Positions 1 to 64,000 of a DNA stretch of 64,000 nt are shown one piece after another. Position numbers and translations under genes: made by a program. Position 1 is the first letter of the stretch, and the number at the start of each line of letters is the position of its first letter. The stretch is from Acidimicrobiales bacterium (GTDB lineage Bacteria > Actinomycetota > Acidimicrobiia > Acidimicrobiales > GCA-2861595), in contig JAUJNQ010000001.1 in the NCBI GenBank assembly GCA_030448025.1, forward strand, positions 474,970 through 538,969. Direction: 5' to 3'. The notes beneath the pieces are model-generated. The model saw only the letters and a list, made by a program, of their open reading frames with translations. It was not told the DNA's origin and did not search any database.

Positions 1-470
1 CGGTCAGTAGTCATCTCTGAAGGAACGCTCGATGTCAAGAGCCTCCGACGAAGGAGGTGACGATTTCTTCGCACGTGTCGCGGTCCCTCAGTTGGAACAC
101 GGACGCGTTGAAGCACGGCCCCCGCTGGGGGCCCACACGGCAGGGCGGTCAAGGCCGGCCGGAGGCCGCCCGTAGGGGAAGCCTTGACGGCCCGATCAGG
201 TGCCGTTCAGGACAATGGTCGTCGAGTCCCGCCTGGGACTCATTGGCCGCCTCTTCCTGCTCGGTTCGGAAGGGTGCGGCGCGGTGCGGTCTTCTCCAGG
301 GCCAGACGATGCTGGCGGGCATGCCCGGTAATCCGGGTGCCGGTCATCTCTTCGCCACGACGAGGTGGCATGGAGTTCTGCGGCCGCAGCTGGACGGGTT
401 CAATCAAGTGCTCGGCCTCGATGCGGGCCATGACAAACAGCGAACTCGCGTCCGGCTGCGCCGGATGGGC

Positions 471-1090
471 TCACCCTGTCTCGGCCAGGCAGCGGATCTC
501 GCCGTCGCGCAGGCCGTAGTAGACGAGGGTGAGGAGCTTGCGGGCGCCGGCGACTCGGCCGATGGCTTTGCCCCGCCGCTCGGCGACACGGTGGTGATGG
601 GCCCGGATGGGGGTGGCGCCCCGCTGGCGGGCCACCGCCTCCACCGCGGCCCAGCGCACCAGCCGGCTGCCCTGCTTGGTGATGTGGCCCCGGTGCACGG
701 TGGTGTCGGACTCACGGTGTCGTGGGGTGAGGCCGGCCCAGCTGCACAGCTGGCGGGGACCGGGGAAGCGGGAGACGTCGCCGATCTCGACCACGAAGAT
801 GGCGGCCAGCACCGGACCCACTCCACCGATGGCCTGGATGGCGTGATAGCCGGCGTCATTCTCCAGGGCGGCGACGATGCGCCCCCGAGCATGTCCACCT
901 CCCGGTCCACAACCTCGAGGATGTCGCGCAGGGACTCGGCGCGGATGGCGTAGGCCTGGCCCAGCTCGCAGGTGTCGAGCAAACCCTGGCCGGCCACGCC
1001 GAAGAGGTCCGACACCGGAACGGCCACGCCCTCCTTGGCCAACACGGCGTGCACCTGGGCCTTGAGACCGGAGCGCAGGTTGACCAGCTT
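471..1090 (-). pseudogene. IS110-family transposase, C-terminal part (Transposase_20-like), frameshifted and cut off from its N-terminal part by the RIT insertion
   Basis: Two overlapping minus-strand ORFs (404..1054 and 471..1190) together read ...KLVNLRSGLKAQVHAVLAKEGVAV...DMLGG / RIVAALENDAGYHAIQAIGGVGPVLAAIFVVEIGDVSRFPGPRQLCSWAGLTPRHRESD...ITKQGSRLVRWAAVEAV. The frame switches at the C5 run 882-886. The segment is 620 nt, one short of a multiple of 3. Confidence 0.85.
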
Positions 1091-1179
1091 GGCCCGTTAT
1101 GCCGAGGACCGGATTATGCCGAGCTTTTGAGAACGTCCCTGGTGGGGAGCGTGCCGAGGCGAGCTTCCTCGGCATAATC
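1091..1179. repeat. RIT left terminal inverted repeat
   Basis: ggcccgttatgccgaggaccggattatgccgagcttttgagaacgtccctggtggggagcgtgccgaggcgagcttcctcggcataatc is the reverse complement of 4341-4429, with 88/89 identity. It contains internal tatgccga(g) sub-repeats. Confidence 0.9.
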
Positions 1180-1233
1180 GGGATGACCACGTGACGCTTC
1201 TTTCCGCACGACCACTGCGGAAAGGAGACGGCT

Positions 1234-2424
1234 GTGAGTTCAGGACAGGGTCACGTGAGGGGCGTCCTCGCTCCGTGGGGGGAGGGCTTCCGGGAGAAGC
1301 TGCTCTCCCGCGGATACTCGTGGGGATCTGCTGCGCACCAGGTTCACCTGATGGCGCACTTCAGCGGATGGCTTGGGGAAAGCGAGCTCTCGCCCGGTCA
1401 GGTCGATCGCGCTGCCATTGCCGCGTTCCTCCGGACTCGACGGTCCGAGGGCTACGTGAAACTGCTCTCGGGCCGGGCGATGGCACCGATGATCGAGCAC
1501 CTGCGCGACCTGGGCGTCGTTCCGCCCGAAGCGCCACCCCCGTTGGCACCGGCCGAGGCGCTCCTCGGCGAGTTCGCGCAGTACTTGTTCGATGAGCGCG
1601 GTCTCGCCCAAGACAGCGTGCGCAGCTACGTCGGCGTGGCGCGGCGGTTCCTCGCCCATATGGGTAGCGACGAGTTCGCGGGATTGAGTGCCGGCGCGGT
1701 AGCGGGCTTCGTCAGAGATGAGTGCGCCCGTCGAGGTATCGGTTCGGCAAAGACCACGGTGACCGGAGCGCGGGCCTGGCTGCGCTTCCTCCATCGAACG
1801 GCGAGGACGCGGATGTCGCTCGCCCCGGCGGTGCCGTCGGTCGCGAACTGGTCGCTCGCCGGCTTGCCTCGGGCCATCGGCACAACGGAACTGACACGTC
1901 TTCTCCGAAGTTGTGACCGGCGCACAGCGGTCGGGCGGCGTGACTTCGCGATCGTGACCGTCTGCTCGCGCCTCGGGCTTCGCGCTGGGGAGGTGGCGGG
2001 ACTCGAGCTCGCCGACATCGAATGGCGACGAGGCGAACTCGTTATCGGGGGCAAAGGGGCACGCCGCGATCGGTTGCCGCTGCCGGCTGACGTTGGAGAG
2101 GCGATCGCCGCCTGGCTGAAACGGGGACGGCCAAGTGGCGTCGACACAGCGGCGGTGTTCGTGCGCTTGCGCGCCCCGCACGGCCCGCTTGCATCGACGG
2201 GAGTCTCGGCCGTCGTGAGGCGAGCCTCGGTCCGCGCTGGGCTAGAGCCGATCGGCGCGCACCGCCTCCGGCACACGGCGGCGACGAGGATGCTGCAGGC
2301 CGGGGGCAACCTCATAGAGGTCGGCCAGGTACTCGGTCACGAGCGGCTGCTCACGACGGCCGTCTACGCGAAGGTCAACCGCTCGGCGCTCGCCGAGGTC
2401 GCCCAGCCCTGGCCAGCGCGATGA
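1234..2424 (+). CDS. Tyrosine recombinase, RIT subunit A (396 aa)
   Basis: GTG start with an AAAGGAG RBS 6 nt upstream. C-terminal catalytic region HRLRHTAATRMLQAGGNLIEVGQVLGHERLLTTAVYAKV (R..HxxR..H..Y). The stop overlaps the next start (ATGA). Confidence 0.9.
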   Translation: MSSGQGHVRGVLAPWGEGFREKLLSRGYSWGSAAHQVHLMAHFSGWLGESELSPGQVDRAAIAAFLRTRRSEGYVKLLSGRAMAPMIEHLRDLGVVPPEAPPPLAPAEALLGEFAQYLFDERGLAQDSVRSYVGVARRFLAHMGSDEFAGLSAGAVAGFVRDECARRGIGSAKTTVTGARAWLRFLHRTARTRMSLAPAVPSVANWSLAGLPRAIGTTELTRLLRSCDRRTAVGRRDFAIVTVCSRLGLRAGEVAGLELADIEWRRGELVIGGKGARRDRLPLPADVGEAIAAWLKRGRPSGVDTAAVFVRLRAPHGPLASTGVSAVVRRASVRAGLEPIGAHRLRHTAATRMLQAGGNLIEVGQVLGHERLLTTAVYAKVNRSALAEVAQPWPAR

Positions 2425-3344
2425 GCGCCCTCCGCCAACATGTCGCGGACTACCTCGCCATGCGCCGCGCCCTTGGCTTCCGGCTCGAGCGCGCCGGTGC
2501 GCTGCTCACCCAGTTCGTCGCCTTCGCCGAAGAGGAAGGCACAGATGTCATCAAGGTCCAGCTCGCGCTCGCCTGGGCACGCCTTCCACGGGGCGCGAGC
2601 CCCACTTGGGTGGCGAGACGTCTCCAGGTCGTGCGGCCCTTCGCCCGCCACCTGGCGGTCATCGACCCGGCGAACGAGGTGATCCCCATCGATCTCTGCG
2701 CGGTTCGAGTCACGCGCCGGTTGCCCTATCTGTATTCGCCCGAGGAGATCGCCGCCCTGATGTCGGCGGCGAGACAGCTGAAGGACCCCTTGAAGGCGGC
2801 GACCTTCGAGACCCTGGTGGGCCTGTTGGCGTGCACGGGGCTTCGTGCCGGAGAAGCGATGCGGCTCGATCGCGGCGACTTCGATGCCGAGGGGGCGTTG
2901 CTGACCGTGCGCAACTCGAAGTTCAACAAGTCCCGACAGGTCCTCCTCGACAGCACCACGGTGCAGGTGCTTCGTCGCTATGGCCGCCGGCGCGACGAGC
3001 TCTGCCCGTCTCCACCAACGCCGGCGCTGCTTCTGTCGAGCACCGGGGCGCGCCTCGGCCATCCCGTCCTCCAGCCCACATTCGTCGGGCTGCTCCGCCA
3101 AAGCGGTGTCGGCACGTCGGCACCTCGCCGTCCGAGGGTCCACGATCTTCGCCACTCTTTCACCGTCGTCACGCTGCTTCGGTGGTCTCGAGACGGCGGG
3201 GACGTCGCAGCGCGCATGCCAGCTCTGTCGACCCATCTCGGCCATCGCGACCCGGGCTCCACGTATTGGTACTTGCAGGCGGCACCCGAGCTGCTCGGAT
3301 TGGCGGCAGATCGGCTGGAGGCAGCCTTCGGAGACGGCCGATGA
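2421..3344 (+). CDS. Tyrosine recombinase, RIT subunit B (307 aa)
   Basis: GLRAGEAMRL, HDLRHSFTVVTLL and LSTHLGHRDPGSTYWYLQ catalytic motifs. ATGA overlaps on both ends. Confidence 0.9.
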   Translation: MSALRQHVADYLAMRRALGFRLERAGALLTQFVAFAEEEGTDVIKVQLALAWARLPRGASPTWVARRLQVVRPFARHLAVIDPANEVIPIDLCAVRVTRRLPYLYSPEEIAALMSAARQLKDPLKAATFETLVGLLACTGLRAGEAMRLDRGDFDAEGALLTVRNSKFNKSRQVLLDSTTVQVLRRYGRRRDELCPSPPTPALLLSSTGARLGHPVLQPTFVGLLRQSGVGTSAPRRPRVHDLRHSFTVVTLLRWSRDGGDVAARMPALSTHLGHRDPGSTYWYLQAAPELLGLAADRLEAAFGDGR

Positions 3345-4333
3345 CGGCGCTCGCCCCGACCCTCCAGGCGTTCTTCACAGACCGGCTGATCGCCCAGCAT
3401 CAGGCGAGCGCCCACACTGTGGCCGCCTATCGCGACACCTTCCGGCTCTTGCTCTGTTTCGCTGAGGCCCACGTGGGCAAGGCGCCGTCCGTCCTCGACG
3501 TCGGGGACCTTGACGCCGACGTGATCGGTGCCTTCCTCGTCCACCTGCGAGACGACCGCCACAACGGCCCCCGGACGCGCAACGCCCGCCTGTCGGCGGT
3601 GCACGCCCTGTTCCGCTACGCGGCGCTGCGCCATCCCGAGCACGCCGCGACGATCCAGGGCGTCCTCGCCGTTCCACCCGCCCGCTTCGAAAGGGCCGAC
3701 ATCGCATTTCTCGATCAGGATGAGGTCGAGGCGCTGCTGGCGGCTCCCGACCGTTCCCGCTGGTTCGGCCGGCGGGACCACGCGCTCTTGGCCGTCGCCA
3801 TCCAAACCGGGCTGCGGGTCTCCGAGCTGACAGGGCTCACTTGCGGCGACGTGCACCTCGGAGCCGGGCCACACGTGCGCTGTGTCGGCAAATGCCGCAA
3901 ACAGCGCGCCACTCCGCTGACGACCGGGGTGATGGCGGTGCTTCGGGCCTGGCTCGACGAACGTGGTGCCGCGGAGGGCGATCCGCTCTTTTCGACCAGT
4001 CGCGGTCGACGGCTCAGCACCGACGCCGTCGCGCTGATCGTCGCGAAGCACGTCGAAGCTGCCGCCCAGTTCTGCCCGACCCTCGCCTCGAAGAACGTCT
4101 CGCCCCATGTGCTGCGCCACACCGCCGCGATGCGGCTCCTACATGCGGGTGTCGACACTTCCACAATCGCCCTCTGGCTCGGCCACGAGCAGGTCGAGAC
4201 GACCCAGATCTACCTTCACGCCGACCAGACGATCAAAGAACGAGCCCTGGCGCGTACCGCCCCACTCGGCGCAGCGCCCGGGCGCTATCGACCGCCGGAC
4301 ATGCTGCTCGCGTTCTTGGAGCAGCTCCGCTGA
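3341..4333 (+). CDS. Tyrosine recombinase, RIT subunit C (330 aa)
   Basis: Internal ATG at 3341 of ORF 2606..4333 (MTALAPTLQAFFTDRLIAQ...). SAM-like N-domain plus GLRVSELTGL, HVLRHTAAMRLLHAG and LWLGHEQVETTQIYLHA. Confidence 0.9.
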   Translation: MTALAPTLQAFFTDRLIAQHQASAHTVAAYRDTFRLLLCFAEAHVGKAPSVLDVGDLDADVIGAFLVHLRDDRHNGPRTRNARLSAVHALFRYAALRHPEHAATIQGVLAVPPARFERADIAFLDQDEVEALLAAPDRSRWFGRRDHALLAVAIQTGLRVSELTGLTCGDVHLGAGPHVRCVGKCRKQRATPLTTGVMAVLRAWLDERGAAEGDPLFSTSRGRRLSTDAVALIVAKHVEAAAQFCPTLASKNVSPHVLRHTAAMRLLHAGVDTSTIALWLGHEQVETTQIYLHADQTIKERALARTAPLGAAPGRYRPPDMLLAFLEQLR

Positions 4334-4340
4334 CGCCGTG

Positions 4341-4429
4341 GATTATGCCGAGGAAGCTCGCCTCGGCACGCTTCCCACCAGGGACGTTCTCAAAAGCTCG
4401 GCATAATCCGGTCCTCGGCATAACGGGCC
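4341..4429. repeat. RIT right terminal inverted repeat
   Basis: Reverse complement of 1091-1179 with a single mismatch. Confidence 0.9.
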
Positions 4430-4449
4430 CTATGCCGACATCGGCATAG
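4430..4449. repeat. 20-nt palindrome abutting the right RIT repeat
   Basis: ctatgccga-ca-tcggcatag has 9-bp arms and reuses the tatgccga sub-repeat of the terminal repeats. Confidence 0.7.
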
Positions 4450-4452
4450 CTT

Positions 4453-4842
4453 GCGGTAGCGCACCAGCTCTCGTAGCTCGCGCAGCTCAGGCGGGGCGAT
4501 CCAGGCCTCGGCCAGGCGTCCCATGCGCAGTAGGTCGATGAGGTCGGTGGCGTCGCGCTCGTCGTTCTTGACCCGGCGATGGCCCCAGTTGTTGCCGAGG
4601 GGATGGGCCAGGTGCACCCGGGCCCCGGCGTCGGCCAGCACGTCCGCGGCCCAGTACCACCCGTAACAGGCTTCGAGCACCACCTCGGGTTCGGGACCGG
4701 CCTCGGCCACCAGCGCGGCCAGGGTGGCTGCGTCGTTGTCGATGCGGGTGGTGTCCAACACCTCGCCGTCGGCGTCTCGGCGCACAATGACGCTGCGGCG
4801 GCGGTGCAGGTCGATACCCACGTACTGTCGTTGCTGTTCCAC
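4453..4842 (-). pseudogene. IS110-family transposase, N-terminal part (DEDD RuvC-like domain)
   Basis: A GTG at 4842 follows GGAAGGAG. It reads VEQQRQYVGIDLHRRRSVIVRRDADGEVL...VVLEACYGWYWAADVLADAGARVHLAHPLGNNWGHRRVKNDERDATDLIDLLRMGRLAEAWIAPPELRELRELVRYR. Beyond 4453 the frame runs into the RIT repeat. Confidence 0.85.
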
Positions 4843-5151
4843 TGGGGTCTCCTTCCGTCGTTGACGGGTTGGCTTGGAAACCCCGAGTGTGCTCCGTGCA
4901 CTCGGTCCCCGGCGACGGGAGGAGCTCCGGCGGATGGTGGAGGGGTTCAGCTCGGCCTTGGCCATGACGAGTTCCCTTGTCCTTGGCGCCCAGCCGGCTG
5001 GCATCTCCGGCTCGTCACGCAGGAACGGCGCTGCGTTCCTTCATCACATCAATCAATGGCCGAATCTGGATGCGGAGGACGACATGGCCAAACCCGGAAA
5101 CCGCACCTGCGCAGGGCAAACGCTCCTCGACGCGCTAGACCGCAGTACCCA

Positions 5152-5203
5152 GGGCGCTCTTACAAGGGAGGAAGTCGGGGTTCGAGTCCCTCAGCGCCCA
5201 CCA
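5152..5203 (+). pseudogene. tRNA-Val(TAC)-like truncated minihelix (acceptor stem, anticodon-loop-like CTTACAA, T-arm and CCA; no D-arm)
   Basis: gggcgct/agcgccc form a 7/7 complementary acceptor pair. T-loop ttcgagt sits in a cgggg/ccctc stem with one C-C mismatch. Discriminator A plus CCA. Only 52 nt, so about 24 nt (positions 8-31) are missing. Confidence 0.5.
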
Positions 5204-5310
5204 ACCAAGGTCGCCCTGGTCAATGACCCATTCTGCCTCTTAGGACAGCACTGGTCGGGTGGCTCAGAGCGGATTGTCAATGCTTGTCATCAGCGTCCTG
5301 GTCGCCTGAC

Positions 5311-5650
5311 ATGGGGCGGGCCACATCCGCAAGCGCAGGCGGGCCGCGACGCCACTCGTGGCAGGTGATCGTCACCACGCCTCGGGATCCGGCGCGGGCC
5401 GCTCCCGCCAAGTCAGCAGAACGGCGCGGACCAAGCGCGAGGCCGAGGAGCTGCTCACCCGGTTGGTCCACGAGGTGGACCAAGGCCACCACGGCGGACC
5501 GGACGTCACCGTGGCCGAGCTGCTGGAACGCTTCTACGCCATGGCCGCGCCCGACTGGTGGCCCAGACGGCACTCGATACTCGGTGCTTCATCGACAGCT
5601 ACATCGCCCCCCGACTCGGGACGACGAAGGGCCGGACGAACCTCGTCGGT
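5311..5650 (+). pseudogene. Phage-type tyrosine integrase, N-terminal remnant (at least 2 frameshifts, truncated)
   Basis: Three frames together read ..SWQVIVTTPRDP / SRQVSRTARTKREAEELLTRLVHEVDQGHHGGPDVTVAELLERFYAMAAPDW / TALDTRCFIDSYIAPRLGTTK. This is typical of an actinobacterial integrase arm-binding/SAM-like N-terminus. No catalytic domain follows. Confidence 0.6.
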
Positions 5651-5681
5651 CTGGCCTTAATGCCTCAAGGCGACCCCGGTC

Positions 5682-7907
<2,226 letters not shown>

Positions 7908-8005
7908 GCTGGAGAGATGGAGAGAGTGCCTTCCTCCCGGCAGGGGACGGCCGGTGATTCGCCGACACAGCCGCGCCGTAGGCGACGACGACCTGCGGTC
8001 TGGGT

Positions 8006-9418
8006 CTATGGGCTCCAAGGTGGGCGCTTGCCGGTGTACAGCTCCACCGGCACCGTGCCCGAGTAGGTCTTGTTGTAGCTCCAGTCAGGCTGCTTGTCCC
8101 AGTGACGGCTGTCCAGGACGGCTCGACCGCCCCGGATGTCGATGAGCTCGCTGATCAACTCGGGCGCCACCGGGTCCACGTCGCCGGACAGGTGGCCCTC
8201 CAACTCGTCGCCAAAGTGCTTCAGGATGCTGGCCAGCACCACCTGTTGTTGGATGGCCAGGTAGCAGCGGGCTCGGTCGGCCACGTCGGCGACGCGTCGG
8301 TTCATGACGTCGTAGTCGGTCCGCTGCAGGTTCGAGTGGCCGAGCCTCATGAGCAGGTCGGCCAGGGCCATGCCGTCGAGCTTGCAGGGCAGGCACTGAC
8401 CGCAGGACTCCACGGCCAGGAAGCGGGCCACGCCGGCGGCGACGGCGGCCATGTCGACTGTGTCGTCGAAGACGATGAAGCCGGCCGAGCCCACCCCGCT
8501 GCCGATGGCAGCCAGGTCCTCGTAGGTGACCGGTGTGTCGAGCCCGGAGGCAGGAATGATGCCGTTGGCCACCCCCGACATGACGGCCTTGATGCGTCTT
8601 CCTTCCCGGGGTCCTCCGCCGATCTCGTCGATGACCTCGCCCAGAGGCGTGCCCATCGGCACTTCGCCCACCCCGTGGTGATCGGTGTAGCCGGTGATGG
8701 TGCAGACCACTGTTCCCGGCGACTTCTCGGTGCCCACGGTTCGGAACCACGCCGGGCCGCGGCCCACGATGCGAGGGACATTGGCCAGCGACTCGGTGTT
8801 GTTGACCAGAGCCGGGCCGACGGGATCATCGTCGGTGACCTTGCCGAGCAGCCCGCGGCGGAAGGTGGTCACGACCCTGGGGAATGGCCAGCGCCCGTCG
8901 ATGGTCTCGAGCAGGGCGCTCTCCTCCCCGTAGAGGTACTCGTCGGGGCCCTCGTACACGACCAGCTCCACCCCGTCGCTCCAGTCGTCGGCCTCGGCCT
9001 CCTCGACGGCGGCGCGCACGCGCTCCACCTCACCCTCGAAGGATCGCTTGGTGGCGAATACCACCAGGTCGGCCCCGACGGCACGAGCGGCGATGAGGGC
9101 GCCCTCGACCACCAGGTAGGGGTTCCTGCGGAGGATGGTGCGGTCCTTGAGGGTCCCCGGCTCGCCCTCGGCGGCGTTGACCACCACGGTGGACGGCGTC
9201 GAGGACAGCGCCCGGTTCTCGGCCACCGTCTGCCACTTCCGGCCGACCGGAAAGCCAGCCCCCCCTCGTCCTCGCAGGCCGGAGGCGGTCACGGCCTCGA
9301 TGATGGCGTCCGGTTTGGCCGATCTGGCCGCGCTGAGGCCCTGGCCGCCGCCTCGGGCCACGTACTCATCCAAAGAGAGAATGGCGGTCGGGTAGAGCAC
9401 GCGGTGGGCGAGGGCCAC
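8006..9418 (-). CDS. NuoF-like NADH-binding flavoprotein (51-kDa subunit family), stand-alone
   Basis: GLRGRGGAGFPVGRKW, NAAEGEPGTLKDR and ESCGQCLPCKLDG (4Fe-4S) motifs. The start is uncertain (GTG at 9418 chosen). The ORF extension to 9706 would overlap the divergent CBS gene. Confidence 0.75.
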   Translation of the reverse strand: MALAHRVLYPTAILSLDEYVARGGGQGLSAARSAKPDAIIEAVTASGLRGRGGAGFPVGRKWQTVAENRALSSTPSTVVVNAAEGEPGTLKDRTILRRNPYLVVEGALIAARAVGADLVVFATKRSFEGEVERVRAAVEEAEADDWSDGVELVVYEGPDEYLYGEESALLETIDGRWPFPRVVTTFRRGLLGKVTDDDPVGPALVNNTESLANVPRIVGRGPAWFRTVGTEKSPGTVVCTITGYTDHHGVGEVPMGTPLGEVIDEIGGGPREGRRIKAVMSGVANGIIPASGLDTPVTYEDLAAIGSGVGSAGFIVFDDTVDMAAVAAGVARFLAVESCGQCLPCKLDGMALADLLMRLGHSNLQRTDYDVMNRRVADVADRARCYLAIQQQVVLASILKHFGDELEGHLSGDVDPVAPELISELIDIRGGRAVLDSRHWDKQPDWSYNKTYSGTVPVELYTGKRPPWSP

Positions 9419-9539
9419 GCCAGCCAGGGTAGCCCCAGCCGATGAAACTCTTACAGGCGGCTCACTTGGCCAGAGCACTAAAGTCCGGCTCGGCCCGGTG
9501 CGGTGGCACGCCACGGGCACCAGCATCCGGAGGTGGGCC

Positions 9540-9959
9540 ATGGAGATCGGACCGTTCGTCACCCGGTCAGCGTTGACGGTGGAGGAAGACGCGACCCTGC
9601 GGGATGCCGCGGTGTCGATGATGGAGCGGGGAGTGGGCTCGGCAGTGGTGCTGACCAACGGCAAACCCTCGGGGATCGTCACGGATCGAGAGGCGCTGGG
9701 GGCCATCGCTCAGGGCAAGGACGCCACAGCTTGCACCGTCGCCGACTTCGTGAAGGGCAAGCTGGCGACGGTGGTGGCGTCGCTCGACATCCTGGAAGCG
9801 GCCCGGGTCATGAGGCAGAAGGGCTTCCGCCACCTGGTAGTGGTGGACGACCAGGGCGAGCTCATGGGCGTGTTCTCCATGCGAGACCTCGTGGTTGGCC
9901 TCCTCGAAGAGCGGGCGTCGCTCCTGGCAGAGCCCGAGGGCGTTGAGGGGACCAGCTGA
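9540..9959 (+). CDS. CBS-domain pair protein
   Basis: ATG after GGAGGTGGG. Reads MEIGPFVTRSALTVEEDATLRDAAVSMMERGVGSAVV...GFRHLVVVDDQGELMGVFSMRDLV. Confidence 0.8.
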   Translation: MEIGPFVTRSALTVEEDATLRDAAVSMMERGVGSAVVLTNGKPSGIVTDREALGAIAQGKDATACTVADFVKGKLATVVASLDILEAARVMRQKGFRHLVVVDDQGELMGVFSMRDLVVGLLEERASLLAEPEGVEGTS

Positions 9960-10030
9960 GAAGCGCCCCTGAGACGCTCGTCCACACCGAGCGCCTGTTC
10001 GTAGGCGCCTCACCGATCCACGGTGACGGC

Positions 10031-10375
10031 GTGTTCGCGGCCCGCGCTTTGGACGACGGGGACCTGGTGGAGTGCTGCCCCGTGGTCGTGTGCCCACCAC
10101 ACCAGGAGGCGCTGCTCGAGGAGACGGAGCTACGCGGGCTGTACTTCACATGGGAGGACGACGCCATCGCCGTGGCTCTGGGTTTCGGCTCGCTCTACAA
10201 CCACTCCTGGCGACCCAACGCCAGGTACGAGCTCGACCACGGCCTGAAGGTCGTCCGCTTCTTCGCCGTGCGGGCGATCGACGAGGGAGATGAGGTCACC
10301 ATCAACTACACCGGCGACCCCGACGGCCGCGGTGATCTCTGGTTCGACGTCGCCGACCCGCCGTCGCAATCTTGA
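10031..10375 (+). CDS. SET-domain protein (putative lysine methyltransferase); N-terminus probably extends upstream
   Basis: GFGSLYNHSWRPNARY and GDEVTINY motifs. The frame is open from 9947 and encodes ..VHTERLFVGASPIHGDGVFAARAL, but has no ATG/GTG/TTG there. Confidence 0.7.
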   Translation: MFAARALDDGDLVECCPVVVCPPHQEALLEETELRGLYFTWEDDAIAVALGFGSLYNHSWRPNARYELDHGLKVVRFFAVRAIDEGDEVTINYTGDPDGRGDLWFDVADPPSQS

Positions 10376-11589
10376 CGGACAGGTCGCCCTCGACCGGTCC
10401 ATTGGAGAAGTCGGAGCGCAACCCGCTCAAGGTCGTCGTCGCCCCCGACTCGTTCAAGGGCTCGCTGCCGGCGAAGGAGGTGGCGGAGTCCCTGGCCGCG
10501 GGGCTGAGACTGGTCTGGCCCGAGGCCCGCATCGAGCTCCTCCCGCTGTCCGACGGTGGAGACGGCTGGGTCGAGAGCATGGTCGCCGCCGCCGGCGGCT
10601 CGTTCGTCGAGCTGAGCGTTCGGGGCCCGCTCGAGGATGAGGTGGCGGCTCGCTACGGCGTCATCGACGCCGAGGGCGATGTCACGGCGGTCATCGAGAT
10701 GGCGACGGCGTCGGGTCTGGCTCTGATCGACGAGGAACGGCGAGACCCTCGACGCACCACCACGTACGGCACGGGCGAGCTGATCCGAGACGCCCTCGAT
10801 CGTGGGGCACGACGGCTGCTTGTCGGCATTGGGGGCAGCGCGACCAATGACGGTGGGGCGGGGATGGCGGCGGCCCTCGGGGCGCGCTTCATGGATGAGA
10901 GCGGCGACGAGCTGCCGCCAGGCGGTAGGGCGCTGGCGCACCTCGACAGCTTGGACCTGTCCGGACTCGAACGTCGCCTGGGGGAGGCAGAGATGATCGT
11001 GGCCAGCGACGTCGACAACCCCCTCCTCGGCGATGACGGAGCGTCGGCGGTCTACGGTCCGCAGAAGGGAGCGGGGCCCAAAGCGGTGCGGGAGCTCGAC
11101 GAGGCGCTGTCCCGGTTCGCCGATGTCGTCGAGAACGCGGTAGGGAACGAGATCCGAGATCGCCCGGGAGCGGGGGCGGCCGGTGGCCTCGGGTTCGGGC
11201 TGATGGCGTTCTGCGAAGCGAAGCTGCAGTCGGGGGCGGATCTCGCCCTCGACACCCTTGGAGCGGACCGTGTGCTGGAAGGCGCGGCACTGGTGCTGAC
11301 CGCCGAAGGCCTGCTCGACTCCCAGACGCTGTCGGGGAAGGTTCCGGTGGGGGTGGCGCGCCGGGCCAAGGAACACGGCATCCCGGTGGTTGCCGTCGGC
11401 GGTGCGGTGGAGGCGATGGAGGATCAGACGCTTCGACGCTTCGGTGACGAGGGCATCGTCGTGATCTGCTCGAGCGTGGAGGGTGTCAGGTCGGAGGTGG
11501 ATCTGCTGGATCCCGACGGGACGCGCCGACGGTTGGAGCGAGCTGGAGAGCGGATCGCCCGGCTGGTCGACCTGGGGCGCCGCCTGTGA
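10372..11589 (+). CDS. glxK: Glycerate kinase
   Basis: KVVVAPDSFKGSLPAKEVAESLAAG, LPLSDGGDGWVE, LLVGIGGSATNDGGAGMAAALG and VASDVDNPLLG. Confidence 0.85.
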   Translation: MTDRSPSTGPLEKSERNPLKVVVAPDSFKGSLPAKEVAESLAAGLRLVWPEARIELLPLSDGGDGWVESMVAAAGGSFVELSVRGPLEDEVAARYGVIDAEGDVTAVIEMATASGLALIDEERRDPRRTTTYGTGELIRDALDRGARRLLVGIGGSATNDGGAGMAAALGARFMDESGDELPPGGRALAHLDSLDLSGLERRLGEAEMIVASDVDNPLLGDDGASAVYGPQKGAGPKAVRELDEALSRFADVVENAVGNEIRDRPGAGAAGGLGFGLMAFCEAKLQSGADLALDTLGADRVLEGAALVLTAEGLLDSQTLSGKVPVGVARRAKEHGIPVVAVGGAVEAMEDQTLRRFGDEGIVVICSSVEGVRSEVDLLDPDGTRRRLERAGERIARLVDLGRRL

Positions 11590-11593
11590 GGTC

Positions 11594-14500
11594 TCAGGGC
11601 TGGCGCCCGGTGGCGGGCCAGGGAGCTCCGTCGCCCTCGGTGGCCAGCACCGTGTCGGACCAGACGGACTTGCCGACGTCGGTGACGTGGAGCGCCCTCG
11701 CCGGTGTCGGGTCCGGGGGGAGGAGGTCGAGGATCGGGTCGGCCCGGGGGACGGTGGACTTGACGCCCCCGAACACGAGCCCGGCTCCGGTCTCCACGAG
11801 GATGTCCTTGGCAGAGACCGCGTCGTTCAGGGGATTCCTGTCCAAGCGCTCGGAGAGCGTCTCGGTGAGAACGCCGTTGGAGAACGCGCCGGCCGTCGAG
11901 CCGACGACCTCGGGAATGGCGGCGGCGTAGGGAGAAGTGGCCACCGCCCCCCCGGTCTTCGCCGCGGTGAGCGCCGCATTGCCGACGCCCGAGGAGACGC
12001 CACCCACGACGCCGGCGAAGGCCACGTTCCGGGCGTCGATCGGCCCACCCCTCATCACTTGGACGCTGAGGTTGGAACCCGCTCCGATGAGGACGCCCGC
12101 ACCGACCCCGGCACCAAAGCCGGTGGCAACCATCGCAACGCCGGCGCCGACGACGGCGACTGCGGCGATGACCTCCCAGTGATCCCCGACCCAGCCGGCC
12201 ATGCCTCGCATGGGGGCGGTGACCACCTCGGCCAAGGTTGGATGTGACGCCTTCCAGGCGTCCCATTCTCCGTCGCTGAGGGGCTGCAACCCGAGCGGGT
12301 CGACCCACCCCACAGGGTCGTGGTGGCAGTAGTGGTACGGGTTTGCCACCGTGGTGAGCCCGGGCACGCCGGCCACCGGATCGGGTGAGAGGAACGAGCG
12401 GGTCTCGGGGTCGTAGGCGCGATGGCGGAGCCAGAGCAGCCCGTCGAGCGTCCACTCGCCGCGGAAGCCGGGCTCAGGGCCGGCGCCGGGGTGGCCCGCT
12501 CGCCCCCAAGGGTCGGCAACGGCGCCGATGGGCGAGCCGTCCCAGTCCCTGCTGAGCCACCGGGCTTGGCCGTCGGCCACGACCGCCCATGGCTCGCCGG
12601 CGCCGACAACGCTGCGATCACCGATCCGGCGGAGCTGGGCCACGTTGGCGACCGTGTCCCACCCAAGTGCCTCGCCGTTCAGGCCCACCAGCTCGCCGAG
12701 GGCATTGACGTTGAGCTCGGCGGCGTCCACACCGGCCAGGCGGCCGAACGGATCCCAGCGGTAGCGGCGGGAGCACCCACCACCGGACTCGGCGAGGCGG
12801 CGTCCGGCTCCGTCGTAGGACAGCTCGGTCAGCGAGCCGTGGCGCTCCACGGTGACCAGCCGGTGGCTGGCGTCGTACCCGTAGCGCACGGAGCCCGCCG
12901 GTCCCTCTTCGCCCGCCAGGCGGCCCGCTGCGTCGTAGCGCCAAGTAGTGGCGTCCGCCGCCGCCAGCCGCCCGGCGACGTCGTAGCCGTAGCGGGTCAC
13001 GTTCTGGCCGCGACGGACCTCGATGACCCGCCCGGCCTCGTCGCGCCCGAGCTCGACACGGTGCAGACCGTCCTGGTAGCCCACCAACCGGTGATGCCGC
13101 CAGGCCCAGGACCGCTCCACCCCCGGCGCTCGCAGCGCCACCAGGCGCCCGACGGCATCCCTCGTCAGCTCGATGCGCCCCCCGACGGGATGGGTCAGGG
13201 TGGTCAACCGACCCGCAGCGTCGTGCTCGTAGAGCTCCTCGGTGCCGTCGGGATGGACAAGGACGCTCGGGCGCCCGTCGGCGTCGTAGCGCCAGCGCAA
13301 GGTCCCCGCCGGTCCGTGGCGAGCGGTGAGCCGGCCGGCGGCGTCGCGCTCGAAGCGGTGGTCGCCGGTGTGGTCGACCACCCGTGCGATGCGTCCCAGA
13401 GCATCACGCTCGAAGCTCGCCTGAGTGCCGCCCGCAACCAGGCTCACGAGGGCCGAGGTCCGGTCGAAGCGCAGCTCGTAGCTGCGTCCGTCCGGCTCGA
13501 CGAGCAAGCGGGGGCGACCGGCCTGGTCGTGGTGAAGCCGGGTGACCCGCCCGAGGGCGTCGATGCTGGCCGTGATGCGACCCATCGGGTCGTGCCGGTA
13601 GCGGACGGTGCCCCCGCCGGCGTCGGTTGTCGAGGACAGCAGGCCCCTGACGCCATAGTGGTAGCGGGTGACGCCACCGGCAGCGTCGATGGCCTCGACG
13701 AGCAGACCCCTGCTGTCGTAGCGACGCCGACGGCGACACCCCGTGGCATCGGTTACGTCCACCAGACGCCCCAGCGCGTCGTAGCCGAGCCGCTCGGTTC
13801 CGCCGTCGGGGTGGTGCCGCTCGACGATGCGGCCGCAGGGGTCCCGCAGCAGGCGTGTGACCTCGCCGTCGGGGTGCACGACACCGGTGACCCAGCCGTT
13901 GCAATCGCGGCCGTAGCGAGTGACCGCACCGGTGGGATCGGTGTGGCCCACCACCCGCCCTGCGGCGTCGTAGTGCCACTCGGTGGCGTTCCCGAGGGGA
14001 CTCACCACACGACGGAGCCGGCCGGCAGGCGTGTACTCGTAGCCAGTGGTGTTCCCGCCGGCGTCGGTGACCGACGTGGGGCGGCCGCAACGGTCGCGCT
14101 CGACGACCTCGGTGCCGCCGTCGGGCAGGGTCCGGCGGACGACCCGCCCGCCGTGATCGTAGGCAGTGATCACTTGACGTCCTTCGGCATCGACGGTCCG
14201 CACCACGTTGCCGCGCTGGTCATGGTCGACTCGCCTGGTGTGCCCGAGGGCGTCCGTCGCCCCCACCACCCGACCGTTGGCATCGTGCTCGTAGTGGGTG
14301 GAGCCCCCGGCGGGATCGTGCAGCGCGGTGAGCCTCGAGAGCTCGTCGTAGGTGAGCTCGAACTTCGCCCCGTCGGCGGCAACGATTTGGGCCACGTTGC
14401 CGAGGATGTCGGTCTCGGTGGTGGTGACGGCGCCGAGCGGGTCGACGAAGGCCTGTAGGTCGCCGGCGTGGTCGTGGCGCCACTCGAAGCGGGAGCCGTC

Positions 14501-16321
14501 CGGGGTGGTGCCGCCGGTGGGCCGCCCCGCAGGTGACCACGTCTTCTCCCAGACGGCACCATCGGCGTCGGTGTGCCGGACCAGGCGTCCCGCCTCGTCG
14601 TGCTCGAAGCGCTGCCTCTGGCCCCCCGGGAGCCGGATGGCGGTGATGCGGCCCCCTCGGTCTCGTTCGAGCAGACAGGTGTGGCCCAGCCCGTCAATGA
14701 TCCTCACCGGGAAGCCTTCGGCGTCATGCTCGAAGCCGACCGTCACTCCGTCGGCGTCGGTGATGCGCCGGACGAGATCGCCGTCGGCCTCGACGACGGT
14801 GGCGGCGCCTTCGGGATCGGTGATGCGGCTGGGGAGGACGTCGGCGTGGGAGCCGTAGCCGAGGGTGACGGGGCCGGCGCCGGCGCCGGCGACCTTGGTG
14901 GAGGTGAGACGCCCTTGCTCGTCGTAGGTGTAGAGCTCCTCGGCGCCTCCGGGCAGGACCCGGCGAAGGAGCCGTCCCTCCGGACCGAACTCCTGCGAGG
15001 TGGCGGCGCCGGTGCGGTCGCGGACCGACGTCAGGTTGCCGGACGGGTCGAAGCGGCGGGTGAGCCGACCGCCGTGGTCGTCGACGGCGCCCGTGAGCCG
15101 TCCCCCAGCGTCGTGGAACATGACGACCTTGGGGCCGCCCTCACCGTCGCGAGCCGTGGTAACGGGGCCGGGCCGGTAGTCGTAGGTCGTGTGCAGCCCT
15201 CTGGACGACCGCTGTTCGACGACGCGGCCATCGACGTCATAGGCGTTGCGGGCCAGTTCAACTCCGTCGGCGTCCACCACGGCCAACACCCGCCCCTGCT
15301 CGTCCAGCTCGTAGGTCCGCCGGCCGGCGGGCGCGTCGGAGGCGACCAGGTCCCCGTCGGCGTAGGTGTAGGTGACCGTGCCGTAGGCGCAACCCCGGCC
15401 GTCCGAGGTTCGCACGGCGGTGATTCGCTTGCCCGCCCACTCGAGGTCGAGGCGCCGGCCGGCGTCGTGGGCCATGGCCCGGAGACGACCCTGCTCGTCA
15501 TGGTGGAAGCGAACGCAGCCGGCCGGCCCGAGCACGACCTCCGTCGGCCTTCCGTCGGGGCCGAACCGCCAGCGCTCGCCCCGCCACCAGCGCAGCTCGG
15601 CGCCGGCTTCGCTCTGGACGACCTCGGCCGCGAGGTTCCGGTCGAGCGAGAAGCCGTGCTCGGTACGGGACAGCTCGACCACCTGGCCGTCCGGGCCTTG
15701 GAAACGGGCGCCCCCGGCGGTCAGATGGAGGCGGGTGGTTGCCCATGAGGACCAACCTCGCCCGAGCGGGCCCGGGTGGGGAAAGCGGCTGTTGTGGTTG
15801 CGCATCCAGGTCATCGCCCAGAGTCGAGCAGGCGCAGGCAGGTCGACCTCGGGTTGGACGAAGCTGCCCGTCCCGCAGTTCACGGGGTCGTCCTTGAACC
15901 CCGAGTCCACGGTGAGCCCGGCGGCGGAGGGAGCCTCGACGCTGGTCAGCGCTGGAGCCCGGATGGGCACTCCGGCGGCGGCCAGGCGAGCGTCTATGAC
16001 GGCATCGGCGACGAAGCTGAGCGCCCCACCCGAGCCGGCCTCCCGGAAGGCCCCTGACACGACCTGTGTCCAGTCGGCCTCCACATCCCGGTCAGCGCGG
16101 TGGGCTCGGGCCGACTCGATGGTGTCGCCCAAGTGCTCGAGCCGGGGAGCTGACGCGCCGGACTGAGACGGCGAGGCGATGCCCACGTCGCTGGGCTCGG
16201 CAAGGAACGCCTGGAAGGCGTTCTCGAGCGCAGCGACCCGAGGTGCCAGGTCGGCGTTGAGGTCGCGACTGGTGGAGACGAAATCGTCGAGGGCATCGGG
16301 ATCAGCCGAGCTCGTAGCCAT
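11594..16321 (-). CDS. RHS/YD-repeat protein (1575 aa) with a helical N-terminal domain and a C-terminal glycine-zipper domain
   Basis: ATG at 16321 lies 10 nt after GGAGGA. Dozens of YD repeats (..GRxxxxxDxxGxxxxYxYDxxGRL..). RHS core end YDPETRSFLSPDPVAG...NPYHYCHHDPVGWVDPLGL. A 230-aa tail follows. No signal peptide, PAAR or SpvB/TcdB region is recognisable. Confidence 0.9.
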   Translation of the reverse strand: MATSSADPDALDDFVSTSRDLNADLAPRVAALENAFQAFLAEPSDVGIASPSQSGASAPRLEHLGDTIESARAHRADRDVEADWTQVVSGAFREAGSGGALSFVADAVIDARLAAAGVPIRAPALTSVEAPSAAGLTVDSGFKDDPVNCGTGSFVQPEVDLPAPARLWAMTWMRNHNSRFPHPGPLGRGWSSWATTRLHLTAGGARFQGPDGQVVELSRTEHGFSLDRNLAAEVVQSEAGAELRWWRGERWRFGPDGRPTEVVLGPAGCVRFHHDEQGRLRAMAHDAGRRLDLEWAGKRITAVRTSDGRGCAYGTVTYTYADGDLVASDAPAGRRTYELDEQGRVLAVVDADGVELARNAYDVDGRVVEQRSSRGLHTTYDYRPGPVTTARDGEGGPKVVMFHDAGGRLTGAVDDHGGRLTRRFDPSGNLTSVRDRTGAATSQEFGPEGRLLRRVLPGGAEELYTYDEQGRLTSTKVAGAGAGPVTLGYGSHADVLPSRITDPEGAATVVEADGDLVRRITDADGVTVGFEHDAEGFPVRIIDGLGHTCLLERDRGGRITAIRLPGGQRQRFEHDEAGRLVRHTDADGAVWEKTWSPAGRPTGGTTPDGSRFEWRHDHAGDLQAFVDPLGAVTTTETDILGNVAQIVAADGAKFELTYDELSRLTALHDPAGGSTHYEHDANGRVVGATDALGHTRRVDHDQRGNVVRTVDAEGRQVITAYDHGGRVVRRTLPDGGTEVVERDRCGRPTSVTDAGGNTTGYEYTPAGRLRRVVSPLGNATEWHYDAAGRVVGHTDPTGAVTRYGRDCNGWVTGVVHPDGEVTRLLRDPCGRIVERHHPDGGTERLGYDALGRLVDVTDATGCRRRRRYDSRGLLVEAIDAAGGVTRYHYGVRGLLSSTTDAGGGTVRYRHDPMGRITASIDALGRVTRLHHDQAGRPRLLVEPDGRSYELRFDRTSALVSLVAGGTQASFERDALGRIARVVDHTGDHRFERDAAGRLTARHGPAGTLRWRYDADGRPSVLVHPDGTEELYEHDAAGRLTTLTHPVGGRIELTRDAVGRLVALRAPGVERSWAWRHHRLVGYQDGLHRVELGRDEAGRVIEVRRGQNVTRYGYDVAGRLAAADATTWRYDAAGRLAGEEGPAGSVRYGYDASHRLVTVERHGSLTELSYDGAGRRLAESGGGCSRRYRWDPFGRLAGVDAAELNVNALGELVGLNGEALGWDTVANVAQLRRIGDRSVVGAGEPWAVVADGQARWLSRDWDGSPIGAVADPWGRAGHPGAGPEPGFRGEWTLDGLLWLRHRAYDPETRSFLSPDPVAGVPGLTTVANPYHYCHHDPVGWVDPLGLQPLSDGEWDAWKASHPTLAEVVTAPMRGMAGWVGDHWEVIAAVAVVGAGVAMVATGFGAGVGAGVLIGAGSNLSVQVMRGGPIDARNVAFAGVVGGVSSGVGNAALTAAKTGGAVATSPYAAAIPEVVGSTAGAFSNGVLTETLSERLDRNPLNDAVSAKDILVETGAGLVFGGVKSTVPRADPILDLLPPDPTPARALHVTDVGKSVWSDTVLATEGDGAPWPATGRQP

Positions 16322-16383
16322 GCTTTTGGGATCCTCCGGGCTGGGGCTGCGACCAGTGTGGTGTGGGTACGCGGTGAGCGGGA

Positions 16384-16749
16384 CTAGCCCACGATGCCTT
16401 CGAGGAAGCCTTTGAGGCCCCACCAGCTGCGGTCGTCTTCCTCCTGGCGGGCCTCTACCCGGGCGGCCTGCTCCTCCCCAGCCCACTGTTCTGCGGCCGT
16501 CAGTGCCGCCCGCATGGCGTGGAGTCGGCCGATCAGGCCCTCGGCGTTCTCGTTGTTGGTGGCGAACCGCAGGGTGAACTCGTTCGACTTGTTCCCCCAG
16601 AACTGTTCCTGAGCCCGGCTGCCTACCCGGCGGCGGCTGGAGGACTGGCCATCCAGCAGGTCGGCAAGGCTGGCACAGGCGGCGGCGAGGGCCTGGGCCT
16701 GGGCAGCGGGCCAGCGAACGTCCTCCTGGATGGCCTGCGGCGTTCCCAT
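16384..16749 (-). CDS. Helical 121-aa protein, WXG100-like with a degenerate W-G motif (candidate secretion partner/adaptor)
   Basis: Lies 11 nt downstream of the WXG100 stop and 62 nt upstream of the RHS start. Has Ala/Leu-rich helices flanking EQFWGNKSNEF. Acidic C-terminus. Confidence 0.6.
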   Translation of the reverse strand: MGTPQAIQEDVRWPAAQAQALAAACASLADLLDGQSSSRRRVGSRAQEQFWGNKSNEFTLRFATNNENAEGLIGRLHAMRAALTAAEQWAGEEQAARVEARQEEDDRSWWGLKGFLEGIVG

Positions 16750-16762
16750 CGCAGACGCCCGG

Positions 16763-17038
16763 TCACGAACCGGCGGCCATGATGTCGCCGAGGATCGTGT
16801 CGATGGTGGTCTGGAGCTCGTCCAGCTTGGCCTTTGCCGTCTGCAGGGCCGTGTGGGTGGAGGGCCAGAGGTCGGAGCGGAACTGGATGGCCTTGGGGCC
16901 GTCCCAGTTGTTGGGCTCCGAGAGGAACTGGCCGCAGCCGTCCATCTGGACGATGAGGCCCTCGAGCTGGCCCGTGACCAGGCCCTTGAACTCTGCGACC
17001 TTGGACTTGGCCTCGTCGGTTGCGAGGGTACGGGCCAT
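16763..17038 (-). CDS. WXG100 (ESAT-6-like) family protein, 91 aa
   Basis: ATG at 17038 lies 6 nt after AAAGGAG. Reads MARTLATDEAKSKVAEFKGLVTGQLEGL...EPNNWDGPKAIQF (W-x-G)...LQTAKAKLDELQTTIDTIL. Helix-turn-helix hairpin size. Confidence 0.8.
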   Translation of the reverse strand: MARTLATDEAKSKVAEFKGLVTGQLEGLIVQMDGCGQFLSEPNNWDGPKAIQFRSDLWPSTHTALQTAKAKLDELQTTIDTILGDIMAAGS

Positions 17039-17115
17039 GCGTGGCTCCTTTCGAGCGTCTCTCTGGGGGCGGGGCCACCTTAAGGGCGCCTCAGGCACTT
17101 TACAAGTATTTCATG

Positions 17116-20100
17116 TCATCGTGTACCGATCGAAACCAGAGCCACCTGCAGAACGTCCAGCTCCCCGTCGTGCACGAGGTAGGCGCGTCCCGGTCCCAAG
17201 GCCAGCGCCTGGCGGCGAGGGAGCCTCACGCCGAACAGCTCTCCGTCCAGGTCGGGATCGGGCTGGAACAACAGCCCCGCCCGCGAGCGGCGAACATCCC
17301 TTGTCCAATGGCCGTAGGCGCTGCGGAGCGCGTCGGCCCGGCCCGCCACCACGATGTGGAGATCGCTCCGGCGCATCCCGAGCAGCCGGGCGAACGCACC
17401 GCTGTGGTCATCGATCAGGTCGGCGTCGTCCACGAGGACGAGGTTGGGCCGGTCAGACGTATCCACCACTTCGGCCAGCATGGCCAGTGAGGCGGCATCG
17501 CAGAAGGTGTCATCGAGGTGGGCGCATCCGCGCAGCGGCGACCGCCGGAGGGCCACGCCGGAGATCCGCACGTCAGGGTTGGAGCGGGCGGCGGCGGCGA
17601 GGACGAGCAGCGCGTTGCTCCGCCCGGACCGCGGGGGACCGGCCACCGTCGCATGCTCGCCGTCGTGGAGCGGCAGCCCCGCCGGGGCGAGTGTGGAGTC
17701 GGCGACTCCAAGGCCGAGAACCCAGGGCCGCCCGCCGAGCCGAGTGGCTGTGGTGACCTCGTCGACGCTCACCTCCGCTGGCAGGGAGCCGACCGTGGCC
17801 GGGGGACGAATCGGGACAGGGGCCGAAGCCGCCACTGCGGCAACTGCGGCAGCGAGATCACGACCGGCCCACCCCACCTGCACCACCTGGCCGGTTCCAG
17901 CCATCACCGCTCGCCCGGCTGTGGGACGAGGCAGCTGGTGGGGACGCAGCCCGAATGCTGCCCCGTCAGCCGGGTTGGCCAGCCGGAAGACCCACCGCTG
18001 CTCCACGAGCGACAGCAGCTGGTGGGGGAGGGCCCCGATCCGGTCGGCGGACACGGCGGTGTTGATCCCCACGCTCGGGCCATCGGCCCACACCCTGGCG
18101 AAGTCCTCGTAGACACCGAAGCCGCGGGCCTCGCCGTGTTCCACCAGGAAGGCGGCAATGCCGTCCACGAGCAGCGTCAGCAGCGGCTGTGAACCACGTT
18201 CCTCGGACCGGAGAGAACGCCGGCGGTTGAGCTCGGCGCGGAGGTGGCGGACCAGGCGCATCTGGCGTTCCGGTTGGGAGGCCGTAACGACGCTCCCGAC
18301 GTGCGGGAGCCCGACCAGAGGCCCGAGGTCACCCGCTCCCAGGTCCAGGACGTGAACGTGGCAGTCGTCAGGCGTGGTGGAGGCGGCCAGGGCGAGGGCG
18401 ATGCCGGCCAGCGCCGTAGTGGTGCCGCTCCCGGGGATCCCGAACAGGGCCAGGTTGCCCGCCAAGTCCCAGCCCGTGGGGAACTGGGTCTGGGCGTCCG
18501 GATCGTCGGCCATGGCGAAGCGGAGCAGCGCCGGGCGCCCCGGGCGGCGCCCGTCCGCCACCTCCGCCAGGTCGATCGACGGAGCGAGCGGATCAGGCCA
18601 GGGTCTCCGCTGCGGGGCGAGCCCCCGCTCGCCGGCAGCCCGCGCCACGGCGTCGACCAGGCGGGTGAGATCGCTGGACCGTGAATCCTCGGCCGTCACC
18701 CCACCGGACACAGGGTGGTCCGAGCAACGTGGGTGCAGCACGAAGGGCTCGACCTCGACGGGGAGCCGCTCCTCTTCGGCGCTGTCACCAGTGACCAGTG
18801 CCGCCTGGAAGGCCAGCACCTCGTCGGCGCCCAGCCTCACCAGGGCTCGACCGGGTTGAGCCCGAGGGATGCCGGCGGCATCGGTCACACCGATGACGTC
18901 TGCCGAGTCGGCGGGATCCTGCACCCGGAGCGAGATGCGCACGTTGGTATTGGCCTTGATGGTCGGGCTCACCGCGCCCGAGGGGCGCTGGGTGGCGAGC
19001 ACGAGGTGGACACCGAGGCTCCGGCCCCGCTGGGCGATCCCCACTAGGGCGTCGACGAAGCCGGGCAGCTCGGTGGCCAGGGTGGCGAACTCGTCGATGA
19101 CCACCACGAGCCGGGGCAGTGGCGCCAAGCCGGCTTCGGCCGCTCGACTCGTGTAGTCGGACAGGTCGCTCGCCTGGGCCCCCCTGAGCACCCGCTCCCG
19201 ATGGCGCAGCTCGGCCTCGAGGCAGCGCAGGGCCCGCTCGCCGAGCTGCTCGTCCAGATCGGTGACGAAGCCGACGGTGTGGGGCAGCCGCGAGCACGCC
19301 TCGAAGGCGCTCCCGCCCTTGTAGTCGACCAGGACGAACGTGAGGTGCTCTGGGCTTACCGAGGCTGCCAGGCCCGCCACCAGGCTGCGGAGGAGCTCGC
19401 TCTTCCCCGATCCGGTGGTACCAGCCACCACCCCGTGAGGCCCGTCCCTCACGAGGTCGAGCTCGAAGATGCCGTCCTCACCCAACCCGAGGGGCGTGGC
19501 CGGTCGGGGCCGAGCTCCACCGGCGTACCACCGGCGTACCACGTCGCCGGTCGTGGGGCGCCCCATGCCCAGCAACGGGAGGAGGGCGACGGCGGGAGGA
19601 AGGCCCGCACCGGCCGTGGGTGTCTCCGGATCGTCGAGGCGGGCCAGGCCGCGGGCGACCTGGCGGGCCAGCGGCTCGCTGAGGCCTGCGGCCGACACGT
19701 TCTTCAGCGTCTCTCGCCGCGCCGGGCGATGGACCTCCGTGTCGTGGCCGTCCTCCCCGACGCGCAACACCGTGGTGCACATCGCCGGCAGACGGCGCTC
19801 TTCCCCGGCGATCACGATCCCTGCCACCGGGCCGGCGGCGCCCCGCAGAACCGATCGGGCGAGCGAGGCGCGCCCGGCCACCTGGGACTCGTCGTCGATC
19901 ACGACGAGGCGCACTGGTCCCTTCGGTTCGCGGCCTACCACGGGGCGTGTGGTGACTGGCCCGCTCGGTGCTCCCGGCCGCGCCGCAGCCAGCAGCTCGT
20001 CGAGCATCGCCCTGGACCCGCCCGGGTCGGCGCCCACCCGGTGAGCCCGTGCCCGCTCGGCGTCCCGCAGGTGCGGCGCCCACTTGAGCCAGTCCCAGTC

Positions 20101-21405
20101 GACCACCGCCCCGGAGGAGATCAGCGCCACCGTGGGCAGGTCGGCCGGCCCGTGGTGCACGAGCGCCTGGCAGATCAGGCTCCGTGCCACTGCCAGGGCG
20201 ACCGGCCGGTTCCCGACGATGCCCGCCACGCCCCCCTCGGCGAGATCGACGTCGATGGGCACACCGGGCAGCGTCGACCGGCTCTCCAACAGTTCGACGA
20301 CCTCGCCGGGCGGGACGCCGACGCCGCCCCGCAACGGGGCGCGCCAGGCAAGGTCGCCGACGCCCACCCCGAGCAGGAGGAAGTCGGCATCGCCCGGGCG
20401 TCGCTCCCAAAGTCGCACGCTCGGCATCAGGGCCCGGCGCACCACCTCGCTCAGGTCGGGGACCAGTTGGCGGAGCCGGTGCGACTCCGCGCCGCGAGCC
20501 GCATCCAGAGCTCGCTCGAACGAGTCGAGATCCCGGGCATAGGCCTTGGACCGGTTCCGCCCTTCCCGGCCCGAACGAACCTTGCCGTCGATCCAGTTGC
20601 CGAGCACCATCACGGGGGTCAAGAGCATGAACAGCGCGTAGGTGATGCTGCGTAGGGCCACCACCATGATCAGTCCGAGCACGAGGGGAGCGATCAGGGC
20701 GACGACATTGAACGGTGGGGAGGTGCGGACCTCCGGCAGCGACGGCGCGCACAGCTCGCCCTCGAGCGGCGGCGGGGGCGCGGCCCGGGGTGGGCGGTTG
20801 AAGGCGATGGTGCCCGTCTGGCGCCCATGGCGCAACGGGTCGATGCCCGGCTGGCGGTCGTCGTCGGGTGGCGGTCCCACACTGCAGGCGACCGATCCGA
20901 TCCACATGGTCATGCCGGGAGGTACCGGGGTCGGCTCGCTCACGGGGCAGTCGCCGACCGCGGTGCCGTTCATGGATCCGAGGTCGCTGACCCCGCAGTC
21001 GCCGAGGGGCGACACTGTGAGCCGGCAGTGTCCCTTCCGGGAGACGGACCGGTCGCCGAGCACCACGTCGGAGCGGGGGTGGCGACCCACGACCGAGTCG
21101 CCCGGCAGTAGTGGTTCCCGACGGCCCGCTTCGATGCCGGAGAGCACGTGGAGCTCGGCCGCGGCCGGATGCTGCGGTGCCTCCTCGATGCCTCCGTGAA
21201 GACGCACGACGGCCCCGTCCACCAGCCCGCTCTCCGCCAGCCCCACGTCAGCGCCCACCATCCGGCCGTCGATGACCAGAGCGGTGCCCGGCGGGAGGTC
21301 CGGGTCGAGAGTAGAGGCCAGGTCCCCCACGGTGGCGTCGTGGCAGTTGACCCGAACCTCGGCCTCCCAGCTCCACGACCTACCGGCCTGTACGAACATC
21401 CTCAT
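17116..21405 (-). CDS. FHA-domain FtsK/SpoIIIE-family triple ATPase (EssC/EccC-like type VII secretion motor)
   Basis: FHA region VVGRHPRSDVVLGDRSVSRKGHCRL...LGSMNGTAV. Two TM helices (FNVVALIAPLVLGLIMVVAL / YALFMLLTPVMVLGNWI). Three P-loops (GTTGSGKSELL, GIPGSGTTTAL, GPPRSGRSNAL). The start is uncertain (21405 or 21471). Confidence 0.85.
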   Translation of the reverse strand: MRMFVQAGRSWSWEAEVRVNCHDATVGDLASTLDPDLPPGTALVIDGRMVGADVGLAESGLVDGAVVRLHGGIEEAPQHPAAAELHVLSGIEAGRREPLLPGDSVVGRHPRSDVVLGDRSVSRKGHCRLTVSPLGDCGVSDLGSMNGTAVGDCPVSEPTPVPPGMTMWIGSVACSVGPPPDDDRQPGIDPLRHGRQTGTIAFNRPPRAAPPPPLEGELCAPSLPEVRTSPPFNVVALIAPLVLGLIMVVALRSITYALFMLLTPVMVLGNWIDGKVRSGREGRNRSKAYARDLDSFERALDAARGAESHRLRQLVPDLSEVVRRALMPSVRLWERRPGDADFLLLGVGVGDLAWRAPLRGGVGVPPGEVVELLESRSTLPGVPIDVDLAEGGVAGIVGNRPVALAVARSLICQALVHHGPADLPTVALISSGAVVDWDWLKWAPHLRDAERARAHRVGADPGGSRAMLDELLAAARPGAPSGPVTTRPVVGREPKGPVRLVVIDDESQVAGRASLARSVLRGAAGPVAGIVIAGEERRLPAMCTTVLRVGEDGHDTEVHRPARRETLKNVSAAGLSEPLARQVARGLARLDDPETPTAGAGLPPAVALLPLLGMGRPTTGDVVRRWYAGGARPRPATPLGLGEDGIFELDLVRDGPHGVVAGTTGSGKSELLRSLVAGLAASVSPEHLTFVLVDYKGGSAFEACSRLPHTVGFVTDLDEQLGERALRCLEAELRHRERVLRGAQASDLSDYTSRAAEAGLAPLPRLVVVIDEFATLATELPGFVDALVGIAQRGRSLGVHLVLATQRPSGAVSPTIKANTNVRISLRVQDPADSADVIGVTDAAGIPRAQPGRALVRLGADEVLAFQAALVTGDSAEEERLPVEVEPFVLHPRCSDHPVSGGVTAEDSRSSDLTRLVDAVARAAGERGLAPQRRPWPDPLAPSIDLAEVADGRRPGRPALLRFAMADDPDAQTQFPTGWDLAGNLALFGIPGSGTTTALAGIALALAASTTPDDCHVHVLDLGAGDLGPLVGLPHVGSVVTASQPERQMRLVRHLRAELNRRRSLRSEERGSQPLLTLLVDGIAAFLVEHGEARGFGVYEDFARVWADGPSVGINTAVSADRIGALPHQLLSLVEQRWVFRLANPADGAAFGLRPHQLPRPTAGRAVMAGTGQVVQVGWAGRDLAAAVAAVAASAPVPIRPPATVGSLPAEVSVDEVTTATRLGGRPWVLGLGVADSTLAPAGLPLHDGEHATVAGPPRSGRSNALLVLAAAARSNPDVRISGVALRRSPLRGCAHLDDTFCDAASLAMLAEVVDTSDRPNLVLVDDADLIDDHSGAFARLLGMRRSDLHIVVAGRADALRSAYGHWTRDVRRSRAGLLFQPDPDLDGELFGVRLPRRQALALGPGRAYLVHDGELDVLQVALVSIGTR

Positions 21406-21558
21406 GTGACCGAACCCCGCGCCGTCATGCATGGTTGAGGAAGAGGTGATTGAAAACGCATCAAGATACACGAGGTTACTCGACGCGCACCGAGCCGGGC
21501 GGCGGCGAACGCTACGCTTTGCTGTCGCCTGGCGTTCACCTTCCCCGTCACCGCTGCT

Positions 21559-22524
21559 GTGAGAGAGACGCTCCGACGCGTCGGTCGCATCTGCGCGACG
21601 CTCTCACACGAGCCCGAGATCCCGGTCCCCCCGCCGGGTCTGCCGGTCGGTCGGGTGGTGTACGTCCCGGGCCGCGGTGAGATGTTCCTCCGAGAGGAGA
21701 AGGGACCGCACGGATCGCTACCCGTGCTCCTTCTTCACGGTTGGACCGCCACCGCCGACATCACCTGGTTCGCCGTCTACCCCGCGCTCGCCGCGGGCCG
21801 CACGGTCCTGGCCATCGATCACCGAGGCCATGGCCGAGGTCTGCGGGCCGAGTCGCCCTTCTCCCTCGAGGAGTGTGCCGACGATGCCGCCGCCCTGCTC
21901 GACCTGCTCGGGATCAAGCGGGTCATCGTGGCCGGCTACTCGATGGGTGGCGCCGTTGCCATGCTGATGTGGAAGCGCCGTCCCGACCTGGTGGGGGGCC
22001 TGGTCTTGTCGGGCACCGCCCTCGAGTGGCGCTCCAGAATGCGGGAGCGATTGCTCTGGCGCTTGCTCATCCTGCTGGACGTGGGGCTCCGCGTCGGGAG
22101 CGGCGACGGGTTCGTGCAGCGCTACCTCCGTGAGGCGGTGGCGGGCTCCCCCGACGTGGGTGAGCTACGAGCATGGGTGGGGGCTGAGCTGAAGCGGGGT
22201 CACTTCCGCGATGTGGCCGCTGCCGGACGGGCTTTGGCCAAGTTCGACGCCCGCCCGTTCGCCCGGTCGATCGACGTGCCCTGCGCCACCGTGGTGACCA
22301 CGTCGGACCACCTCGTTCCCCCGGACAAGCAGCGAGATCTGACCGTCGCGGTCGGTGCCCAGGAGTTCGCCATCCGCGGTGACCATGACGCTCCCCTGGT
22401 GCGGGCCAAGGACTTTGCCGCGGCGATGTCCGAAGCCGTCACCGCCGTCGTCCAAGCCGCCGGGGCCCAGGCCGCCGGGGCGGGCGCCACGAGGTCAGCT
22501 TCTCGGGGGGTGCGCTCTCCATGA
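21559..22524 (+). CDS. Alpha/beta-fold hydrolase
   Basis: LPVLLLHGWTATAD, DHRGHGRG and the nucleophile elbow AGYSMGGAVA. Start uncertain. Confidence 0.75.
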   Translation: MRETLRRVGRICATLSHEPEIPVPPPGLPVGRVVYVPGRGEMFLREEKGPHGSLPVLLLHGWTATADITWFAVYPALAAGRTVLAIDHRGHGRGLRAESPFSLEECADDAAALLDLLGIKRVIVAGYSMGGAVAMLMWKRRPDLVGGLVLSGTALEWRSRMRERLLWRLLILLDVGLRVGSGDGFVQRYLREAVAGSPDVGELRAWVGAELKRGHFRDVAAAGRALAKFDARPFARSIDVPCATVVTTSDHLVPPDKQRDLTVAVGAQEFAIRGDHDAPLVRAKDFAAAMSEAVTAVVQAAGAQAAGAGATRSASRGVRSP

Positions 22525-22560
22525 GCCGCTCCCGCTGCCGCCACCCGTAGAGTCGAGGTC

Positions 22561-24303
22561 ATGACCGAAGTCGAGGCCGGTGACGGCGCGAGGGACTGTC
22601 CCGAGCGGCCCCGGAACAGAACCCTCGAGGAGCTCGGCTTCGTGTTCAAGCCCATGGTGCGCTGGCTCGATCCCCGCCAGCTCCTCGACACCTCGGCGCG
22701 GGTGGTGCTCTCGGGCATCTTCGGCACCTATGCCGACAAGCGGGAGCTCCAGGCGCTGATGCCCACCGAGATCTACGACCGGTCGGACCACGAGGAGCTG
22801 TGGCTCGACTACGTCGCCGACCTCGGTGACGGGTGGGACCCGACCTACAGCATCGCCAGCCTGCTCGCCGCTCCGACGCTGGAGGTCGCCTCGGACGAGA
22901 GGACGTACGACACGCAGCGGGGCCGGATCCTGGTCATGGGCGGGGACGCGGTCTACCCCGTCCCGAAGCGCGCCGACTACGAGAACCGCATGTTGGGGCC
23001 GTACCGGGCCGCGCTGCCATGCACCCACCATCGCCACCCCGAGTTGTTCGCTGTTCCCGGGAGCCACGACTGGTACGACGGGCTCGTCAACTTCACCAGC
23101 GTGTTCTGCCGGCAGTACTGGATCGGCGGGTGGAAGACACGCCAGAACCGGAGCCATTTCGCGCTCAAGCTGCCCCACGGATGGTGGCTGTGGGGCGTGG
23201 ACATCCAATTCGGCGACTACATCGACGAGGCGCAGATTCGGTACTTCACCGAGGTGGCGGAGAAGCACGTCGCCAGGGGGGACCGCATCATCTTGTGCAC
23301 GGCACGGGCGCCCGGCACCGGCGGGAGCCAGCCCCACCTTTACGCCGAGCGCAACCTCCAGTACTTCCAGCGCGAGATCGTGGCCCCGTCGGGTGCGGTG
23401 CTGGTTCTCCAGGTGACGAGTGGTCGCCACCACTACGCCCATTACCGGGAGCCTGACGGCCCGCGGCATCACGTAAACGGCGGCGGCGGCGGCGCCTTCC
23501 TCCATCCCACCCATCACCTTCCCGACCACCTCGAGCTGGAGACCGGTGAGGGCCCTCCCCTCAGCTACGAGCAGGTGGCCACCTACCCCTCCGTGGCGTC
23601 TTCACGCCGCCTCCGGAAGAGGTTGTTGCTGCTGCCGCTGCGCAACCCGGCCTTCGCTGCCTTCCTCGGCTCGGTGCAGGTGTTCCTGGCGCTGATGCTG
23701 GGTCTGCACCGCGACGCCGCCAACGAGTCGCTCGGAATGGCGGACCTGTGGGAGGCGCTCTGGACGAGCCCGACGGCTGTCCTGCTCGTCCTCTTCATGG
23801 TGGTCATCCTCGGGGCCATGGTTCGCTTCGCCCACGACGCCCCGGGCCTGACCCGTGTCCTGCTCGGCGCGGCGCACTCGGCGCTCCAGTTGGCGTCACT
23901 CGCCGGGCTGATGATCGCTTCGTCCAGTCTCACGGCAGCACTCGGCGTGCACGGGATCGTCTCCGTCATCGCCTTCCTGGGATTCCTCGCCGTGCTGGGC
24001 GGACTGGGCGGAGCGCTCGGCTTCGCCGCCTATCTCTGGGTCACGAACTGCCTGGGCTTTCACGCCAACGAGGCGTACGCGCCGCTTCGGGTCAAGGACT
24101 TCAAGCACTTCGTGCGCATGCGCATCGACCACAACGGGACGCTCACCGTGTTCCCCATCGGTGTCGACAAGGTGAGCCGCCGCTGGGAGCTGTGCACCGA
24201 GGGGCCTGCCCATGCTCCGTGGTTCCGACCGGAGCGAGGAGAGCTCGACGCCAAGCTCGTCGAGCGCCCCTTCGAGGTCGGTGCTGAGTTCAGGTTCAGG
24301 TGA
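22561..24303 (+). CDS. Calcineurin-like metallophosphoesterase with a C-terminal multi-TM region
   Basis: ADLGDGWD, MGGDAVYP and VPGSHDWYDG motifs. Hydrophobic segments in the last ~200 aa. Confidence 0.7.
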   Translation: MTEVEAGDGARDCPERPRNRTLEELGFVFKPMVRWLDPRQLLDTSARVVLSGIFGTYADKRELQALMPTEIYDRSDHEELWLDYVADLGDGWDPTYSIASLLAAPTLEVASDERTYDTQRGRILVMGGDAVYPVPKRADYENRMLGPYRAALPCTHHRHPELFAVPGSHDWYDGLVNFTSVFCRQYWIGGWKTRQNRSHFALKLPHGWWLWGVDIQFGDYIDEAQIRYFTEVAEKHVARGDRIILCTARAPGTGGSQPHLYAERNLQYFQREIVAPSGAVLVLQVTSGRHHYAHYREPDGPRHHVNGGGGGAFLHPTHHLPDHLELETGEGPPLSYEQVATYPSVASSRRLRKRLLLLPLRNPAFAAFLGSVQVFLALMLGLHRDAANESLGMADLWEALWTSPTAVLLVLFMVVILGAMVRFAHDAPGLTRVLLGAAHSALQLASLAGLMIASSSLTAALGVHGIVSVIAFLGFLAVLGGLGGALGFAAYLWVTNCLGFHANEAYAPLRVKDFKHFVRMRIDHNGTLTVFPIGVDKVSRRWELCTEGPAHAPWFRPERGELDAKLVERPFEVGAEFRFR

Positions 24304-24586
24304 CCGAGCGGTAAGCGAAGTCGGCCACCACGAGGCCCACCACCATGGCCGTCAGCGAGCAGACCATGGCTGTCCTGCCGAGGGAGTCGCCCTTCCGATG
24401 CCCGATGTACCCCAGCACGGCACCGATGACCCCGTGCAGCGGCGGGTAGACGAGGATGGCCAGCACAGCCAAGATGAAGCTGCCCACCGTGTAGCCCCGC
24501 CCTTCCAAGTGGCTGCTGCCGCCGGCGTGCACTGGCTCCGTCGAAGTGCCTGTGTTCGTCGTGCCTGTGTTCGAAGTGTCGGTCAC
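24296..24586 (-). CDS. DUF4190-like small membrane protein (96 aa)
   Basis: GTG at 24586 overlaps the upstream stop (GTGA). Thr-rich N-terminus, then two TM helices (GSFILAVLAILVYPPLHGVIGAVLGYIG and AMVCSLTAMVVGLVVADFA). Confidence 0.6.
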   Translation of the reverse strand: MTDTSNTGTTNTGTSTEPVHAGGSSHLEGRGYTVGSFILAVLAILVYPPLHGVIGAVLGYIGHRKGDSLGRTAMVCSLTAMVVGLVVADFAYRSVT

Positions 24587-25437
24587 GCGGGGTTCTCCGA
24601 TGGTCGATGGCGGATCCGGGAGCCGAGCGTCCGCCGAGCCTCGGCCACCCGGCGGTCCTTCTTGCGTTCCCACCAGAAGGCGGCGCCGAAGATCGCCAAG
24701 GCCGCCGTGAGGAGCAGCGGTGCCAGCAACCGAGGAGAGGCGCCGACGTACTCCTCCTCCTGATTGATCGGCACCGGACCGGTGAAGACAGGCCCGAGCG
24801 CCCCGGCGCCCACCGGCGCCAGTGTCTCGCCGGGAAGAGAACGATGGAGCACCCGGACCAGAGGCCCCGGGAAGACTTGGGGGGAGCGGCGGCGAGGGGT
24901 GGTCCTGCGTGCACGCACCCCCGGGCGGGGTCGCAGCTTGGCCGGACCCGGACCCGGTGTGGCATTCTCGGAGCCAGGCAGGGCCGCGGCCCCACCGGGA
25001 GGGTTCGGCCCCGCCTGGCCCGCCTGGCCCGCCGGCGGCTGCGCTTGGGTGCCGGCCCGGCATTCGGCCGTCGCTTGCTTTGGGGCGCCGACCGGAGGGG
25101 CCGCGGTGGTTGTCGGGATCCCGGGTTGTTTCGAGGACTCACCGGCGACCTGTGGACACGTCGTGGACGTGGTGGTGGTCTTCCCCGGCGCCCTGGTGGT
25201 GGACGTGGTGGTGGTCTTCCCCGGCGCCCTGGTGGTGCTCGTGGTGGTCGACGACGTGGAGGTTGGAGAGGTCGTGGTGGACGACGACGGTGTGGAGGAG
25301 GGTGGTGCACCGCCGCCTTGAGCCGCGGCCGGGGCGAAGGCGGCGGTCTCGGCGGCTGCGGCCAGGAGCCCGGCGGCGAGGAGGGCCAGGAGGCGGCCGG
25401 TCACTGGCCGGCCCCGCTGGAAGGGCGTCATCGCCAT
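24583..25437 (-). CDS. Secreted Ser/Thr/Pro-rich protein with a signal peptide and a C-terminal membrane anchor
   Basis: N-terminus RLLALLAAGLLAAAAETAAFAPAAAQ. TTSTTRAPGKTT tandem repeat. C-terminal LLAPLLLTAALAIFGAAFWWERKKDRR. Confidence 0.65.
   Translation of the reverse strand: MAMTPFQRGRPVTGRLLALLAAGLLAAAAETAAFAPAAAQGGGAPPSSTPSSSTTTSPTSTSSTTTSTTRAPGKTTTTSTTRAPGKTTTTSTTCPQVAGESSKQPGIPTTTAAPPVGAPKQATAECRAGTQAQPPAGQAGQAGPNPPGGAAALPGSENATPGPGPAKLRPRPGVRARRTTPRRRSPQVFPGPLVRVLHRSLPGETLAPVGAGALGPVFTGPVPINQEEEYVGASPRLLAPLLLTAALAIFGAAFWWERKKDRRVAEARRTLGSRIRHRPSENPA
25165..25236. repeat. Perfect 36-bp tandem duplication inside the Ser/Thr-rich gene
   Basis: ggacgtggtggtggtcttccccggcgccctggtggt occurs twice, at 25165-25200 and 25201-25236. 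Confidence 0.9.
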
Positions 25438-25447
25438 CTGGTGTTGA

Positions 25448-26140
25448 TCATGCGGGCTCCGCTCGCACTGGCTCGTCCGCCGCCTCCATGATCGCCGTCA
25501 CGCCCGTGTCGACGATCACTGTCTCGTCGACGGCACGAAGGTCGATGGTCTCTCGAGCTGAGGGCTCTTCGGGGGATGGCACCGAGAACAACGCTTCGAG
25601 GCCCGACCTCAGCCGCGCCAGCTCACCCAGGGCGGAGTCTCGCTGGTCGATGAGGACGGCGATCTCGGCCCGGAGCTCGCGGCGGCGGCGCTCTGCCTCA
25701 CCTGTGAGGCGGTCGGCCTCGGCCCGGGACCGGGTGACCATCTCCGCGCTCTCCCGCTTGGCGTCCTCGATCAAGGAGGCCACCTCGCCGGCCGCCTCCT
25801 CGTGGGTCCTGGAGGCAATCTCGGCGGCTGCCTTCTCGGCGTCCTGGCGCATCTCCCCGGCCGCCGCCCATGCCTCCTGGAGGACCCGACCGACCCGCTC
25901 GCCCAACTCGTCGAACGACGGAGGCGCGGCCGTGAACGCTTCTTCCTGAAGGCTGGCCACCTGCGCGCGGAGGGAAGCTCGCTCGCTCTTCAGCAACGCC
26001 AGCTCGGTCTCTGCGGCCTCCACCCGGACCTCGGCGTCGTTCAGCCACACGGCTTGCTTGACGATGTAGTCGTCGACCTGCAGCCGGTCGTAGCCCCGCA
26101 TGGCGACGGCGAACTCCGGAAGCGATCCCTCCTCGGTCAT
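25448..26140 (-). CDS. DivIVA-domain protein
   Basis: EFAVAMRGYDRLQVDDYIVKQ is followed by a long coiled-coil (AEVRVEAAETELALLKSERASLRAQVASLQEE...). Confidence 0.8.
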   Translation of the reverse strand: MTEEGSLPEFAVAMRGYDRLQVDDYIVKQAVWLNDAEVRVEAAETELALLKSERASLRAQVASLQEEAFTAAPPSFDELGERVGRVLQEAWAAAGEMRQDAEKAAAEIASRTHEEAAGEVASLIEDAKRESAEMVTRSRAEADRLTGEAERRRRELRAEIAVLIDQRDSALGELARLRSGLEALFSVPSPEEPSARETIDLRAVDETVIVDTGVTAIMEAADEPVRAEPA

Positions 26141-26212
26141 CGACTCACTCCTTCTGTGCTGGTAGGCGTCTGGGAATCGTCATGGTCGGAACGGGCCGCA
26201 CTGATCGGGGTG

Positions 26213-27418
26213 TCAGGCACAGGAACCCCCGAGGGACGAGGCCAGCAGGAGCTGCCCCATCGCCACCCAGGCCGCCCCGTAGTAGGTGGGGGATCCCCGG
26301 TCGAGATCCTCGGCCTGGGACAGCAGCACGTCCCGGGCACGGTAATCGCCGGCAGCGTGGGCCGCGGCCGCGGCCCCGACGGCCTTGGCCGGGTGGGGAG
26401 AGCTCTGGATCGGACGTCCCTGCAGATCCGACGACATCGCCGTGCCCATGCCGGGCGCCGCCGCCAGCGCCGGCCAGCTGGTTGCCGCCACCCGCTCCCA
26501 CGCTGTTCCGCACGGGGCCAGCCGTGGTAGGAGGCGCGTGGCATCGAGGCCGTAACGGGGACCCTCGGCCTCCCCGTCCGGAGCCGGGACGGGCTCGAGG
26601 GCACCGGTGGGGCCGAGGCGCGACCAGTCCGGGGGGAGGGGCCGATCGGGAAGGACCAGTCGTTCGAGCAGCCGCCGGCTGGTGTGGGCCATGGCCGGCC
26701 AGCGGGGATCGTCCGTCTCCTGCGCCATGGTGGCCACCGCACCGGGGGAGAGGTAGCTGGGGTTGACCATCCTCGGTTCACGAGCCCATGGTCCGGCAGC
26801 CAGCACTATTCCGTCGCCGGCACGGCCCTCGCGGGCAGGGGCCTCGCCGGCGGCGTCGTCGACCCGGATGGTCTCGTGCTCCAGAACGGCGGCCGCCATG
26901 CGGAGCCCCTCGGCACGAAGGCTGTCGTCGTCGAACCGGGTCGCGGCGAGGACGAGCGCCCAGGCTGCGTCCAGGTCGGCATCGGCGGCGGGCATGGGGT
27001 CCTGGACCCGTCCGTCGGCCCACCGCCAGGCCAAGAGAGCATCCGGGCGCTGAAGATTTAGTCGGGCCCACTCCCAAGCCAGGTCGAAGCGACGGCGGTC
27101 ACCTACGGCCTGGGCCAGGAGCATGGCGTAGGCCTGTCCCTCGCTCACGCTGTCCCCACCCTGGTCACGCCTGACGACTCTGCCGTCACGGTCGAGGTAG
27201 CGGTCGAGGAAGCGGTGGGCGGCGGCGCGCCCGGCGTGGTCGACGCCCTCGGCGTTGCCGGGAGCCGACCGGTGACCGACGAGGAAGGAGCTGCCGAGCG
27301 CCACCGCTGCGGTGGAGCTCACGAGGACGACGATGACGGTGAAGCCCGGACGGCGAGCGTCATCGCCGGAGCGGACGGCGCGCCCGGTACTCGGCGATCT
27401 TGATCTGTGGGGCCTCAT
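26213..27418 (-). CDS. Glycoside hydrolase family 8 (endo-beta-glucanase, BcsZ-like), membrane-anchored
   Basis: ATG at 27418 overlaps the upstream stop (ATGA). TM segment FTVIVVLVSSTAAVALGSSFLV. SEGQAYAMLLA and AADADLDAAWALVLAATRF blocks. Confidence 0.75.
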   Translation of the reverse strand: MRPHRSRSPSTGRAVRSGDDARRPGFTVIVVLVSSTAAVALGSSFLVGHRSAPGNAEGVDHAGRAAAHRFLDRYLDRDGRVVRRDQGGDSVSEGQAYAMLLAQAVGDRRRFDLAWEWARLNLQRPDALLAWRWADGRVQDPMPAADADLDAAWALVLAATRFDDDSLRAEGLRMAAAVLEHETIRVDDAAGEAPAREGRAGDGIVLAAGPWAREPRMVNPSYLSPGAVATMAQETDDPRWPAMAHTSRRLLERLVLPDRPLPPDWSRLGPTGALEPVPAPDGEAEGPRYGLDATRLLPRLAPCGTAWERVAATSWPALAAAPGMGTAMSSDLQGRPIQSSPHPAKAVGAAAAAHAAGDYRARDVLLSQAEDLDRGSPTYYGAAWVAMGQLLLASSLGGSCA

Positions 27419-29190
27419 GGCACCGGCGCTCCGGCGGCGTCGGGTATCGGCGGCCCCGGCCTGGCCACCCTGCGCACCTCGACGCGGTCTGCGCCGCTCC
27501 CGAAGGCAGCGACGGTCCGGGAGTTGTCGAGGGCCTTGCGCACCTCGCCGAGGCCTGTGGGCAGGTCGGCCAGGCCGCCCTGGATCACCGGGGTGGCGAC
27601 CACGTAGTCGAAGTGGCGCCATCCGTCCGGGAGCCGTTCGGCCACGGACGGGTCGAGGTTGGCCGAGAAGTCGAGCTTGTGGAACCACACCACTCCGAGG
27701 TCCCTGCTGAAGCCGCGCTCCACCAGGTCCACCCACATCGTGTCGTCCACGAGCAGGCGGCTGTCGCGCGACACGTTGGCGTCGATCCAGCGGGTGGCCT
27801 GGGCAACCGGCGCACCGGTCGTGGCGGTCATGAGGCGTCGGTCACCTAGGGCCCATTGGGGGGCCACGAAGACACCGGCCAGGACCACGGTGACGAGCAC
27901 CGCGGCGCGACGGACGGTCAGGTCGACGAGGTGGCGGCGGAGCGGCGGCGGCTGCGCTGCGGGCGTCGACGGCAGGCTCAGCACCGCCCGGCGCCTGGCC
28001 TCGAGGGCCGGGTGCTCCCGAGGCGCCATTCGCCGAGGGGGGAGCCACAGGGCATTGCCCAGACCGGCTACCAAGAGGGCGGCGAAGGGCAGGAAACCGA
28101 TGACCAACGGCCCCGGCAGGTAGCCTTCGCGCATCACCATGAGGGCGGGGATCCCGAGGGCCAGAGCCATTGGGCGCAGACTTCGGAACCACAGGGATGG
28201 CACGAGCGCGACCAGGCCGGCCCCGAGCAGCCAGGGATCGAGGTCGAGCCACGTCGACACGATCCGGTGGGCCGGCTGGGTGGCATCCAGAACGCTCCCG
28301 CTGGACGGGCGGGTGAAGAGCTGGAACCGGATCGCCTCGAACAGGCTCACGTGGTCACCGCCCGGCAGCAACTCCCCCTTGAGGAGTGCGGCCAGGGGGT
28401 AGGCGACGGCGGTGAGCACCAGGCTGCTGGCGAAGGCGGTGAGGCAGAACCGCCGGGTCCGGCGGTCGCACCTGGACCAGAGCTGGGCCACTACGGCGGG
28501 GAGGAGCAACAGGGTGGTCTCCTTGGTCATCAGTGCCGCCGCGAAGCAGGCGCCCCCACCTGCGTAGGCCCACAGCTTCGAAGTGGGTGACGACACCAGG
28601 ACCAGGGCGGCCAGGACCCAGGGGATGGCCAGGTTGTCGAGCAGCACCATGCGGTGGTAGCTGAGCCCGAGGGGGGTGAGAGCGAAGAGCAGCACCGCGG
28701 CCGCGGCCGCCACCCGATGTAGGCCGATGCGGCGTCCGAGCAGGTAGAGAAGGGCGCAGCTGGCGAGCTGGACGAGGAGCATCAGCTCTCGGCCTTCGGC
28801 CACGGCCCCCACACCCCCGTCAAAGGCGCGGGTGACCCACGTCCAAGCGGCGATCGCCAGCCATCCCAGAGGAGGATGGTCGTACCAGTAGGTGTAGTGG
28901 GCTAGCTGGCCCGTTCGCTGCACGGCCCACGCCTGGGCCATGTACGTGCCCTCGTCGTCGGACGGTCCAGGCGACGTGGCCATCCCCCAGGCGTGGACCA
29001 CACCGACCACCACCAGCAACCCGGCGAGGAGCAGGAGGCTCGAGCGGTGGGACGACGCCCAGGCGCCCAGCCGGCTGCGCAGCGTCGGACCGGACGGCAA
29101 CGACGCCTCGATGGTCGCCAGGTTCGGGAGCTCGTGACGGGCACCGGGCGGTCGGGGCGCCAGGCGGGGCAGCTCGAGGTCGGTGATCAC
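27415..29190 (-). CDS. GT-C fold membrane glycosyltransferase (GT39/ArnT-like)
   Basis: GTG at 29190 overlaps the GT2 stop (GTGA). First-loop motif SDDEGTYMAQAWAV..YTYWYDHPPLGW. More than 8 predicted TM helices, then a soluble C-terminal domain. Confidence 0.7.
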   Translation of the reverse strand: MITDLELPRLAPRPPGARHELPNLATIEASLPSGPTLRSRLGAWASSHRSSLLLLAGLLVVVGVVHAWGMATSPGPSDDEGTYMAQAWAVQRTGQLAHYTYWYDHPPLGWLAIAAWTWVTRAFDGGVGAVAEGRELMLLVQLASCALLYLLGRRIGLHRVAAAAAVLLFALTPLGLSYHRMVLLDNLAIPWVLAALVLVSSPTSKLWAYAGGGACFAAALMTKETTLLLLPAVVAQLWSRCDRRTRRFCLTAFASSLVLTAVAYPLAALLKGELLPGGDHVSLFEAIRFQLFTRPSSGSVLDATQPAHRIVSTWLDLDPWLLGAGLVALVPSLWFRSLRPMALALGIPALMVMREGYLPGPLVIGFLPFAALLVAGLGNALWLPPRRMAPREHPALEARRRAVLSLPSTPAAQPPPLRRHLVDLTVRRAAVLVTVVLAGVFVAPQWALGDRRLMTATTGAPVAQATRWIDANVSRDSRLLVDDTMWVDLVERGFSRDLGVVWFHKLDFSANLDPSVAERLPDGWRHFDYVVATPVIQGGLADLPTGLGEVRKALDNSRTVAAFGSGADRVEVRRVARPGPPIPDAAGAPVP

Positions 29191-30479
29191 GCCGCGCCCT
29201 GGACAGATGCGGGGCGGGCGACCTCGGCGTCGATGACCGCCGAGTGGCGGTGGGCGCCCACGTGGGTGGTCTTCTCCCACCCGCGCGCGCCGGCGAGCTC
29301 CCGGACGAGTGCCCTCACGGCGGCGCCGGCCAGGATCACCTGGTAAGGGAACGTCCCGAGGATGAGGCGCACGTAGTCCCGCACCCGGGGCCGGCAGTAG
29401 TAGAGCCGGCAGAACTCGCGGAGCCCGGCCACCTCGAAGGACAGCGTGGCCAGCGTGGGGACGGCCGGAAGGAAGGAGAGGAGGGCCAGCGCCAGCGGAG
29501 CGTCGAAGGTGATCATCGACACCACCGAGGCCGGGATGGCAAGGCCCGTGAAGGCCTGGAGGAAGGGCATGGCCAGGGTGTAGCGGGCCAGCCAGCGCTG
29601 CCGGCGGCGGGGGAGGCGTCGCCACACACCCTTGCGCCAGACCTGGAAGAAGCCCTGGTTCCAACGGGTGCGCTGCTTGAACAGCGCTCCCACGCTGTCG
29701 GGCGTCTCCTCCCGAGTGGCCAGCTCGGGGTCGTAGGCGACCTCGACCACCGCGCCCAGGGCGCTCAGGCGGACGCCCAGCTCACAGTCCTCGGCCAGGC
29801 ACTCCGGGTCCCAGCCCCCGACCGCTCGGAGGATGTCGCTGAGGACGAACACGGTGTTCCCCCCGAGGGGGATGAAGCGGTGGATGGCGTGGAGGTGGAG
29901 CCGGCTGCGGAACCAGAAGAAGTACTCGAGGCAGTTCCGCAGCGAGTACCAGCTCGAGGAGAAGTTCATGAGCTGCACACCGCCCTGGACCACCTGGGCG
30001 CCGGAGCGACGGAAGGCCGCGTCGACCTGGCGGAGGAGCCGCGGATCCACCTCGTCCTCGGCGTCGAACACACCGACCACCTCCCCGCGGCAGTGAGGCA
30101 GAGCAGTGTTCAGGGCCTTGGGCTTGTTCTTGGGGACGTTGTGGTCCACCACCACCCGAAGCCGCCCGGGCCAAGACTCGGCGGTCTTCATGGCCACCTC
30201 GTGCGTACCAGGGTCGTCGTGGCCCACGACCACCAGCACCTCGTAGTCGGGGTGGTCGAGGCGCATTATTCGCTCCAGAGTGGCGGCCAGCACCGCCTCC
30301 TCGTGGCGGGCGGGGACGATCAGCGAGAACGAGAGGCGCGGCTCCTCACCCCGGACGGGGAAGCCGGTGGCCTCCAGGGTGGTGGGGGTCCGCCAGGCGT
30401 GGAGCATCCACCACAGGGTGGCGGCGGCGATGGCGGTCATCGCCAGGGACGCGACCAGGAAGCAGACCAGGAACAGCAC
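29187..30479 (-). CDS. Processive family-2 glycosyltransferase (cellulose-synthase-like / PNAG-synthase-like)
   Basis: SLIVPARHEE, VGVFDAEDEV (DxD), LAEDCELGVRL and QRTRWNQGFFQ (QxxRW), flanked by TM helices. Confidence 0.8.
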   Translation of the reverse strand: MLFLVCFLVASLAMTAIAAATLWWMLHAWRTPTTLEATGFPVRGEEPRLSFSLIVPARHEEAVLAATLERIMRLDHPDYEVLVVVGHDDPGTHEVAMKTAESWPGRLRVVVDHNVPKNKPKALNTALPHCRGEVVGVFDAEDEVDPRLLRQVDAAFRRSGAQVVQGGVQLMNFSSSWYSLRNCLEYFFWFRSRLHLHAIHRFIPLGGNTVFVLSDILRAVGGWDPECLAEDCELGVRLSALGAVVEVAYDPELATREETPDSVGALFKQRTRWNQGFFQVWRKGVWRRLPRRRQRWLARYTLAMPFLQAFTGLAIPASVVSMITFDAPLALALLSFLPAVPTLATLSFEVAGLREFCRLYYCRPRVRDYVRLILGTFPYQVILAGAAVRALVRELAGARGWEKTTHVGAHRHSAVIDAEVARPASVQGAA

Positions 30480-30638
30480 GGGTCAGCCCGAACCCAATGG
30501 GCATGACAGCTGCTGATCCTCGAGAACTGATGTCACGACGCCCCCCGCGCTTCCCCAAGCGTTTCCGGTCGCTGGCTTGTCGCCGCTCGACCCGTGCTGT
30601 CACGCTTCGGCGGGGATCTTCTTCCGTTTGCCTCGGCG

Positions 30639-31259
30639 TCACCTCGATGTCGACGAGGTGGTCCCCCTCGTCGTAGCGGTCCGGGCCGTCGTAGACGTCG
30701 TCGTGGACGACCGGTTCGTGGAAGGGCTCGTGGTGGGTGGCCTGGATGGCACCGGGCCGCGGGGAGCCGGTGCCCCCGGAGGTGGACCCTCGGGCGCCGG
30801 TTGCGAGCCGCGGAGGGCACCCGCTCGTTGCAGGAGCGGGTCGGATCGGCGACCGATCCTCTGCCGGTCGCCCTCGCCCAGGGCCTCGAGGCGCTGGCGC
30901 AGTCGAGCCGAGGCTCTGGCCGCCCGCTCCTCGTCACCGTCGTCCAAGGCCCGTTGAAGCTCGTTCACCGCCGACTTGGCGTCGGCCACCTTCACGCTGT
31001 CGACGGGTAGCCCGAGGGCATGGGCCGCGGCTCGGACGGGCCGTGGCATCGGCGCCCCACTGACGATCACGGTGAGGACGGCCGCCGCGGCGACCCCGGC
31101 GAGAGCTCGGCGGGGCCAGACCCGCCGGACCGCAGGCGTGGTGGCGTCCTCGGCCACCGCCCGGTGCAGCGCAGCGATCTCGGCCTCGCTCGGTTCGACC
31201 TCTTCCGGGCGGAGGGCGTGCTCCAGCCGTCTGAGGAGGTCCTCGTCCTCAGACGCCAC
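30639..31259 (-). CDS. Putative anti-sigma factor (single TM, Pro/Thr-rich tail)
   Basis: Overlaps the ECF sigma stop by 11 nt. Short cytoplasmic N-terminus, TM ALAGVAAAAVLTVIVSG, extracytoplasmic helical region. Confidence 0.55.
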   Translation of the reverse strand: MASEDEDLLRRLEHALRPEEVEPSEAEIAALHRAVAEDATTPAVRRVWPRRALAGVAAAAVLTVIVSGAPMPRPVRAAAHALGLPVDSVKVADAKSAVNELQRALDDGDEERAARASARLRQRLEALGEGDRQRIGRRSDPLLQRAGALRGSQPAPEGPPPGAPAPRGPVPSRPPTTSPSTNRSSTTTSTTARTATTRGTTSSTSR

Positions 31260-31839
31260 CGGCGGTCTCCTCCTCCAACAGCGAGCGCAGCCGCCCCAGG
31301 GCGCGGGACTGGGCCATCCGTACGGCCCCGGCCCGGCGACCCAGCACCCTTGCCGCGTCCTCGGCCGGCAGGCCGGCGATCACCCGCAGGTCGAGCACCT
31401 CCTGGTCGTCGGGCCCAAGCCGGCCGTATGCGGCCCGGAGCGCGCCGGCCTCCTCCTGGTGGAGCATCCGGTCGAGGGGCAGGGGTGCGTGGTCCACGGT
31501 TTCCGGAACGGGATCGGAGCTCTCCTTGCGCTTGCCCCCCTGGGCGTCGAGGACGACGTGGCGGAGGATCCCATAGAGCCAGGCATCGAAGCCGGCGCCC
31601 TCCGAGCGGAACCGGTGGATCCCCTTGACGGCGCGAACCATGGCCTCGCTCACGGCGTCCTGCGCTTCTTCGCCCCCGGGCAGACGTCTTCTGGCGTACG
31701 CCAGCAATCGGGGGTAAGAGCGGCGGTACAGGGCCTCCCAGGCGCTGGCGTCGCCGTCCCGGGCACGCCGCACGAGGTCAGGCACCTCCGTCGGGTGCAC
31801 CTCATCGTCCATCTGTCGTCGTCGTTCCTCGGATGTCAC
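31249..31839 (-). CDS. ECF-type RNA polymerase sigma-70 family factor
   Basis: DLVRRARDGDASAWEALYRRSYPRLLAYARRRL (region 2) and EVLDLRVIAGLPAEDAARVLGRRAGAVRMAQSRALGRL (region 4). The start may be 31812. Confidence 0.85.
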   Translation of the reverse strand: MTSEERRRQMDDEVHPTEVPDLVRRARDGDASAWEALYRRSYPRLLAYARRRLPGGEEAQDAVSEAMVRAVKGIHRFRSEGAGFDAWLYGILRHVVLDAQGGKRKESSDPVPETVDHAPLPLDRMLHQEEAGALRAAYGRLGPDDQEVLDLRVIAGLPAEDAARVLGRRAGAVRMAQSRALGRLRSLLEEETAGGV

Positions 31840-32147
31840 GGACCTGACGCCGGCCGACGATGAAGACGTGGCAGGAGAGGTTCCCGGCGGCTCCCATACA
31901 GTCCTGCCCCCAAAGGCCCCCCGGGGAAACGTGGGCCACGACGAATCGAGTGAGGGAGTGCTGTGCTCGGCTCGCCGCCCCGCGGCGGCCTCGGCCGCGA
32001 CGACGGGCGATTCGAGCGGGCGTCACCCATCGTCGGGCATCTCGGCTATGGTGGTCCAGGCCCGAGCGCAAGAAACGCCACTCTGGTCCGGACGCTTGCC
32101 GCCGCTTTCCTGAGTCGGATGGGTGCCCCAGCGAGAGAAGGCGCCCT

Positions 32148-32846
32148 GTGTCAGAGTTCCACGAGTTCAGCCACCGCATTGGCGCGCTGTCTCAGACCCT
32201 CCTGAGCGACGAGACCATCGATGGGTTCTTGGCTCGAGCGGCCCGCCTCAGCGTGGCGCTCATCCCCGCCTGTGACGCCTGCAGCGTGTCGGTGGCCGGC
32301 GACGGCAAGGTGCGCACCAGGGCGTCCAGCGACGCATTGGCGGAGCGAGTGGACCACCACCAGTACGAGCAGGACCAAGGCCCGTGCCTGGAGGCCATCC
32401 ACACCGGCTCCACGGTGCGCAGCGTTGCCTACGCCGAGGAGCGCCGCTGGCCCAAGTTCGTGCCTCTGGCCATCCCCGAGGGAGTGGTGGGGTCCTACTC
32501 GCTCCCCCTGGAGGCGGGGGAGCGCACCGTTGGTGCTCTCAACCTCTACAGCCTGAAGGAAACCTTCGGCGACGATGACCAGGAGCTCTCGGACGCCTTC
32601 GCCGACCAGGCCGCCGTGGCGGTGGCCAACGCCGGTGCCTACCACCAGGCCCTCGAGCTCAGCCGTCACCTGGAAGAGGCGCTCAAGTCCAGGGACGTGA
32701 TCGGCCAAGCCAAGGGCATCATCATGGAGCGCGAACGCGTCACCGCCGACCAGGCCTTCGACATGCTCCGCAAGGTGTCCCAGGCGAGGAACGTGAAGCT
32801 GCGCGAGGTCGCCGACCTCGTCGTGCTGACGGGCACCTGGCAGTAG
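32148..32846 (+). CDS. GAF-ANTAR RNA-binding antiterminator-type regulator
   Basis: GTG at 32148 after GAGAGAAGG. GAF core (..QDQGPCLEAIHTG..VGALNLYS) plus ANTAR (LKSRDVIGQAKGIIMERERVTADQAFDMLRKVSQARNVKLREVA). Confidence 0.85.
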   Translation: MSEFHEFSHRIGALSQTLLSDETIDGFLARAARLSVALIPACDACSVSVAGDGKVRTRASSDALAERVDHHQYEQDQGPCLEAIHTGSTVRSVAYAEERRWPKFVPLAIPEGVVGSYSLPLEAGERTVGALNLYSLKETFGDDDQELSDAFADQAAVAVANAGAYHQALELSRHLEEALKSRDVIGQAKGIIMERERVTADQAFDMLRKVSQARNVKLREVADLVVLTGTWQ

Positions 32847-32855
32847 CTCACACTG

Positions 32856-33545
32856 GTGTCCGACGCCGGAGCCGCCTCACCGACCTACTTGCTTTCTCAA
32901 CTGAGGCTCGCTGAGCAGGCCTTGCCCGAGGTGCTGGCCCGCGTCGTGGACATCGTCCGCAACGCGACCGACGGGTGTGACGAGGCCGGCCTGGCTCTGG
33001 GCGATCCCGCCGTGGCCCCTGCCAGCACCGGGGCCATGGCCGCCGCCCTCGACCTGGGCCAGCGAGAGATTGACGAGGGCCCGTGCGCGGCCTCCCTCCG
33101 GTCGGGCACGGTCGAGGAGTTCGAAGCGACCACTCATGACCCTCGCTGGCCGCGCTTCACCACGCTCGCCCGCCAGAACGACCTGAGCGCCTGCCTGGCC
33201 GTGCCGCTGGTGACAGGACCCCATACCATCGGGGTCCTCAACCTGTACACCCGGATGGCCGGTGGCTTCGGTCGTCTCGGCCGCCAGGCGGCCACCATCG
33301 TCGCCGAGCAGGCTGCCATCCTCGTGGCCAACGCTCAGGCTTACGCCGCGGTCCTCAGCAGGACCGATCAGCTGCGACGGCTCCTCACCGGACCCGAGGA
33401 CCTGGTGGCCCAGGCCACCGGTGTGCTCATGGCGCGCCACGAGCTGGGGCTGCAGACGGCGAGGACCCGCCTCGAGGACCAGACCCGCCACGGGAGCCGG
33501 AGCCTCGAGGACACTGCCCGGAGGATCGTCGACTCGATCGGTTGA
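32856..33545 (+). CDS. GAF-ANTAR regulator, tandem paralogue
   Basis: EGPCAASLRSG..IGVLNLYT (GAF) and LVAQATGVLMARHELGLQTARTRLEDQTRHGSRSLEDTARRIV (divergent ANTAR). Confidence 0.75.
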   Translation: MSDAGAASPTYLLSQLRLAEQALPEVLARVVDIVRNATDGCDEAGLALGDPAVAPASTGAMAAALDLGQREIDEGPCAASLRSGTVEEFEATTHDPRWPRFTTLARQNDLSACLAVPLVTGPHTIGVLNLYTRMAGGFGRLGRQAATIVAEQAAILVANAQAYAAVLSRTDQLRRLLTGPEDLVAQATGVLMARHELGLQTARTRLEDQTRHGSRSLEDTARRIVDSIG

Positions 33546-33586
33546 CCCGGCGTCGCGACATGACCCGTCTGATGCAACGCTCATCC

Positions 33587-34261
33587 TCACTCTTCGTCCG
33601 AAGGATCTCTCCGTTCAGCCTCCAGACGGGTGAGCTCCTCGCGGTCGGAGGCGCCGGTCCTCTGGTGCCGGCGGACCAGCACGGCGACGGTGACCACGAC
33701 GGACAGGATCGTGAGCGGCACGACGTACTCACCCGTGAAGTCGAGGACGTAGGTGAGCGGCCCCGACACCTCTTCGCCGGCTGAGCGGAGCAGGACGACG
33801 GTGGCCAGCGTTCCGGCGATGTTGAGGAACAGGAACAGCCACGCCGCCATGCCCGATGCTCCGGCCAGCGCACACACCACACCACCCGGGAAGAAGAACA
33901 CCAGAACGGCGCCCCAGAAACGGAAATTGCGCTGGGCGGCCCGGAGGAGGCGGCCGGCCCCGAGCTTGCGACTCATCCACTCGACGGCGCCGTTGCCGTA
34001 GCGGCGCCCGAGCAGGTACAGGAACGGGTCCTCGATCAGGCGTCGGCCGAGGGCCACGGCGACGTAGGGAAGGACGTCCACCGATGTCGAGGTGACGACC
34101 AGGTGCCGGGTCGTGGCGTTGAGGACGAGCAGCAGGAGCGGGTGCTCGTTCACCAGCACGGGGAAGAGGGCGTTGCCCAGGCCTGCCGCGCCGAAGATCA
34201 CCACCAGCGGGACGATCAGCAGCAGGGGCGGGCGGCGTCCGGGCCGCCCGTCGTGGCTCAC
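33587..34261 (-). CDS. DedA/VTT-domain family membrane protein
   Basis: Multi-TM protein with EDPFLYLLGRRYG. Acidic C-terminal tail. Confidence 0.55.
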   Translation of the reverse strand: MSHDGRPGRRPPLLLIVPLVVIFGAAGLGNALFPVLVNEHPLLLLVLNATTRHLVVTSTSVDVLPYVAVALGRRLIEDPFLYLLGRRYGNGAVEWMSRKLGAGRLLRAAQRNFRFWGAVLVFFFPGGVVCALAGASGMAAWLFLFLNIAGTLATVVLLRSAGEEVSGPLTYVLDFTGEYVVPLTILSVVVTVAVLVRRHQRTGASDREELTRLEAERRDPSDEE

Positions 34262-34315
34262 CCTGTCGAGGTCTGCCGCCGGCGGGATGTTCTCCGGCTC
34301 GCTCGAGTGCTCCAG

Positions 34316-35269
34316 TCAGCTCCCGCTCTGGGCCTGGATGAGGTGGTACAGGAGGATGAGCTGGGTCAGCGCCAGAGGCTCGTCCCGCTTCCCGTTGATC
34401 ATGCCCAGCGACTCGGGCAGCGGCTCGTCCACGCCGAGCTCGGCCCAGATGGCCTCCTCCACCTGGCGGGTCATGTCCCGTGAGGCGTAGGAGTGGATGT
34501 GGAGGGCGTCCACCGGCTTGCCGTCGTCGTCCCGGGTGAGCTTCAAGTGCATGGCCTCGTGCACGTCCTCGGTGACGATGCCGGTGAGGTCGGGGTGCGA
34601 GATGGTGGGACGCAGGAGGAGGGTTGCCGAGAGCGGGTCCTCGGGTGTCTCGTTGCGCTCCTCGATGGGAGCGAAGCGCACGACGATGTCGGCGTCGGCC
34701 CGCTGGGGGTGGATGAACTTCTTGGACTCCGGCTCCCTCTTCTTGAGGTCGGCCGCCACCTCGTCCTTCGAGTAGCCCCGCTTGGATGTGTCGCGCGAGT
34801 ACTTCCACTGGTAGCGGATCTCCTCGGGAGGGTCGAGGAAGACCGAGACGTCGAAGCACGAGCGGAGCATCTTGTTGTAGAGGGGGAGCAGGCCGTCGAT
34901 GATCACGAAGTCCCGGGGCTCCACCAGCTCCGGCCGGCCCAGCGAGCCGTCGGTGTGGGAGTAGACGGGCTTCAGGATGGGCTCGCCGAGGGACAGCAGC
35001 TTGAGATGCTGCGCCATGATGTCCATGTAGTTGCACTGCGGGTTGAGCGGGGTGAAGGGCAGGGCCTTGCGCTCCTGGCGGTCGTAGCGGTGGTAGTCGT
35101 CCACGCACGCCGCGGTGATGCGCTCGGGGCCCAGTGCGGCCACCAGGCCTTCGGAGATGGTGGTCTTGCCCGTGGCCGAGTCACCGCACAGGGCCAGCAT
35201 GATGGGGCGCCTGGGCGATTCGCCGTTGGAACGAACCGTCTGCTCGACGTTCAGCTGCTGTTCAGGCAT
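34316..35269 (-). CDS. prk: Phosphoribulokinase (PRK/uridine-kinase family)
   Basis: P-loop LALCGDSATGKTT. KPVYSHTDGSLGRPELVEPRDFVIIDGLLP and EEIRYQWKYSRDTSKRGYSKDEV. Confidence 0.8.
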   Translation of the reverse strand: MPEQQLNVEQTVRSNGESPRRPIMLALCGDSATGKTTISEGLVAALGPERITAACVDDYHRYDRQERKALPFTPLNPQCNYMDIMAQHLKLLSLGEPILKPVYSHTDGSLGRPELVEPRDFVIIDGLLPLYNKMLRSCFDVSVFLDPPEEIRYQWKYSRDTSKRGYSKDEVAADLKKREPESKKFIHPQRADADIVVRFAPIEERNETPEDPLSATLLLRPTISHPDLTGIVTEDVHEAMHLKLTRDDDGKPVDALHIHSYASRDMTRQVEEAIWAELGVDEPLPESLGMINGKRDEPLALTQLILLYHLIQAQSGS

Positions 35270-35304
35270 GGTTCCTCGCTGTGGTCAGGGTACGGGCCGC
35301 TGGG

Positions 35305-35997
35305 TCAGGCGCCGTCGCCGGCCAGGGCCTGCTCGCCGGCGGAGCGGATGGCATCCACCGCTGCTTCGAGGCCGCCTTCGTGCTTGTAGAGGGCGCTTCC
35401 CGCTACCAGAACGCGAGCCCCGGCTGCCACCACTGCGGCAGCGTTCTTGGGACCGACACCCCCGTCGACCTCCAAGTGGATGTCTCGGCCGGAGCGCTCG
35501 ATCATGTCCCGGACCTCGGTGACCTTGGGCTCCATTGAGGACAGGTAGTCCTGGCCGCCGAAGCCGGGGTTCACGGTCATGACCAGAACCATGTCCACCA
35601 GGTCGAGGACGTGGGCGACGGCTGACGCCGGGGTTGCCGGATTGAGGGCCACCGCCGCCTTGCCTCCCGCCTTGTTGACCAGCTCGAGGCTGCGGTGAAG
35701 GTGAATGGGGGCCTCGGCGTGGACGATCACCCACTCGCACCCGGCGTCGACGTACTGGGACAACATGGCATCGGGGTCGCTGACCATGAGGTGGGCCTCG
35801 AAGGGCACCGAGCAGTGCTTGCGGCAGGCTGCGATCACATCGGGGCCGAAGGTGAGGTTGGGAACGAAGTGGCCGTCCATCACGTCCCACTGGATGCGGT
35901 CCACGCCTGCCTGCTCGAGGGCCTTGACCTCTTCACCAAGGCAGGAATAGTCGGCGGGCAGCACCGACGGCACCACCTGAACCGACTGGTCAGCCAT
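35305..35997 (-). CDS. rpe: Ribulose-phosphate 3-epimerase
   Basis: PSVLPADYSCLGEEV, IQWDVMDGHFVPNLTFGP, MTVNPGFGGQ and LEVDGGV. Confidence 0.9.
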   Translation of the reverse strand: MADQSVQVVPSVLPADYSCLGEEVKALEQAGVDRIQWDVMDGHFVPNLTFGPDVIAACRKHCSVPFEAHLMVSDPDAMLSQYVDAGCEWVIVHAEAPIHLHRSLELVNKAGGKAAVALNPATPASAVAHVLDLVDMVLVMTVNPGFGGQDYLSSMEPKVTEVRDMIERSGRDIHLEVDGGVGPKNAAAVVAAGARVLVAGSALYKHEGGLEAAVDAIRSAGEQALAGDGA

Positions 35998-36003
35998 GGT
36001 GGG

Positions 36004-37020
36004 TCAGCTCTGCTCCATGTCGGCGGAGTACGAGCCCTGGCTGGCCGCCGAGTTGAGCTTGGCCCGATGGGCCAGAGCCTCCTGGGCCGCCTCCCAGTTG
36101 GACTTCTCGCCCTTCCAGGTCTTGAGCACCGGCTCCTGCAGGGCCCGGGCGTAGGAGAAGCTGAGCACCCAGGGGTGGGGGCCGAGCCTGTTCATGGCGT
36201 CGAGGTGGGCGGTGGCCTGCTCTGGAGTCTGCCCACCCGAGAGGAAGCAGATCCCGGGCACGGCTGCGGGCACCGTCTTCATCAGGCAGTCGATGGTGGC
36301 CTCGGCGACCTCGTCCAGCGTCGACTGCGTTTCGACCTCCTTGCCGGTGATCACCATGTTGGGCTTCAGGATGATCCCCTCGAGGTCCACCCGCTGGAGG
36401 GCGAGCTGGGCGAACACCTCTCTGAGGGTCTTCTCGGTCACCTCGTAGCAGCGCTCGAGGCTGTGGTCGCCCACGATCTCGACCTCGGGCTCCACGATGG
36501 GCACCAGCCCCGCTTCCTGGGCCAGTGCCGCGTATCGGGCCAGCGCATGGGCGTTCACCGCGATGCAGTAATCGGAGGGCAGGGGGCCCTCGATGTGGAT
36601 CACGGCGCGCCACTTGGTGAAACGCGCCCCCATCTCGGCGTACTCAGCAAGCCGATCCCGTAGTCCGTCCAGGCCCTCGGTGACCTTCTCGCCCTCGGCG
36701 TTGGCCAGTGGCTGGGCACCTGTGTCGACCTTGATGCCGGGCATGAGCCCGTTGTCCTCCAGGGCCTTGGTCATGGGGGTGCCGTCGGAGGTCTTCGAGC
36801 GAATGGTCTCGTCGTAGAGGATGGCTCCTGAGACGTAGTCGCCCAGGCCGGGAGTGGTGAACAACAGCTCCCGGTAGTCCCGACGGGACTCGTCGGTGGA
36901 CTCGATGTTCACGGCCTCGAGCCGCTTGCTGGCCGTGCCGGTGGACTCGTCGGCGGCCAGGATTCCCTTGCCGTCGGTCACCATGGCCAGGGCGGTGGCT
37001 CGGAGATCGTTTGCGCCCAT
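36004..37020 (-). CDS. fba: Class I fructose-1,6-bisphosphate aldolase
   Basis: ATG at 37020 lies 8 nt after AAAGGAG. GKGILAADESTGT, MPGIKVDTG and ILKPNMV motifs. Confidence 0.9.
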   Translation of the reverse strand: MGANDLRATALAMVTDGKGILAADESTGTASKRLEAVNIESTDESRRDYRELLFTTPGLGDYVSGAILYDETIRSKTSDGTPMTKALEDNGLMPGIKVDTGAQPLANAEGEKVTEGLDGLRDRLAEYAEMGARFTKWRAVIHIEGPLPSDYCIAVNAHALARYAALAQEAGLVPIVEPEVEIVGDHSLERCYEVTEKTLREVFAQLALQRVDLEGIILKPNMVITGKEVETQSTLDEVAEATIDCLMKTVPAAVPGICFLSGGQTPEQATAHLDAMNRLGPHPWVLSFSYARALQEPVLKTWKGEKSNWEAAQEALAHRAKLNSAASQGSYSADMEQS

Positions 37021-37219
37021 TCTTGGTTGCTCCTTTGGCGTCGTCTTCTCGACTGGTTGGTGCACTCGGAACGACTGGTCGATCCGGCCAGTTCAGCTCG
37101 GCTTGACGTTAGTCCATGAGGTCCCCGGAGCGCATGGGGGCGTACCCAGGCCGGAGCGGGCCGGCGTAGGCTCCTCGGGGCCCGCTCGAACGAGCGGCAC
37201 GACGTGAAAGGGGCAGGAC

Positions 37220-37558
37220 GTGAGGCAGCGCTCGGCGATCTTGCTCGCTGGGGCGTGCCTGGCGGCAATGGCGGCGTGCGGAGGTGGCGAGAAGGCCAAG
37301 GCCGGCGGGCCGGAGGTGACTGCCAAGGACCTCTCCTTCAAGCCGGCCAAGATCTCGGTGAAGCTCGGGGACCAGGTCACCTGGACCTTCGAGGACAAGG
37401 GAACGAGCCACAACGTCACCGCTGAGGACGGCTCGTTCCGGAGCGAGAACCTGGCCAAGGGCACCTTCGTCCACCCCTTCGACAAGCCCGGTTCGTTCAG
37501 CTACATCTGCACCATCCACCCCACCCAGATGAAAGGCACCGTCGACGTGCGAGCCTAG
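37220..37558 (+). CDS. Cupredoxin (plastocyanin/amicyanin-like) lipoprotein
   Basis: Lipobox LAAMAAC. Type-1 Cu ligand pattern ..SHNV.. and YICTIHPTQM. Confidence 0.8.
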   Translation: MRQRSAILLAGACLAAMAACGGGEKAKAGGPEVTAKDLSFKPAKISVKLGDQVTWTFEDKGTSHNVTAEDGSFRSENLAKGTFVHPFDKPGSFSYICTIHPTQMKGTVDVRA

Positions 37559-37710
37559 TCTCGCCTCCCAAGCCGACGCCGGCCGCTGGAAGCTCCGGAG
37601 GCGGCCCCCGCAGGCAGAGATGACGGAGAGCGAGGAGGGGGATCCGGCGAAGCCGGGATCCCGGAGAACGATCAAGCTCGCCGAGCAAGCTCTGCTTGGG
37701 AGGTGAAAGC

Positions 37711-38109
37711 TCAGGCGGATCTCACTGTGATGGGACCACCGCCTTCTCCTCTGGTCAGGCGGATGGCCAGCTGACCGTTGCCCAAGGTGGCCGTGCCTCC
37801 TCCGCCGAAGCCCTCGGGGAGCTCGACCTCCCGTTCGTAGGGCCCGTAGTGCCACTCGTGGACGAGGTAGTCCTTGGCCGCCGCCGACCGCATGGCGGCG
37901 GTGATCGTGAGGTGGGTTCCGTCGAGCGACACGTCCACGTCCTCGGGCCGCACGCCCGGCAGGGGGGCTACGACCACCAGAGCCTCCCCGGCCTCGTACA
38001 CATTCACGGGGACCTGCATCGTCTCGCCCCCCGGTTCGCCCGTCTCACCCTCCTGGCGGGCCTGCAGCTGGTCGATTCGCTCGGACCTGTCCTTGCTCGC
38101 GGAGCTCAT
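37711..38109 (-). CDS. Hsp20/alpha-crystallin small heat-shock protein
   Basis: VNVYEAGEALVVVAPLPGVRPEDVDVSLDGTHLTI...REVELPEGF...NGQLAIRL. Confidence 0.85.
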   Translation of the reverse strand: MSSASKDRSERIDQLQARQEGETGEPGGETMQVPVNVYEAGEALVVVAPLPGVRPEDVDVSLDGTHLTITAAMRSAAAKDYLVHEWHYGPYEREVELPEGFGGGGTATLGNGQLAIRLTRGEGGGPITVRSA

Positions 38110-40288
38110 GGATCGAGGTTACCGAGGCTCACCGCCCGAGAGCCGAGCCTGCTCTCCGATACGTTTGACGACGGTGCGCCCCCTCGTTCGCTTCGTGGTC
38201 ACCTTGGCGCTGGCCGGAGCAACGCTGGCGCTGGGAGTGGCCCTGCTCGTCCCCGAGGTGCGCGCCCTCGGACGCGCCGCTCGGCCCGGGAAGGCGGCGG
38301 ACGTCAACAAGTTGGCGGAGGTGTCGCAGAACTCTGCGGTGTACGCCAGCGACGGCAGTCTCATCGCCGTCCTCCATGCCGAGGAGAACCGTTCGCCGGT
38401 GACCTTGGAGCGCGTCCCGAAGACGGTGATCGACGCCGTGCTCGACGTGGAGGACGACCAGTTCTGGGCTCACCAGGGCGTGAACGTCCGGTCTGCCCTC
38501 CGCGCCCTCGTGACCAACGTGCAGTCGGGCGAGGTGCGCCAGGGGGGCTCCACGATCACCCAGCAGCTGGTCAAGAACTCTCTCCTCACTCCGGAGCAGC
38601 GGGTGGGCCGCAAGGTGCGAGAGGCAGTGTTGGCCATCCGTTTGGAGAAGGAGATCTCCAAGGAGGAGATCCTGGAGCGCTACCTCAACGTGGTGTACTT
38701 CGGCAACGGCGCCTACGGCGTGCAGGCCGCGGCCGAGACGTACTTCAACACCGACGTCGAGAAGCTGACCGAGGGCCAGGCAGCGCTGCTGGCCGGAATC
38801 ATCCGCAACCCGGTGGGCTACGACCCGGTGAAGAACCCGGCCCAGGCGAGCGCCCGCCGTGATCTCGTCGTAGACCGGATGGTCGCCAACGGCCACCTCA
38901 CACCGGAGGCGGCCGGAAGGCTCAAGTCCGCCCCCGTCCCCGTCAAGGTGTTCACGCCGCTGCCGCCGCCGAACGACTACTTCGTCGAGGAGGTCAAGCA
39001 ACGGCTCCTGTCCGACGAGCGACTGGGCGAGACGGCTCAGGAGCGGTACAACGCCGTATTCAAGGGGGGACTGCAGATCCACACCACCCTCGACCCGGAA
39101 CGTCAGCGAGAGGCCGAGCAGCGCCGCAACGAGATCCTTCCTCCCACGGTGACCAAGGGCCGCTTCACCAGCTCCCTCGTGTCGGTCGAGCCCTCGACGG
39201 GTTACGTGCGGGCCATGGTGGCGGGTGACGACTTCGTCAGCGCCAAGTACAACCTGGCCACCCAGGGAACGCGCCAACCCGGATCCTCGTTCAAGCCCTT
39301 CGTGCTGCTGGCCGCGCTCGAGGCCGGTCACAGCCCGGACGACATCGTCGACGGAAGCTCGCCGTGCACCATCAAGGTCCCCGGCTTCGAGCCGTACACA
39401 CCGGGCAACTACGAGGGGTCCGCCGGGGGGAGGATGTCCATCACCGACGCCACCGCCCGGTCCGTGAACTGCGCCTATGCCCGACTGGGCGTCGACGTCG
39501 GGCTCGACAAGGTCGTGGACATGGCCGTGAGCCTGGGGTTGCCGAGGAGGCGGCTCGAACCCTACCCGTCCATCTCTCTCGGCGCCGAGGAAGCCACGCC
39601 TCTGGAGATGGCGTCCGCCTACGCCACCATGGCCAACGACGGGTACTACCGGGAACCCCGCTTCGTTGCCAAGGTCCTGGACCGCAAGGGCAAGGTCGTC
39701 TTCGAGGGGCCCGACAAGGGCCGGAGGGCCGTGTCCGTTCAGACGGCTCGGGTGGCGATCTCCGTGCTGCAGACCGTGGTGGAGCGAGGGACCGGTACCC
39801 GGGCGCGCGTTCCGGGGCGGGAGGTGGCAGGCAAGACGGGGACGTCGCAGGAGTACGAGAACGCCTGGTTCGTAGGCTTCACGCCCCAGCTGTCCACGGC
39901 GGTCTGGATGGGCTCGCCCGAAGGCAACGTGCCCATGACCAACGTCGGCGGCACCCGGGTAACCGGTGGTTCCTACCCGGCCCGGATCTGGAGCGCGTTC
40001 ATGGGCGATGCCCTGGCCGGTCAGCCGGCCGTCCCCTTCCCGCCGCCTGACCCCGTGCGCCGGGGCAAGACGGTGGGCGATCGTTCCTCGAAGTACCAGG
40101 AAGGCGACGGCCGACCCTTCGACGGTCGCAGGACCTACGAACGCGACGCCGGGGGGGCACGCGACGATCGGCGGGCCCGACGCCCGACCGAGCGCCGAAC
40201 CACCAGGCCGTTCGTGCCGAGCTCGGTCCCCGGTCCCACGCCGGCCACGACCTCGGCACCGAACACGGACCCGGTTCCGGTCCCGTGA
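38108..40288 (+). CDS. Class A penicillin-binding protein (PBP1A-type transglycosylase/transpeptidase)
   Basis: GT51 motifs DVEDDQFWAHQGVN and RQGGSTITQQLVKN. Transpeptidase motifs SSFKPF, SVN and KTGTS. The start is ambiguous (ATG 38108, TTG 38165, GTG 38174). Confidence 0.9.
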   Translation: MDRGYRGSPPESRACSPIRLTTVRPLVRFVVTLALAGATLALGVALLVPEVRALGRAARPGKAADVNKLAEVSQNSAVYASDGSLIAVLHAEENRSPVTLERVPKTVIDAVLDVEDDQFWAHQGVNVRSALRALVTNVQSGEVRQGGSTITQQLVKNSLLTPEQRVGRKVREAVLAIRLEKEISKEEILERYLNVVYFGNGAYGVQAAAETYFNTDVEKLTEGQAALLAGIIRNPVGYDPVKNPAQASARRDLVVDRMVANGHLTPEAAGRLKSAPVPVKVFTPLPPPNDYFVEEVKQRLLSDERLGETAQERYNAVFKGGLQIHTTLDPERQREAEQRRNEILPPTVTKGRFTSSLVSVEPSTGYVRAMVAGDDFVSAKYNLATQGTRQPGSSFKPFVLLAALEAGHSPDDIVDGSSPCTIKVPGFEPYTPGNYEGSAGGRMSITDATARSVNCAYARLGVDVGLDKVVDMAVSLGLPRRRLEPYPSISLGAEEATPLEMASAYATMANDGYYREPRFVAKVLDRKGKVVFEGPDKGRRAVSVQTARVAISVLQTVVERGTGTRARVPGREVAGKTGTSQEYENAWFVGFTPQLSTAVWMGSPEGNVPMTNVGGTRVTGGSYPARIWSAFMGDALAGQPAVPFPPPDPVRRGKTVGDRSSKYQEGDGRPFDGRRTYERDAGGARDDRRARRPTERRTTRPFVPSSVPGPTPATTSAPNTDPVPVP

Positions 40289-40998
40289 CCAACTTCGAGG
40301 CCTTGCTCCAGGTGCAGGAAAGGGACACCGCCATAGATCAACTTCGCCATCGCCGGGCCACCCAGCCCGAGCGGTCGGCGTTGTCGGTCCTGGAGCAGCG
40401 AGCGGCGGAGCTCGAGGCTCGGATCACCCAGACCAGCGCCCGCCGGGACGCGGTCGCTGCCCGTCAGACACAGCTGGAAGGCGAGGTGAGAACCCTCGAC
40501 GCCCGGATCCAGGAGCTGGAACGGCGGCTTTACTCGGGCACGGTGTCGGCATCACGGGAGCTGCAGGCCATTTCGGCGGAGGTCACGTCGCTCAAGAGGC
40601 GCAGGTCCTCGGTGGAGGACGAGGTGCTGGCGGCCATGGAGGAGGGCGAGCCCCTGAGCCGCCAGGTCGAAGCGCTGGAGGCCGAGCGCGACGAGCTGGA
40701 CTCCGAGTCGCAGGCCATGCGAGCGGTGCTCGCCGAGGCCGAGGTGGCCATCGACGCCGAGATCGCCACCGAGTCGACGGCCAGGACCGGCGCCGCCGGA
40801 GCGGTGCCCCCAGAGCTGATGCGCACCTACGAGGGGCTCCGGGCCAGGCTCGACGGGATCGGCGCAGCCAGGCTGGTGGGATCGTCGTGCTCGGGGTGCC
40901 ACCTGGTGCTGCCGTCGGCCGAGGTGGCTCGGGTCAAGAAGGAACCGCCCGACGCCCTGGTGTTCTGCGACCAGTGCGGGCGGATCCTCGTTCGCTGA
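40285..40998 (+). CDS. Coiled-coil protein with a C-terminal C4 zinc ribbon (COG1579/DUF164-like)
   Basis: Long heptad region, then CSGCHLVLPSAE...VFCDQCGRILV. The start overlaps the PBP stop. Confidence 0.7.
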   Translation: MTNFEALLQVQERDTAIDQLRHRRATQPERSALSVLEQRAAELEARITQTSARRDAVAARQTQLEGEVRTLDARIQELERRLYSGTVSASRELQAISAEVTSLKRRRSSVEDEVLAAMEEGEPLSRQVEALEAERDELDSESQAMRAVLAEAEVAIDAEIATESTARTGAAGAVPPELMRTYEGLRARLDGIGAARLVGSSCSGCHLVLPSAEVARVKKEPPDALVFCDQCGRILVR

Positions 40999-41013
40999 GT
41001 CCCGGCGCCTTCG

Positions 41014-41502
41014 ATGCTCTTCTGGTTCGCCGGCCTGGCCGTGGTGGTCGTCTGGAAGGTCTTCGCCGACACCGCCATCGACTACCGGCTCATCATGGTC
41101 GGCGCCCTGGCTCCCGACGTGGTGGACGCCTTGGCGGGTGGCCTCGGTTTCTTTCACACCGTGACCTCAAGCGCCGTCCTGCTGGCCGTCGTGATGGTGG
41201 CCACACGCGGTCGCCGGAGACTGCGCCGCCGCCTCTTGGCCCTTCCGGTGGGAACCTTCCTCCATCTCGTCCTCGACGGCGCCTGGACCAACGCTCGGTT
41301 GTTCTGGTGGCCGGTGCTCGGGACGCATCTTGGCGGTGACGTACCGCTCAGCTTCGATCGTCCTCTGGTGATCCTCCTGGCCCAGGAGGCTGCCGGGCTC
41401 ATGGCCCTGGTCTGGTGGTGGCGGCGCTTCCGGCTGCGCGAGCCCGAGCGCCGGCGGGCGTTCCTCCACACCGGCCGCCTCGGCCGGGACCTGGTGGCGT
41501 AG
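41014..41502 (+). CDS. Small multi-TM protein (possibly a YdjM-type membrane hydrolase)
   Basis: Four hydrophobic segments and conserved-looking His/Asp residues (FFHTVTS, HLVLDG). The family call is weak. Confidence 0.4.
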   Translation: MLFWFAGLAVVVVWKVFADTAIDYRLIMVGALAPDVVDALAGGLGFFHTVTSSAVLLAVVMVATRGRRRLRRRLLALPVGTFLHLVLDGAWTNARLFWWPVLGTHLGGDVPLSFDRPLVILLAQEAAGLMALVWWWRRFRLREPERRRAFLHTGRLGRDLVA

Positions 41503-41512
41503 TCTGGGCTCC

Positions 41513-41722
41513 GTGAGCGAGGCAACGCTGAACGTCCCCGGGATCCATTGCGGGCACTGCCAGGCGTCGATCGAAGGTGCCCTTGGTGAGCTCGAGGGCG
41601 TGCGTTCGGTCCGGGTCTCGGTGCCCGAACGCAGCGTCGACGTCGACTACGACGAGGCGGTCGTGGCCATCGACGCCATCAAGGACACCATTGTCGAGCA
41701 GGGTTACGACCTGCCCGCCTAG
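41513..41722 (+). CDS. copZ: Heavy-metal-associated (HMA) copper chaperone
   Basis: MSEATLNVPGIHCGHCQASIEG carries a GxxCxxC metal-binding motif. 69 aa. Confidence 0.85.
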   Translation: MSEATLNVPGIHCGHCQASIEGALGELEGVRSVRVSVPERSVDVDYDEAVVAIDAIKDTIVEQGYDLPA

Positions 41723-41727
41723 GGCCG

Positions 41728-42036
41728 GTGACAATGTCTTTGCACAAGCCGAGCGAGGTCCTCCGCTTCATAGGCCGCAACGCCAAACGGGTGGCGGTCA
41801 CGATCGCGGGCGGGATCGTGGTGCTCGCCGGTGTGGCCATGCTGGTCTTCCCCGGTCCTGCCGTGGTGGTCATCCCACTGGGCTTCGCCATCCTTGCCAC
41901 CGAGTACGCCTGGGCGGCGGTGGCCCTGAAGAAGAGCAAGAAGATGGCCGTCACCGCAGGAGACAAGACGAAGTTGGGAGCGACCTTTCTCAAGCGGAAG
42001 GTGACGGGCGAGAAGGGCCCGAAGCGGGTTCAGTAG
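41728..42036 (+). CDS. PGPGW-family small transmembrane protein
   Basis: GGIVVLAGVAMLVFPGPAVVVIPLGFAILATEYAWA. Confidence 0.65.
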   Translation: MTMSLHKPSEVLRFIGRNAKRVAVTIAGGIVVLAGVAMLVFPGPAVVVIPLGFAILATEYAWAAVALKKSKKMAVTAGDKTKLGATFLKRKVTGEKGPKRVQ

Positions 42037-42973
42037 AACCACCTGCGTGGACGGCGCTGCCGGCGCCTTTGGCCAGACCGGGCTCCACGTAGAGATGTAC
42101 GGCCGAGGGAATCCGCTCACGGATCCGCTGCTCGGCGTCGTCGATGGCTCCGGCCACGTCAGCGAAGCTCAGCTCGGCGTCAAGCTCGACCTTGGCCGCC
42201 ACCAGCAACTCCTCCGGCCCGAGATGCTGGCTCTTGAGATCGAGGACCCGGCGGACGTGGGGGCTCGTGCCCAGCGCCTCCCTGATGGCGTCCATGTCCG
42301 GCCTCGACGCCGACTCTCCGATGAGCAGGCCCTTCATCTCCACCGCCAGCAGGATGCCGATGACGGCCAGGAGCACGCCGATGACGATGCTGCCGAGGGC
42401 GTCGAAGCGGCTGTCCCCGGTGAGCTCGGCCAGGCTCAGACCGCCGAGGGCGAAGATCAGGCCGAAGAGGGCGCCGATGTCCTCGAGGAGCACGACGGGC
42501 AGCTCGGGGGTCTTGGCCGTGCGGACGAAGGACCACCACGACTGGCTCCCCTTGGCCTCGGCCGACTCCCGGATGGCCGTCCGGAGCGAGAAGGACTCGA
42601 GGACGATGGCGAAGACCAGCACGCCGACCGCCCACCAGATGGAGCCCAGCTCCTCGGGGTGCTTCAGCTTCTCGTAGCCCTCGAACATGGAGAACGCGCC
42701 GCCCAGGGTGAAGAGGACGATGGCGACGACGAAGGCCCAGAAGTAGCGCTCGCGGGCGTAACCGAAGGGGTGCTCGGGCGAGGGCCTGCGGCGCGCCCGG
42801 CTCTGGCCCAGCAGCAGCAGGCCCTGGTTGGAGGAGTCGGCCACGGAGTGGATCGACTCGGCGAGCATGGACGCCGCACCGGTGACGAGGAAGGCCACGA
42901 ACTTGGCCACGGCGATCCCCGCGTTGGCCAGGAGGGCGGCGACGATCGCCTTCTTGCCCGAGTGCCCAGCCAT
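41990..42973 (-). CDS. Cation diffusion facilitator (CDF) metal efflux transporter
   Basis: LLANAGIAVAKFVAFLVTGAASMLAESIHSVADSSNQ and HPFGYARERYFWAF. C-terminal cytoplasmic domain. Confidence 0.85.
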   Translation of the reverse strand: MAGHSGKKAIVAALLANAGIAVAKFVAFLVTGAASMLAESIHSVADSSNQGLLLLGQSRARRRPSPEHPFGYARERYFWAFVVAIVLFTLGGAFSMFEGYEKLKHPEELGSIWWAVGVLVFAIVLESFSLRTAIRESAEAKGSQSWWSFVRTAKTPELPVVLLEDIGALFGLIFALGGLSLAELTGDSRFDALGSIVIGVLLAVIGILLAVEMKGLLIGESASRPDMDAIREALGTSPHVRRVLDLKSQHLGPEELLVAAKVELDAELSFADVAGAIDDAEQRIRERIPSAVHLYVEPGLAKGAGSAVHAGGSTEPASGPSRPSPSA

Positions 42974-42984
42974 GCCCGCTCACC

Positions 42985-43917
42985 CTACCGGGGGCTGATC
43001 AGCTCCAGCTCATGGGCCAGCTCCACGGTCCATCCCCACAGCTCGGCGATCGCCGAGGAGCCCCCCGAGGGGGAGGTCCTGGCCGGGCAGCCGAGGGTGT
43101 CGTAGGTCACGGAGATCGGCTTCGGGCCGACGAGATCGTGGTCTTCGAGGTCTATGCGCCACGGTCGGTCCTCCGACGTCTGCACCACGAAGGGCTCGGC
43201 CTTCATCCACGTGGTCGGGCCCGATCCGGGCGCCTGGAGGTTCTTGTAGGCGAAGATCACGTGGTCGATGTTGTGCGCCGCCAACCGGTAGGCGGGCCGG
43301 ATGCTCCTGGCCATGACCGCGGTCCGCTCTTGGGGGGTGGCCTCCGGAAAGGCGTCCAGCAGCCGGGACATCACCTCGGCCAGTTGGACGCACACACCGG
43401 TGCCGAAGTGGAGGCCGCCGTAGACGAAGCTCAGCCCGTCGCGCATCCTCGACTTGGTGAGCGGACCAGCGCCGATGCGGAACAGCGCCAGCAGGTCCTC
43501 CAGGCGCTGGATCATCCAGGCCTTGTCGGAGTGGCGGTAACGGTGGAACTCCCGGTCGAGGTGGAAGACGGTCGTATCCACCAGCGCCTTCCCCAGCTCG
43601 AGGAAGCCGGGGATCGAGCCCTCTTGCACTGCTTCGGGATCCGAGACCAGCATCCGGGTCTCGGAGTGCATGGACCGCACCAACCCGTAGGGCGGGTAGG
43701 ACGGGCGCTCGCCGAGGGTACGGCCCACGGCGGCATCGGCCAGGATCGAGGAGATGGCGTGCAACTCGAGCCGCAGGTCCTGGAGCACCTCGTGGCGCCG
43801 GTGCTCGTCCTCGTTGGCCAGCTCGTCCGGGTCCGGAAGCGGCTCGAGGTCGTCCGATGACGACGTCGTGAGCTGGCGGGCGCGGACCGCCAGCCTGCGT
43901 TCCGCGCCCGCCGTCAA
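42985..43917 (-). CDS. Hypothetical 310-aa helical protein (function unknown)
   Basis: Coding-looking, co-directional with catalase and the CDF gene. His/Glu/Asp-rich helices (HRRHEVLQDL, REFHRYRH, AHNIDHVIF). No motif I can name with confidence. Confidence 0.5.
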   Translation of the reverse strand: MTAGAERRLAVRARQLTTSSSDDLEPLPDPDELANEDEHRRHEVLQDLRLELHAISSILADAAVGRTLGERPSYPPYGLVRSMHSETRMLVSDPEAVQEGSIPGFLELGKALVDTTVFHLDREFHRYRHSDKAWMIQRLEDLLALFRIGAGPLTKSRMRDGLSFVYGGLHFGTGVCVQLAEVMSRLLDAFPEATPQERTAVMARSIRPAYRLAAHNIDHVIFAYKNLQAPGSGPTTWMKAEPFVVQTSEDRPWRIDLEDHDLVGPKPISVTYDTLGCPARTSPSGGSSAIAELWGWTVELAHELELISPR

Positions 43918-43994
43918 CGTCGCCCCCTACTGGGGGCGGAATCTGACGCTCCAACGTCCGATTCCGCCACCAGAAGCCTTGGGGTCCAGCCCGT

Positions 43995-45767
43995 TCAGTT
44001 GGAGGGTGCGGTCTCCCGGAGGTCGGCGGCGGCAGCTGCTCCGTCGCCGCCGGCCGATCCGGCTCCGTTGCCGGACGGGCCCATCCCGGCGGCGTCTGGC
44101 ACCTCGTGGAGCCTCATGACGTGGACCGAGCCGGTGATCTTGGCGCCGCTCTGCTCCCGGGGCGGGTTGTTGCCCAGGTTGGCCAGCCGCTGCTGGTCCT
44201 CGTCGGTGAGGTCCTGCTTCGGGAGGGGAGCAAGGTGAGCCACGTCGGACGCCTTGATGCCGAGGCCCTCGCCCACCCGGTTCCCGTAGTCGTCGTCCAC
44301 AAGGAAGAAGTGCCAGATCATGCGCTCCTGGACGTGGCGCTCACACTGGCTGAGCAGTGTGACCATGTTGCCCACCAGGTCGTCGCGCTCCCAGTCCATC
44401 ATGGTGTGGTAGCGGTCGGCGGCCTGCTGGTAGTCGTTGGTGCGGGGCAGCCGCTTGCGGGTGAGGCGCCCCTCGATCACCGGTCCCTGCTCGTCATGGG
44501 TGGGGTACTCGGCCTCTTTGAGGCCTCCGAGCGAGTTCGGCTCGTAGTTGACGTGTGGGTTCTCGCCCGCCCCGTCCACGAAGTAGGTCATGAGTCCGTC
44601 CCGCTGGTTGGTGCGCACCTGGGCGTTCTTGGCCTGGTTGACCGGGAGCTGGAGGTAGTTGGGGCCGACGCGGTAGCGCTGGGTGTCGGAGTAGGAGAAG
44701 GTGCGCCCGACCAGCATCTTGTCATCCGAGAAGTCCAGACCGTCGACCAGGACGCCGGTACCCATGGAGATCTGCTCGTTCTCGGCGAAGAAGTTCTCCG
44801 GGTTGCGGTCGAGCACCATGCGGCCCACGGGCAGCAGGGGGAAGTGGTCCTCGGGCCAGGTCTTGGTGTCGTCCAGCGGGTCGAAGTCGAGCTCGGGGTG
44901 ATCGTCGTCGCTCATGACCTGCACCAGCAGCTCCCACTCGGGGTAGTCACCGCGGTCGATGGCATCCATCAGGTCCTTGGTGGCGTGGCCGAGATCCTGG
45001 GCCTGGACCTGGGCCGCCTCGTCAGCGGTCATGCCGGCGACGCCCTGCTTGGGGTGCCAGTGGTACTTCACCAGCACGGCGTCGCCCTGGGCGTTCACCA
45101 TCTTGTAGGTGTTGACACCGAAGCCCTCCATGTGGCGGTAGTCGGTGGGGATGCCACGGGGGCTGAACAGGTGGGTGAGCATGTGCATCGACTCAGGGGT
45201 GTTGCTCATGAAGTCGAAGATGCGGTTCGGCTCCTGGCGGAAGGTGACCGGGTCCGGCTTCAGGGAGTGGATCACGTCGGGGAACTTGATGGCGTCGCGG
45301 ATGAAGAAGACGGACAGGTTGTTGCCCACCAGGTCCCAGTTGCCGTCCTCGGTGTAGAACTTGATGGCGAAGCCGCGCGGGTCCCGGGCCGACTCCGAGG
45401 AGTCGCGGCCGCCGATCACGGTGGAGAAGCGCAGGGCCACGTCGGTTCGCTTGCCCTTCTCCTGGAACAGCTTGGCCCGCGTGTACTTGGACGCCGGCTC
45501 GTCGCCGATGGTGCCGTAGGCCTCGAAGTAGCCGAAGTGGGTGGTCCCCCTGGCATGCACCACTCGCTCGGGGATGCGCTCGCGGTCGAAGTGGCTGATC
45601 TTCTCCAGGAACTGGTAGTTCTCGAGCGTGGCCGGGCCGCGGGGACCCACGGTCCTTTGATTCTGGTTGTCGTAGACGGCGTGGCCCTGGCGGTTGCTGA
45701 GCACCTTGGGGTCCTGGCTGGTGTCGCCGCTGCTCCGGGGGATGGATCCGGGGTTCTGGTTGCTCAT
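43995..45767 (-). CDS. Monofunctional haem catalase (590 aa)
   Basis: ATG at 45767 overlaps the Fur stop (ATGA). [26 protein letters not shown] and the distal His/Asn context. Confidence 0.9.
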
Positions 45768-46258
45768 GACTCTCCTTGGTTGTCGCTTGGTTCCTGGCAT
45801 TGCGGGCAGGCGCCCCAGAAGGTGACCTCCGCCTCGTCCACCGTGAAGCCGTGGGTGTCGGACGCCTCCAGGCACGGCGCGAAGCCGACGGCGCAGTCCA
45901 CGTCACAGGTGGCGCCGCAGCTCCGGCACACGATGTGGTGGTGGTTGTCGCCCACCCTCGTCTCGTAGCGGGCCGCTCCGCCCGCAGGCTCGATGCGCCG
46001 GAGGAGGCCGGCACCGGCGAGGACGTGGAGGTTGTCGTAGACCGCCTGTGTGGATATGGCGCCCAGCCGGGGGCGGACGACCTCGGTGATGCCGTCGGCG
46101 TCGAGATGAGGTTGCTCGGAGATCACGGCGAGCACGGCTAGCCGGGGGGAGGTCACCCGCAGGCTGTGGGCCCGCAGCCTCTGGGCGAGCTCTGTTTCCA
46201 CCCGAAGGGTCTCCGCCAGCACGGTCTGGGACCCTAGCTGGATACTGGAACGAGTCAA
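45764..46258 (-). CDS. Fur-family regulator (FurA/CatR-like)
   Basis: [23 protein letters not shown] and the C-terminal CPQC. Translationally coupled to catalase. Confidence 0.85.
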
Positions 46259-46306
46259 AGGAGCAAGCCTCTCCAGAGATGGCCTGCGCCTCGGCGACAG
46301 CGGGCG

Positions 46307-47128
46307 TCACGGGTTCTTGAGCATCCTCCGGAACCTCAGGCCCAGCCAGGGGCGGCGGCCCCAGCCGAGGAGCTGGCCGCTGGTGATCGCCCGCCACTGG
46401 CCGACCCGACCCCACGCCACGAGCAGGAAGGCGGTGGGATCCACCGAGAGGTGGCAGTCGGCTCGACCGGTGTGTGGCCCGGGCCTCACCGACAGCTCAC
46501 CGTCTTCGAAGCGCATCGTCGCCCGGCACCCGCCGCGGACGCGCAGGTCGTAGGTGGCCCGGACACCGGCGGCCGCCTGCCGGTCGACCATCACCCCTCC
46601 GAGGCCCCCGAGGACGGGAAACAGGAAGCCGCACACGATGAGCGCCGCTTGCGACCTCGGTATGACCCACCGCACACCTTCGGCCACGGCGATGTCCCGT
46701 CCGTGCACCACGAGCTCGCTCAGGGCGTGGCAGCTGAGAACGGCCAGAGGAAGCTCGATCCCTTGTACCAGCCAGGTGATCGTGCTGCTCCGGTCACCGG
46801 CCTCAGTCAGCGAGATCAACCGGGCCGCGCTGGTCTCTATGCGGTCGGCCAGAGCGGAGAGGTCCCGTTCGGACTCGCCCTCCACCAGCCGCTCGGTGAG
46901 GCTGGAGAGCGCCCAGATGTCCTCCAGCAGGCCGCCACCTCCCTCGGCCATGGCGGCGATGGCGTCGAGGGCGTGTGACAGATGAGCAGCGACGTCAGTC
47001 ATATCCCATACGCCGAGGGCGGGCGCCGAAGGACGCCGTGCTGTTCGCAGCACCTCGGAGACTCGTCCAGCCACCTCTTCCACCGCTGCCCGGGCCTCGG
47101 TCCAGTCCACCTCGGCCGTCACCGTCAT
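46307..47128 (-). CDS. DinB/MDMPI-family (mycothiol-dependent maleylpyruvate isomerase-like) protein with an SCP2-like C-terminus
   Basis: N-terminal VWDMTDVAAHLSHAL pattern. C-terminal ...LSVDPTAFLLVAWGR. Confidence 0.6.
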   Translation of the reverse strand: MTVTAEVDWTEARAAVEEVAGRVSEVLRTARRPSAPALGVWDMTDVAAHLSHALDAIAAMAEGGGGLLEDIWALSSLTERLVEGESERDLSALADRIETSAARLISLTEAGDRSSTITWLVQGIELPLAVLSCHALSELVVHGRDIAVAEGVRWVIPRSQAALIVCGFLFPVLGGLGGVMVDRQAAAGVRATYDLRVRGGCRATMRFEDGELSVRPGPHTGRADCHLSVDPTAFLLVAWGRVGQWRAITSGQLLGWGRRPWLGLRFRRMLKNP

Positions 47129-47149
47129 GTGTGCAGGCTAGGGTGCCGA

Positions 47150-47232
47150 AACGAAACTACTTGAGCGGCTCTGACGCCTGCAGCCCGGCGGCAGAGGGGT
47201 TTCGGCCTTACGGCCGCCCAAGTAGTTTCGTT
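47150..47232. repeat. 20-bp-arm inverted repeat (19/20) with a 43-nt spacer
   Basis: aacgaaactacttgagcggc (47150-47169) pairs with gccgcccaagtagtttcgtt (47213-47232). It begins 8 nt after the kinase stop and ends 21 nt before the next start codon. Confidence 0.8.
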
Positions 47233-47240
47233 ACAGGCCC

Positions 47241-48677
47241 CTACGGGAGCTCGCGCCGCAGCAGGGCGGCTTGGACGCTGCCCAGGGACAACGGGAGCTC
47301 GACGACGAAGGTGCTTCCGCGGCCGAGCTGGGAGTCGGCGACCGCCCGACCGCCGTGGGCCTCGGCGATGGCGGCCACGATGGCCAGCCCGAGGCCGGTG
47401 CCACCTGCGGCTCGCGCCCGCGACGGATCGGCCCGGAAGAACCGCTCGAACACCTTGGCCACGGTTGCGGGGTCCATGCCCGGGCCGCCGTCGGCCACCT
47501 CGAGGCGGGCATGGCCCTCGTTCACGCCGACCGACACCCGCACCGGTGTCCCGGCGGGCGTGTGGACGCGGGCGTTGGTGAGCAGGTTGGCTACGGCCTG
47601 GCGCAAGTACATCTCGTCACCGTCGAGCACCACAGGCTCCAGTGACGCGTCGATCGGGCGGTCGGGCTCGACCGCTCTGGCGTCTCGCACCCCGTCGGCG
47701 GCCAGCTCGTCCAGCCGCACTGTGCTCCGCTCGAGCGGCCGGTGCTGGTCGAGGCGAGCCAGCAGGAGGAGGTCTTCCACGAGGGCGGCCATGCGCCGAG
47801 CCTCCTGCTCCATCCTGCGCATGGCCTCGGCCAGCGTCTCCTCGCTCGCAAGGCCGCCTGCACGCCAGAGCTCGGTGTAGCCCTGGATCGAGGTCAAGGG
47901 TGTGCGCAGCTCGTGGGACGCGTCGGCAGCGAAGCGCCGCACGCGCTCCTCGGATTCCTCCCGGGCGCGAAATGCGTCCTCGATGCGTTCCAGCATCGAG
48001 TTGAGGGCCTTGCCCAACCGGCCCGTCTCCGTCTTCTGGCCCGGATGATCGACCCGCCTCGACAGGTCACCCCCCGCAATGGCATCGGCGGTTCGAGCCA
48101 TGTCCTCCAGCGGGTGGACGCCGAGGTGCAGCATCCACCATGAGACGACGCCAAGGGCCAGCAAGACAGCGGTCGTGCCCGCCAGCTGGACCAGGCGGAT
48201 GCGCCCCAGCGTGGCGTCGACCTCGTCGAGGCTCGTGCCCACGACGGTGATCTGGTCCGCGCGGGGGCTGGACACGGCAACGAGGCGCCAGGATTCTCGA
48301 CCTCTCTCGGCCAGGGCCGTGAAGGGCCGGGGAGGCACGCCTCGCCTGGTGGCGTGAGCCAGCACCTGCGCCTGTTCGAGGCGCGGCGGTGGCTGTTCTT
48401 CGTCGGAGAACGCCGAGCTGCGCCGCGAGAAGTTCGCAGCGTTGCGGTCACCCACGGCGATGAAGTACTCGGTGAAGGTCTGGCTCTCTCCGGGAGGCGG
48501 TCCCGGCGCCCGCCCGCGATCGCCACCGAACACCGGACGCGAGGCCACGTCGATCAGCTGGCGGTCGACGCGATCGACCAGGAAGGACCGGAGGGGGCTC
48601 GACAGGGCCAGGTTGGTGATCACCAGCACGGCGGCGACGGCCAGGAAGCCGACCAGCACCCGCCGGCGCAGCGACAT
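47241..48677 (-). CDS. Sensor histidine kinase (TM-HAMP-HisKA-HATPase)
   Basis: H-box ADASHELRTPLTSIQGY. N-box and G-boxes ([15 protein letters not shown]). Confidence 0.9.
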   Translation of the reverse strand: MSLRRRVLVGFLAVAAVLVITNLALSSPLRSFLVDRVDRQLIDVASRPVFGGDRGRAPGPPPGESQTFTEYFIAVGDRNAANFSRRSSAFSDEEQPPPRLEQAQVLAHATRRGVPPRPFTALAERGRESWRLVAVSSPRADQITVVGTSLDEVDATLGRIRLVQLAGTTAVLLALGVVSWWMLHLGVHPLEDMARTADAIAGGDLSRRVDHPGQKTETGRLGKALNSMLERIEDAFRAREESEERVRRFAADASHELRTPLTSIQGYTELWRAGGLASEETLAEAMRRMEQEARRMAALVEDLLLLARLDQHRPLERSTVRLDELAADGVRDARAVEPDRPIDASLEPVVLDGDEMYLRQAVANLLTNARVHTPAGTPVRVSVGVNEGHARLEVADGGPGMDPATVAKVFERFFRADPSRARAAGGTGLGLAIVAAIAEAHGGRAVADSQLGRGSTFVVELPLSLGSVQAALLRRELP

Positions 48678-49369
48678 CAGCGCACCCGCAGCGTGTACCC
48701 GATGCCTCGGATGGTCTGGATGAGCGGAGGGCCGAGGTGGTCGATCTTCTTGCGCAGGTAGCTGATGTAGGTCTCCACCACGGTGGCGTGACCGCCGAAG
48801 TCGTACTGCCAGACGTGGTCGAGGATCTGGTTGCGCGTCAGCACGCGGCCGGCGTTGACGAGAAGGAAGCGGAGGAGCTTGTACTCGGTGGGAGACAGAT
48901 CGATGACCTGGCCGGCTCGGCGCACCAGGTGGGCGTCGTCATCCATCTCCAGGTCAGCCAGCTCGAACCTCGACGACCCTGCCGACAGACCCTGACGCCG
49001 GAGGATGACCTGGATCCGAGCGACCACCTCCTCCAGGCTGAAGGGCTTGGTCACGTAGTCGTCACCCCCGAGGCTGAGGCCGCGGACCTTGTCTTCGACG
49101 GTGTCGCGGGCGGTCAGGAAGAGGACGGGCACCTTCGCCCCTTCCATCCGCATGCGGCGGACGATCTTGAACCCGTCGAGGTCGGGAAGCATCACGTCCA
49201 GGAGCACCACGTCGGGTCTGAACTCTTCCACTTCGCTGAGGGCCGCACGCCCGGTCCCGGCAACGCGCACGTCGAAGCCGAAGTGTCGCAGTGCGGAGTC
49301 GAGCAGAAAGGTGATGTTGTCCTCGTCGTCGACCACGAGGACCCGGCCGGCCCGGTCTTCCGGCCTCAC
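48677..49369 (-). CDS. OmpR-family response regulator
   Basis: VLVVDDEDNI..LLDVMLPDLDG receiver plus a winged-helix output (LSPTEYKLLRFLL..IQTIRGIGYTLR). Confidence 0.9.
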   Translation of the reverse strand: MRPEDRAGRVLVVDDEDNITFLLDSALRHFGFDVRVAGTGRAALSEVEEFRPDVVLLDVMLPDLDGFKIVRRMRMEGAKVPVLFLTARDTVEDKVRGLSLGGDDYVTKPFSLEEVVARIQVILRRQGLSAGSSRFELADLEMDDDAHLVRRAGQVIDLSPTEYKLLRFLLVNAGRVLTRNQILDHVWQYDFGGHATVVETYISYLRKKIDHLGPPLIQTIRGIGYTLRVR

Positions 49370-49560
49370 GCGGAGATGCCCATACCCGTGTGCGCGCTGT
49401 AGGGCGGCGCGGCGTGGACCTCGTCGCTGAGCTTGTCATCGAAGTACAGCCGGGTGGTGAGGACCCCGCTGTTGCTCAGCTGGGCCGCCGTGGTGCTCGA
49501 TCCGCCTACGGCCCCGAGCAACCGGAGCACCTGGCGCCTGTTGATCTCCTGCCTGGTCAC
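49366..49560 (-). CDS. 64-aa protein with a twin-arginine-like N-terminus, translationally coupled to the response regulator
   Basis: GTG at 49560 lies 4 nt after ACGGAGGT. Reads VTRQEINRRQVLRLLGAVGGSS... The stop overlaps the RR start (GTGA). Confidence 0.45.
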   Translation of the reverse strand: MTRQEINRRQVLRLLGAVGGSSTTAAQLSNSGVLTTRLYFDDKLSDEVHAAPPYSAHTGMGISA

Positions 49561-49739
49561 CGGACCTCCGTGTCGCTTCTGGTGATCCGCCCAGCATGGG
49601 CGACGCAGCTCAACGCATTCTGGGCGGTGGCCGTGAGTTTCCTGTGAATGAGTGCCGCCCGTCTGCATTTCCGTGGCTCCGCACGCAGGCAGCCGCTCGG
49701 AGGCCACTCCGTCCGGCGCTCACACCACCAATGGTTACC

Positions 49740-50105
49740 GTGTCGAGCGCTCGGCTGGGTCGCTGCCGGTGATCGACGAGGTGGGCTAATCCCCTTCGAA
49801 GCCGAAGCGCCAACCTGTTCTTCCAGCTGATCTCGGCCCGCTACGAGCGGGCGTCGGTCATCGTCACAAGTCATTCGGGCGCTGGGGAGAGGTCTTCGAC
49901 GACGCCACTGTTGCCGCCGCCATGATCGACCGCTTGGTGCACCACGCCGAGGTGGTCAGCCTCAAAGGTGACAGCTACCGACTGAAGGACCGCGACCTCG
50001 GGAGGGTGCCTACCGACGACGCTGCGTGACCAGACCCGGAGGAACGGGGGTCACGAGTGGACCGTCGCAAGGGGGGCCAGGTCAAAAAGTGGACCGCCGT
50101 TGACA
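49740..50105 (+). mobile_element. IS21-family remnant: degraded istB C-terminus plus the right terminal repeats
   Basis: Several frames together read ..VIDEVGY.IPFE.EAANLFFQLISARYERASVIVTS..FGRWGEVFDDATVAAAMIDRLVHHAEVVSLKGDSYRLKD. Two AGTGGACCG direct repeats follow, and the terminus ends ..GTTGACA at 50105. Confidence 0.7.
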
Positions 50106-50182
50106 GTCCCCGGGAAGCAAAAACGTCCCGATGAGGTTGTCGCGGATCATCCACTTCGGCCGGGAGCGGTTCTGGGCGGCGA

Positions 50183-50809
50183 CTACAGGCGGGCGTGCTG
50201 GAATTCCGAAAACCATAGGGCGTACCGCTCGGCATTCCTAGCCGCTCCGAAACGATCTACATGATGTCCGAGCTCGTGAAGCAGAACGTCGTACAGATAG
50301 AACCGCCGAAGGTTCCGTTCATCGAAAGTGACAGTTGCACCTCTACGCCCCGAAGATTCCACAGTGGCGCCAAACTTCGTGTACCTCTTGATCTCGCTCG
50401 GCTTAGAGGAAGAGGGCCAACCTTGGGCAAGGCTCTCCTGAGGCACTGGGAACAGGTAGATGCGGGCGCTCGCGTATATACCAAACGTCAGGGACCGCAA
50501 TCGGCGCTGTCGGGCAGTGCCGGCCATCAGGTAGACGCCCGACAGCCCGGAGAGAAAGGCGGATGGGACCTGGGTCAGTACCACGACCAGGTCATTGACC
50601 GTCCAGGGGCCGATGAATCCGGGGGATAGTGGGCGCTCGAAGACCCCTAATGAGTCTTCTCCCTCTTGCGGGATCTCCGCCTTCGCCCGCATGCGAGGAG
50701 GCAACCCTTCCGCCTCCGACCAATGGGGATCGTGTAGGGACCAGTTGGTGAAGCGCTGACTCGAATACAGGCCCGAGCGGGGTCCACTTCTCCCCGCACG
50801 GCCGTCCAT
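50183..50809 (-). CDS. HExxH zincin-like protein in a low-GC islet (function unknown)
   Basis: C-terminal YDVLLHELGHHVDRFGAARNAERYALWF (HExxH plus a downstream Glu). A/T-ending codon usage unlike its neighbours. The true start may be the internal Met (MRAKAEI..). Confidence 0.55.
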   Translation of the reverse strand: MDGRAGRSGPRSGLYSSQRFTNWSLHDPHWSEAEGLPPRMRAKAEIPQEGEDSLGVFERPLSPGFIGPWTVNDLVVVLTQVPSAFLSGLSGVYLMAGTARQRRLRSLTFGIYASARIYLFPVPQESLAQGWPSSSKPSEIKRYTKFGATVESSGRRGATVTFDERNLRRFYLYDVLLHELGHHVDRFGAARNAERYALWFSEFQHARL

Positions 50810-51361
50810 ACGTCAAGGGTACCGCTGCGTCCGAATTCTCTCGGCAGGCCTCGCACATGAGGACGACGCCACTCGTAGGTAGCGCAGCACGGCAGACCTG
50901 GGCGCCAGGCTGATGTCCCGGCGCCGGTCAGCTGTCGTGGAAATCACACATCAACCGTCACCTAACCGACGGTCGGCCTTCGCCCTCGGATCGAGCCCTT
51001 TACCACAGCAGCGAGGAAGGCGAGCAGGCTCGCGAGGCCAGCTAGTGGGACGAGCACCAGGGCCAAGTCGTACCAGTCGGAGACCTCTACCCCTTCATGA
51101 TGCCTGATCACCGGTGGCGCTGACGCGGCTTGCACGCTCGGCGAGCTGCTCTGCCCGGTTGGTAATCCGGTTCGACCTGATCCGCGGCTGCCGGGGGACC
51201 GGTTCGTCCGCACTATGGCGTTCCCGAAGCCGTTCGCGCATTGCCCTGGCTGGCCTTTGACGACGGTTCTCCCGCCCCTTCGTTTCGGGTCAGACGATGC
51301 TGGCGCGCCCTCCAAGAACGTGGCGAAGGGCTACTCGAATCATGGGTCGTCTGCTTGCGTA

Positions 51362-51377
51362 GCGAACACACGTTCGA
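51362..51377. promoter_or_regulatory. LexA SOS-box-like palindrome upstream of the DUF222-HNH gene
   Basis: gCGAACacacGTTCGA compared with the actinobacterial consensus TCGAAC-N4-GTTCGA (one mismatch). It ends 14 nt before the ATG at 51391. Confidence 0.6.
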
Positions 51378-51390
51378 GTACGAAACACCA

Positions 51391-52638
51391 ATGACGATGG
51401 CGGCGACGAACCAGCACGTCGAGGGGCGCGAAGCAGACGTCGAGGCCATCGAGGAAGAGATCGCTGGGGTGTGCGGGGCCCTGAACGCCACCACCGGCCG
51501 CCTCGTCTCCCTGATTGCACGGGTCCTCAGTACTGGCGCCTACGAAGGGACCGGGATCCACTCGCCCGAGCAGTGGGTGGCGTGGAAGTGCGGCGTCTCC
51601 GGGGGCCGGGCCCGCAGGCTGGTTGCCATGGCTCGGCGCCTGCCCGCGCTACCCGAGACCGCTTCGGCGCTTCACGCCGGCGAGCTGTCCGAGGACCAGG
51701 TGGCGATCGTGTGCCGCCACGCCCCGTCCTACGCCGACGCCGAGGTGGCCACCTTGGCCCGCCACACCACCGTGTCCCAGCTGAGCCGCACCCTTCGTCG
51801 CTACACGTGGGCGCCTGGTCCTGCCGAGCAGGAAGGGCAGGAGAAGCAGGAGGAGGGAAAGCCCGAGGAGGCCGAGCCCCGCCGGGCCGACTTCGGCACT
51901 ACGGAGGAGGGTTCCTGGCGCCTCTCGGCCCTCCTGCCCCCCGACGAAGGGGCGCTGGTGGAGCGGGCCCTGCACGCCGCCCGCAAGGCGCTGGCCGACG
52001 AGGGCGATGGGGAGCAGCCCACCTGGGCCGATGCCCTGGTGGCCATGGCCGATCGCTCCCTCGCCGCCGCCAGTAGGCCCCACCACGACCGCCACCTGGT
52101 GGTCGTGCACCTCCGAGGTGACGACCACGGCCCCAACGCCCACCTTCACGCCGGCCCGCCCCTGCCCGACGCCCTACGCCGCCTGCTCGGCTGCGACGGG
52201 CGCCTGCGTCCGCTCTTCGAGGTAGGTGGGGTGGCGCTCAGCGTGGGAAGGACGCAGCGCATCGTGCCCGAGCGCACCCGCATGGCCATCGAGGAGCGCG
52301 ACGGCGCGTGCCGCGTGCCCGGTTGTGAGCGCACCCGGTGGTTGCAGATCCATCACGTCACCCACTGGGAGGACGGTGGGCCCACCGACACGGCCAACCT
52401 CGTGGCGCTGTGCGCCCGCCATCACCGCCTCCACCACCTGGAGCGGGTCGGCATCGTCGGCGACGCCGACGACGCCCAGGGCCTCGTGTTCACCGACGCC
52501 AAGGGCCGCCAGCTCACCGGCTGTGGTCGCCCGGCGCCCCCCGGTGACGTCACCGTCAGCGGGACTTGGTCCCACCCCAGCGGCGAGCGTCTCGATCCCC
52601 GTTGGGTCCACTTCAGGGAACCTCAGCCAGCCGCCTGA
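51391..52638 (+). CDS. DUF222 / HNH endonuclease protein (13E12-repeat-like)
   Basis: N-terminal ..RLVSLIARV...SPEQWVAWKCGVS..RARRLVAMARRL. C-terminal HNH region CRVPGCERTRWLQIHHVTHWEDGGPTDTANLVALCARHHRLHH. Confidence 0.85.
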   Translation: MTMAATNQHVEGREADVEAIEEEIAGVCGALNATTGRLVSLIARVLSTGAYEGTGIHSPEQWVAWKCGVSGGRARRLVAMARRLPALPETASALHAGELSEDQVAIVCRHAPSYADAEVATLARHTTVSQLSRTLRRYTWAPGPAEQEGQEKQEEGKPEEAEPRRADFGTTEEGSWRLSALLPPDEGALVERALHAARKALADEGDGEQPTWADALVAMADRSLAAASRPHHDRHLVVVHLRGDDHGPNAHLHAGPPLPDALRRLLGCDGRLRPLFEVGGVALSVGRTQRIVPERTRMAIEERDGACRVPGCERTRWLQIHHVTHWEDGGPTDTANLVALCARHHRLHHLERVGIVGDADDAQGLVFTDAKGRQLTGCGRPAPPGDVTVSGTWSHPSGERLDPRWVHFREPQPAA

Positions 52639-52723
52639 TCACGCGGCCAGGCTCCCCGTTCCCCACCACGGCCACCGCTGCGCTGGGGTGGCCGTGTACG
52701 ACCGTGACCCCCGCCGGAAGGCG

Positions 52724-53746
52724 CTATTGCCAGTGGTCGAGGGACACCACCTCGTCGGGTGGGGGAGGACCGGGCGGAGTGCCGTCGCCGAAGGGCCGCC
52801 CCCCGAGCGCTTCCCGGCCGTGACGGGTCAGCCAACCGCTGAGGTCCGGTCCGGCGGGGACGACCCGGGTCGGGTTGATGTCGGCGTGGACTACGTAGTA
52901 GTGGCGCTTGATGTGGTCGAAGTCCACGGTGTCGCCGAATCCGGGCGTCTGGAACAGGTCACGGGCGTAGGCCCAGAGGACAGGGAGCTCCGAGAGCTTG
53001 TGCCGGTTGCACTTGAAGTGCCCGTGGTAGACGGCGTCGAATCGGACGAGGGTGGTGAACAGTCGCACGTCGACCTCGGTGATCGTGTCGCCGACCAGGT
53101 AGCGCTGGCGCTCGAGTCGTTCCGACAGCCAGTCGAGGCGGTCGAAGAGACGGCGGTAGCCCTTCTCGTAGGCGCCCTGGCTGCCGGCGAAGCCGCAGCG
53201 ATACACACCGTTGTTCACGTCGGCGAAAACGACCCCGGCCACCTCGTCGATCTCCTCCCTCCGGTCGTCCGGGTAGAGGTCCGGCGCGCCCGGCCGGTGG
53301 TGGGCCTTCCATTCGATGGAGAGGTCCAGCGTGATCTGGGGGTAGTCGTTGGTGACGACCTTGCCGGTGGGGACGTCGACGATGGCGGGAACGGTGATCC
53401 CTCGTTCGTAGCCGGGCACCCGGGCGAAGTACGCCTCCTGGAGGCGCTCGATCCCGAGGACCGGGTCCCTTCCGCCCGGGTAGAGGTCGAAGGTCCAGCT
53501 CCGCTCGTCGTGGGTGGGCCCCGCCACCGCCATGGACAGCACCGGTTCGAGGCCGAGGAGGCGGCGCACCGTGATCGCCCGGCTGGCCCACGGGCAGGCG
53601 CGGCTCACCACCAGGCGGTACCTGCCCGGCTCCACGGGATACCCGTCACGGCCGTCGGCCGTGATGCGTGAGGTGATGTAGTTGGTGTCCCGCGTGAAGT
53701 CGCCGGTGGGGTTGACGTAGGTCCCGCCCGCGGCAGTGTCTTGCAT
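52724..53746 (-). CDS. Glutathionyl-hydroquinone reductase (Xi-class GST, YqjG-like)
   Basis: GRYRLVVSRACPWASRAI (CPWA active site), VPAIVDV..GKVVTNDY and RFDAVYHGHFKCN. Confidence 0.85.
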   Translation of the reverse strand: MQDTAAGGTYVNPTGDFTRDTNYITSRITADGRDGYPVEPGRYRLVVSRACPWASRAITVRRLLGLEPVLSMAVAGPTHDERSWTFDLYPGGRDPVLGIERLQEAYFARVPGYERGITVPAIVDVPTGKVVTNDYPQITLDLSIEWKAHHRPGAPDLYPDDRREEIDEVAGVVFADVNNGVYRCGFAGSQGAYEKGYRRLFDRLDWLSERLERQRYLVGDTITEVDVRLFTTLVRFDAVYHGHFKCNRHKLSELPVLWAYARDLFQTPGFGDTVDFDHIKRHYYVVHADINPTRVVPAGPDLSGWLTRHGREALGGRPFGDGTPPGPPPPDEVVSLDHWQ

Positions 53747-53868
53747 GCCCTCTCCTTTCCCCGATCGGTGCAGGTCCAAGCACACGGTTCCCCGACCCCA
53801 TCCCTGCCTCGAACCTCATTGGGGCGGTCATACTCTTCGGTAGTGCCGGTGCCGACCGCTACGTTCAG

Positions 53869-54522
53869 GTGGCCCGAATGAGGAGCCTCTGCCCGCGCTG
53901 CGGGGGCGAGCTCCCCTTCGACTTCCTGGGCCGGTGGTTCGAGACCAGCGCGCGGTGCCCCGAGTGCGGGGTGGCGCCCGCCGCGGTCCCGACGGTGCTG
54001 CCCATCTCCGAGGATGAGGTCACCTACACGCTCACCGACATGCCGCCAACCGACCGGTCAGCGGTCACGGGCGCTCTGGTAGAAGATGACATCCGCTACC
54101 GGTGGGGGCCGGACCTGGTGCTGGCGGTGGCCGTTGGCGCGGAGCGGGAAGTCGACCGTGTGCTCGAGGACTTCGCCGACTCGGGGGCTTCCGCCGCCGA
54201 TGCGGATGGCGGTGAGGAAGCCGGCATCGGAGCCGAGGAGGCCGATGGCGGCGAGGAGGCTACGGAGGCCATGGGCGACCTCTTCGTGGCCGCCGATCGG
54301 CTCCTTCACGCGCCTTACGACGAGGCCATCGGTACGGAGCTGTCCGAAGCCGCCTCGGCAGCCGGCGCCAGCCTGCCCCCCTATGGGGTCGAGGCACCGG
54401 TATGGCGCACGGTCCAGGACCTTGCGACGAGCGTCTTGTCCGATCTGGAGCAAGGCGCCGATGAGGACGTGGTGGTGGCCGACGCCAGGGCGTTGCGCGA
54501 CTTCCTTCGCGACTACGTGTAG
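53869..54522 (+). CDS. Hypothetical acidic protein with an N-terminal zinc ribbon
   Basis: CPRCGG...CPECG, then an Asp/Glu/Ala-rich region. Confidence 0.5.
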   Translation: MARMRSLCPRCGGELPFDFLGRWFETSARCPECGVAPAAVPTVLPISEDEVTYTLTDMPPTDRSAVTGALVEDDIRYRWGPDLVLAVAVGAEREVDRVLEDFADSGASAADADGGEEAGIGAEEADGGEEATEAMGDLFVAADRLLHAPYDEAIGTELSEAASAAGASLPPYGVEAPVWRTVQDLATSVLSDLEQGADEDVVVADARALRDFLRDYV

Positions 54523-54706
54523 CCGAACGAAGCAGAGTTGACCTGCGGTCACAGCGACAACTGAAACGGTAGGTGCACGACCCTTGGCTTGATGACCCCG
54601 AGCGCCCCCGGCTGGACCGGGTGTGGCGTGTGTGTTCGTCACGCACCGACTCAGTCTGGCTGGCTGGTCCCCGGTCGAGCGTCGAGCTCCAGCTGGTGTC
54701 CGACGG

Positions 54707-56272
54707 TCACACCTGCGCTGAGGCCGTCGGCCGTCTCGACGCGAAGCGACACGGCGGGTAGCGAGCTTTGGGTGGCGGGGCCGATGGCGGACCGGTTCGG
54801 TCGGCCTCCGAGCGATCGGGCTGCAGTTCCAAGCGGACGGTCGAGGCAGCCGGCGCCGGCTCCGGCGCTCGGACTGGCCGCCTCGTCGGCCTGACGGCCT
54901 CAGAGGCCGCTCCGGACGCGCCAGGTCTTCTCGACGGGTCGGGCGGTTGATCGGCTGTTCGGGGGCTGGGCTCCTTCGGGCCGGTGCCCCAGCCGGTGTC
55001 ATCGAGGCCGGCTTGGAGCATGGGAACGTCGGCCCGGGGGGCAGAGCCGCCGACGTCGGGCGGGCCCACCATGCCCATCACGGCCAGGGCACCGGCGCCG
55101 GCCGCGGTCAGCGCCGTGTTCCCGGTGATCGAAGCGGCCTGCTCGAGGCGGGGCAGCGCGCCGACGAAGGGAAGCTGGGCCAACCACGAGAGTGGACCCA
55201 TGGTCTTTCGCAGCTTGCCGAGCGACAGGTTGAGGAAAGCACGGACGACGCAGGGATCGAACTGCGTGCCGGCGCACCGGGCAAGTTCGGTGCGCGCCGC
55301 AGCGGCGCTCACCGGCCGCCGGTACGGACGAGGAGCGGTCATGACCTCGAAGACGTCGGCCACGGCGACGATGCGAGCGGCGAGGCTTATCCGATCGCCG
55401 GCCAGGCCCCGGGGGTAACCCGTGCCGTCCCAGCGCTCATGATGTTCCGCTATGGCCGCGCCCCACGGACCCAACCAGCCGAGCAGCGGGGCGGCGATGC
55501 GGGCGCCCTCCTCGGGGTGGCGGCGCAGGGCGTCCCACTCGGCCACGGTCGGCGTGTCCGGCTTGTTGAGGATGCGGGCGGGCACTTCCCGCTTGCCAAC
55601 GTCATGAAGCAGGGCCGCCCATCGGAGACGGTCGCGGTCGGCCGGGGGGAGTCGCAGTTCCTCGGCAATGAGGTCATTGAAGGCCCGAACCCGCTCCGAG
55701 TGGCCGCGGGTGGCCCGGTCGTGGCGGTTCAGGGATGCGGCCAGGATGAGGATGCGCTCTGCGGCGACGGCCGGTTCGTCGTCGATCCCGTGCTCCCTGG
55801 CGTGGGCAAGCTGGTCCTTGAGGTTGCGGGTGGTCCCCGCCTTGAAAGCGACCGAGAACCGTGAGGGAGCGCGGTCGGGGAACACCATTGACAGCCGGAG
55901 AAGGGCGGCCAAGGGCAAGAGACGCCGGGCGCCGTGATCTACGATCCACAGGACCAGGGTGGGGACCACGAGGATCATGGCCCACCACGCCAGCGCTCCC
56001 CCGAGGCCCGAGGGACGAGGCCAGGCTCGGCTCAGCACCGCGGTGGCAGCGACCGACGCGGCGATGGGGAGGGCCAGCGCCAACGCCCGCACCAGGTTGC
56101 CGGCCGCCGGCCGACGCTGCCACTGGTCTTCACCGATCGGCGGGGAGGCGGCCGGTGCCCGTCCTGGGGAGGAGTGAGGCGTCTCCCTGCCGGCGTCCTT
56201 CCCCTCTGAATCCTCCATCCTAAGGCTCCGCATCGTTTGCTCCGGGGGGAGTGTCGACCTGGACGCGGTCAC
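54707..56272 (-). CDS. Membrane-anchored HD-GYP domain protein (c-di-GMP phosphodiesterase type)
   Basis: TRGHSERV, LLHDVGK and HHERWDGTGYPRGL. N-terminal TM helices. Long low-complexity C-terminus. An alternative start at 56233 has a better RBS. Confidence 0.85.
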   Translation of the reverse strand: MTASRSTLPPEQTMRSLRMEDSEGKDAGRETPHSSPGRAPAASPPIGEDQWQRRPAAGNLVRALALALPIAASVAATAVLSRAWPRPSGLGGALAWWAMILVVPTLVLWIVDHGARRLLPLAALLRLSMVFPDRAPSRFSVAFKAGTTRNLKDQLAHAREHGIDDEPAVAAERILILAASLNRHDRATRGHSERVRAFNDLIAEELRLPPADRDRLRWAALLHDVGKREVPARILNKPDTPTVAEWDALRRHPEEGARIAAPLLGWLGPWGAAIAEHHERWDGTGYPRGLAGDRISLAARIVAVADVFEVMTAPRPYRRPVSAAAARTELARCAGTQFDPCVVRAFLNLSLGKLRKTMGPLSWLAQLPFVGALPRLEQAASITGNTALTAAGAGALAVMGMVGPPDVGGSAPRADVPMLQAGLDDTGWGTGPKEPSPRTADQPPDPSRRPGASGAASEAVRPTRRPVRAPEPAPAASTVRLELQPDRSEADRTGPPSAPPPKARYPPCRFASRRPTASAQV

Positions 56273-56300
56273 CTTGAGCGGGATCGATCCCCGCCCACCC

Positions 56301-57956
56301 TCATGCGGCTGATGCAGGGGAAACTCGCCGACGCGAGACAGTCACTCGGTCACGCCCGGCGTGCTTGGACTCGTAGAGGACCTCATCGGCAGCCCTTATC
56401 AGCTCCTCGCCGCTCTGTGCCTGCCCGTGCATGGTGGCCACTCCGGCGCTGACCGTCACCGCAAGGTGCCCGGTGCCGACCGTGATGGCGCGCCGCACCT
56501 GCTCGGCCAGGTCGACAGCGTTGTTGGTTGGACAGTTCGGCAGGACGAGCACGAACTCTTCTCCTCCGTAGCGGGCCGGAACGTCAACCTGTCGAACGCT
56601 CTTCGCCAACACCTCGCCTATCACCCGCAGGACGGCGTCGCCCCGCTGGTGACCATGCGTGTCGTTCAGTCGCTTGAAATGATCGACGTCGAACAAGACG
56701 ACGCTCAACGGCTCCCCACTGCGTGCAGCTCTGGCCACCTCCTGCTCGAGTGCCTCCTCGAATCTCCGGCGGTTGGCCAAGCCGGTGAGCTCATCCACCC
56801 GAGCGAGGCGCTCGACCTCAGCCAGCAGCCAGGCGTTGCTCAAGGAGAGCGATGCGTGGGCGGCGAACTCCACCAAGGCGTTCACCCGGCTCCGGGTGAC
56901 CATGCATCCCCAAGCTCCCCCCTGCTCGACCACCAACGCCCCGATCGGCCACCCGTCGGCCACCATGGGCACCACCACCAGGTTCTTCGCATCGGGCAGG
57001 GCCGCGGCCAGTGCCGAGGAATCCTCACCCAAGCCCCGCACGAGTTGGAGGCTTCGCTCTTCCCAGGCGTTCCGGAGGACCTGACCGGCCTCCTGGGTTG
57101 TGGCGTCGAGGCACGGGAAGCGACCACTCGCCTGGTCCCGGTTGCCGACCCACACGCTCCTGATCTCGTCATCGTCCCCCACGACCACGGCGGCACGAGG
57201 AAAGTCGAGGCTGTGGAGGACGTGGCTCAACACCACGTTGACCACCTGGTCGGCTGAACGCACCTCCTGGAGCTCCCCAGCCATCGCGGCCAGGTTTCGG
57301 AGCTCCTCACGGCGACGACGAAGCTCTCGCTCGTTCAACGACGAGAAGACCGCTGTAGCCATGGCGAGGGCCAGAAAGGTGACCACCGCCCCCAATACGG
57401 CCCCGTCGGTGGGCGTCGCGCCGCCGAACCCTGGCGCTCTCCACTCCGGGAGCAGATTGGTGGACATGCAGTAGTAGGCGGCAACGAAGAGCAGGCAATG
57501 CCAAACCGCGATCTTCAGGCCGGTTCGGTACGACGCCACCAGGGTGACCGCCACGATATGGAGCACGATGAGGAAGGCGAGCAGGCTTCCGGGTCCGCCG
57601 GTGCTGGTCACGACGCTGCATATCCAAACGCCGTCAGCGAGAAGGGCAGCGCCGACGAGCAGCAGTCTCCTTGCCCGTGCGGCTCGCTGAACGAGCTCGG
57701 TGCTGACCACGAACAGGATGTAGATGGCGGTGCTTGGTGCCAGCGACCGAGGGGAAGCTCCCAGGGCCTCGGGCATCACGGCCGAAACGGCCAGCACGGT
57801 GACCACCATGACCAGCCGGAAGGCGTAGAGGAGGCCGGTTCGATTGGCCAGCGGCACCAAGTCGGCTGTGGGCTCGGGAGCGCTCAAGAGAATCCGAGGA
57901 GCTCGTCGCTGAGCGGGGAGGCTGCCAGCTTCGGTTCCCGCCGGTCGATCATCCAT
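56301..57956 (-). CDS. Multi-TM GAF-GGDEF diguanylate cyclase
   Basis: DELTGLANRRRF, FDVDHFKRLNDTHGHQRGD and RYGGEEFVLVL. An alternative TTG start at 57887 gives a 4-nt overlap with the upstream stop. Confidence 0.85.
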   Translation of the reverse strand: MDDRPAGTEAGSLPAQRRAPRILLSAPEPTADLVPLANRTGLLYAFRLVMVVTVLAVSAVMPEALGASPRSLAPSTAIYILFVVSTELVQRAARARRLLLVGAALLADGVWICSVVTSTGGPGSLLAFLIVLHIVAVTLVASYRTGLKIAVWHCLLFVAAYYCMSTNLLPEWRAPGFGGATPTDGAVLGAVVTFLALAMATAVFSSLNERELRRRREELRNLAAMAGELQEVRSADQVVNVVLSHVLHSLDFPRAAVVVGDDDEIRSVWVGNRDQASGRFPCLDATTQEAGQVLRNAWEERSLQLVRGLGEDSSALAAALPDAKNLVVVPMVADGWPIGALVVEQGGAWGCMVTRSRVNALVEFAAHASLSLSNAWLLAEVERLARVDELTGLANRRRFEEALEQEVARAARSGEPLSVVLFDVDHFKRLNDTHGHQRGDAVLRVIGEVLAKSVRQVDVPARYGGEEFVLVLPNCPTNNAVDLAEQVRRAITVGTGHLAVTVSAGVATMHGQAQSGEELIRAADEVLYESKHAGRDRVTVSRRRVSPASAA

Positions 57957-58498
57957 TGGATCAAGACGAAGGCGAGCAGCGCGGCGGCGATCACCAGCGG
58001 GAACCAGAACCGGCCCGCGGTGTTCAGGGCTTCCTGCGTCAAGTCGACCGGAGTGCTCGGGCGCAGGACCTGGGAGCCCTCGATCGCTGTCTCGACCGGG
58101 GGCGTGATCGACGAAGGGCCGGGGGTGGCAGCGCCCGCGCCGACCGGCGCTGAGTCGCCGCGCTCGAGCGGCCTCTGTGCTGTGGACGAGGACGGCTGCG
58201 GGTTGGTTCCTGTGGGTGGTGACCCGGCTGGTGCCATTAGCTCGGTCAGGGGTGGGAGGAGCTGTTGCACGGACGGCAGAGTCACGACCGGTCCTGAGGG
58301 AAGCACCTGGTGCACCGGAGTGTCGGGCACCGAGACGGGGATCGGGGGCACGTCGACGACCGCAGTAGCGGGCGGTACGTCGAGCTGACGGGCCCTGGTG
58401 TGCCAGGAGGCCGATGCCGGGGAAGCCCAGAGGACTCCGACCGCGACCAGCAGTGCTGCCGGCCACATTGGTTCTCGATGCCCTGGAGTCATTGCCAC
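57884..58498 (-). CDS. Pro-rich exported protein with a signal peptide and a C-terminal TM anchor
   Basis: WPAALLVAVGVLWASPASA signal-like N-terminus. FWFPLVIAAALLAFVLIQWMIDRR near the C-terminus. Confidence 0.55.
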   Translation of the reverse strand: MAMTPGHREPMWPAALLVAVGVLWASPASASWHTRARQLDVPPATAVVDVPPIPVSVPDTPVHQVLPSGPVVTLPSVQQLLPPLTELMAPAGSPPTGTNPQPSSSTAQRPLERGDSAPVGAGAATPGPSSITPPVETAIEGSQVLRPSTPVDLTQEALNTAGRFWFPLVIAAALLAFVLIQWMIDRREPKLAASPLSDELLGFS

Positions 58499-58594
58499 CC
58501 CCTAGCGGTTTTCGCTCTATCGGCAGGGGAAGCGGCGAACTTCAGCGCGTGGGCCCAGTCCTATCGCTCCCCGTCCGTGCCCAGCCCGCGTTTC

Positions 58595-58831
58595 CTACGG
58601 ACCATCTTCGATCTTGGTGGCGGTGTCTTTGGAGCGACGCATCTCCCATCGTGCGACGTCGACAGCGGTGTGAATGGCCGACCGGATCGTCGACACGTCG
58701 TGCCCGTGCTCGGAGCGGAGAGCCTCCTTGAGGATCGCTTCGATCAGCCCCAGCTTGTAGACGTTGAGCTGCTCTTGCCCGAGCAGTGCTCGCCGTGTCA
58801 GACCTTCCAGGTACAGCGGTGGCAGCGTCAT
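58595..58831 (-). CDS. 78-aa protein, possibly a ribbon-helix-helix DNA-binding protein
   Basis: N-terminal strand-helix pattern LPPLYLEGLTRRALLGQEQLNVYKLGLIEAILKEAL. Divergent from the patatin gene. Confidence 0.4.
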   Translation of the reverse strand: MTLPPLYLEGLTRRALLGQEQLNVYKLGLIEAILKEALRSEHGHDVSTIRSAIHTAVDVARWEMRRSKDTATKIEDGP

Positions 58832-59213
58832 CGTTGCTCGGTCTGTCCCATTCTTAGGAGGCGCATGCCAGACATTAGGGAGCGACGTAGCGAAAGGAGC
58901 GACGGAGCGACGGGAGCCACGCCTCGACCTCCCGTGATCGAACCTGAGGAGGCGGCGCCACTTGAGGTACGGGACCTGCCGCTTGGTGACCAGACGCCGA
59001 CGTGACCAACGCGCACACCGAGGCGGCCGGCAACCCGCTGGCGTGCGCTGCGCCGCCCTCCTGCCCCAATGCGGTGGTGCTGTGACTCCTTGTCAAGAAG
59101 TCGGCGAGTGGCGCGTTGCTGACCACTCTTGGCGTGAAGTCGTTGCCACCCCAGCCGTCCCGTGTTCTACTAGCCACGGCCGGATGACGGGGTCGAGACG
59201 CGGAGGATCGGGT

Positions 59214-61682
59214 ATGACGACGGCTGAGGCTGCGCCCCGTCGGGAGAGCCCCGTCCCCGCGGAACGCTGGGCCACACGGGAGCTGCGGCTGGCGATCGTC
59301 TGCTACGGCGGCGTATCTCTGGCCATATACATGCACGGGGTGACCAAAGAGATCCACAAGCTCGTGCTGGCTTCGGCGGCGCTGGAGCGCGATCAGAGCC
59401 GCAACCCGTTCCGCTCGCACACCACGGAGCACATCTACTGGAACCTCCTCTCTCGAATCGCGGGCGGCAAGCTGGGAGGCCAGGCGACTGGGGCGAGGAT
59501 CCGAGTTGTGGTGGACATCATCACCGGCACGTCGGCCGGTGGCATCAACGGCATCTTCCTGGCCAAGGCGCTGAGCGGCAACCATTCCCTGGACGGCCTG
59601 CGCAAGCTGTGGTTCGAGAACGGCGACATCGAAGTCTTGCTCGAGGGCTGGCAGCGGATCCCGTGGAAGCTGCGGGTCGTGCCCATGATGGTGCGACGGC
59701 GCAAGCCGCCACTTCGCGGCGCGGACATGTCCCGCTGGCTTCACGAGGCGCTGCACGACATGAACGGGACGGAGGTCCTCCCCAATGTGCATTCGCTGCT
59801 GCCCGAAGACCACGTCCTCGACCTGTACGTTCCCATCACCGACTTCCACGGCTACGAGCGGGAGATCCCGCTGTACGACCCCCGTTTCGTCCGGGACCGC
59901 ACCCACCGCCACGTCATGCACTTCCGCCATGTTGAGAAACGTGGCCCGAGCGACTCGCACTTCACGCTCGACTACGACCACCTGCTGGCCTTCTCGGCCC
60001 GGGCGACCTCGTCGTTCCCGGGCGCGTTCCCGCCGGTGAGCTTCGCCGACTACGCCGCGGCGTTGAAGATCGACCTCGACACGGCGTTCCCGTTCGAGCC
60101 GTTCTTCCCGCTCTACTCCCTGGCCCACTTCGCGCCGGAGCGCACACAGTTCATCGACGGCGGCGTGCTGGACAACTTCCCGTTCGGCCCGGCAATCAAG
60201 GCGATCGATACCAAGCCGGCGGCGACCGACGTCGACCGGCGACTCATCTTCATCGAGCCCGACCCGGGTGAGGCGGGCGAGGCACCGTCCGACGGCTACG
60301 AGCCGCCGGGCATGACAAAGACGGTCTTCGCCGGCTACGCCAGCATCCCCCGCAAGGAGCCCATCCTCGACGATTTGCTCAGGCTGGCCGAGCGCAACCA
60401 GGCCGTGCTGCGAATCCGGGACGTCATCGAGACCAGCTTCCCGTCGATCAAGGACCGGGTGAAGGCGCTGATCGCGGAGGAGGCCAGAGCCGCCGTCGAA
60501 GCGGGGGCCAGCGGTGACGAGCTGATCCGCATCCGCCGGGTGATCGAGGCCAGGGCGGTGGACGAGGGCAACTTCAGCGCCGCGACTTACCTCCGTGTCC
60601 GGATCCGCTCTGTCCTCGAGGGGTTCGCCGACGCCGTGGCCAAGGTCCTTGTCTTCCCCTCCGACTCCTTCCAGGCGGCGTTCGTGGCGGGCGTACTTCG
60701 ATCGTGGGCGGTCAGCGACAAGCTGCTGGAGCAGGCGCCGGACCTGAGCATCACCAGGGCCCAGGTGGAGTTCCTGTCGTTCTTCGACCTGCAGTACCAC
60801 GCCCGACGGGTGCGTTTCCTGATCGCAGCGGTCTCCTGGCTGTACTCCCAGGCGGGGACCAACGGCGTGCCCACCCATCGCGAGCTCGACGTGGCCAAGG
60901 GCAAGCTCTACGGCCACCTCTTCGCCCTTGACGCCATCCTCGTTTCCCTCGCCGCCGATGCGGAAATCGTCGATGCGTTGCGGGCCATCTTCAGCGAGGA
61001 GAACGTCAAGAAGGCCAACCCGGCCGACGGGCTCGACCTCGACGGTTTCGTCGGAGCCCACCTCGACACGCTCGTCGGCGTGCGGGCCAGGATCCACGGT
61101 GTCGTCTCCGGGGAACTTCCTGCCTTCGAGGAGAGCCTGCAGACCGACGTGCTCGACCTGCGCGACCGGTGCGGGGCGTGGCTCCGGGAGGACCTGCTGA
61201 TCAGGTACCTCGGCTTCCCCTTCTGGGACATGCTTGTCTTCCCGCTGCAAGCCGTGTCCAACGTCGGCGAGCGCGACCACGTCGAGGCCTACCGCATCAG
61301 TCCCGACGACGTCCGGCTCCTGGGCGAGAAGGACCTGCGGGGAATGTCGCTGTTCCACTTCGGCGCCTTTTTCGACCGGGGTGGGCGGGAGGGTGACTAC
61401 CTCTGGGGCCGCCTCGACGCTGCCGAACGGCTCGTCAAGCTGCTTCTCGACGTCCGAGGCCACCCACCGACGCTGGCGGCGCCAGGAGCACCGTCGGTGG
61501 TGGAGCCGGTCGTGGCGGCGGACGAGCTAGCCGAGGAATGCCTGCCTGCCTTCCGTGCCATCCTCGCTGAGGAGCGTTCGGCCTTGGCGAACTACGAGAA
61601 GCTGTCAGAGGTCGAGAAGCGGGTGGAAGAGCTGGCCGTCCAGCAGCCGATGCCCCGCGCCGGGCCCCGAGCCGGGCCCTGA
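59214..61682 (+). CDS. Large patatin-like phospholipase (patatin domain plus a DUF3376-like C-terminal region), 822 aa
   Basis: ATG lies 6 nt after GGAGGA. Oxyanion region CYGGVSLAIYMHG, nucleophile GTSAGGING, catalytic Asp FIDGGVLDNFP. About 450 aa of C-terminal extension. Confidence 0.8.
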   Translation: MTTAEAAPRRESPVPAERWATRELRLAIVCYGGVSLAIYMHGVTKEIHKLVLASAALERDQSRNPFRSHTTEHIYWNLLSRIAGGKLGGQATGARIRVVVDIITGTSAGGINGIFLAKALSGNHSLDGLRKLWFENGDIEVLLEGWQRIPWKLRVVPMMVRRRKPPLRGADMSRWLHEALHDMNGTEVLPNVHSLLPEDHVLDLYVPITDFHGYEREIPLYDPRFVRDRTHRHVMHFRHVEKRGPSDSHFTLDYDHLLAFSARATSSFPGAFPPVSFADYAAALKIDLDTAFPFEPFFPLYSLAHFAPERTQFIDGGVLDNFPFGPAIKAIDTKPAATDVDRRLIFIEPDPGEAGEAPSDGYEPPGMTKTVFAGYASIPRKEPILDDLLRLAERNQAVLRIRDVIETSFPSIKDRVKALIAEEARAAVEAGASGDELIRIRRVIEARAVDEGNFSAATYLRVRIRSVLEGFADAVAKVLVFPSDSFQAAFVAGVLRSWAVSDKLLEQAPDLSITRAQVEFLSFFDLQYHARRVRFLIAAVSWLYSQAGTNGVPTHRELDVAKGKLYGHLFALDAILVSLAADAEIVDALRAIFSEENVKKANPADGLDLDGFVGAHLDTLVGVRARIHGVVSGELPAFEESLQTDVLDLRDRCGAWLREDLLIRYLGFPFWDMLVFPLQAVSNVGERDHVEAYRISPDDVRLLGEKDLRGMSLFHFGAFFDRGGREGDYLWGRLDAAERLVKLLLDVRGHPPTLAAPGAPSVVEPVVAADELAEECLPAFRAILAEERSALANYEKLSEVEKRVEELAVQQPMPRAGPRAGP

Positions 61683-61972
61683 GCCCAAACTCAGCCGTTG
61701 GGGCCGGCTCGCCCATCGTGGACACGGCGCCTGACCACCGTCGAGCGCACTGCGTTCCCTTCCATTCACCGGTCGGACAGCTCGGCATGCGGTCGGCGCG
61801 TGCCGAAGGGCGAAGGCATCCTCGTGGTCCTTGACTCGCGCCGCGTCGCCGACTCGGAGAAGCGACCAAGACATCGGCGGGCCGGCTACCGCGACGGATT
61901 TACGTAGCCGGCCAGTTCCTCGGCCCCGCGCACATCCGCCTGGACTAGGTGACATCGCGATATCATGCCTTC

Positions 61973-62182
61973 ATGACCAAGCAGACCACCGTCCGATTGC
62001 CAGATGAGCTTGCCGACCAGGCCGAAGCTGTGGCGCGCGTTCGCGGCACCAGCGTGAACCAGCTCATCGTGGACTCCCTCGCATTCGAGATCGAACGGGT
62101 TCGCGCCGACAAGGACTTCACCGGCCGGGCGAGGAAGCTTCTCGAGCGAGACAAGGAGCTGCTCGACCGGCTGGCTCGGTGA
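61973..62182 (+). CDS. Ribbon-helix-helix antitoxin (Phd-position partner of Doc)
   Basis: MTKQTTVRLPDELADQAEAVARVRGTSVNQLIVDSL. The stop overlaps the Doc start (GTGA). Confidence 0.75.
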   Translation: MTKQTTVRLPDELADQAEAVARVRGTSVNQLIVDSLAFEIERVRADKDFTGRARKLLERDKELLDRLAR

Positions 62183-62575
62183 CCAGGGGTCTCGGTCTGG
62201 CGGAATATCTCTGGCTGGCCGAGCAGGTCACCGGCGTGGAAGCGTTGGTGCTGGCCAAGGCGAGCCGCATCGAGTTGGCCGACTCCGCCCTGCACGCGCC
62301 AGCGGCCAGCTTCAGCGGCGAGGAGTTCTACCCAGACCTCATCGACAAGGCGGCCGTCCTCACGTGCAGGCTGGCCCGGAACCACCCTGCCGGACGGCAA
62401 CAAGCGTGCCGCCTGGGTGTCGCTCGTGGTGTTCGTAGACCTCAACGGCGGCAGGTGGGACCCGGATCCCCCCGACGTCGACGAAGCCGAGCGCGCCATG
62501 CTCGCCGCAGCAGCCGATGAGGTCGAAGAACCGTGGTTCGCCGACTGGCTGCGTGAGCGCGTTGGCTTCGGCTAA
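62179..62575 (+). pseudogene. doc: Doc/Fic-family toxin, frameshifted inside the catalytic motif
   Basis: Frame A reads ..YPDLIDKAAVLTCRLARNH, then the frame shifts by +1 at about 62386 to LPDGNKRAAWVSLVVFVDLNGGRW...WLRERVGFG*. The length is 397 nt, not a multiple of 3. Confidence 0.7.
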
Positions 62576-62577
62576 CT

Positions 62578-62800
62578 CCCCAGAACACCGGCACAGATCC
62601 CGCACCCGCTCCTCTGGAGGAGTGGATGCGGATGGCGCTCAGCTCGCCGGCGCGCTGCAGCCGAGCCACGCGACGGGCGTCTCGTCGGTCGGTCTTCACT
62701 TGGCTCCCGAGGCGACTGGGATCAACGACGGTCGCGACGAGAAACTCAAGAACTCGAGGGAGGCACTCGTAAATGCTGGCTCGCCGGGGGAAGCGAGCTA
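62578..62800 (-). pseudogene. IS110-family transposase N-terminal fragment (frameshifted, truncated at both ends)
   Basis: ..LEFLVATVVDPSRLGSQVKTDRRDARRVARLQRAGELSAIRI / TPPEERVRDLCR.. read from two frames. It ends abruptly 3 nt after the Doc stop. Confidence 0.55.
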
Positions 62801-62932
62801 CTCGGGGATGGCCTTTTCCACGAGTATGCCGACGTACCCGATGGCTGGACCTCCCGGCCTTGCCGCCGTCCTCCTGCTGCCTCCCCTGGCGCTGTGTGCC
62901 ATCTCTGGCGTCCGGGTAGTCTTGAACTCGAC

Positions 62933-63190
62933 GTGAAGCGTGTTCTGGTGGTTGCCCTTGTCGTAGTCGTGCTCTTCACCGGGATTCCCTTGCTCGTGGG
63001 GATGTCGGGGGCGGAGTGCGCGGACTGCGACCTCGGGATCCTCCTCGCTGGCGCGTGCGTGTCTGCCGTCCTGGCGGCCACGGTGGGTGTCGCGCTCGCA
63101 AGGGGCGCTGTACTGCTACGACTCCGCCCTGACCTCTTCGCCGGCCTTCTCGCTACCTCCGGTCTCTACCGACCTCCCCGTCTGGTCTAG
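62933..63190 (+). CDS. Hypothetical small membrane protein with a CxDC motif
   Basis: GTG start. VKRVLVVALVVVVLFTGIPLLVGMSGAECADCDLGILLAGACVSAVLAA... Weak call. Confidence 0.3.
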   Translation: MKRVLVVALVVVVLFTGIPLLVGMSGAECADCDLGILLAGACVSAVLAATVGVALARGAVLLRLRPDLFAGLLATSGLYRPPRLV

Positions 63191-63283
63191 GCGCGCGCCC
63201 GCGCGCCCTTCGACGCGCCGCCACCGGTGGCGTAGCCGGACTGACCGGCCCTCGTACGAGGGCCCCGACCGAGGGAGTACCAA

Positions 63284-63598
63284 ATGGAGAGATCGTTTGG
63301 CGCCGTACTGCGCCTGCTCGCCGCCACCGCCGTTGTCATCGCCGCGCTGGGGCTCGGCTTCGCCGCCGCCAGCGCATCTTCGGATCCCGCTGATCCCGTC
63401 GAGGAGAGGCTCCGGATGCACGAAGAGATGCACGCGGGCCATGGCGGCATGGGCACGGGCATGGGCAGCCACACCAACGCCGCTATGGACGAGATGCACG
63501 CCCAGATGTCCGCCCGGCTTTCCGAGGAGGACCGGGCGTTGCACGACCGCATGCACGAAGCGCGCAGCGGCCAAACCGACGAGAGGAACGAGAAATGA
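63284..63598 (+). CDS. Secreted Met/His-rich protein (putative metal binding)
   Basis: Signal peptide LRLLAATAVVIAALGLGFAAASA. Then MHEEMHAGHGGMGTGMGSH..MDEMHAQM..LHDRMHEA. Confidence 0.6.
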   Translation: MERSFGAVLRLLAATAVVIAALGLGFAAASASSDPADPVEERLRMHEEMHAGHGGMGTGMGSHTNAAMDEMHAQMSARLSEEDRALHDRMHEARSGQTDERNEK

Positions 63599-63867
63599 AG
63601 TGCTTCAACTGGAAGGTGATCGCAGTTCTGGCCGCGATCGGCATCGGGCTATACGCCCTCGCCCCCGGGACGGCGGCAGCCGCCGTCCCGCTGCTGGTCC
63701 TGGCCGCTTGCCCGCTGTCGATGCTGTTGATGATGCGGGCCATGAGCTCGATGGGCAGCTGCAAGACCAAGGACGACCCTGAGGCGAACCCCGACGAGGT
63801 GGCGAGCCTGCGGGCCGAGGTGGCAGCCCTGCGAGCCGAGCGGCAGAGCCGGTCGGAGGCGAGATGA
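63595..63867 (+). CDS. DUF2933-like small membrane protein
   Basis: MKCFNWKVIAVLAAIGIGLYALAPG...PLLVLAACPLSMLLMMRAM. ATGA overlap with the upstream gene. Confidence 0.6.
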   Translation: MKCFNWKVIAVLAAIGIGLYALAPGTAAAAVPLLVLAACPLSMLLMMRAMSSMGSCKTKDDPEANPDEVASLRAEVAALRAERQSRSEAR

Positions 63868-64000
63868 GCGCGCTCGTCGCCACACTCGGGTGCAGTCTCA
63901 TGATGGTTCTGGCCCTCGCCGCCGTCGCCTGGTACGCCGCGAGCTCCGGCAAGTCGAGCGGCGACGGGGACGAGGTAGCCGCCCTCCGGGCCGAGATCGT
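63864..64000 (+). CDS. Small membrane protein, 3' end outside the window
   Basis: MSALVATLGCSLMMVLALAAVAWYAA... Shares the EVAALRAE motif with the preceding gene. ATGA overlap. Confidence 0.4.
   Translation, partial: MSALVATLGCSLMMVLALAAVAWYAASSGKSSGDGDEVAALRAEI

Follow-up and report, generated by a model that had tools for sequence, protein, structure and literature searches.

The window analysed here is a 64-kb stretch of a contig that measures 348 kb or more, from an uncultured Acidimicrobiales-type actinobacterium. It contains a block of four genes, all on the minus strand, encoding a type VII secretion system (T7SS)-type motor ATPase, a 91-aa WXG100 protein, a 121-aa WXG-like protein and an RHS/YD-repeat protein. 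The genes are separated by gaps of 77, 13 and 62 nt, and their GC3 of 0.85-0.93 constitutes a strong coding signal, in agreement with the closely spaced, co-directional block of the initial annotation. The flanking genes are likewise those named in that annotation, a glycerate kinase gene (convergent, 4 nt away) on one side and an alpha/beta hydrolase gene on the other. Five related assemblies share the block in synteny, and dN/dS values indicate purifying selection on all four genes. The reported absence of EccB/D/E/MycP and EsaA/EssA/EssB from the flanks extends across the 64 kb: neither a Pfam scan of 40 window ORFs nor HMM searches covering every ORF of at least 40 aa gave a match to EccB/D/E, MycP, EsaA, EssA/B or a Hanks kinase.

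The ATPase (17116-21432) is 1438 aa long in the NCBI gene call, and the start at 21405 chosen in the initial annotation is also possible. Its domains are arranged in the order ubiquitin-like, FHA, two transmembrane (TM) helices, DUF region and three FtsK-like P-loop domains. Pfam returned the FHA (aa 127-192) and FtsK_SpoIIIE assignments made earlier, and the two predicted TM helices correspond to a single hydrophobic stretch in the hydropathy profile (aa ~241-281; 20590-20712), divided into two helices by inspection; aa 219-492 align with the portion of EccC3 that covers its TM and DUF regions. The three P-loops noted previously are present at aa 671, 998 and 1265, with the Walker lysine in the first only. 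Domain 1 carries a canonical Walker A motif, GTTGSGKS (19399-19422), which is invariant across 20 homologues; the P-loops of domain 2 (GIPGSGTT, 18418-18441) and domain 3 (GPPRSGRS, 17617-17640) have no lysine. Full-length homologues at 45-50% identity number in the hundreds across Actinomycetota, and public records label them 'DNA segregation ATPase'. The best solved relatives were T. curvata EccC (2e-80), YukB (2e-62) and EccC5 (7e-60), with FtsK reaching only 3e-18. NCBIfam scores of 475 bits for EssC, 379 for EccCa and 260 for EccCb all fall below the equivalog cut-offs (778 for EssC). By sequence, the protein is a member of the EccC/EssC family, roughly equidistant from EccC and EssC. It had been described as EssC-like rather than EccC; the presence of an FHA domain agrees with that description, but the combination of a single FHA with a ubiquitin-like domain, and a sequence about as near to EccC, do not. 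The EssC N-terminus has been described with FHA domains in the plural (PMC11217815).

The ubiquitin-fold (beta-grasp) domain, which was missing from the initial annotation, occupies aa 9-78 (21199-21408). Its AF2 models had pLDDT values of 86.8 and 83.3, and the top PDB matches listed by Foldseek were ubiquitin, NEDD8 and ISG15 (probability 1.0, TM 0.52-0.71). An HMM of the domain found an N-terminal match in all tier-1 and most tier-2 ATPases. The single FHA domain is assigned to aa 92-186 (20875-21159) by Pfam, AF2 and Foldseek, its model matching the FHA domains of GarA, OdhI and MDC1. In a loop alignment it keeps the GR, S..H and NG residues, with a one-residue insertion in the S-x-x-H loop (SRKGH) that is confined to a kinase-less sublineage. 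On these models, the ATPase carries a ubiquitin-fold and one FHA domain in cis.

The 91-aa protein (16763-17038; W45-D-G47) had no Pfam match when searched alone, and its earlier designation as a WXG100 protein is borne out at the family level. A family HMM from which the protein had been left out recovered it at 1.3e-8, 21 of the 24 family members match Pfam WXG100, and the family profile matched EsxA/EsxB structures at ~1e-11. The gene is under strong purifying selection (dN/dS 0.06-0.12), and its homologues adjoin the ATPase gene or head the RHS operon in many loci. These comparisons assign the protein as a divergent, EsxA/TsxA-like WXG100 member that travels with the ATPase family. Kinship of the 121-aa protein (16384-16749) with WXG100, also proposed earlier, has moderate support, the hhalign comparison of the two family profiles giving 72% probability and an E of 3.5e-5 with FxG aligned on WxG. 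In L014, L019, L023, L028 and 23/23 metagenome loci, its domain and the N-terminus of the RHS protein are joined in one gene (genera with the fusion include Rothia, Arthrobacter, Paeniglutamicibacter and Microlunatus). It forms its own gene beside the RHS gene in the present lineage, L012, L013 and L094, directly upstream of RHS or, in L094, divergent from it. The RHS protein itself begins with a 'TSSARP' domain (aa 1-138; 15908-16321), starting MATSSADPDALDDF and delimited by alignment, whose HMM matches all complete RHS proteins in the neighbourhood of these ATPases, the differing L057 protein being the one exception. This domain gave no Pfam family match and no WXG100 similarity, and Pfam detects no delivery domain in the RHS protein. 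The fusion/fission comparison indicates that RHS bears a two-part N-terminal module, of which 'TSSARP' is the second half and the first half, a predicted WXG-like hairpin, is here the separate 121-aa gene.

The RHS protein (1575 aa; 11594-16321) consists of DUF6531, 24 RHS repeats (RHS_repeat, 2.6e-120) and an Rhs core domain (Rhs_assc_core) by Pfam/NCBIfam. Its N-terminus is hydrophilic and thus without a signal peptide, and PAAR, VgrG and SpvB gave no match in a Pfam/NCBIfam scan at E<=0.1, as the initial annotation had it. Purifying selection acts on the ORF, which is uninterrupted in five syntenic orthologues; dN/dS is ~0.26 in the shell, 0.12-0.17 in the core, ~0.3 in the glycine-rich module and 0.46-2.2 in the last 45 aa. 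The core domain (TIGR03696, aa 1270-1345) ends in DPLGL (aa 1341-1345; 12287-12301), by analogy with other Rhs proteins a putative autoproteolytic cleavage site. The C-terminal region beyond it (aa 1346-1575; 11597-12286) has no Pfam match. Its first part, aa ~1346-1455, is a hydrophobic, glycine-rich module of glycine-zipper-like type, in which a run of small residues, AVVGAGVAMVATGFGAGVGAGVLIGAG, lies in the glycine/alanine-rich segment directly after the cleavage site; the ~120 aa that follow contain no known domain, and the last 45 are nearly unconstrained. The C-terminus is non-polymorphic among the five orthologues. The module is homologous to the pre-toxin part of the P0148 and L092 RHS proteins (37-43% identity). 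In these a toxin domain, TreTu_C or a different one, comes next, and an immunity gene lies behind it; relatives sharing the module have TreTu_C with TriTu, or another toxin with a small downstream gene. Unlike in these relatives, no recognisable toxin domain was found after the module, and no immunity gene was found in the block. With no variable enzymatic toxin and no immunity gene for it in this lineage, the payload would be either the membrane-active module itself or lost.

A linkage survey proposed with the initial annotation had a positive outcome: in many other genomes, linkage to such ATPases, WXG100 genes and machine genes is seen for relatives of the 121-aa protein as well as of the RHS N-domain. 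Among loci selected by the ATPase, L012, L013, L014, L019, L023 and L028 have a module-bearing RHS linked to ATPase, WXG100, kinase, F10 or F11 genes, F10 and F11 being two extra conserved genes of Micrococcales-type relatives. Among the 23 metagenome loci picked by the RHS N-domain, independently of the ATPase, WXG100 lies directly upstream in 16 and machine genes are present in nine (6/11 among loci of at least 15 kb). A WXG100 gene is near the ATPase in 9/10 tier-1 loci. The nearest ATPase relatives commonly adjoin a membrane Ser/Thr kinase (within 10 kb in six of the ten tier-1 loci); none is near in the present lineage, and an HMM scan of the 64-kb window gave no match to the kinase, F10 or F11. 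ATPase-WXG pairs or lone ATPases amid housekeeping genes occur in Iamia (L007), L093 and Acidimicrobiia L021 and L029-L031, and lone homologues in L008 and L093.

We consider the block to be, probably, a reduced FHA-ATPase-type T7SS locus of Actinomycetota, T7SSd-like, together with an RHS cargo; homology and gene linkage make the RHS protein a likely cargo of the ATPase and WXG100 locus. Several observations weigh against this reading. To our knowledge, no T7SS has been shown to run on an ATPase and WXG100 alone, and no further known component was found within the 64-kb window. The ATPase falls short of the equivalog cut-offs for EssC and EccC, the 91-aa protein alone escapes Pfam, the tie of the 121-aa protein to WXG100 is moderate, and the 'TSSARP' domain resembles no known T7SS signal domain. 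For an antibacterial RHS toxin, the lack of both an immunity gene and a recognisable toxin domain is unusual, and a folded RHS cage of about 170 kDa would have to pass the T7SS channel. The stripped-down ATPase-WXG export route envisaged in the initial annotation stands as to a T7SS-type locus, a likely RHS cargo and linkage elsewhere, and it is on the word 'minimal' alone that a compatible alternative bears: an ordinary multi-component T7SS whose remaining parts (kinase, membrane- and wall-spanning proteins, a full ESX/T7SSd set) are encoded elsewhere, so that the locus only looks minimal. That is a serious possibility, at somewhat less than even odds. The frequent kinase neighbour, the addition of F10 and F11 in Micrococcales-type relatives, the retention by FHA of residues used in phosphothreonine binding and a view limited to 64 kb of the contig all speak for it. 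However, kinase, F10 and F11 are unmatched throughout the window, ATPases with WXG or alone recur amid housekeeping genes, the FHA loop insertion occurs in the kinase-less sublineage only, and the ubiquitin-like component is present in cis.

The RHS gene might instead be a disarmed remnant, its toxin and immunity gene lost, that is no longer a weapon and may retain a non-toxic role, for instance in structure or adhesion. This appears unlikely, at perhaps one chance in a handful. The toxin and immunity gene that follow the glycine-rich module in relatives are both missing from the present lineage, the last 45 aa evolve near-neutrally and the C-terminus is non-polymorphic, but five diverged assemblies all preserve the whole 4.7-kb ORF, its shell, core and glycine-rich module remain constrained, and the partner genes are conserved too. 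Moreover, glycine-zipper C-terminal domains act as membrane toxins elsewhere, as in Tse5-CT of Pseudomonas and TelE of S. gallolyticus. That the FHA-FtsK protein is a DNA translocase for division, sporulation or conjugation, with RHS adjacent by coincidence, is very improbable. Its Pfam name, the public label and the lone homologues would fit such a role, but its three P-loop domains and TM/DUF region are far nearer to EccC/YukB than to FtsK, no gamma-domain-like DNA recognition module was seen in it, a WXG100 gene is nearby in nearly all tier-1 loci, and RHS proteins with WXG-like N-domains recur beside this ATPase family in several genera and in differing gene orders.

If the block is a reduced T7SS locus, the 121-aa protein could bind the 'TSSARP' domain and rebuild a helical targeting signal, as Lap partners do for LXG toxins, while the WXG100 protein might serve as a general EsxA-like co-substrate or activator. 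An ATPase hexamer would export the complex, and its TM helices may line the channel. The RHS shell would enclose the C-terminal ~230 aa, cleavage at DPLGL would free the C-terminal part, and the freed hydrophobic glycine-rich module might then insert into the target membrane.

The combination was initially regarded as uncharacterised, and that claim is overstated, for the pairing is known from comparative genomics. T7SS-exported actinobacterial RHS toxins with WXG-type N-domains were catalogued in 2012 (Zhang et al., PMC3482391), an EssC variant of Listeria is linked to an Rhs toxin (PMC10327511), and FHA-bearing ATPases in Actinomycetota (T7SSd) were described in 2024 by Garrett, Higginson and Palmer (PMC11217815), as were small WXG100-like partner genes adjoining substrates and, for Olsenella, a T7SSd locus with an Rhs toxin. 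[quoted passage not shown] The block differs in that the 64 kb contain neither a kinase gene nor one resembling TsdH or TsdI, in having no immunity gene, in an Acidimicrobiales-like rather than Olsenella or Bifidobacterium host, and in a ubiquitin-fold fused to the ATPase, not reported for TsdC in PMC11217815. With the T7SSb of Bacillota (EssC/YukB, EsxA, EsaB/YukD, EssA, EssB, EsaA) it shares FHA on the motor, an EsxA-like WXG100, a ubiquitin-like element beside FHA (YukD stabilises the FHA domains of EssC/YukB; PMC12637312) and, as in LXG toxins with Lap partners, a toxin N-terminal region, here putatively helical, that small partners would complete. It has, however, one FHA with a fused ubiquitin-like domain in place of EssC FHA domains and free YukD, no EssA, EssB, EsaA or LXG domain, and an EssC score below the cut-off. 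The T7SS-linked RHS toxins (PMC3482391, PMC10327511) have a comparable RHS shell, WXG-like N-terminal trafficking region, lack of a Sec signal and position beside a YueA/EssC-type ATPase, whereas here a gene of its own encodes the WXG-like region, and the C-terminus is non-polymorphic in orthologues, with neither an immunity gene nor a toxin domain that can be recognised. The glycine-zipper membrane toxins borne on Rhs or LXG proteins (10.64898/2026.03.12.711312) have a likeness in composition to the RHS C-terminus, a glycine/alanine-rich hydrophobic segment; the differences are that Tse5-CT and TelE have dedicated membrane immunity proteins and that the RHS module is a pre-toxin linker in relatives. 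Compared with the pairings already described, the block is unusually stripped down. New here are the ubiquitin-FHA fusion on the ATPase, the split 121-aa half of the RHS module, the kinase that is usual beside the ATPase relatives and missing nearby in the present lineage, and an RHS C-terminus reduced to the pre-toxin module.

Four minus-strand open reading frames form the block, encoding a 1438-aa ATPase of the EccC/EssC family (17116-21432), a 91-aa protein (16763-17038), a 121-aa putative WXG-like helper protein (16384-16749) and a 1575-aa RHS protein (11594-16321). The initial annotation had proposed these genes from the sequence alone, and they are confirmed as genuine by Pfam and NCBIfam domain matches and by a GC3 of 0.85-0.93 versus a GC2 of 0.45-0.55, the signature of real genes in a genome of about 70% GC. 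Because the intergenic gaps measure 77, 13 and 62 nt, the genes plausibly form an operon. They keep their synteny in five related assemblies, and close homologues come from MAGs labelled Acidimicrobiales or Actinomycetota. A glycerate kinase gene is convergent with the RHS gene, their ends lying 4 nt apart, and an alpha/beta hydrolase gene is divergent from the ATPase gene. Approximately 7-10 kb past the RHS end of the block are two adjacent tyrosine recombinase genes (phage integrase family) and an IS110-type transposase fragment (1234-3344 and 4390-5004), which may represent a mobile-element boundary. A cellulose-like exopolysaccharide cluster (26216-30479), encoding a glycosyl hydrolase of family 8, a PMT_2 membrane glycosyltransferase and a GT2 synthase, is syntenic with the block in two related assemblies (L006 and L090). 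The window also contains a DUF222 and HNH endonuclease gene (51241-52638), of a kind often present in several copies in actinobacterial genomes.

The ATPase matches the Pfam FHA and FtsK_SpoIIIE families and has the layout of an EccC/EssC protein: transmembrane (TM) helices, present as one hydrophobic stretch that we read as two, a DUF region, and three tandem FtsK-like P-loop domains, of which only the first keeps the Walker lysine. Its NCBIfam scores all lie below the equivalog cut-offs (475 versus 778 bits for EssC, TIGR03928; 379 versus 509 for EccCa; 260 versus 347 for EccCb), and the protein therefore belongs to a divergent subfamily that is the equivalog of neither EssC nor EccC. Among solved structures it matches T. 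curvata EccC (2e-80), B. subtilis YukB (2e-62) and EccC5 (7e-60), and FtsK at only 3e-18. [quoted passage not shown] Many full-length homologues of 45-50% identity occur in Acidimicrobiales, Iamia, Actinoplanes, Pseudonocardiaceae, Solirubrobacteraceae and some Chloroflexota-type MAGs. Eighty GTDB loci (L-numbers) were fetched, their genes called and clustered into families (F-numbers), and the loci were placed in tiers by the bit score of their ATPase against the window protein, tier 1 (above 1000 bits) comprising 10 loci including the window.

The N-terminal head of the ATPase has a predicted two-domain architecture. An AlphaFold2 model of residues 1-221, built with 25 homologues (mean pLDDT 86.8), places a beta-grasp unit at residues 9-78 ahead of an FHA sandwich at residues 92-186, the latter matching the FHA domains of GarA, OdhI and MDC1. 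When residues 1-86 were modelled by themselves (pLDDT 83.3), the fold matched those of ubiquitin, NEDD8 and ISG15 (probability 1.0, TM 0.52-0.71). Sequence-level hints are weak (SAMP2, ubiquitin and YukD at E 0.003-0.09), and the assignment of a ubiquitin-like domain to the ATPase N-terminus is one of predicted structure. An HMM of this ubiquitin-like domain places it N-terminally in every tier-1 relative and in most tier-2 relatives. YukD, a free ubiquitin-like protein of T7SSb, stabilises the FHA domains of YukB (PMC12637312), and "no ubiquitin-like protein" was reported for T7SSd, an actinobacterial class among T7SSc-j as defined by Garrett et al. in 2024 (PMC11217815). A ubiquitin domain fused in cis would be a simple explanation for the component missing in T7SSd. 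The FHA domain itself (20875-21159) keeps its GR, S, H and NG residues, and its S-x-x-H loop near aa 131-135 reads SRKGH, with a one-residue insertion, versus SRRH in relatives (alignment A4). This insertion is confined to the kinase-less sublineage of the window protein, and the next-closest homologue has Gln in place of the loop His. Speculatively, the insertion would fit altered or lost control by phosphothreonine.

The 91-aa protein by itself has no Pfam match; an HMM of its family built without it finds it at 1.3e-8, PF06013 (WXG100) is matched by 21 of the 24 aligned members, and the family profile matches EsxA/EsxB structures at about 1e-11. Its W-x-G motif is W45-D-G47, within the conserved columns W45, G47, F53 and W58. 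By these profile matches it is a member of the WXG100 family, and of the four genes its own is under the strongest constraint (dN/dS 0.06-0.12). Some close homologues in the same 90%-identity cluster bear the name "pyrophosphorylase" in NCBI MAG records (e.g. MBA2751643.1), probably a mis-annotation. About 20 close homologues of the 121-aa protein were found, each likewise of approximately 121 aa. In hhalign the profile of this family aligns to that of WXG100 (72% probability, E 3.5e-5), with FxG placed on WxG, and one relative matches WXG100_2 at 2.6e-4.

The RHS protein has the features of an RHS/YD-repeat toxin: a DUF6531 plug at aa 145-216 (3.9e-15), YD repeats in 24 stretches (RHS_repeat, 2.6e-120), and an Rhs core (TIGR03696, aa 1270-1345, 8.6e-15) ending in DPLGL at aa 1341-1345, in accord with the DPxGL consensus. 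The proposal that it lacks a signal peptide and a PAAR, VgrG or SpvB/TcdB-type delivery region was borne out: no PAAR, VgrG-binding or SpvB/TcdB match was obtained in Pfam or NCBIfam at E<=0.1, the N-terminus is hydrophilic (maximum KD 0.72) with no signal peptide, and it matches no Sec or T6SS delivery domain in either collection. The first 138 aa (MATSSADPDALDDF...) have no Pfam match, and comparison with WXG100 and Pfam shows no relationship, so that a WXG- or LXG-like label for this region was dropped. These residues do align with the N-terminal regions of RHS proteins encoded beside related ATPases, sharing the pattern TSSARPxxLxxF ... W ... AF..AGG, and we refer to them as the "TSSARP" domain. 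Single-sequence searches with the N-terminal 143 aa returned one match, then eight in an exhaustive search; the family became visible once RHS N-termini from the ATPase-selected loci were aligned.

A domain resembling the 121-aa protein either forms part of the RHS polypeptide or has a gene of its own adjacent to the RHS gene. It is fused ahead of the "TSSARP" region in Rothia (L028), Arthrobacter (L019), Paeniglutamicibacter (L023) and two proteins of Microlunatus (L014), and is encoded by a separate gene in the window lineage, Actinoplanes (L012), an Acidimicrobiaceae MAG (L013) and L094. The separate gene lies directly upstream of the RHS gene, but is divergent in L094. That the domain occurs both fused and split is the strongest evidence for joint action of the 121-aa protein and the RHS N-terminus. 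The same pattern speaks against the alternative that the 121-aa protein confers immunity; with the domain joined to the RHS N-terminus in many relatives, and its gene lying upstream, not downstream, of the RHS gene, we rejected that role. Linkage was also examined in an independent sample of 23 loci, obtained by scanning metagenome contigs with the RHS N-domain alone (alignment A7). The sample is biased towards the fused, Micrococcales-type form because the A7 search pattern came from the fused subfamily, and the 121-aa-like domain is fused to the N-domain in 23/23 loci; 22 of the 23 proteins are RHS proteins. The linkage to WXG100 and ATPase genes anticipated by the initial annotation was found: a WXG100 gene lies directly upstream in 16/23 loci, and T7SS machine genes (ATPase, kinase, or families F10 or F11) are present within the available DNA in 9/23, and in 6/11 when only loci of 15 kb or longer are counted. 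Additionally, 121-aa-like ORFs (L009 22926-23318; L010 17373-18218) precede non-RHS proteins of family F57, of approximately 690-825 aa and beginning MGTSSANP (L009 20881-23358; L010 15297-17357), which suggests that the split targeting module is used for other cargo too. Members of family F3 that lack RHS repeats, Streptomyces-type proteins of ~400-600 aa, are encoded near EccC-family ATPases (L055, L057, L062, L076, L082 and L088). They combine a helical N-terminus (MxRPxxDW...DPxPGDP) with glycine-rich multi-TM C-termini, and seem to make up a distinct family of candidate membrane-active T7SS substrates.

Past DPLGL the RHS tail comprises 230 aa, consisting of a glycine/alanine-rich hydrophobic stretch (AVVGAGVAMVATGFGAGVGAGVLIGAG; KD up to 2.3) and then ~120 aa, and this C-terminus matches no PT-TG or other toxin family and no Pfam entry. 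The first ~110 aa of the tail are 37-43% identical to the matching part of two related RHS proteins, and both of these conform to the polymorphic toxin arrangement of a toxin domain with a small downstream gene. In P0148 (L094) the glycine-rich module is followed by TreTu_C and a TriTu-like downstream gene, and in L092 by a ~110-aa domain of no assigned family and a downstream ORF of 114 aa. No toxin domain or immunity gene follows the module in the window lineage, where the convergent gene begins 4 nt past the RHS stop in 5/5 orthologous loci. The C-terminus is orthologous across the five loci (45-70% identity) and has not been swapped. By segment, dN/dS is 0.26-0.31 for the RHS shell, 0.12-0.17 for the Rhs core, 0.26-0.38 for the glycine-rich module and 0.46-2.2 for the last 45 aa, which indicates that the gene is maintained and its extreme tail is not. 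Judged from these features, either the hydrophobic module may itself be the effector, or the toxin may have been lost and the protein serve another role; if the tail is a membrane-active effector, the absence of an immunity gene needs explaining.

The surroundings of related ATPases fall into distinct patterns. In tier 1, a WXG100 gene is found in 9/10 loci (with those of L006 and L007 taken from the NCBI gene calls), a TM Ser/Thr kinase gene in 6/10 (L009-L013 and L015), and F10 and F11 in 0/10. The Iamia locus (L007) has the ATPase and WXG100 genes amid housekeeping genes. Tier 2 includes a Micrococcales-type group (Microlunatus, Arthrobacter, Rothia, Winkia, Alloscardovia and others) with a conserved set consisting of WXG100 (where called), F10 (~950 aa), F11 (~440 aa), the ATPase and, in most, the kinase, often flanked by RHS genes. 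F10 and F11, which have N-terminal TM or signal segments, are encoded upstream of the ATPase in loci of this Micrococcales/Actinomycetales type (L014, L016-L019, L023, L025, L028 and L083). A tier-2 Acidimicrobiia group has essentially WXG100 and ATPase (L021 and L029-L031), or these accompanied by further genes of WXG-like or substrate-like type (L020 and L022). In L093 the ATPase stands alone. L020 (contig CAXMQV010000142.1), labelled "uncultured Gammaproteobacteria bacterium", encodes an actinobacterial-type pair of ATPase (42% identity) and WXG100 protein, and may be a mis-binned contig or the product of horizontal transfer. Tad-pilus genes, named from sequence features (CpaF-like ATPase, TadZ-like, TadB, TadE, CpaB and a LysM protein), adjoin EccC/EssC-family ATPase genes at L009 (16580-20829), L034, L035, L042, L043, L049, L050, L063, L075 and L081. 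Tad adjacency was reported for T7SSg and T7SSh in Bacillota (PMC11217815), and is echoed in these several Actinomycetota loci.

Within the 64-kb window, the absence of canonical T7SS membrane components proposed in the initial annotation held up. Pfam scans of 40 ORFs identified, besides the T7SS block, only housekeeping and regulatory genes, with no family corresponding to EccB, EccD, EccE or MycP of T7SSa. No member of the T7SSb component set was found in the window, the ATPase having a single FHA domain and a predicted fused ubiquitin-fold domain, and HMM searches of the whole window for the kinase (family F2), F10 and F11 found nothing. No protein with the described features of TsdH or TsdI was seen among the 40 ORFs scanned with Pfam. 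Three neighbouring genes were considered as machine parts: a 580-aa protein with no Pfam match (22561-24303) and two small TM proteins (24296-24813). All are syntenic only within the close lineage, which is neutral evidence.

RHS is among the repeat types of T7SS-delivered toxins with WXG, LXG or LDXD trafficking domains in Firmicutes, Actinobacteria and Chloroflexi, whose neighbourhoods include YueA-like ATPases (Zhang et al. 2012, PMC3482391), and a Listeria EssC variant is linked to an Rhs toxin (Bowran et al. 2023, PMC10327511). T7SSd consists of the FHA-bearing TsdC, the WXG100 protein TsdA, the membrane Ser/Thr kinase TsdD, the small single-TM protein TsdH, and TsdI, a large Ig-like protein with a Sec signal and a C-terminal TM helix; an Rhs protein is encoded at the O. 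uli T7SSd locus, and small WXG100-like partner genes adjoin substrates (PMC11217815). The window resembles T7SSd in its FHA-headed ATPase (as TsdC) and WXG100 protein (as TsdA), but TsdD-, TsdH- and TsdI-like genes were not found in it. The initial interpretation was partly supported: a T7SS-type locus with an RHS protein stands, whereas the claim that the combination is uncharacterised does not, since T7SS-linked RHS proteins and FHA-bearing ATPases, and with them the general arrangement, have been published (PMC3482391, PMC11217815, PMC10327511), in actinobacteria without experimental characterisation. What sets the locus apart is that, of T7SS components, only an ATPase and a WXG100 protein were found in the 64-kb window and in several related Acidimicrobiia loci, and that the RHS C-terminus has neither an immunity gene nor polymorphism. 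Further differences are the predicted fusion of a ubiquitin-like domain to the ATPase in cis and a two-part, probable RHS targeting module that is sometimes split.

One explanation of the sparse loci is that, in Acidimicrobiia and some other Actinomycetota, the T7SS has been reduced to the ATPase and one WXG100 protein, the ATPase providing the channel through its own TM helices and carrying its EsaB/YukD-like ubiquitin domain and its FHA domain in cis, and exporting a caged RHS protein of ~170 kDa by means of the split WXG-like/"TSSARP" module. We think this unlikely. Self-sufficiency of the two components is argued from the absence of others in partial genomes. Should the remaining components lie elsewhere in the genome, the locus simply adds to a published class and is of little significance; if the ATPase and WXG100 protein are enough, this would be the simplest T7SS known, and a two-protein system would be tractable for asking what the channel is made of and how a folded RHS cage gets through. 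The putative ubiquitin-fold/FHA head offers a testable explanation of the "missing" EsaB/YukD in actinobacterial FHA-type T7SS. Furthermore, the occurrence of the 121-aa domain in split and fused forms pinpoints the two pieces that would need to bind to make the targeting signal of this RHS family.

Follow-up and report, generated by a model that had tools for sequence, protein, structure and literature searches.

In the 64,000-nucleotide stretch of Acidimicrobiales DNA analysed here (the window), eight co-directional open reading frames on the minus strand were read from the sequence at the positions first assigned to them. They encode an ECF-type sigma factor (31249..31812), a putative anti-sigma factor (30639..31259), a membrane-embedded GT2 glycosyltransferase of 430 aa (29187..30479), a GT-C fold glycosyltransferase of 591 aa (27415..29190), a membrane-anchored GH8 endoglucanase-like protein of 401 aa (26213..27418), a cytoplasmic coiled-coil DivIVA-domain protein of 230 aa (25448..26140), a mucin-like, Ser/Thr-rich membrane-anchored protein of 284 aa (24583..25437) and a small 2-TM membrane protein of 96 aa (24296..24586). 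The sigma gene and the putative anti-sigma gene overlap by 11 nt (31249-31259). The stop of GT2 and the start of GT-C share GTGA (29190-29187), the stop of GT-C and the start of GH8 share ATGA (27418-27415), and the stop of the Ser/Thr-rich gene and the start of the small 2-TM gene share GTGA (24586-24583). The original prediction had listed the common strand and these three last overlaps, all of which are present, and most of its domain labels were borne out, with the exception of DUF4190 and anti-sigma.

The sigma factor matched Sigma70_r2 (5.6e-17), r4_2 (1.7e-6) and Sigma70_ECF (5.4e-6), in agreement with its ECF label; its best NCBIfam matches were the ShbA, BldN and SigM families, all under their cut-offs. 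The frame is open up to GTG 31839. The more likely start is ATG 31812 (187 aa), which was chosen by gene callers and is preceded by a fully conserved leader with GAGGAA. The neighbouring protein was named an anti-sigma factor from its position and matched no family in Pfam or NCBIfam. It contains one TM-like segment (residues 51-72) and a Ser/Thr/Pro-rich extracytoplasmic tail (Ser and Thr were 43% of the last 56 residues), and a counterpart of 204 aa was called in the related locus L089.

Two candidate promoter motifs of one shape were found on the minus strand. The first, upstream of the sigma gene (GGAAC-N20-CGTC, 31856..31884), is suggestive of an ECF-type promoter, with GGGAAC and CGTC kept in the related loci L088 and L089 and a variable spacer sequence. 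A motif search had been proposed for 30480-30638, and it gave the second candidate upstream of GT2 (GGAAAC-N20-CGTC, 30537..30566), in a conserved intergenic block, GGAA(A)CGCTTGGGGAAGCGCGGGGG..GTC, that is nearly invariant across L088 and L089. However, the motif, which was defined after the fact, was not enriched across the whole window (3 matches vs 3.26 expected), and its spacer is unusually long compared with the 16-18 nt typical of ECF promoters. The block before GT2 matched no Rfam family and showed no unusual RNA fold (z = -0.55). Based on the matching promoter-like motifs, the cluster may be regulated by the ECF sigma factor.

The GT2 (PF13641, 5.8e-42) was expected to have a membrane-embedded, cellulose-synthase-like architecture with the D,D,D,QxxRW signature, and this was confirmed by an invariant signature and an AF2 model (pLDDT 85.5) that matches BcsA, in the form of a minimal cellulose-synthase-like fold. 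The family-invariant residues are D88/D89, D139-x-E141-D142, E230-D231, Q269-R-T-R-W273 and W401-E-x-T404-x-H406; in the model, the ED motif opens helix 230-240 and QRTRW lies within helix 263-283. Foldseek matched the model to PcManGT (7e-14), Chlorella virus hyaluronan synthase (1e-12) and BcsA (2.7e-12, TMq 0.67), and GtrB, DPMS and ArnC were all absent from its top 50 matches. By sequence as well as by structure the nearest match was the mannosyltransferase PcManGT, which is no polymer synthase and is not known to be processive, followed by hyaluronan and cellulose synthases. Among NCBIfam families the best named matches were XrtP-associated GT, PgaC/IcaA (6.9e-19, 68 bits) and EpsU, and CelA (TIGR03030) was matched at 5e-6 with 24.8 bits against a cut-off of 699; every one of these matches was far short of its cut-off. 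The GT2 also matched Glyco_transf_21 (8.5e-8), and its family profile matched ceramide glucosyltransferase (8.5e-5); both are lipid glycosyltransferases which likewise have QxxRW. One TM helix at the N-terminus and further C-terminal ones, about four predicted in all, may be insufficient for a translocation channel formed by the GT2 only. Judged from fold and motifs, the enzyme may be processive.

The GT-C protein matched PMT_2 (1.6e-7), and its AF2 model (pLDDT 90.3) was matched by Foldseek to ArnT (1.5e-9), STT3/AglB/PglB, ALG12/9/3, Pmt4, AftD and Emb, which confirmed the GT-C fold and the ArnT-like label given originally. An invariant D78-D79-E80-G-T-Y follows TM1. Across Actinomycetota, 80 genomes carry the GT2 at 60-72% identity, and a GT-C gene adjoins it on the same strand in all 78 loci with room for one, spanning Acidimicrobiia, Thermoleophilia, Mycobacteriales, Propionibacteriales, Micrococcales, Streptomycetales and Micromonosporales. 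The 4-nt GT2/GT-C overlap of the window recurs in relatives, and in 9 of the best 150 cluster representatives GT2 and GT-C form one polypeptide (GT2::GT-C). Only GT2 and GT-C are universal in the cluster. Many relatives also encode a small PpgS/AglJ-like GT2 and a GtrA-like domain, either beside the synthase-like GT2 or fused to it: GT2b::GT2 fusions make up 17 of the best 150 representatives, and GT2b+GtrA+GT2 (P0300) and GtrA+GT2 (P0253) fusions were also seen. The best matches of the small cluster-linked GT2 were PpgS, AglJ, Dol-P-hexose transferase and ArnC. The window cluster contains neither the small GT2 nor GtrA.

For the GH8 protein (PF01270, 3.2e-27), a BcsZ-like partnership with the synthase had been suggested, and its nearest relatives are indeed the endoglucanases of cellulose synthesis: a profile search against PDB matched CMCax (1wzz, 1.9e-46) and E. 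coli BcsZ (3qxf, 8.3e-35), whereas chitosanases (2.4e-14; 1v5c listed) and xylanases were much weaker. The NCBIfam BcsZ model was matched at 6.9e-29, yet with 100.9 bits against a cut-off of 299. The protein has an N-terminal TM segment (23-48) and the invariant residues S92-E93-G94 and A144-x-D146-A147, no carbohydrate-binding module was detected in it, and its gene lies between glycosyltransferase and scaffold genes. A GH8 gene is present in 48 of the 80 loci. The DivIVA label is solid at the family level, since 16 of 17 cluster-linked homologues matched TIGR03544 (best 2.4e-6) and the homologue in L086 matched PF05103 at 1.1e-8, but the window protein itself is under the thresholds (PF05103, 21.8 bits vs 28; TIGR03544, 16.8 vs 22). 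The family shares an invariant N-terminal PEF..RGYDR.QVD.Y motif (P8-E-F10....R15-G-Y-D-R19..V22-D23.Y25). Its gene is cluster-linked in 20 of the 80 loci, in Acidimicrobiia, Thermoleophilia and some Mycobacteriales MAGs. Within one large set of lineages, the DivIVA-domain protein is a conserved part of the cluster, in support of the original prediction.

The N-terminus of the Thr-rich protein resembles a signal peptide; residues 41-110 are a tract with 56% Ser+Thr, and a TM segment with a basic tail lies at the C-terminus. Because of this TM helix it should be membrane-anchored rather than freely secreted as proposed. Its frame remains open in L088 and L089 (284-305 aa), while no Pfam match and no homologue among the 80 genome loci were found. 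Since it is kept only in close relatives, it cannot be the general acceptor of the GT-C enzyme, a role first considered for it. The small protein was labelled DUF4190, with a score far under the cut-off (E = 0.52, 10.5 bits vs 35), and this label was dropped; it is a conserved protein with two TM-like segments, kept in L088 and L089 with its start overlapping the preceding stop.

The full eight-gene order, whose conservation had been set as a test of the original prediction, recurs in two relatives with GT2 identity of 91-93%, and a core of four genes (GT2, GT-C, GH8 and DivIVA-domain protein) recurs phylum-wide, which argues for functionally linked envelope-glycan genes and not chance neighbours. 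Beyond close relatives the sigma/anti-sigma pair is not conserved, nor are the Ser/Thr-rich and small 2-TM proteins, and the ECF-led eight-gene unit is thus lineage-specific. Around the GT2-GT-C pair, four accessory sets were distinguished by lineage: GH8 with DivIVA; DUF4397, GH8 and sortase, the DUF4397 surface protein and sortase occurring in Nocardioides, Kribbella and Microbacteriaceae; in mycobacteria, GH8 and a GT-C fused to DUF4397 (as in Mycobacterium); and, in Streptomyces and Actinoplanes, a GlxA-like copper radical oxidase which replaces GH8. This last replacement was seen in 27 loci of Streptomyces, Kitasatospora, Actinoplanes, Catellatospora and related MAGs. In L090 a GH6 gene, of the CslZ family, lies within the cluster. 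The L084 cluster is preceded by a CE4 deacetylase gene and followed by one for an Acyl_transf_3-SGNH acyltransferase; besides L084 only L085 showed CE4, which is not a conserved member.

The cluster could be assigned to none of Bcs, CslA-GlxA-CslZ and Pga, as all three tests went against it, and the window has no PilZ, BcsB or GlxA. In the CslA-GlxA-CslZ system, too, a D,D,D,QxxRW GT2 acts together with a beta-1,4-glucanase and a membrane partner that is not homologous. In Streptomyces, CslA reportedly interacts with DivIVA (Xu et al. 2008, a study cited in PMC13432765), and here a DivIVA-domain gene is physically linked. The proposed parallel with Streptomyces CslA was strengthened by the finding of the same GT2-GT-C pair, followed by the GlxA-like oxidase, in Streptomyces, Kitasatospora, Actinoplanes and Catellatospora, and by the GH6 of one relative. 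However, CslA has been described as having seven TM helices, a putative FxVTxK gating loop, PilZ domain elements and 27% identity to BcsA (PMC11022532), while the 430-aa cluster GT2 lacks PilZ and has about four TM helices; the GT-C partner is obligate in the cluster and absent from the described cslA neighbourhood (PMC9040799), and the window glucanase is GH8 rather than GH6. With BcsA-BcsB-BcsZ the cluster shares one operon for a synthase-type GT2 and a GH8 endoglucanase, the CMCax/BcsZ affinity of the latter and the BcsA match of the GT2 model; it differs in having no BcsB, PilZ or BcsC, a GT-C in place of the second subunit, and CelA and BcsZ scores far below the cut-offs. In GtrB/GtrA/GtrC, CsbB/YfhO, GacI/GacL, mycobacterial PpgS/Rv3779 and ArnC/ArnT, the sugar donor of the GT-C enzyme is a polyprenyl-phosphate sugar, which a small GT2 makes and a GtrA-type protein flips; a small GT2 and GtrA of this kind occur in relatives of the cluster. 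Those systems decorate a polymer from a separate pathway. The invariant GT2 of the cluster is cellulose-synthase-like and not of GtrB/DPMS type, and the window cluster has no small GT2 or GtrA. In Salmonella O:54, the processive GT2 of WbbE/WbbF elongates a lipid-linked primer and a WaaL-type multi-pass enzyme transfers the product. Lipid-primed assembly of this kind, if true, would account for the joint occurrence of a primer-type GT2, a synthase-type GT2 and a GT-C. For the cluster, a lipid-linked polymer and en bloc transfer are hypothetical, and its GT-C is ArnT/OST-like by fold and belongs to no recognised ligase family.

Taken together, the likeliest account, held with moderate confidence, is a beta-glycan system of the synthase type whose product is probably beta-1,4-glucan-like and which needs a GT-C partner with a polyprenyl-phosphate-linked donor. 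From its fold and motifs, the GT2 would draw on a cytoplasmic nucleotide sugar and extend a beta-linked glycan chain at the membrane. A cellulose-like beta-1,4-glucan is the most likely product because of the accessory enzymes, since the cellulose systems Bcs and CslA-GlxA-CslZ have GH8, GH6 and GlxA as their accessory set (PMC11022532, PMC9040799). Following GT-C fold precedent, the GT-C enzyme, with its catalytic DDEGTY loop outside, would use the lipid-linked donor either to decorate the emerging chain or to hand a lipid-linked glycan over to the wall or a surface protein as the final acceptor. In relatives, the small PpgS/AglJ-like GT2 and GtrA-like domain would supply and flip the lipid-linked sugar; in this genome these functions would have to be encoded elsewhere than in the cluster. 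The membrane-anchored BcsZ-like GH8 may trim or release the chain, and the cytoplasmic DivIVA-domain protein may scaffold or position the complex, by analogy for polar glycan deposition. In this lineage, the operon stands behind the ECF sigma and putative anti-sigma genes and is followed by those of the mucin-like and 2-TM proteins. No description of the GT2-GT-C cluster was found in the literature, nor biochemical or genetic data on any member; the cluster is thus apparently undescribed, while widely conserved in actinobacteria.

Lipid-linked glycosylation with no polymer synthase is a rather unlikely alternative. Here a non-processive GT2, PcManGT-like or GT21-like, would place a single sugar or a few on a lipid acceptor, polyprenyl-phosphate-linked or other, at the cytoplasmic face, and after flipping the GT-C would transfer them to Ser/Thr-rich or DUF4397 surface proteins or a lipoglycan, as in archaeal AglJ/AglB or actinobacterial Ppm1/Pmt glycosylation. 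The PcManGT and lipid glycosyltransferase matches and few TM helices of the GT2, the AglJ and PpgS matches of the small GT2, the ArnT, OST and Pmt likeness of the GT-C, the Ser/Thr-rich tracts of the mucin-like protein and the anti-sigma ectodomain, and DUF4397 proteins linked or fused to GT-C all fit it. However, many clusters already have the separate small GT2 and GtrA to supply the lipid-linked sugar, and the large GT2 is therefore not needed for this. The BcsZ/CMCax-like GH8, GH6 and GlxA-like partners work on or with beta-1,4-glucan polymers rather than short protein glycans, hyaluronan synthase and BcsA match the whole GT2 model almost as well as PcManGT, and the Ser/Thr-rich protein is absent beyond close relatives.

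It is doubtful that the same architecture makes a GlcNAc-based polymer (PNAG-, chitin- or chitosan-like) with the GH8 as a chitosanase-type trimming enzyme. PgaC/IcaA does rank above CelA for the GT2 (68 vs 25 bits), chitosanases belong to GH8, and a deacetylase and an acyltransferase flank the cluster in L084. Against this, all those NCBIfam matches are far under their cut-offs, the GH8 profile favours CMCax/BcsZ (1e-46 to 1e-35) over chitosanases, CE4 is limited to two loci, and GH6 and GlxA-like partners point to cellulose-type systems (PMC11022532). Unrelated neighbours, or a catabolic cellulase locus with no common operon function, are extremely improbable: long ORFs are plentiful in high-GC genomes and degradative cellulases are the best-known GH8 members, but the GH8 here is membrane-anchored, carries no detected carbohydrate-binding module and has glycosyltransferase and scaffold neighbours, and the invariable GT2-GT-C adjacency across several classes, the fusions, the 4-nt overlaps and the eight-gene order kept in relatives effectively refute chance proximity.

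The cluster had been described in the original prediction as eight minus-strand genes at 24296-31839, led by an ECF sigma factor and linked by translational coupling. Eight minus-strand open reading frames were found there, in DNA of about 70% G+C, and the claimed overlaps were exact in the sequence: GTGA at 29190-29187 between the GT2 gene (29187-30479) and the GT-C gene (27415-29190), ATGA at 27418-27415 between the GT-C gene and the GH8 gene (26213-27418), and GTGA at 24586-24583 between the gene for a Ser/Thr-rich protein (24583-25437) and that for a small protein with two TM helices (24296-24586). The sigma gene (31249-31812) also overlaps the next gene (30639-31259) by 11 nt. The ECF sigma, GT2, GT-C and GH8 labels were all upheld by Pfam and NCBIfam, and the DUF4190 label of the small protein was dropped (PF13828 E = 0.52, 10.5 bits against a cut-off of 35). 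The observation was confirmed with this kind of minor relabelling, and the interpretation of the cluster was partly supported. Contigs of an uncultured Actinomycetota MAG population carry a gene for the identical GT2 protein, and the GT-C protein has a match of 100% identity on an NCBI contig.

The cluster is widely conserved and is read as a glycan system of the synthase type in which a GT-C enzyme is the obligate partner. One genome per species was scanned for relatives of the GT2, and at least 572 were confirmed. The best 80 of these are 59-74% identical to the window protein and span Acidimicrobiia, Thermoleophilia, Mycobacteriales, Nocardioides/Kribbella, Microbacteriaceae, Streptomyces/Kitasatospora and Actinoplanes. 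The eight window proteins were compared by tblastn with these best 80 of at least 572 loci. The GT-C gene adjoins the GT2 gene on the same strand at 78 of 78 loci, the other two loci being contig ends; within the same 80, a GH8 gene was found at 48, a DivIVA-like gene at 20 and the sigma gene at 3, and the Ser/Thr-rich and small proteins at 0 of 80. Therefore, the universal unit consists of GT2 and GT-C, and a widely kept core adds GH8 and the DivIVA-domain gene. The ECF pair and the two final genes elaborate this core locally. Conservation of the full gene order, which had been proposed as a check, was found in two close relatives (loci L088 and L089), which carry all eight genes in order and whose GT2 proteins are 91-93% identical. 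Loss of the GT-C gene was considered for locus L081 (GCA_030447265.1), where no GT-C gene was called, and was rejected as an assembly artefact. Its aligned blocks are split by about 100 unaligned L081 bases (window 27385-27701, 31952-32001 and 37573-37627), and at one of these breaks, in the GT-C region, L081 has about 215 bases fewer than the window.

The GT2 (430 aa) is of the Glyco_tranf_2_3 type in Pfam (5.8e-42), and its profile matches PcManGT, BcsA and ceramide glucosyltransferase by sequence. The D,D,D,QxxRW signature predicted for this membrane-embedded enzyme was borne out: D88/D89, D139-x-E-D142, E230-D231 and Q269RTRW273 are invariant in the family alignment, and the fold matches BcsA (2.7e-12, TMq 0.67). 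In the AF2 model (pLDDT 85.5), the invariant ED opens helix 230-240 and QRTRW lies within helix 263-283; there are about four TM helices, and about 35 residues beyond the last one, with an invariant W-E-x-T-x-H after it. The best structural matches of the model were PcManGT (7e-14, TMt 0.75), the Chlorella virus and Xenopus hyaluronan synthases, and BcsA, and no polyprenyl-phosphate sugar synthase was among the top 50. By these matches the protein is not of the GtrB/DPMS type. Given its PcManGT and GT21-type relatives, the GT2 may instead be non-processive, and the genes may then form a pathway of lipid-linked glycosylation that has no polymer synthase.

In Pfam, only the broader PMT_2 family passes its threshold for the GT-C protein (32.1 bits against 26.1; PF02366 17.5 against 22.7). 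When its family profile was compared with the PDB by sequence, nothing was found at E <= 1, not even a solved PMT, and structure prediction was therefore needed. The AF2 model (pLDDT 90.3) matched ArnT in Foldseek at 1.5e-9, as well as STT3/AglB/PglB, ALG12/9/3, Pmt4, AftD and Emb. An invariant DDEGTY (residues 78-83) follows TM1 and forms an acidic motif in the first outer loop. The GH8 protein (PF01270, 3.2e-27; NCBIfam BcsZ equivalog 100.9 bits against a cut-off of 299) has an N-terminal membrane anchor and keeps the SEG and AxDAD motifs; its profile is nearest to CMCax (1.9e-46) and BcsZ (8.3e-35) among solved structures and far from chitosanases and xylanases. The DivIVA label of the next gene (25448-26140) holds for the family, in which TIGR03544 is matched by 16 of the 17 homologues linked to a cluster; the window protein itself is sub-threshold (TIGR03544 16.8 against 22; PF05103 21.8 against 28). 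Its family has an N-terminal domain with an invariant F..RGYD..VD.Y, followed by a coiled coil. The Ser/Thr-rich reading frame is real: in two relatives it remains open, over 284-305 aa. Its product has a signal-peptide-like start and a tract of 56% Ser+Thr, and it is anchored in the membrane at its C-terminus.

Four architectures were distinguished among the relatives. In Acidimicrobiia, Thermoleophilia and some Mycobacteriales MAGs (Variant I), GT2, GT-C, GH8 and DivIVA-domain genes occur in permuted orders, commonly with 4-nt overlaps, and one such relative has an extra GH6 gene. In Nocardioides, Marmoricola, Kribbella, Lentzea, Microbacteriaceae and Tersicoccus (Variant II), GT2 and GT-C are accompanied by a DUF4397 protein, GH8 and a sortase, usually with a small PF00535 GT2 close by. 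Streptomyces, Kitasatospora, Actinoplanes and Catellatospora (Variant III) lack GH8 and have GT2, GT-C, the small GT2 and then a GlxA-like copper radical oxidase (PF09118, PF07250). Mycobacterium and Mycolicibacterium (Variant IV) have GT2, a GT-C of 985-995 aa with a C-terminal DUF4397 domain (3.6e-10), and then GH8. The small PpgS-like GT2, GlxA, DUF4397, sortase and CE4 were sought in the 64-kb window, and none was found.

Several details of these loci were recorded. The long mycobacterial GT-C proteins are encoded at L029:11263-14220 (Mycobacterium sp. ACS1612, with an extra TM segment) and L044:10957-13944 (Mycolicibacterium austroafricanum), and the DUF4397 domain that they carry is encoded on its own, linked to a sortase gene, in Nocardioides, Kribbella and Microbacteriaceae. 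Three cluster-linked DUF4397 proteins (L056:13250-14146, L062:13317-14270 and L021:13200-14080) end with a conserved G-G-[VA]-x-T-G-[GL]-G, followed in L056 by a hydrophobic stretch and a basic tail; judged from its sequence, this terminus resembles a sorting signal, presumably for the sortase encoded two genes downstream. In L090, a GH6 gene (7385-8317) lies after the DivIVA-like gene. In L084, the Acidimicrobiia-type core is flanked by a CE4 deacetylase, a YNCE-like beta-propeller and an Acyl_transf_3-SGNH acyltransferase (7995-9844, 14832-16874).

Gene fusions were also found. When 1.84 billion cluster representatives were searched exhaustively, 431 GT2 relatives were returned at E <= 1e-30. 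Among the best 150 of these 431, GT2 and GT-C domains share a single polypeptide in 9, and the small GT2 domain is fused to the GT2 in 17; a GtrA/DPMS flippase-type domain is added in the cluster representatives P0253, P0300 and P0373, and other proteins in the best 150 add FHA, VWA, LysM or Ig-like domains. The best matches of the small GT2 were PpgS, AglJ, Dol-P-hexose transferase and ArnC, all below cut-offs. These fusions argue that the synthase-like GT2, the GT-C and a lipid-linked-sugar supply set act in one pathway. Distant GT2 relatives of 35-45% identity (P0292, P0310, P0317, P0322, P0326, P0303 and P0373) are fused to LysM, VWA, Big_7, FHA, or GtrA plus an FAD amine-oxidase-like domain, and a DUF58/VWA gene lies two genes upstream of GT2 in L090; together these point to further variants of the system.

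The cluster does not fit the Bcs, CslA-GlxA-CslZ or Pga systems. The GT2 is well below the BcsA models (TIGR03030 24.8 bits against 699.1; PRK11498 18.7 against 992), and neither PilZ nor BcsB had a Pfam match in any of the eight cluster proteins. Compared with PgaC/IcaA, the GT2 scores 68.1 bits in TIGR03937 against a cut-off of 422.3, and the window cluster is without CE4, which among the relatives' loci was seen only in L084 and L085. In the comparison with Pmt (GT39), the GT-C is below the PMT family threshold. The GtrB/GtrA/GT-C systems only half fit: the GT-C fold and the acidic outer-loop motif are shared, but no GtrB/DPMS-type synthase or GtrA flippase was found within the 64-kb window, such proteins being present or fused in relatives. 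It has been reported that CslA-type synthases have seven TM helices, an FxVTxK gating loop and PilZ-like elements (PMC11022532), whereas the window GT2 is smaller (430 aa) and has about four TM helices and no PilZ, its W-E-x-T-x-H resembling the gating loop loosely. There is no GlxA in the window, but a GlxA-like oxidase does follow the orthologous pair in Variant III. Of the link to DivIVA in the Streptomyces system, which concerns interaction or localisation at growing poles, the part seen here is the genetic linkage of the DivIVA-domain gene to the cluster. Cellulose systems combine a core synthase, a non-homologous second partner and a glucanase (PMC11022532); the cluster follows this logic, with a GT-C enzyme as the second partner. 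In the full-text literature searchable without a subscription, no description of the GT2 and GT-C combination or of the cluster was found.

From these comparisons we infer a product and mechanism, and in the most economical reading each part keeps its usual chemistry. The GT2 would use a nucleotide sugar at the inner face to lengthen a beta-linked glycan and possibly also export the chain, and the GT-C would act outside with a polyprenyl-phosphate-linked donor. Trimming of the chain would be carried out by GH8, in whose place GH6 or the GlxA-like oxidase would stand in other lineages, and the DivIVA-domain protein would scaffold the complex from the cytoplasm. The role of the GT-C could be decoration of the chain, as by GtrC, YfhO and GacL, or else delivery of a lipid-primed chain to an acceptor such as a DUF4397 or Ser/Thr-rich surface protein. 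Since GH8, GH6 and GlxA form the accessory set of the Bcs and CslA-GlxA-CslZ cellulose systems (PMC11022532, PMC9040799), a beta-1,4-glucan is the best guess for the product.

The sigma factor matches Sigma70_r2, r4_2, r4 and Sigma70_ECF in Pfam, with regions 2 and 4 only, and TIGR02937 in NCBIfam (87.6 bits, above the cut-off of 42.9). Its start is most likely the ATG at 31812, which is preceded by a conserved leader bearing GAGGAA. For the protein of the next gene, no family was found in Pfam or NCBIfam even at E <= 1; a recognisable anti-sigma domain is thus absent, and the putative anti-sigma assignment comes from the position of its gene, with the 11-nt overlap with the sigma gene, and from a single TM helix. 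Its C-terminal extracytoplasmic tail of about 56 residues (30639-30806) is 43% Ser+Thr and 21% Pro, much like the mucin-like tract in the Ser/Thr-rich protein that is encoded five genes downstream. Both tracts could be targets of O-glycosylation, and if both were glycosylated, feedback from glycosylation to the ECF sigma factor would be possible.

The search for an ECF promoter proposed for 30480-30638 gave a conserved candidate. A GGAA(A)C-N20-21-CGTC site lies on the minus strand upstream of the GT2 gene (30537-30566) and another upstream of the sigma gene (31856-31884), both conserved in the two relatives, which differ from each other in the spacer sequence of the sigma-upstream site. However, GGAAM-N20-21-CGTC, a motif defined after the fact, is not enriched across the window (3 matches against 3.26 expected, the third on the PRK start codon), so the evidence consists of position and conservation, and the sites as ECF promoters are a lead only. 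The usual ECF promoter spacing is shorter than the N20-21 seen here. The GT2 leader (30480-30638) had no family match in Rfam and folds about as its shuffles do (z = -0.55); a riboswitch or structured leader was therefore rejected, and a promoter or operator is preferred. Across 23800-32400, no sigma-70 promoter was found, and one terminator-like site was detected, on the wrong strand and within expectation.

A more ambitious hybrid reading, which we regard as unlikely when all its parts are taken together, would make this a previously unrecognised pathway across the phylum: a minimal cellulose-synthase-like GT2 and the GT-C would form one obligate complex, fused in some organisms, that makes a lipid-primed beta-1,4-glucan, and the GT-C would hand the chain covalently to a surface anchor, either a protein (DUF4397, sortase-anchored or mucin-like in the membrane) or the wall. 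In this lineage the ECF sigma factor would be wired into the pathway, and the Ser/Thr-rich tract of the putative anti-sigma factor could report glycosylation status to transcription. If this were true, many Actinomycetota, environmental mycobacteria among them, would have in this module their missing cellulose-type synthase of non-Bcs kind.

Surface beta-glycans of Actinomycetota matter for polar growth, aggregation and biofilms, and to our knowledge the enzymes that make them are largely unknown outside Streptomyces CslA-GlxA. The architecture joins a synthase-type GT2 with a lipid-donor GT-C, two glycan-assembly arms normally held separate, and the module connects the GlxA-type and BcsZ-type accessory sets. 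As for scale, the GT2 keeps 60-72% identity across classes and its relatives occur in at least 572 candidate stretches of the species-representative genome set; culturable carriers in which hypotheses on the module could be pursued include Mycolicibacterium, Nocardioides, Kribbella, Actinoplanes and Streptomyces. The mycobacterial cellulose pathway was stated to be unidentified in a 2019 review (PMC6364259).

Genes around the cluster in the window were also noted. Two tandem GAF-ANTAR regulators (32148-33545, plus strand), one of them also in L088, are divergent from the ECF sigma gene. Outside the conserved cluster, at 33587-37020 on the minus strand, a DedA/VTT-domain membrane protein (weak, 27.2 bits against 33.9) is encoded beside phosphoribulokinase, ribulose-phosphate 3-epimerase and class I aldolase, a Calvin-cycle-like trio. 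DedA proteins are linked to polyprenyl-phosphate recycling. On the other side, a gene for a 580-aa protein with no Pfam match and with C-terminal hydrophobic stretches (22561-24303, plus strand) converges on the cluster with an 8-nt overlap of the 3' ends, and it occupies the same place in L088 and L089. Just past an alpha/beta hydrolase gene downstream of the cluster, at about 18975-21430 on the minus strand according to the L081 annotation, lies the gene of a very large FHA and double FtsK/SpoIIIE ATPase (1438 aa in L081), which is kept in L088.
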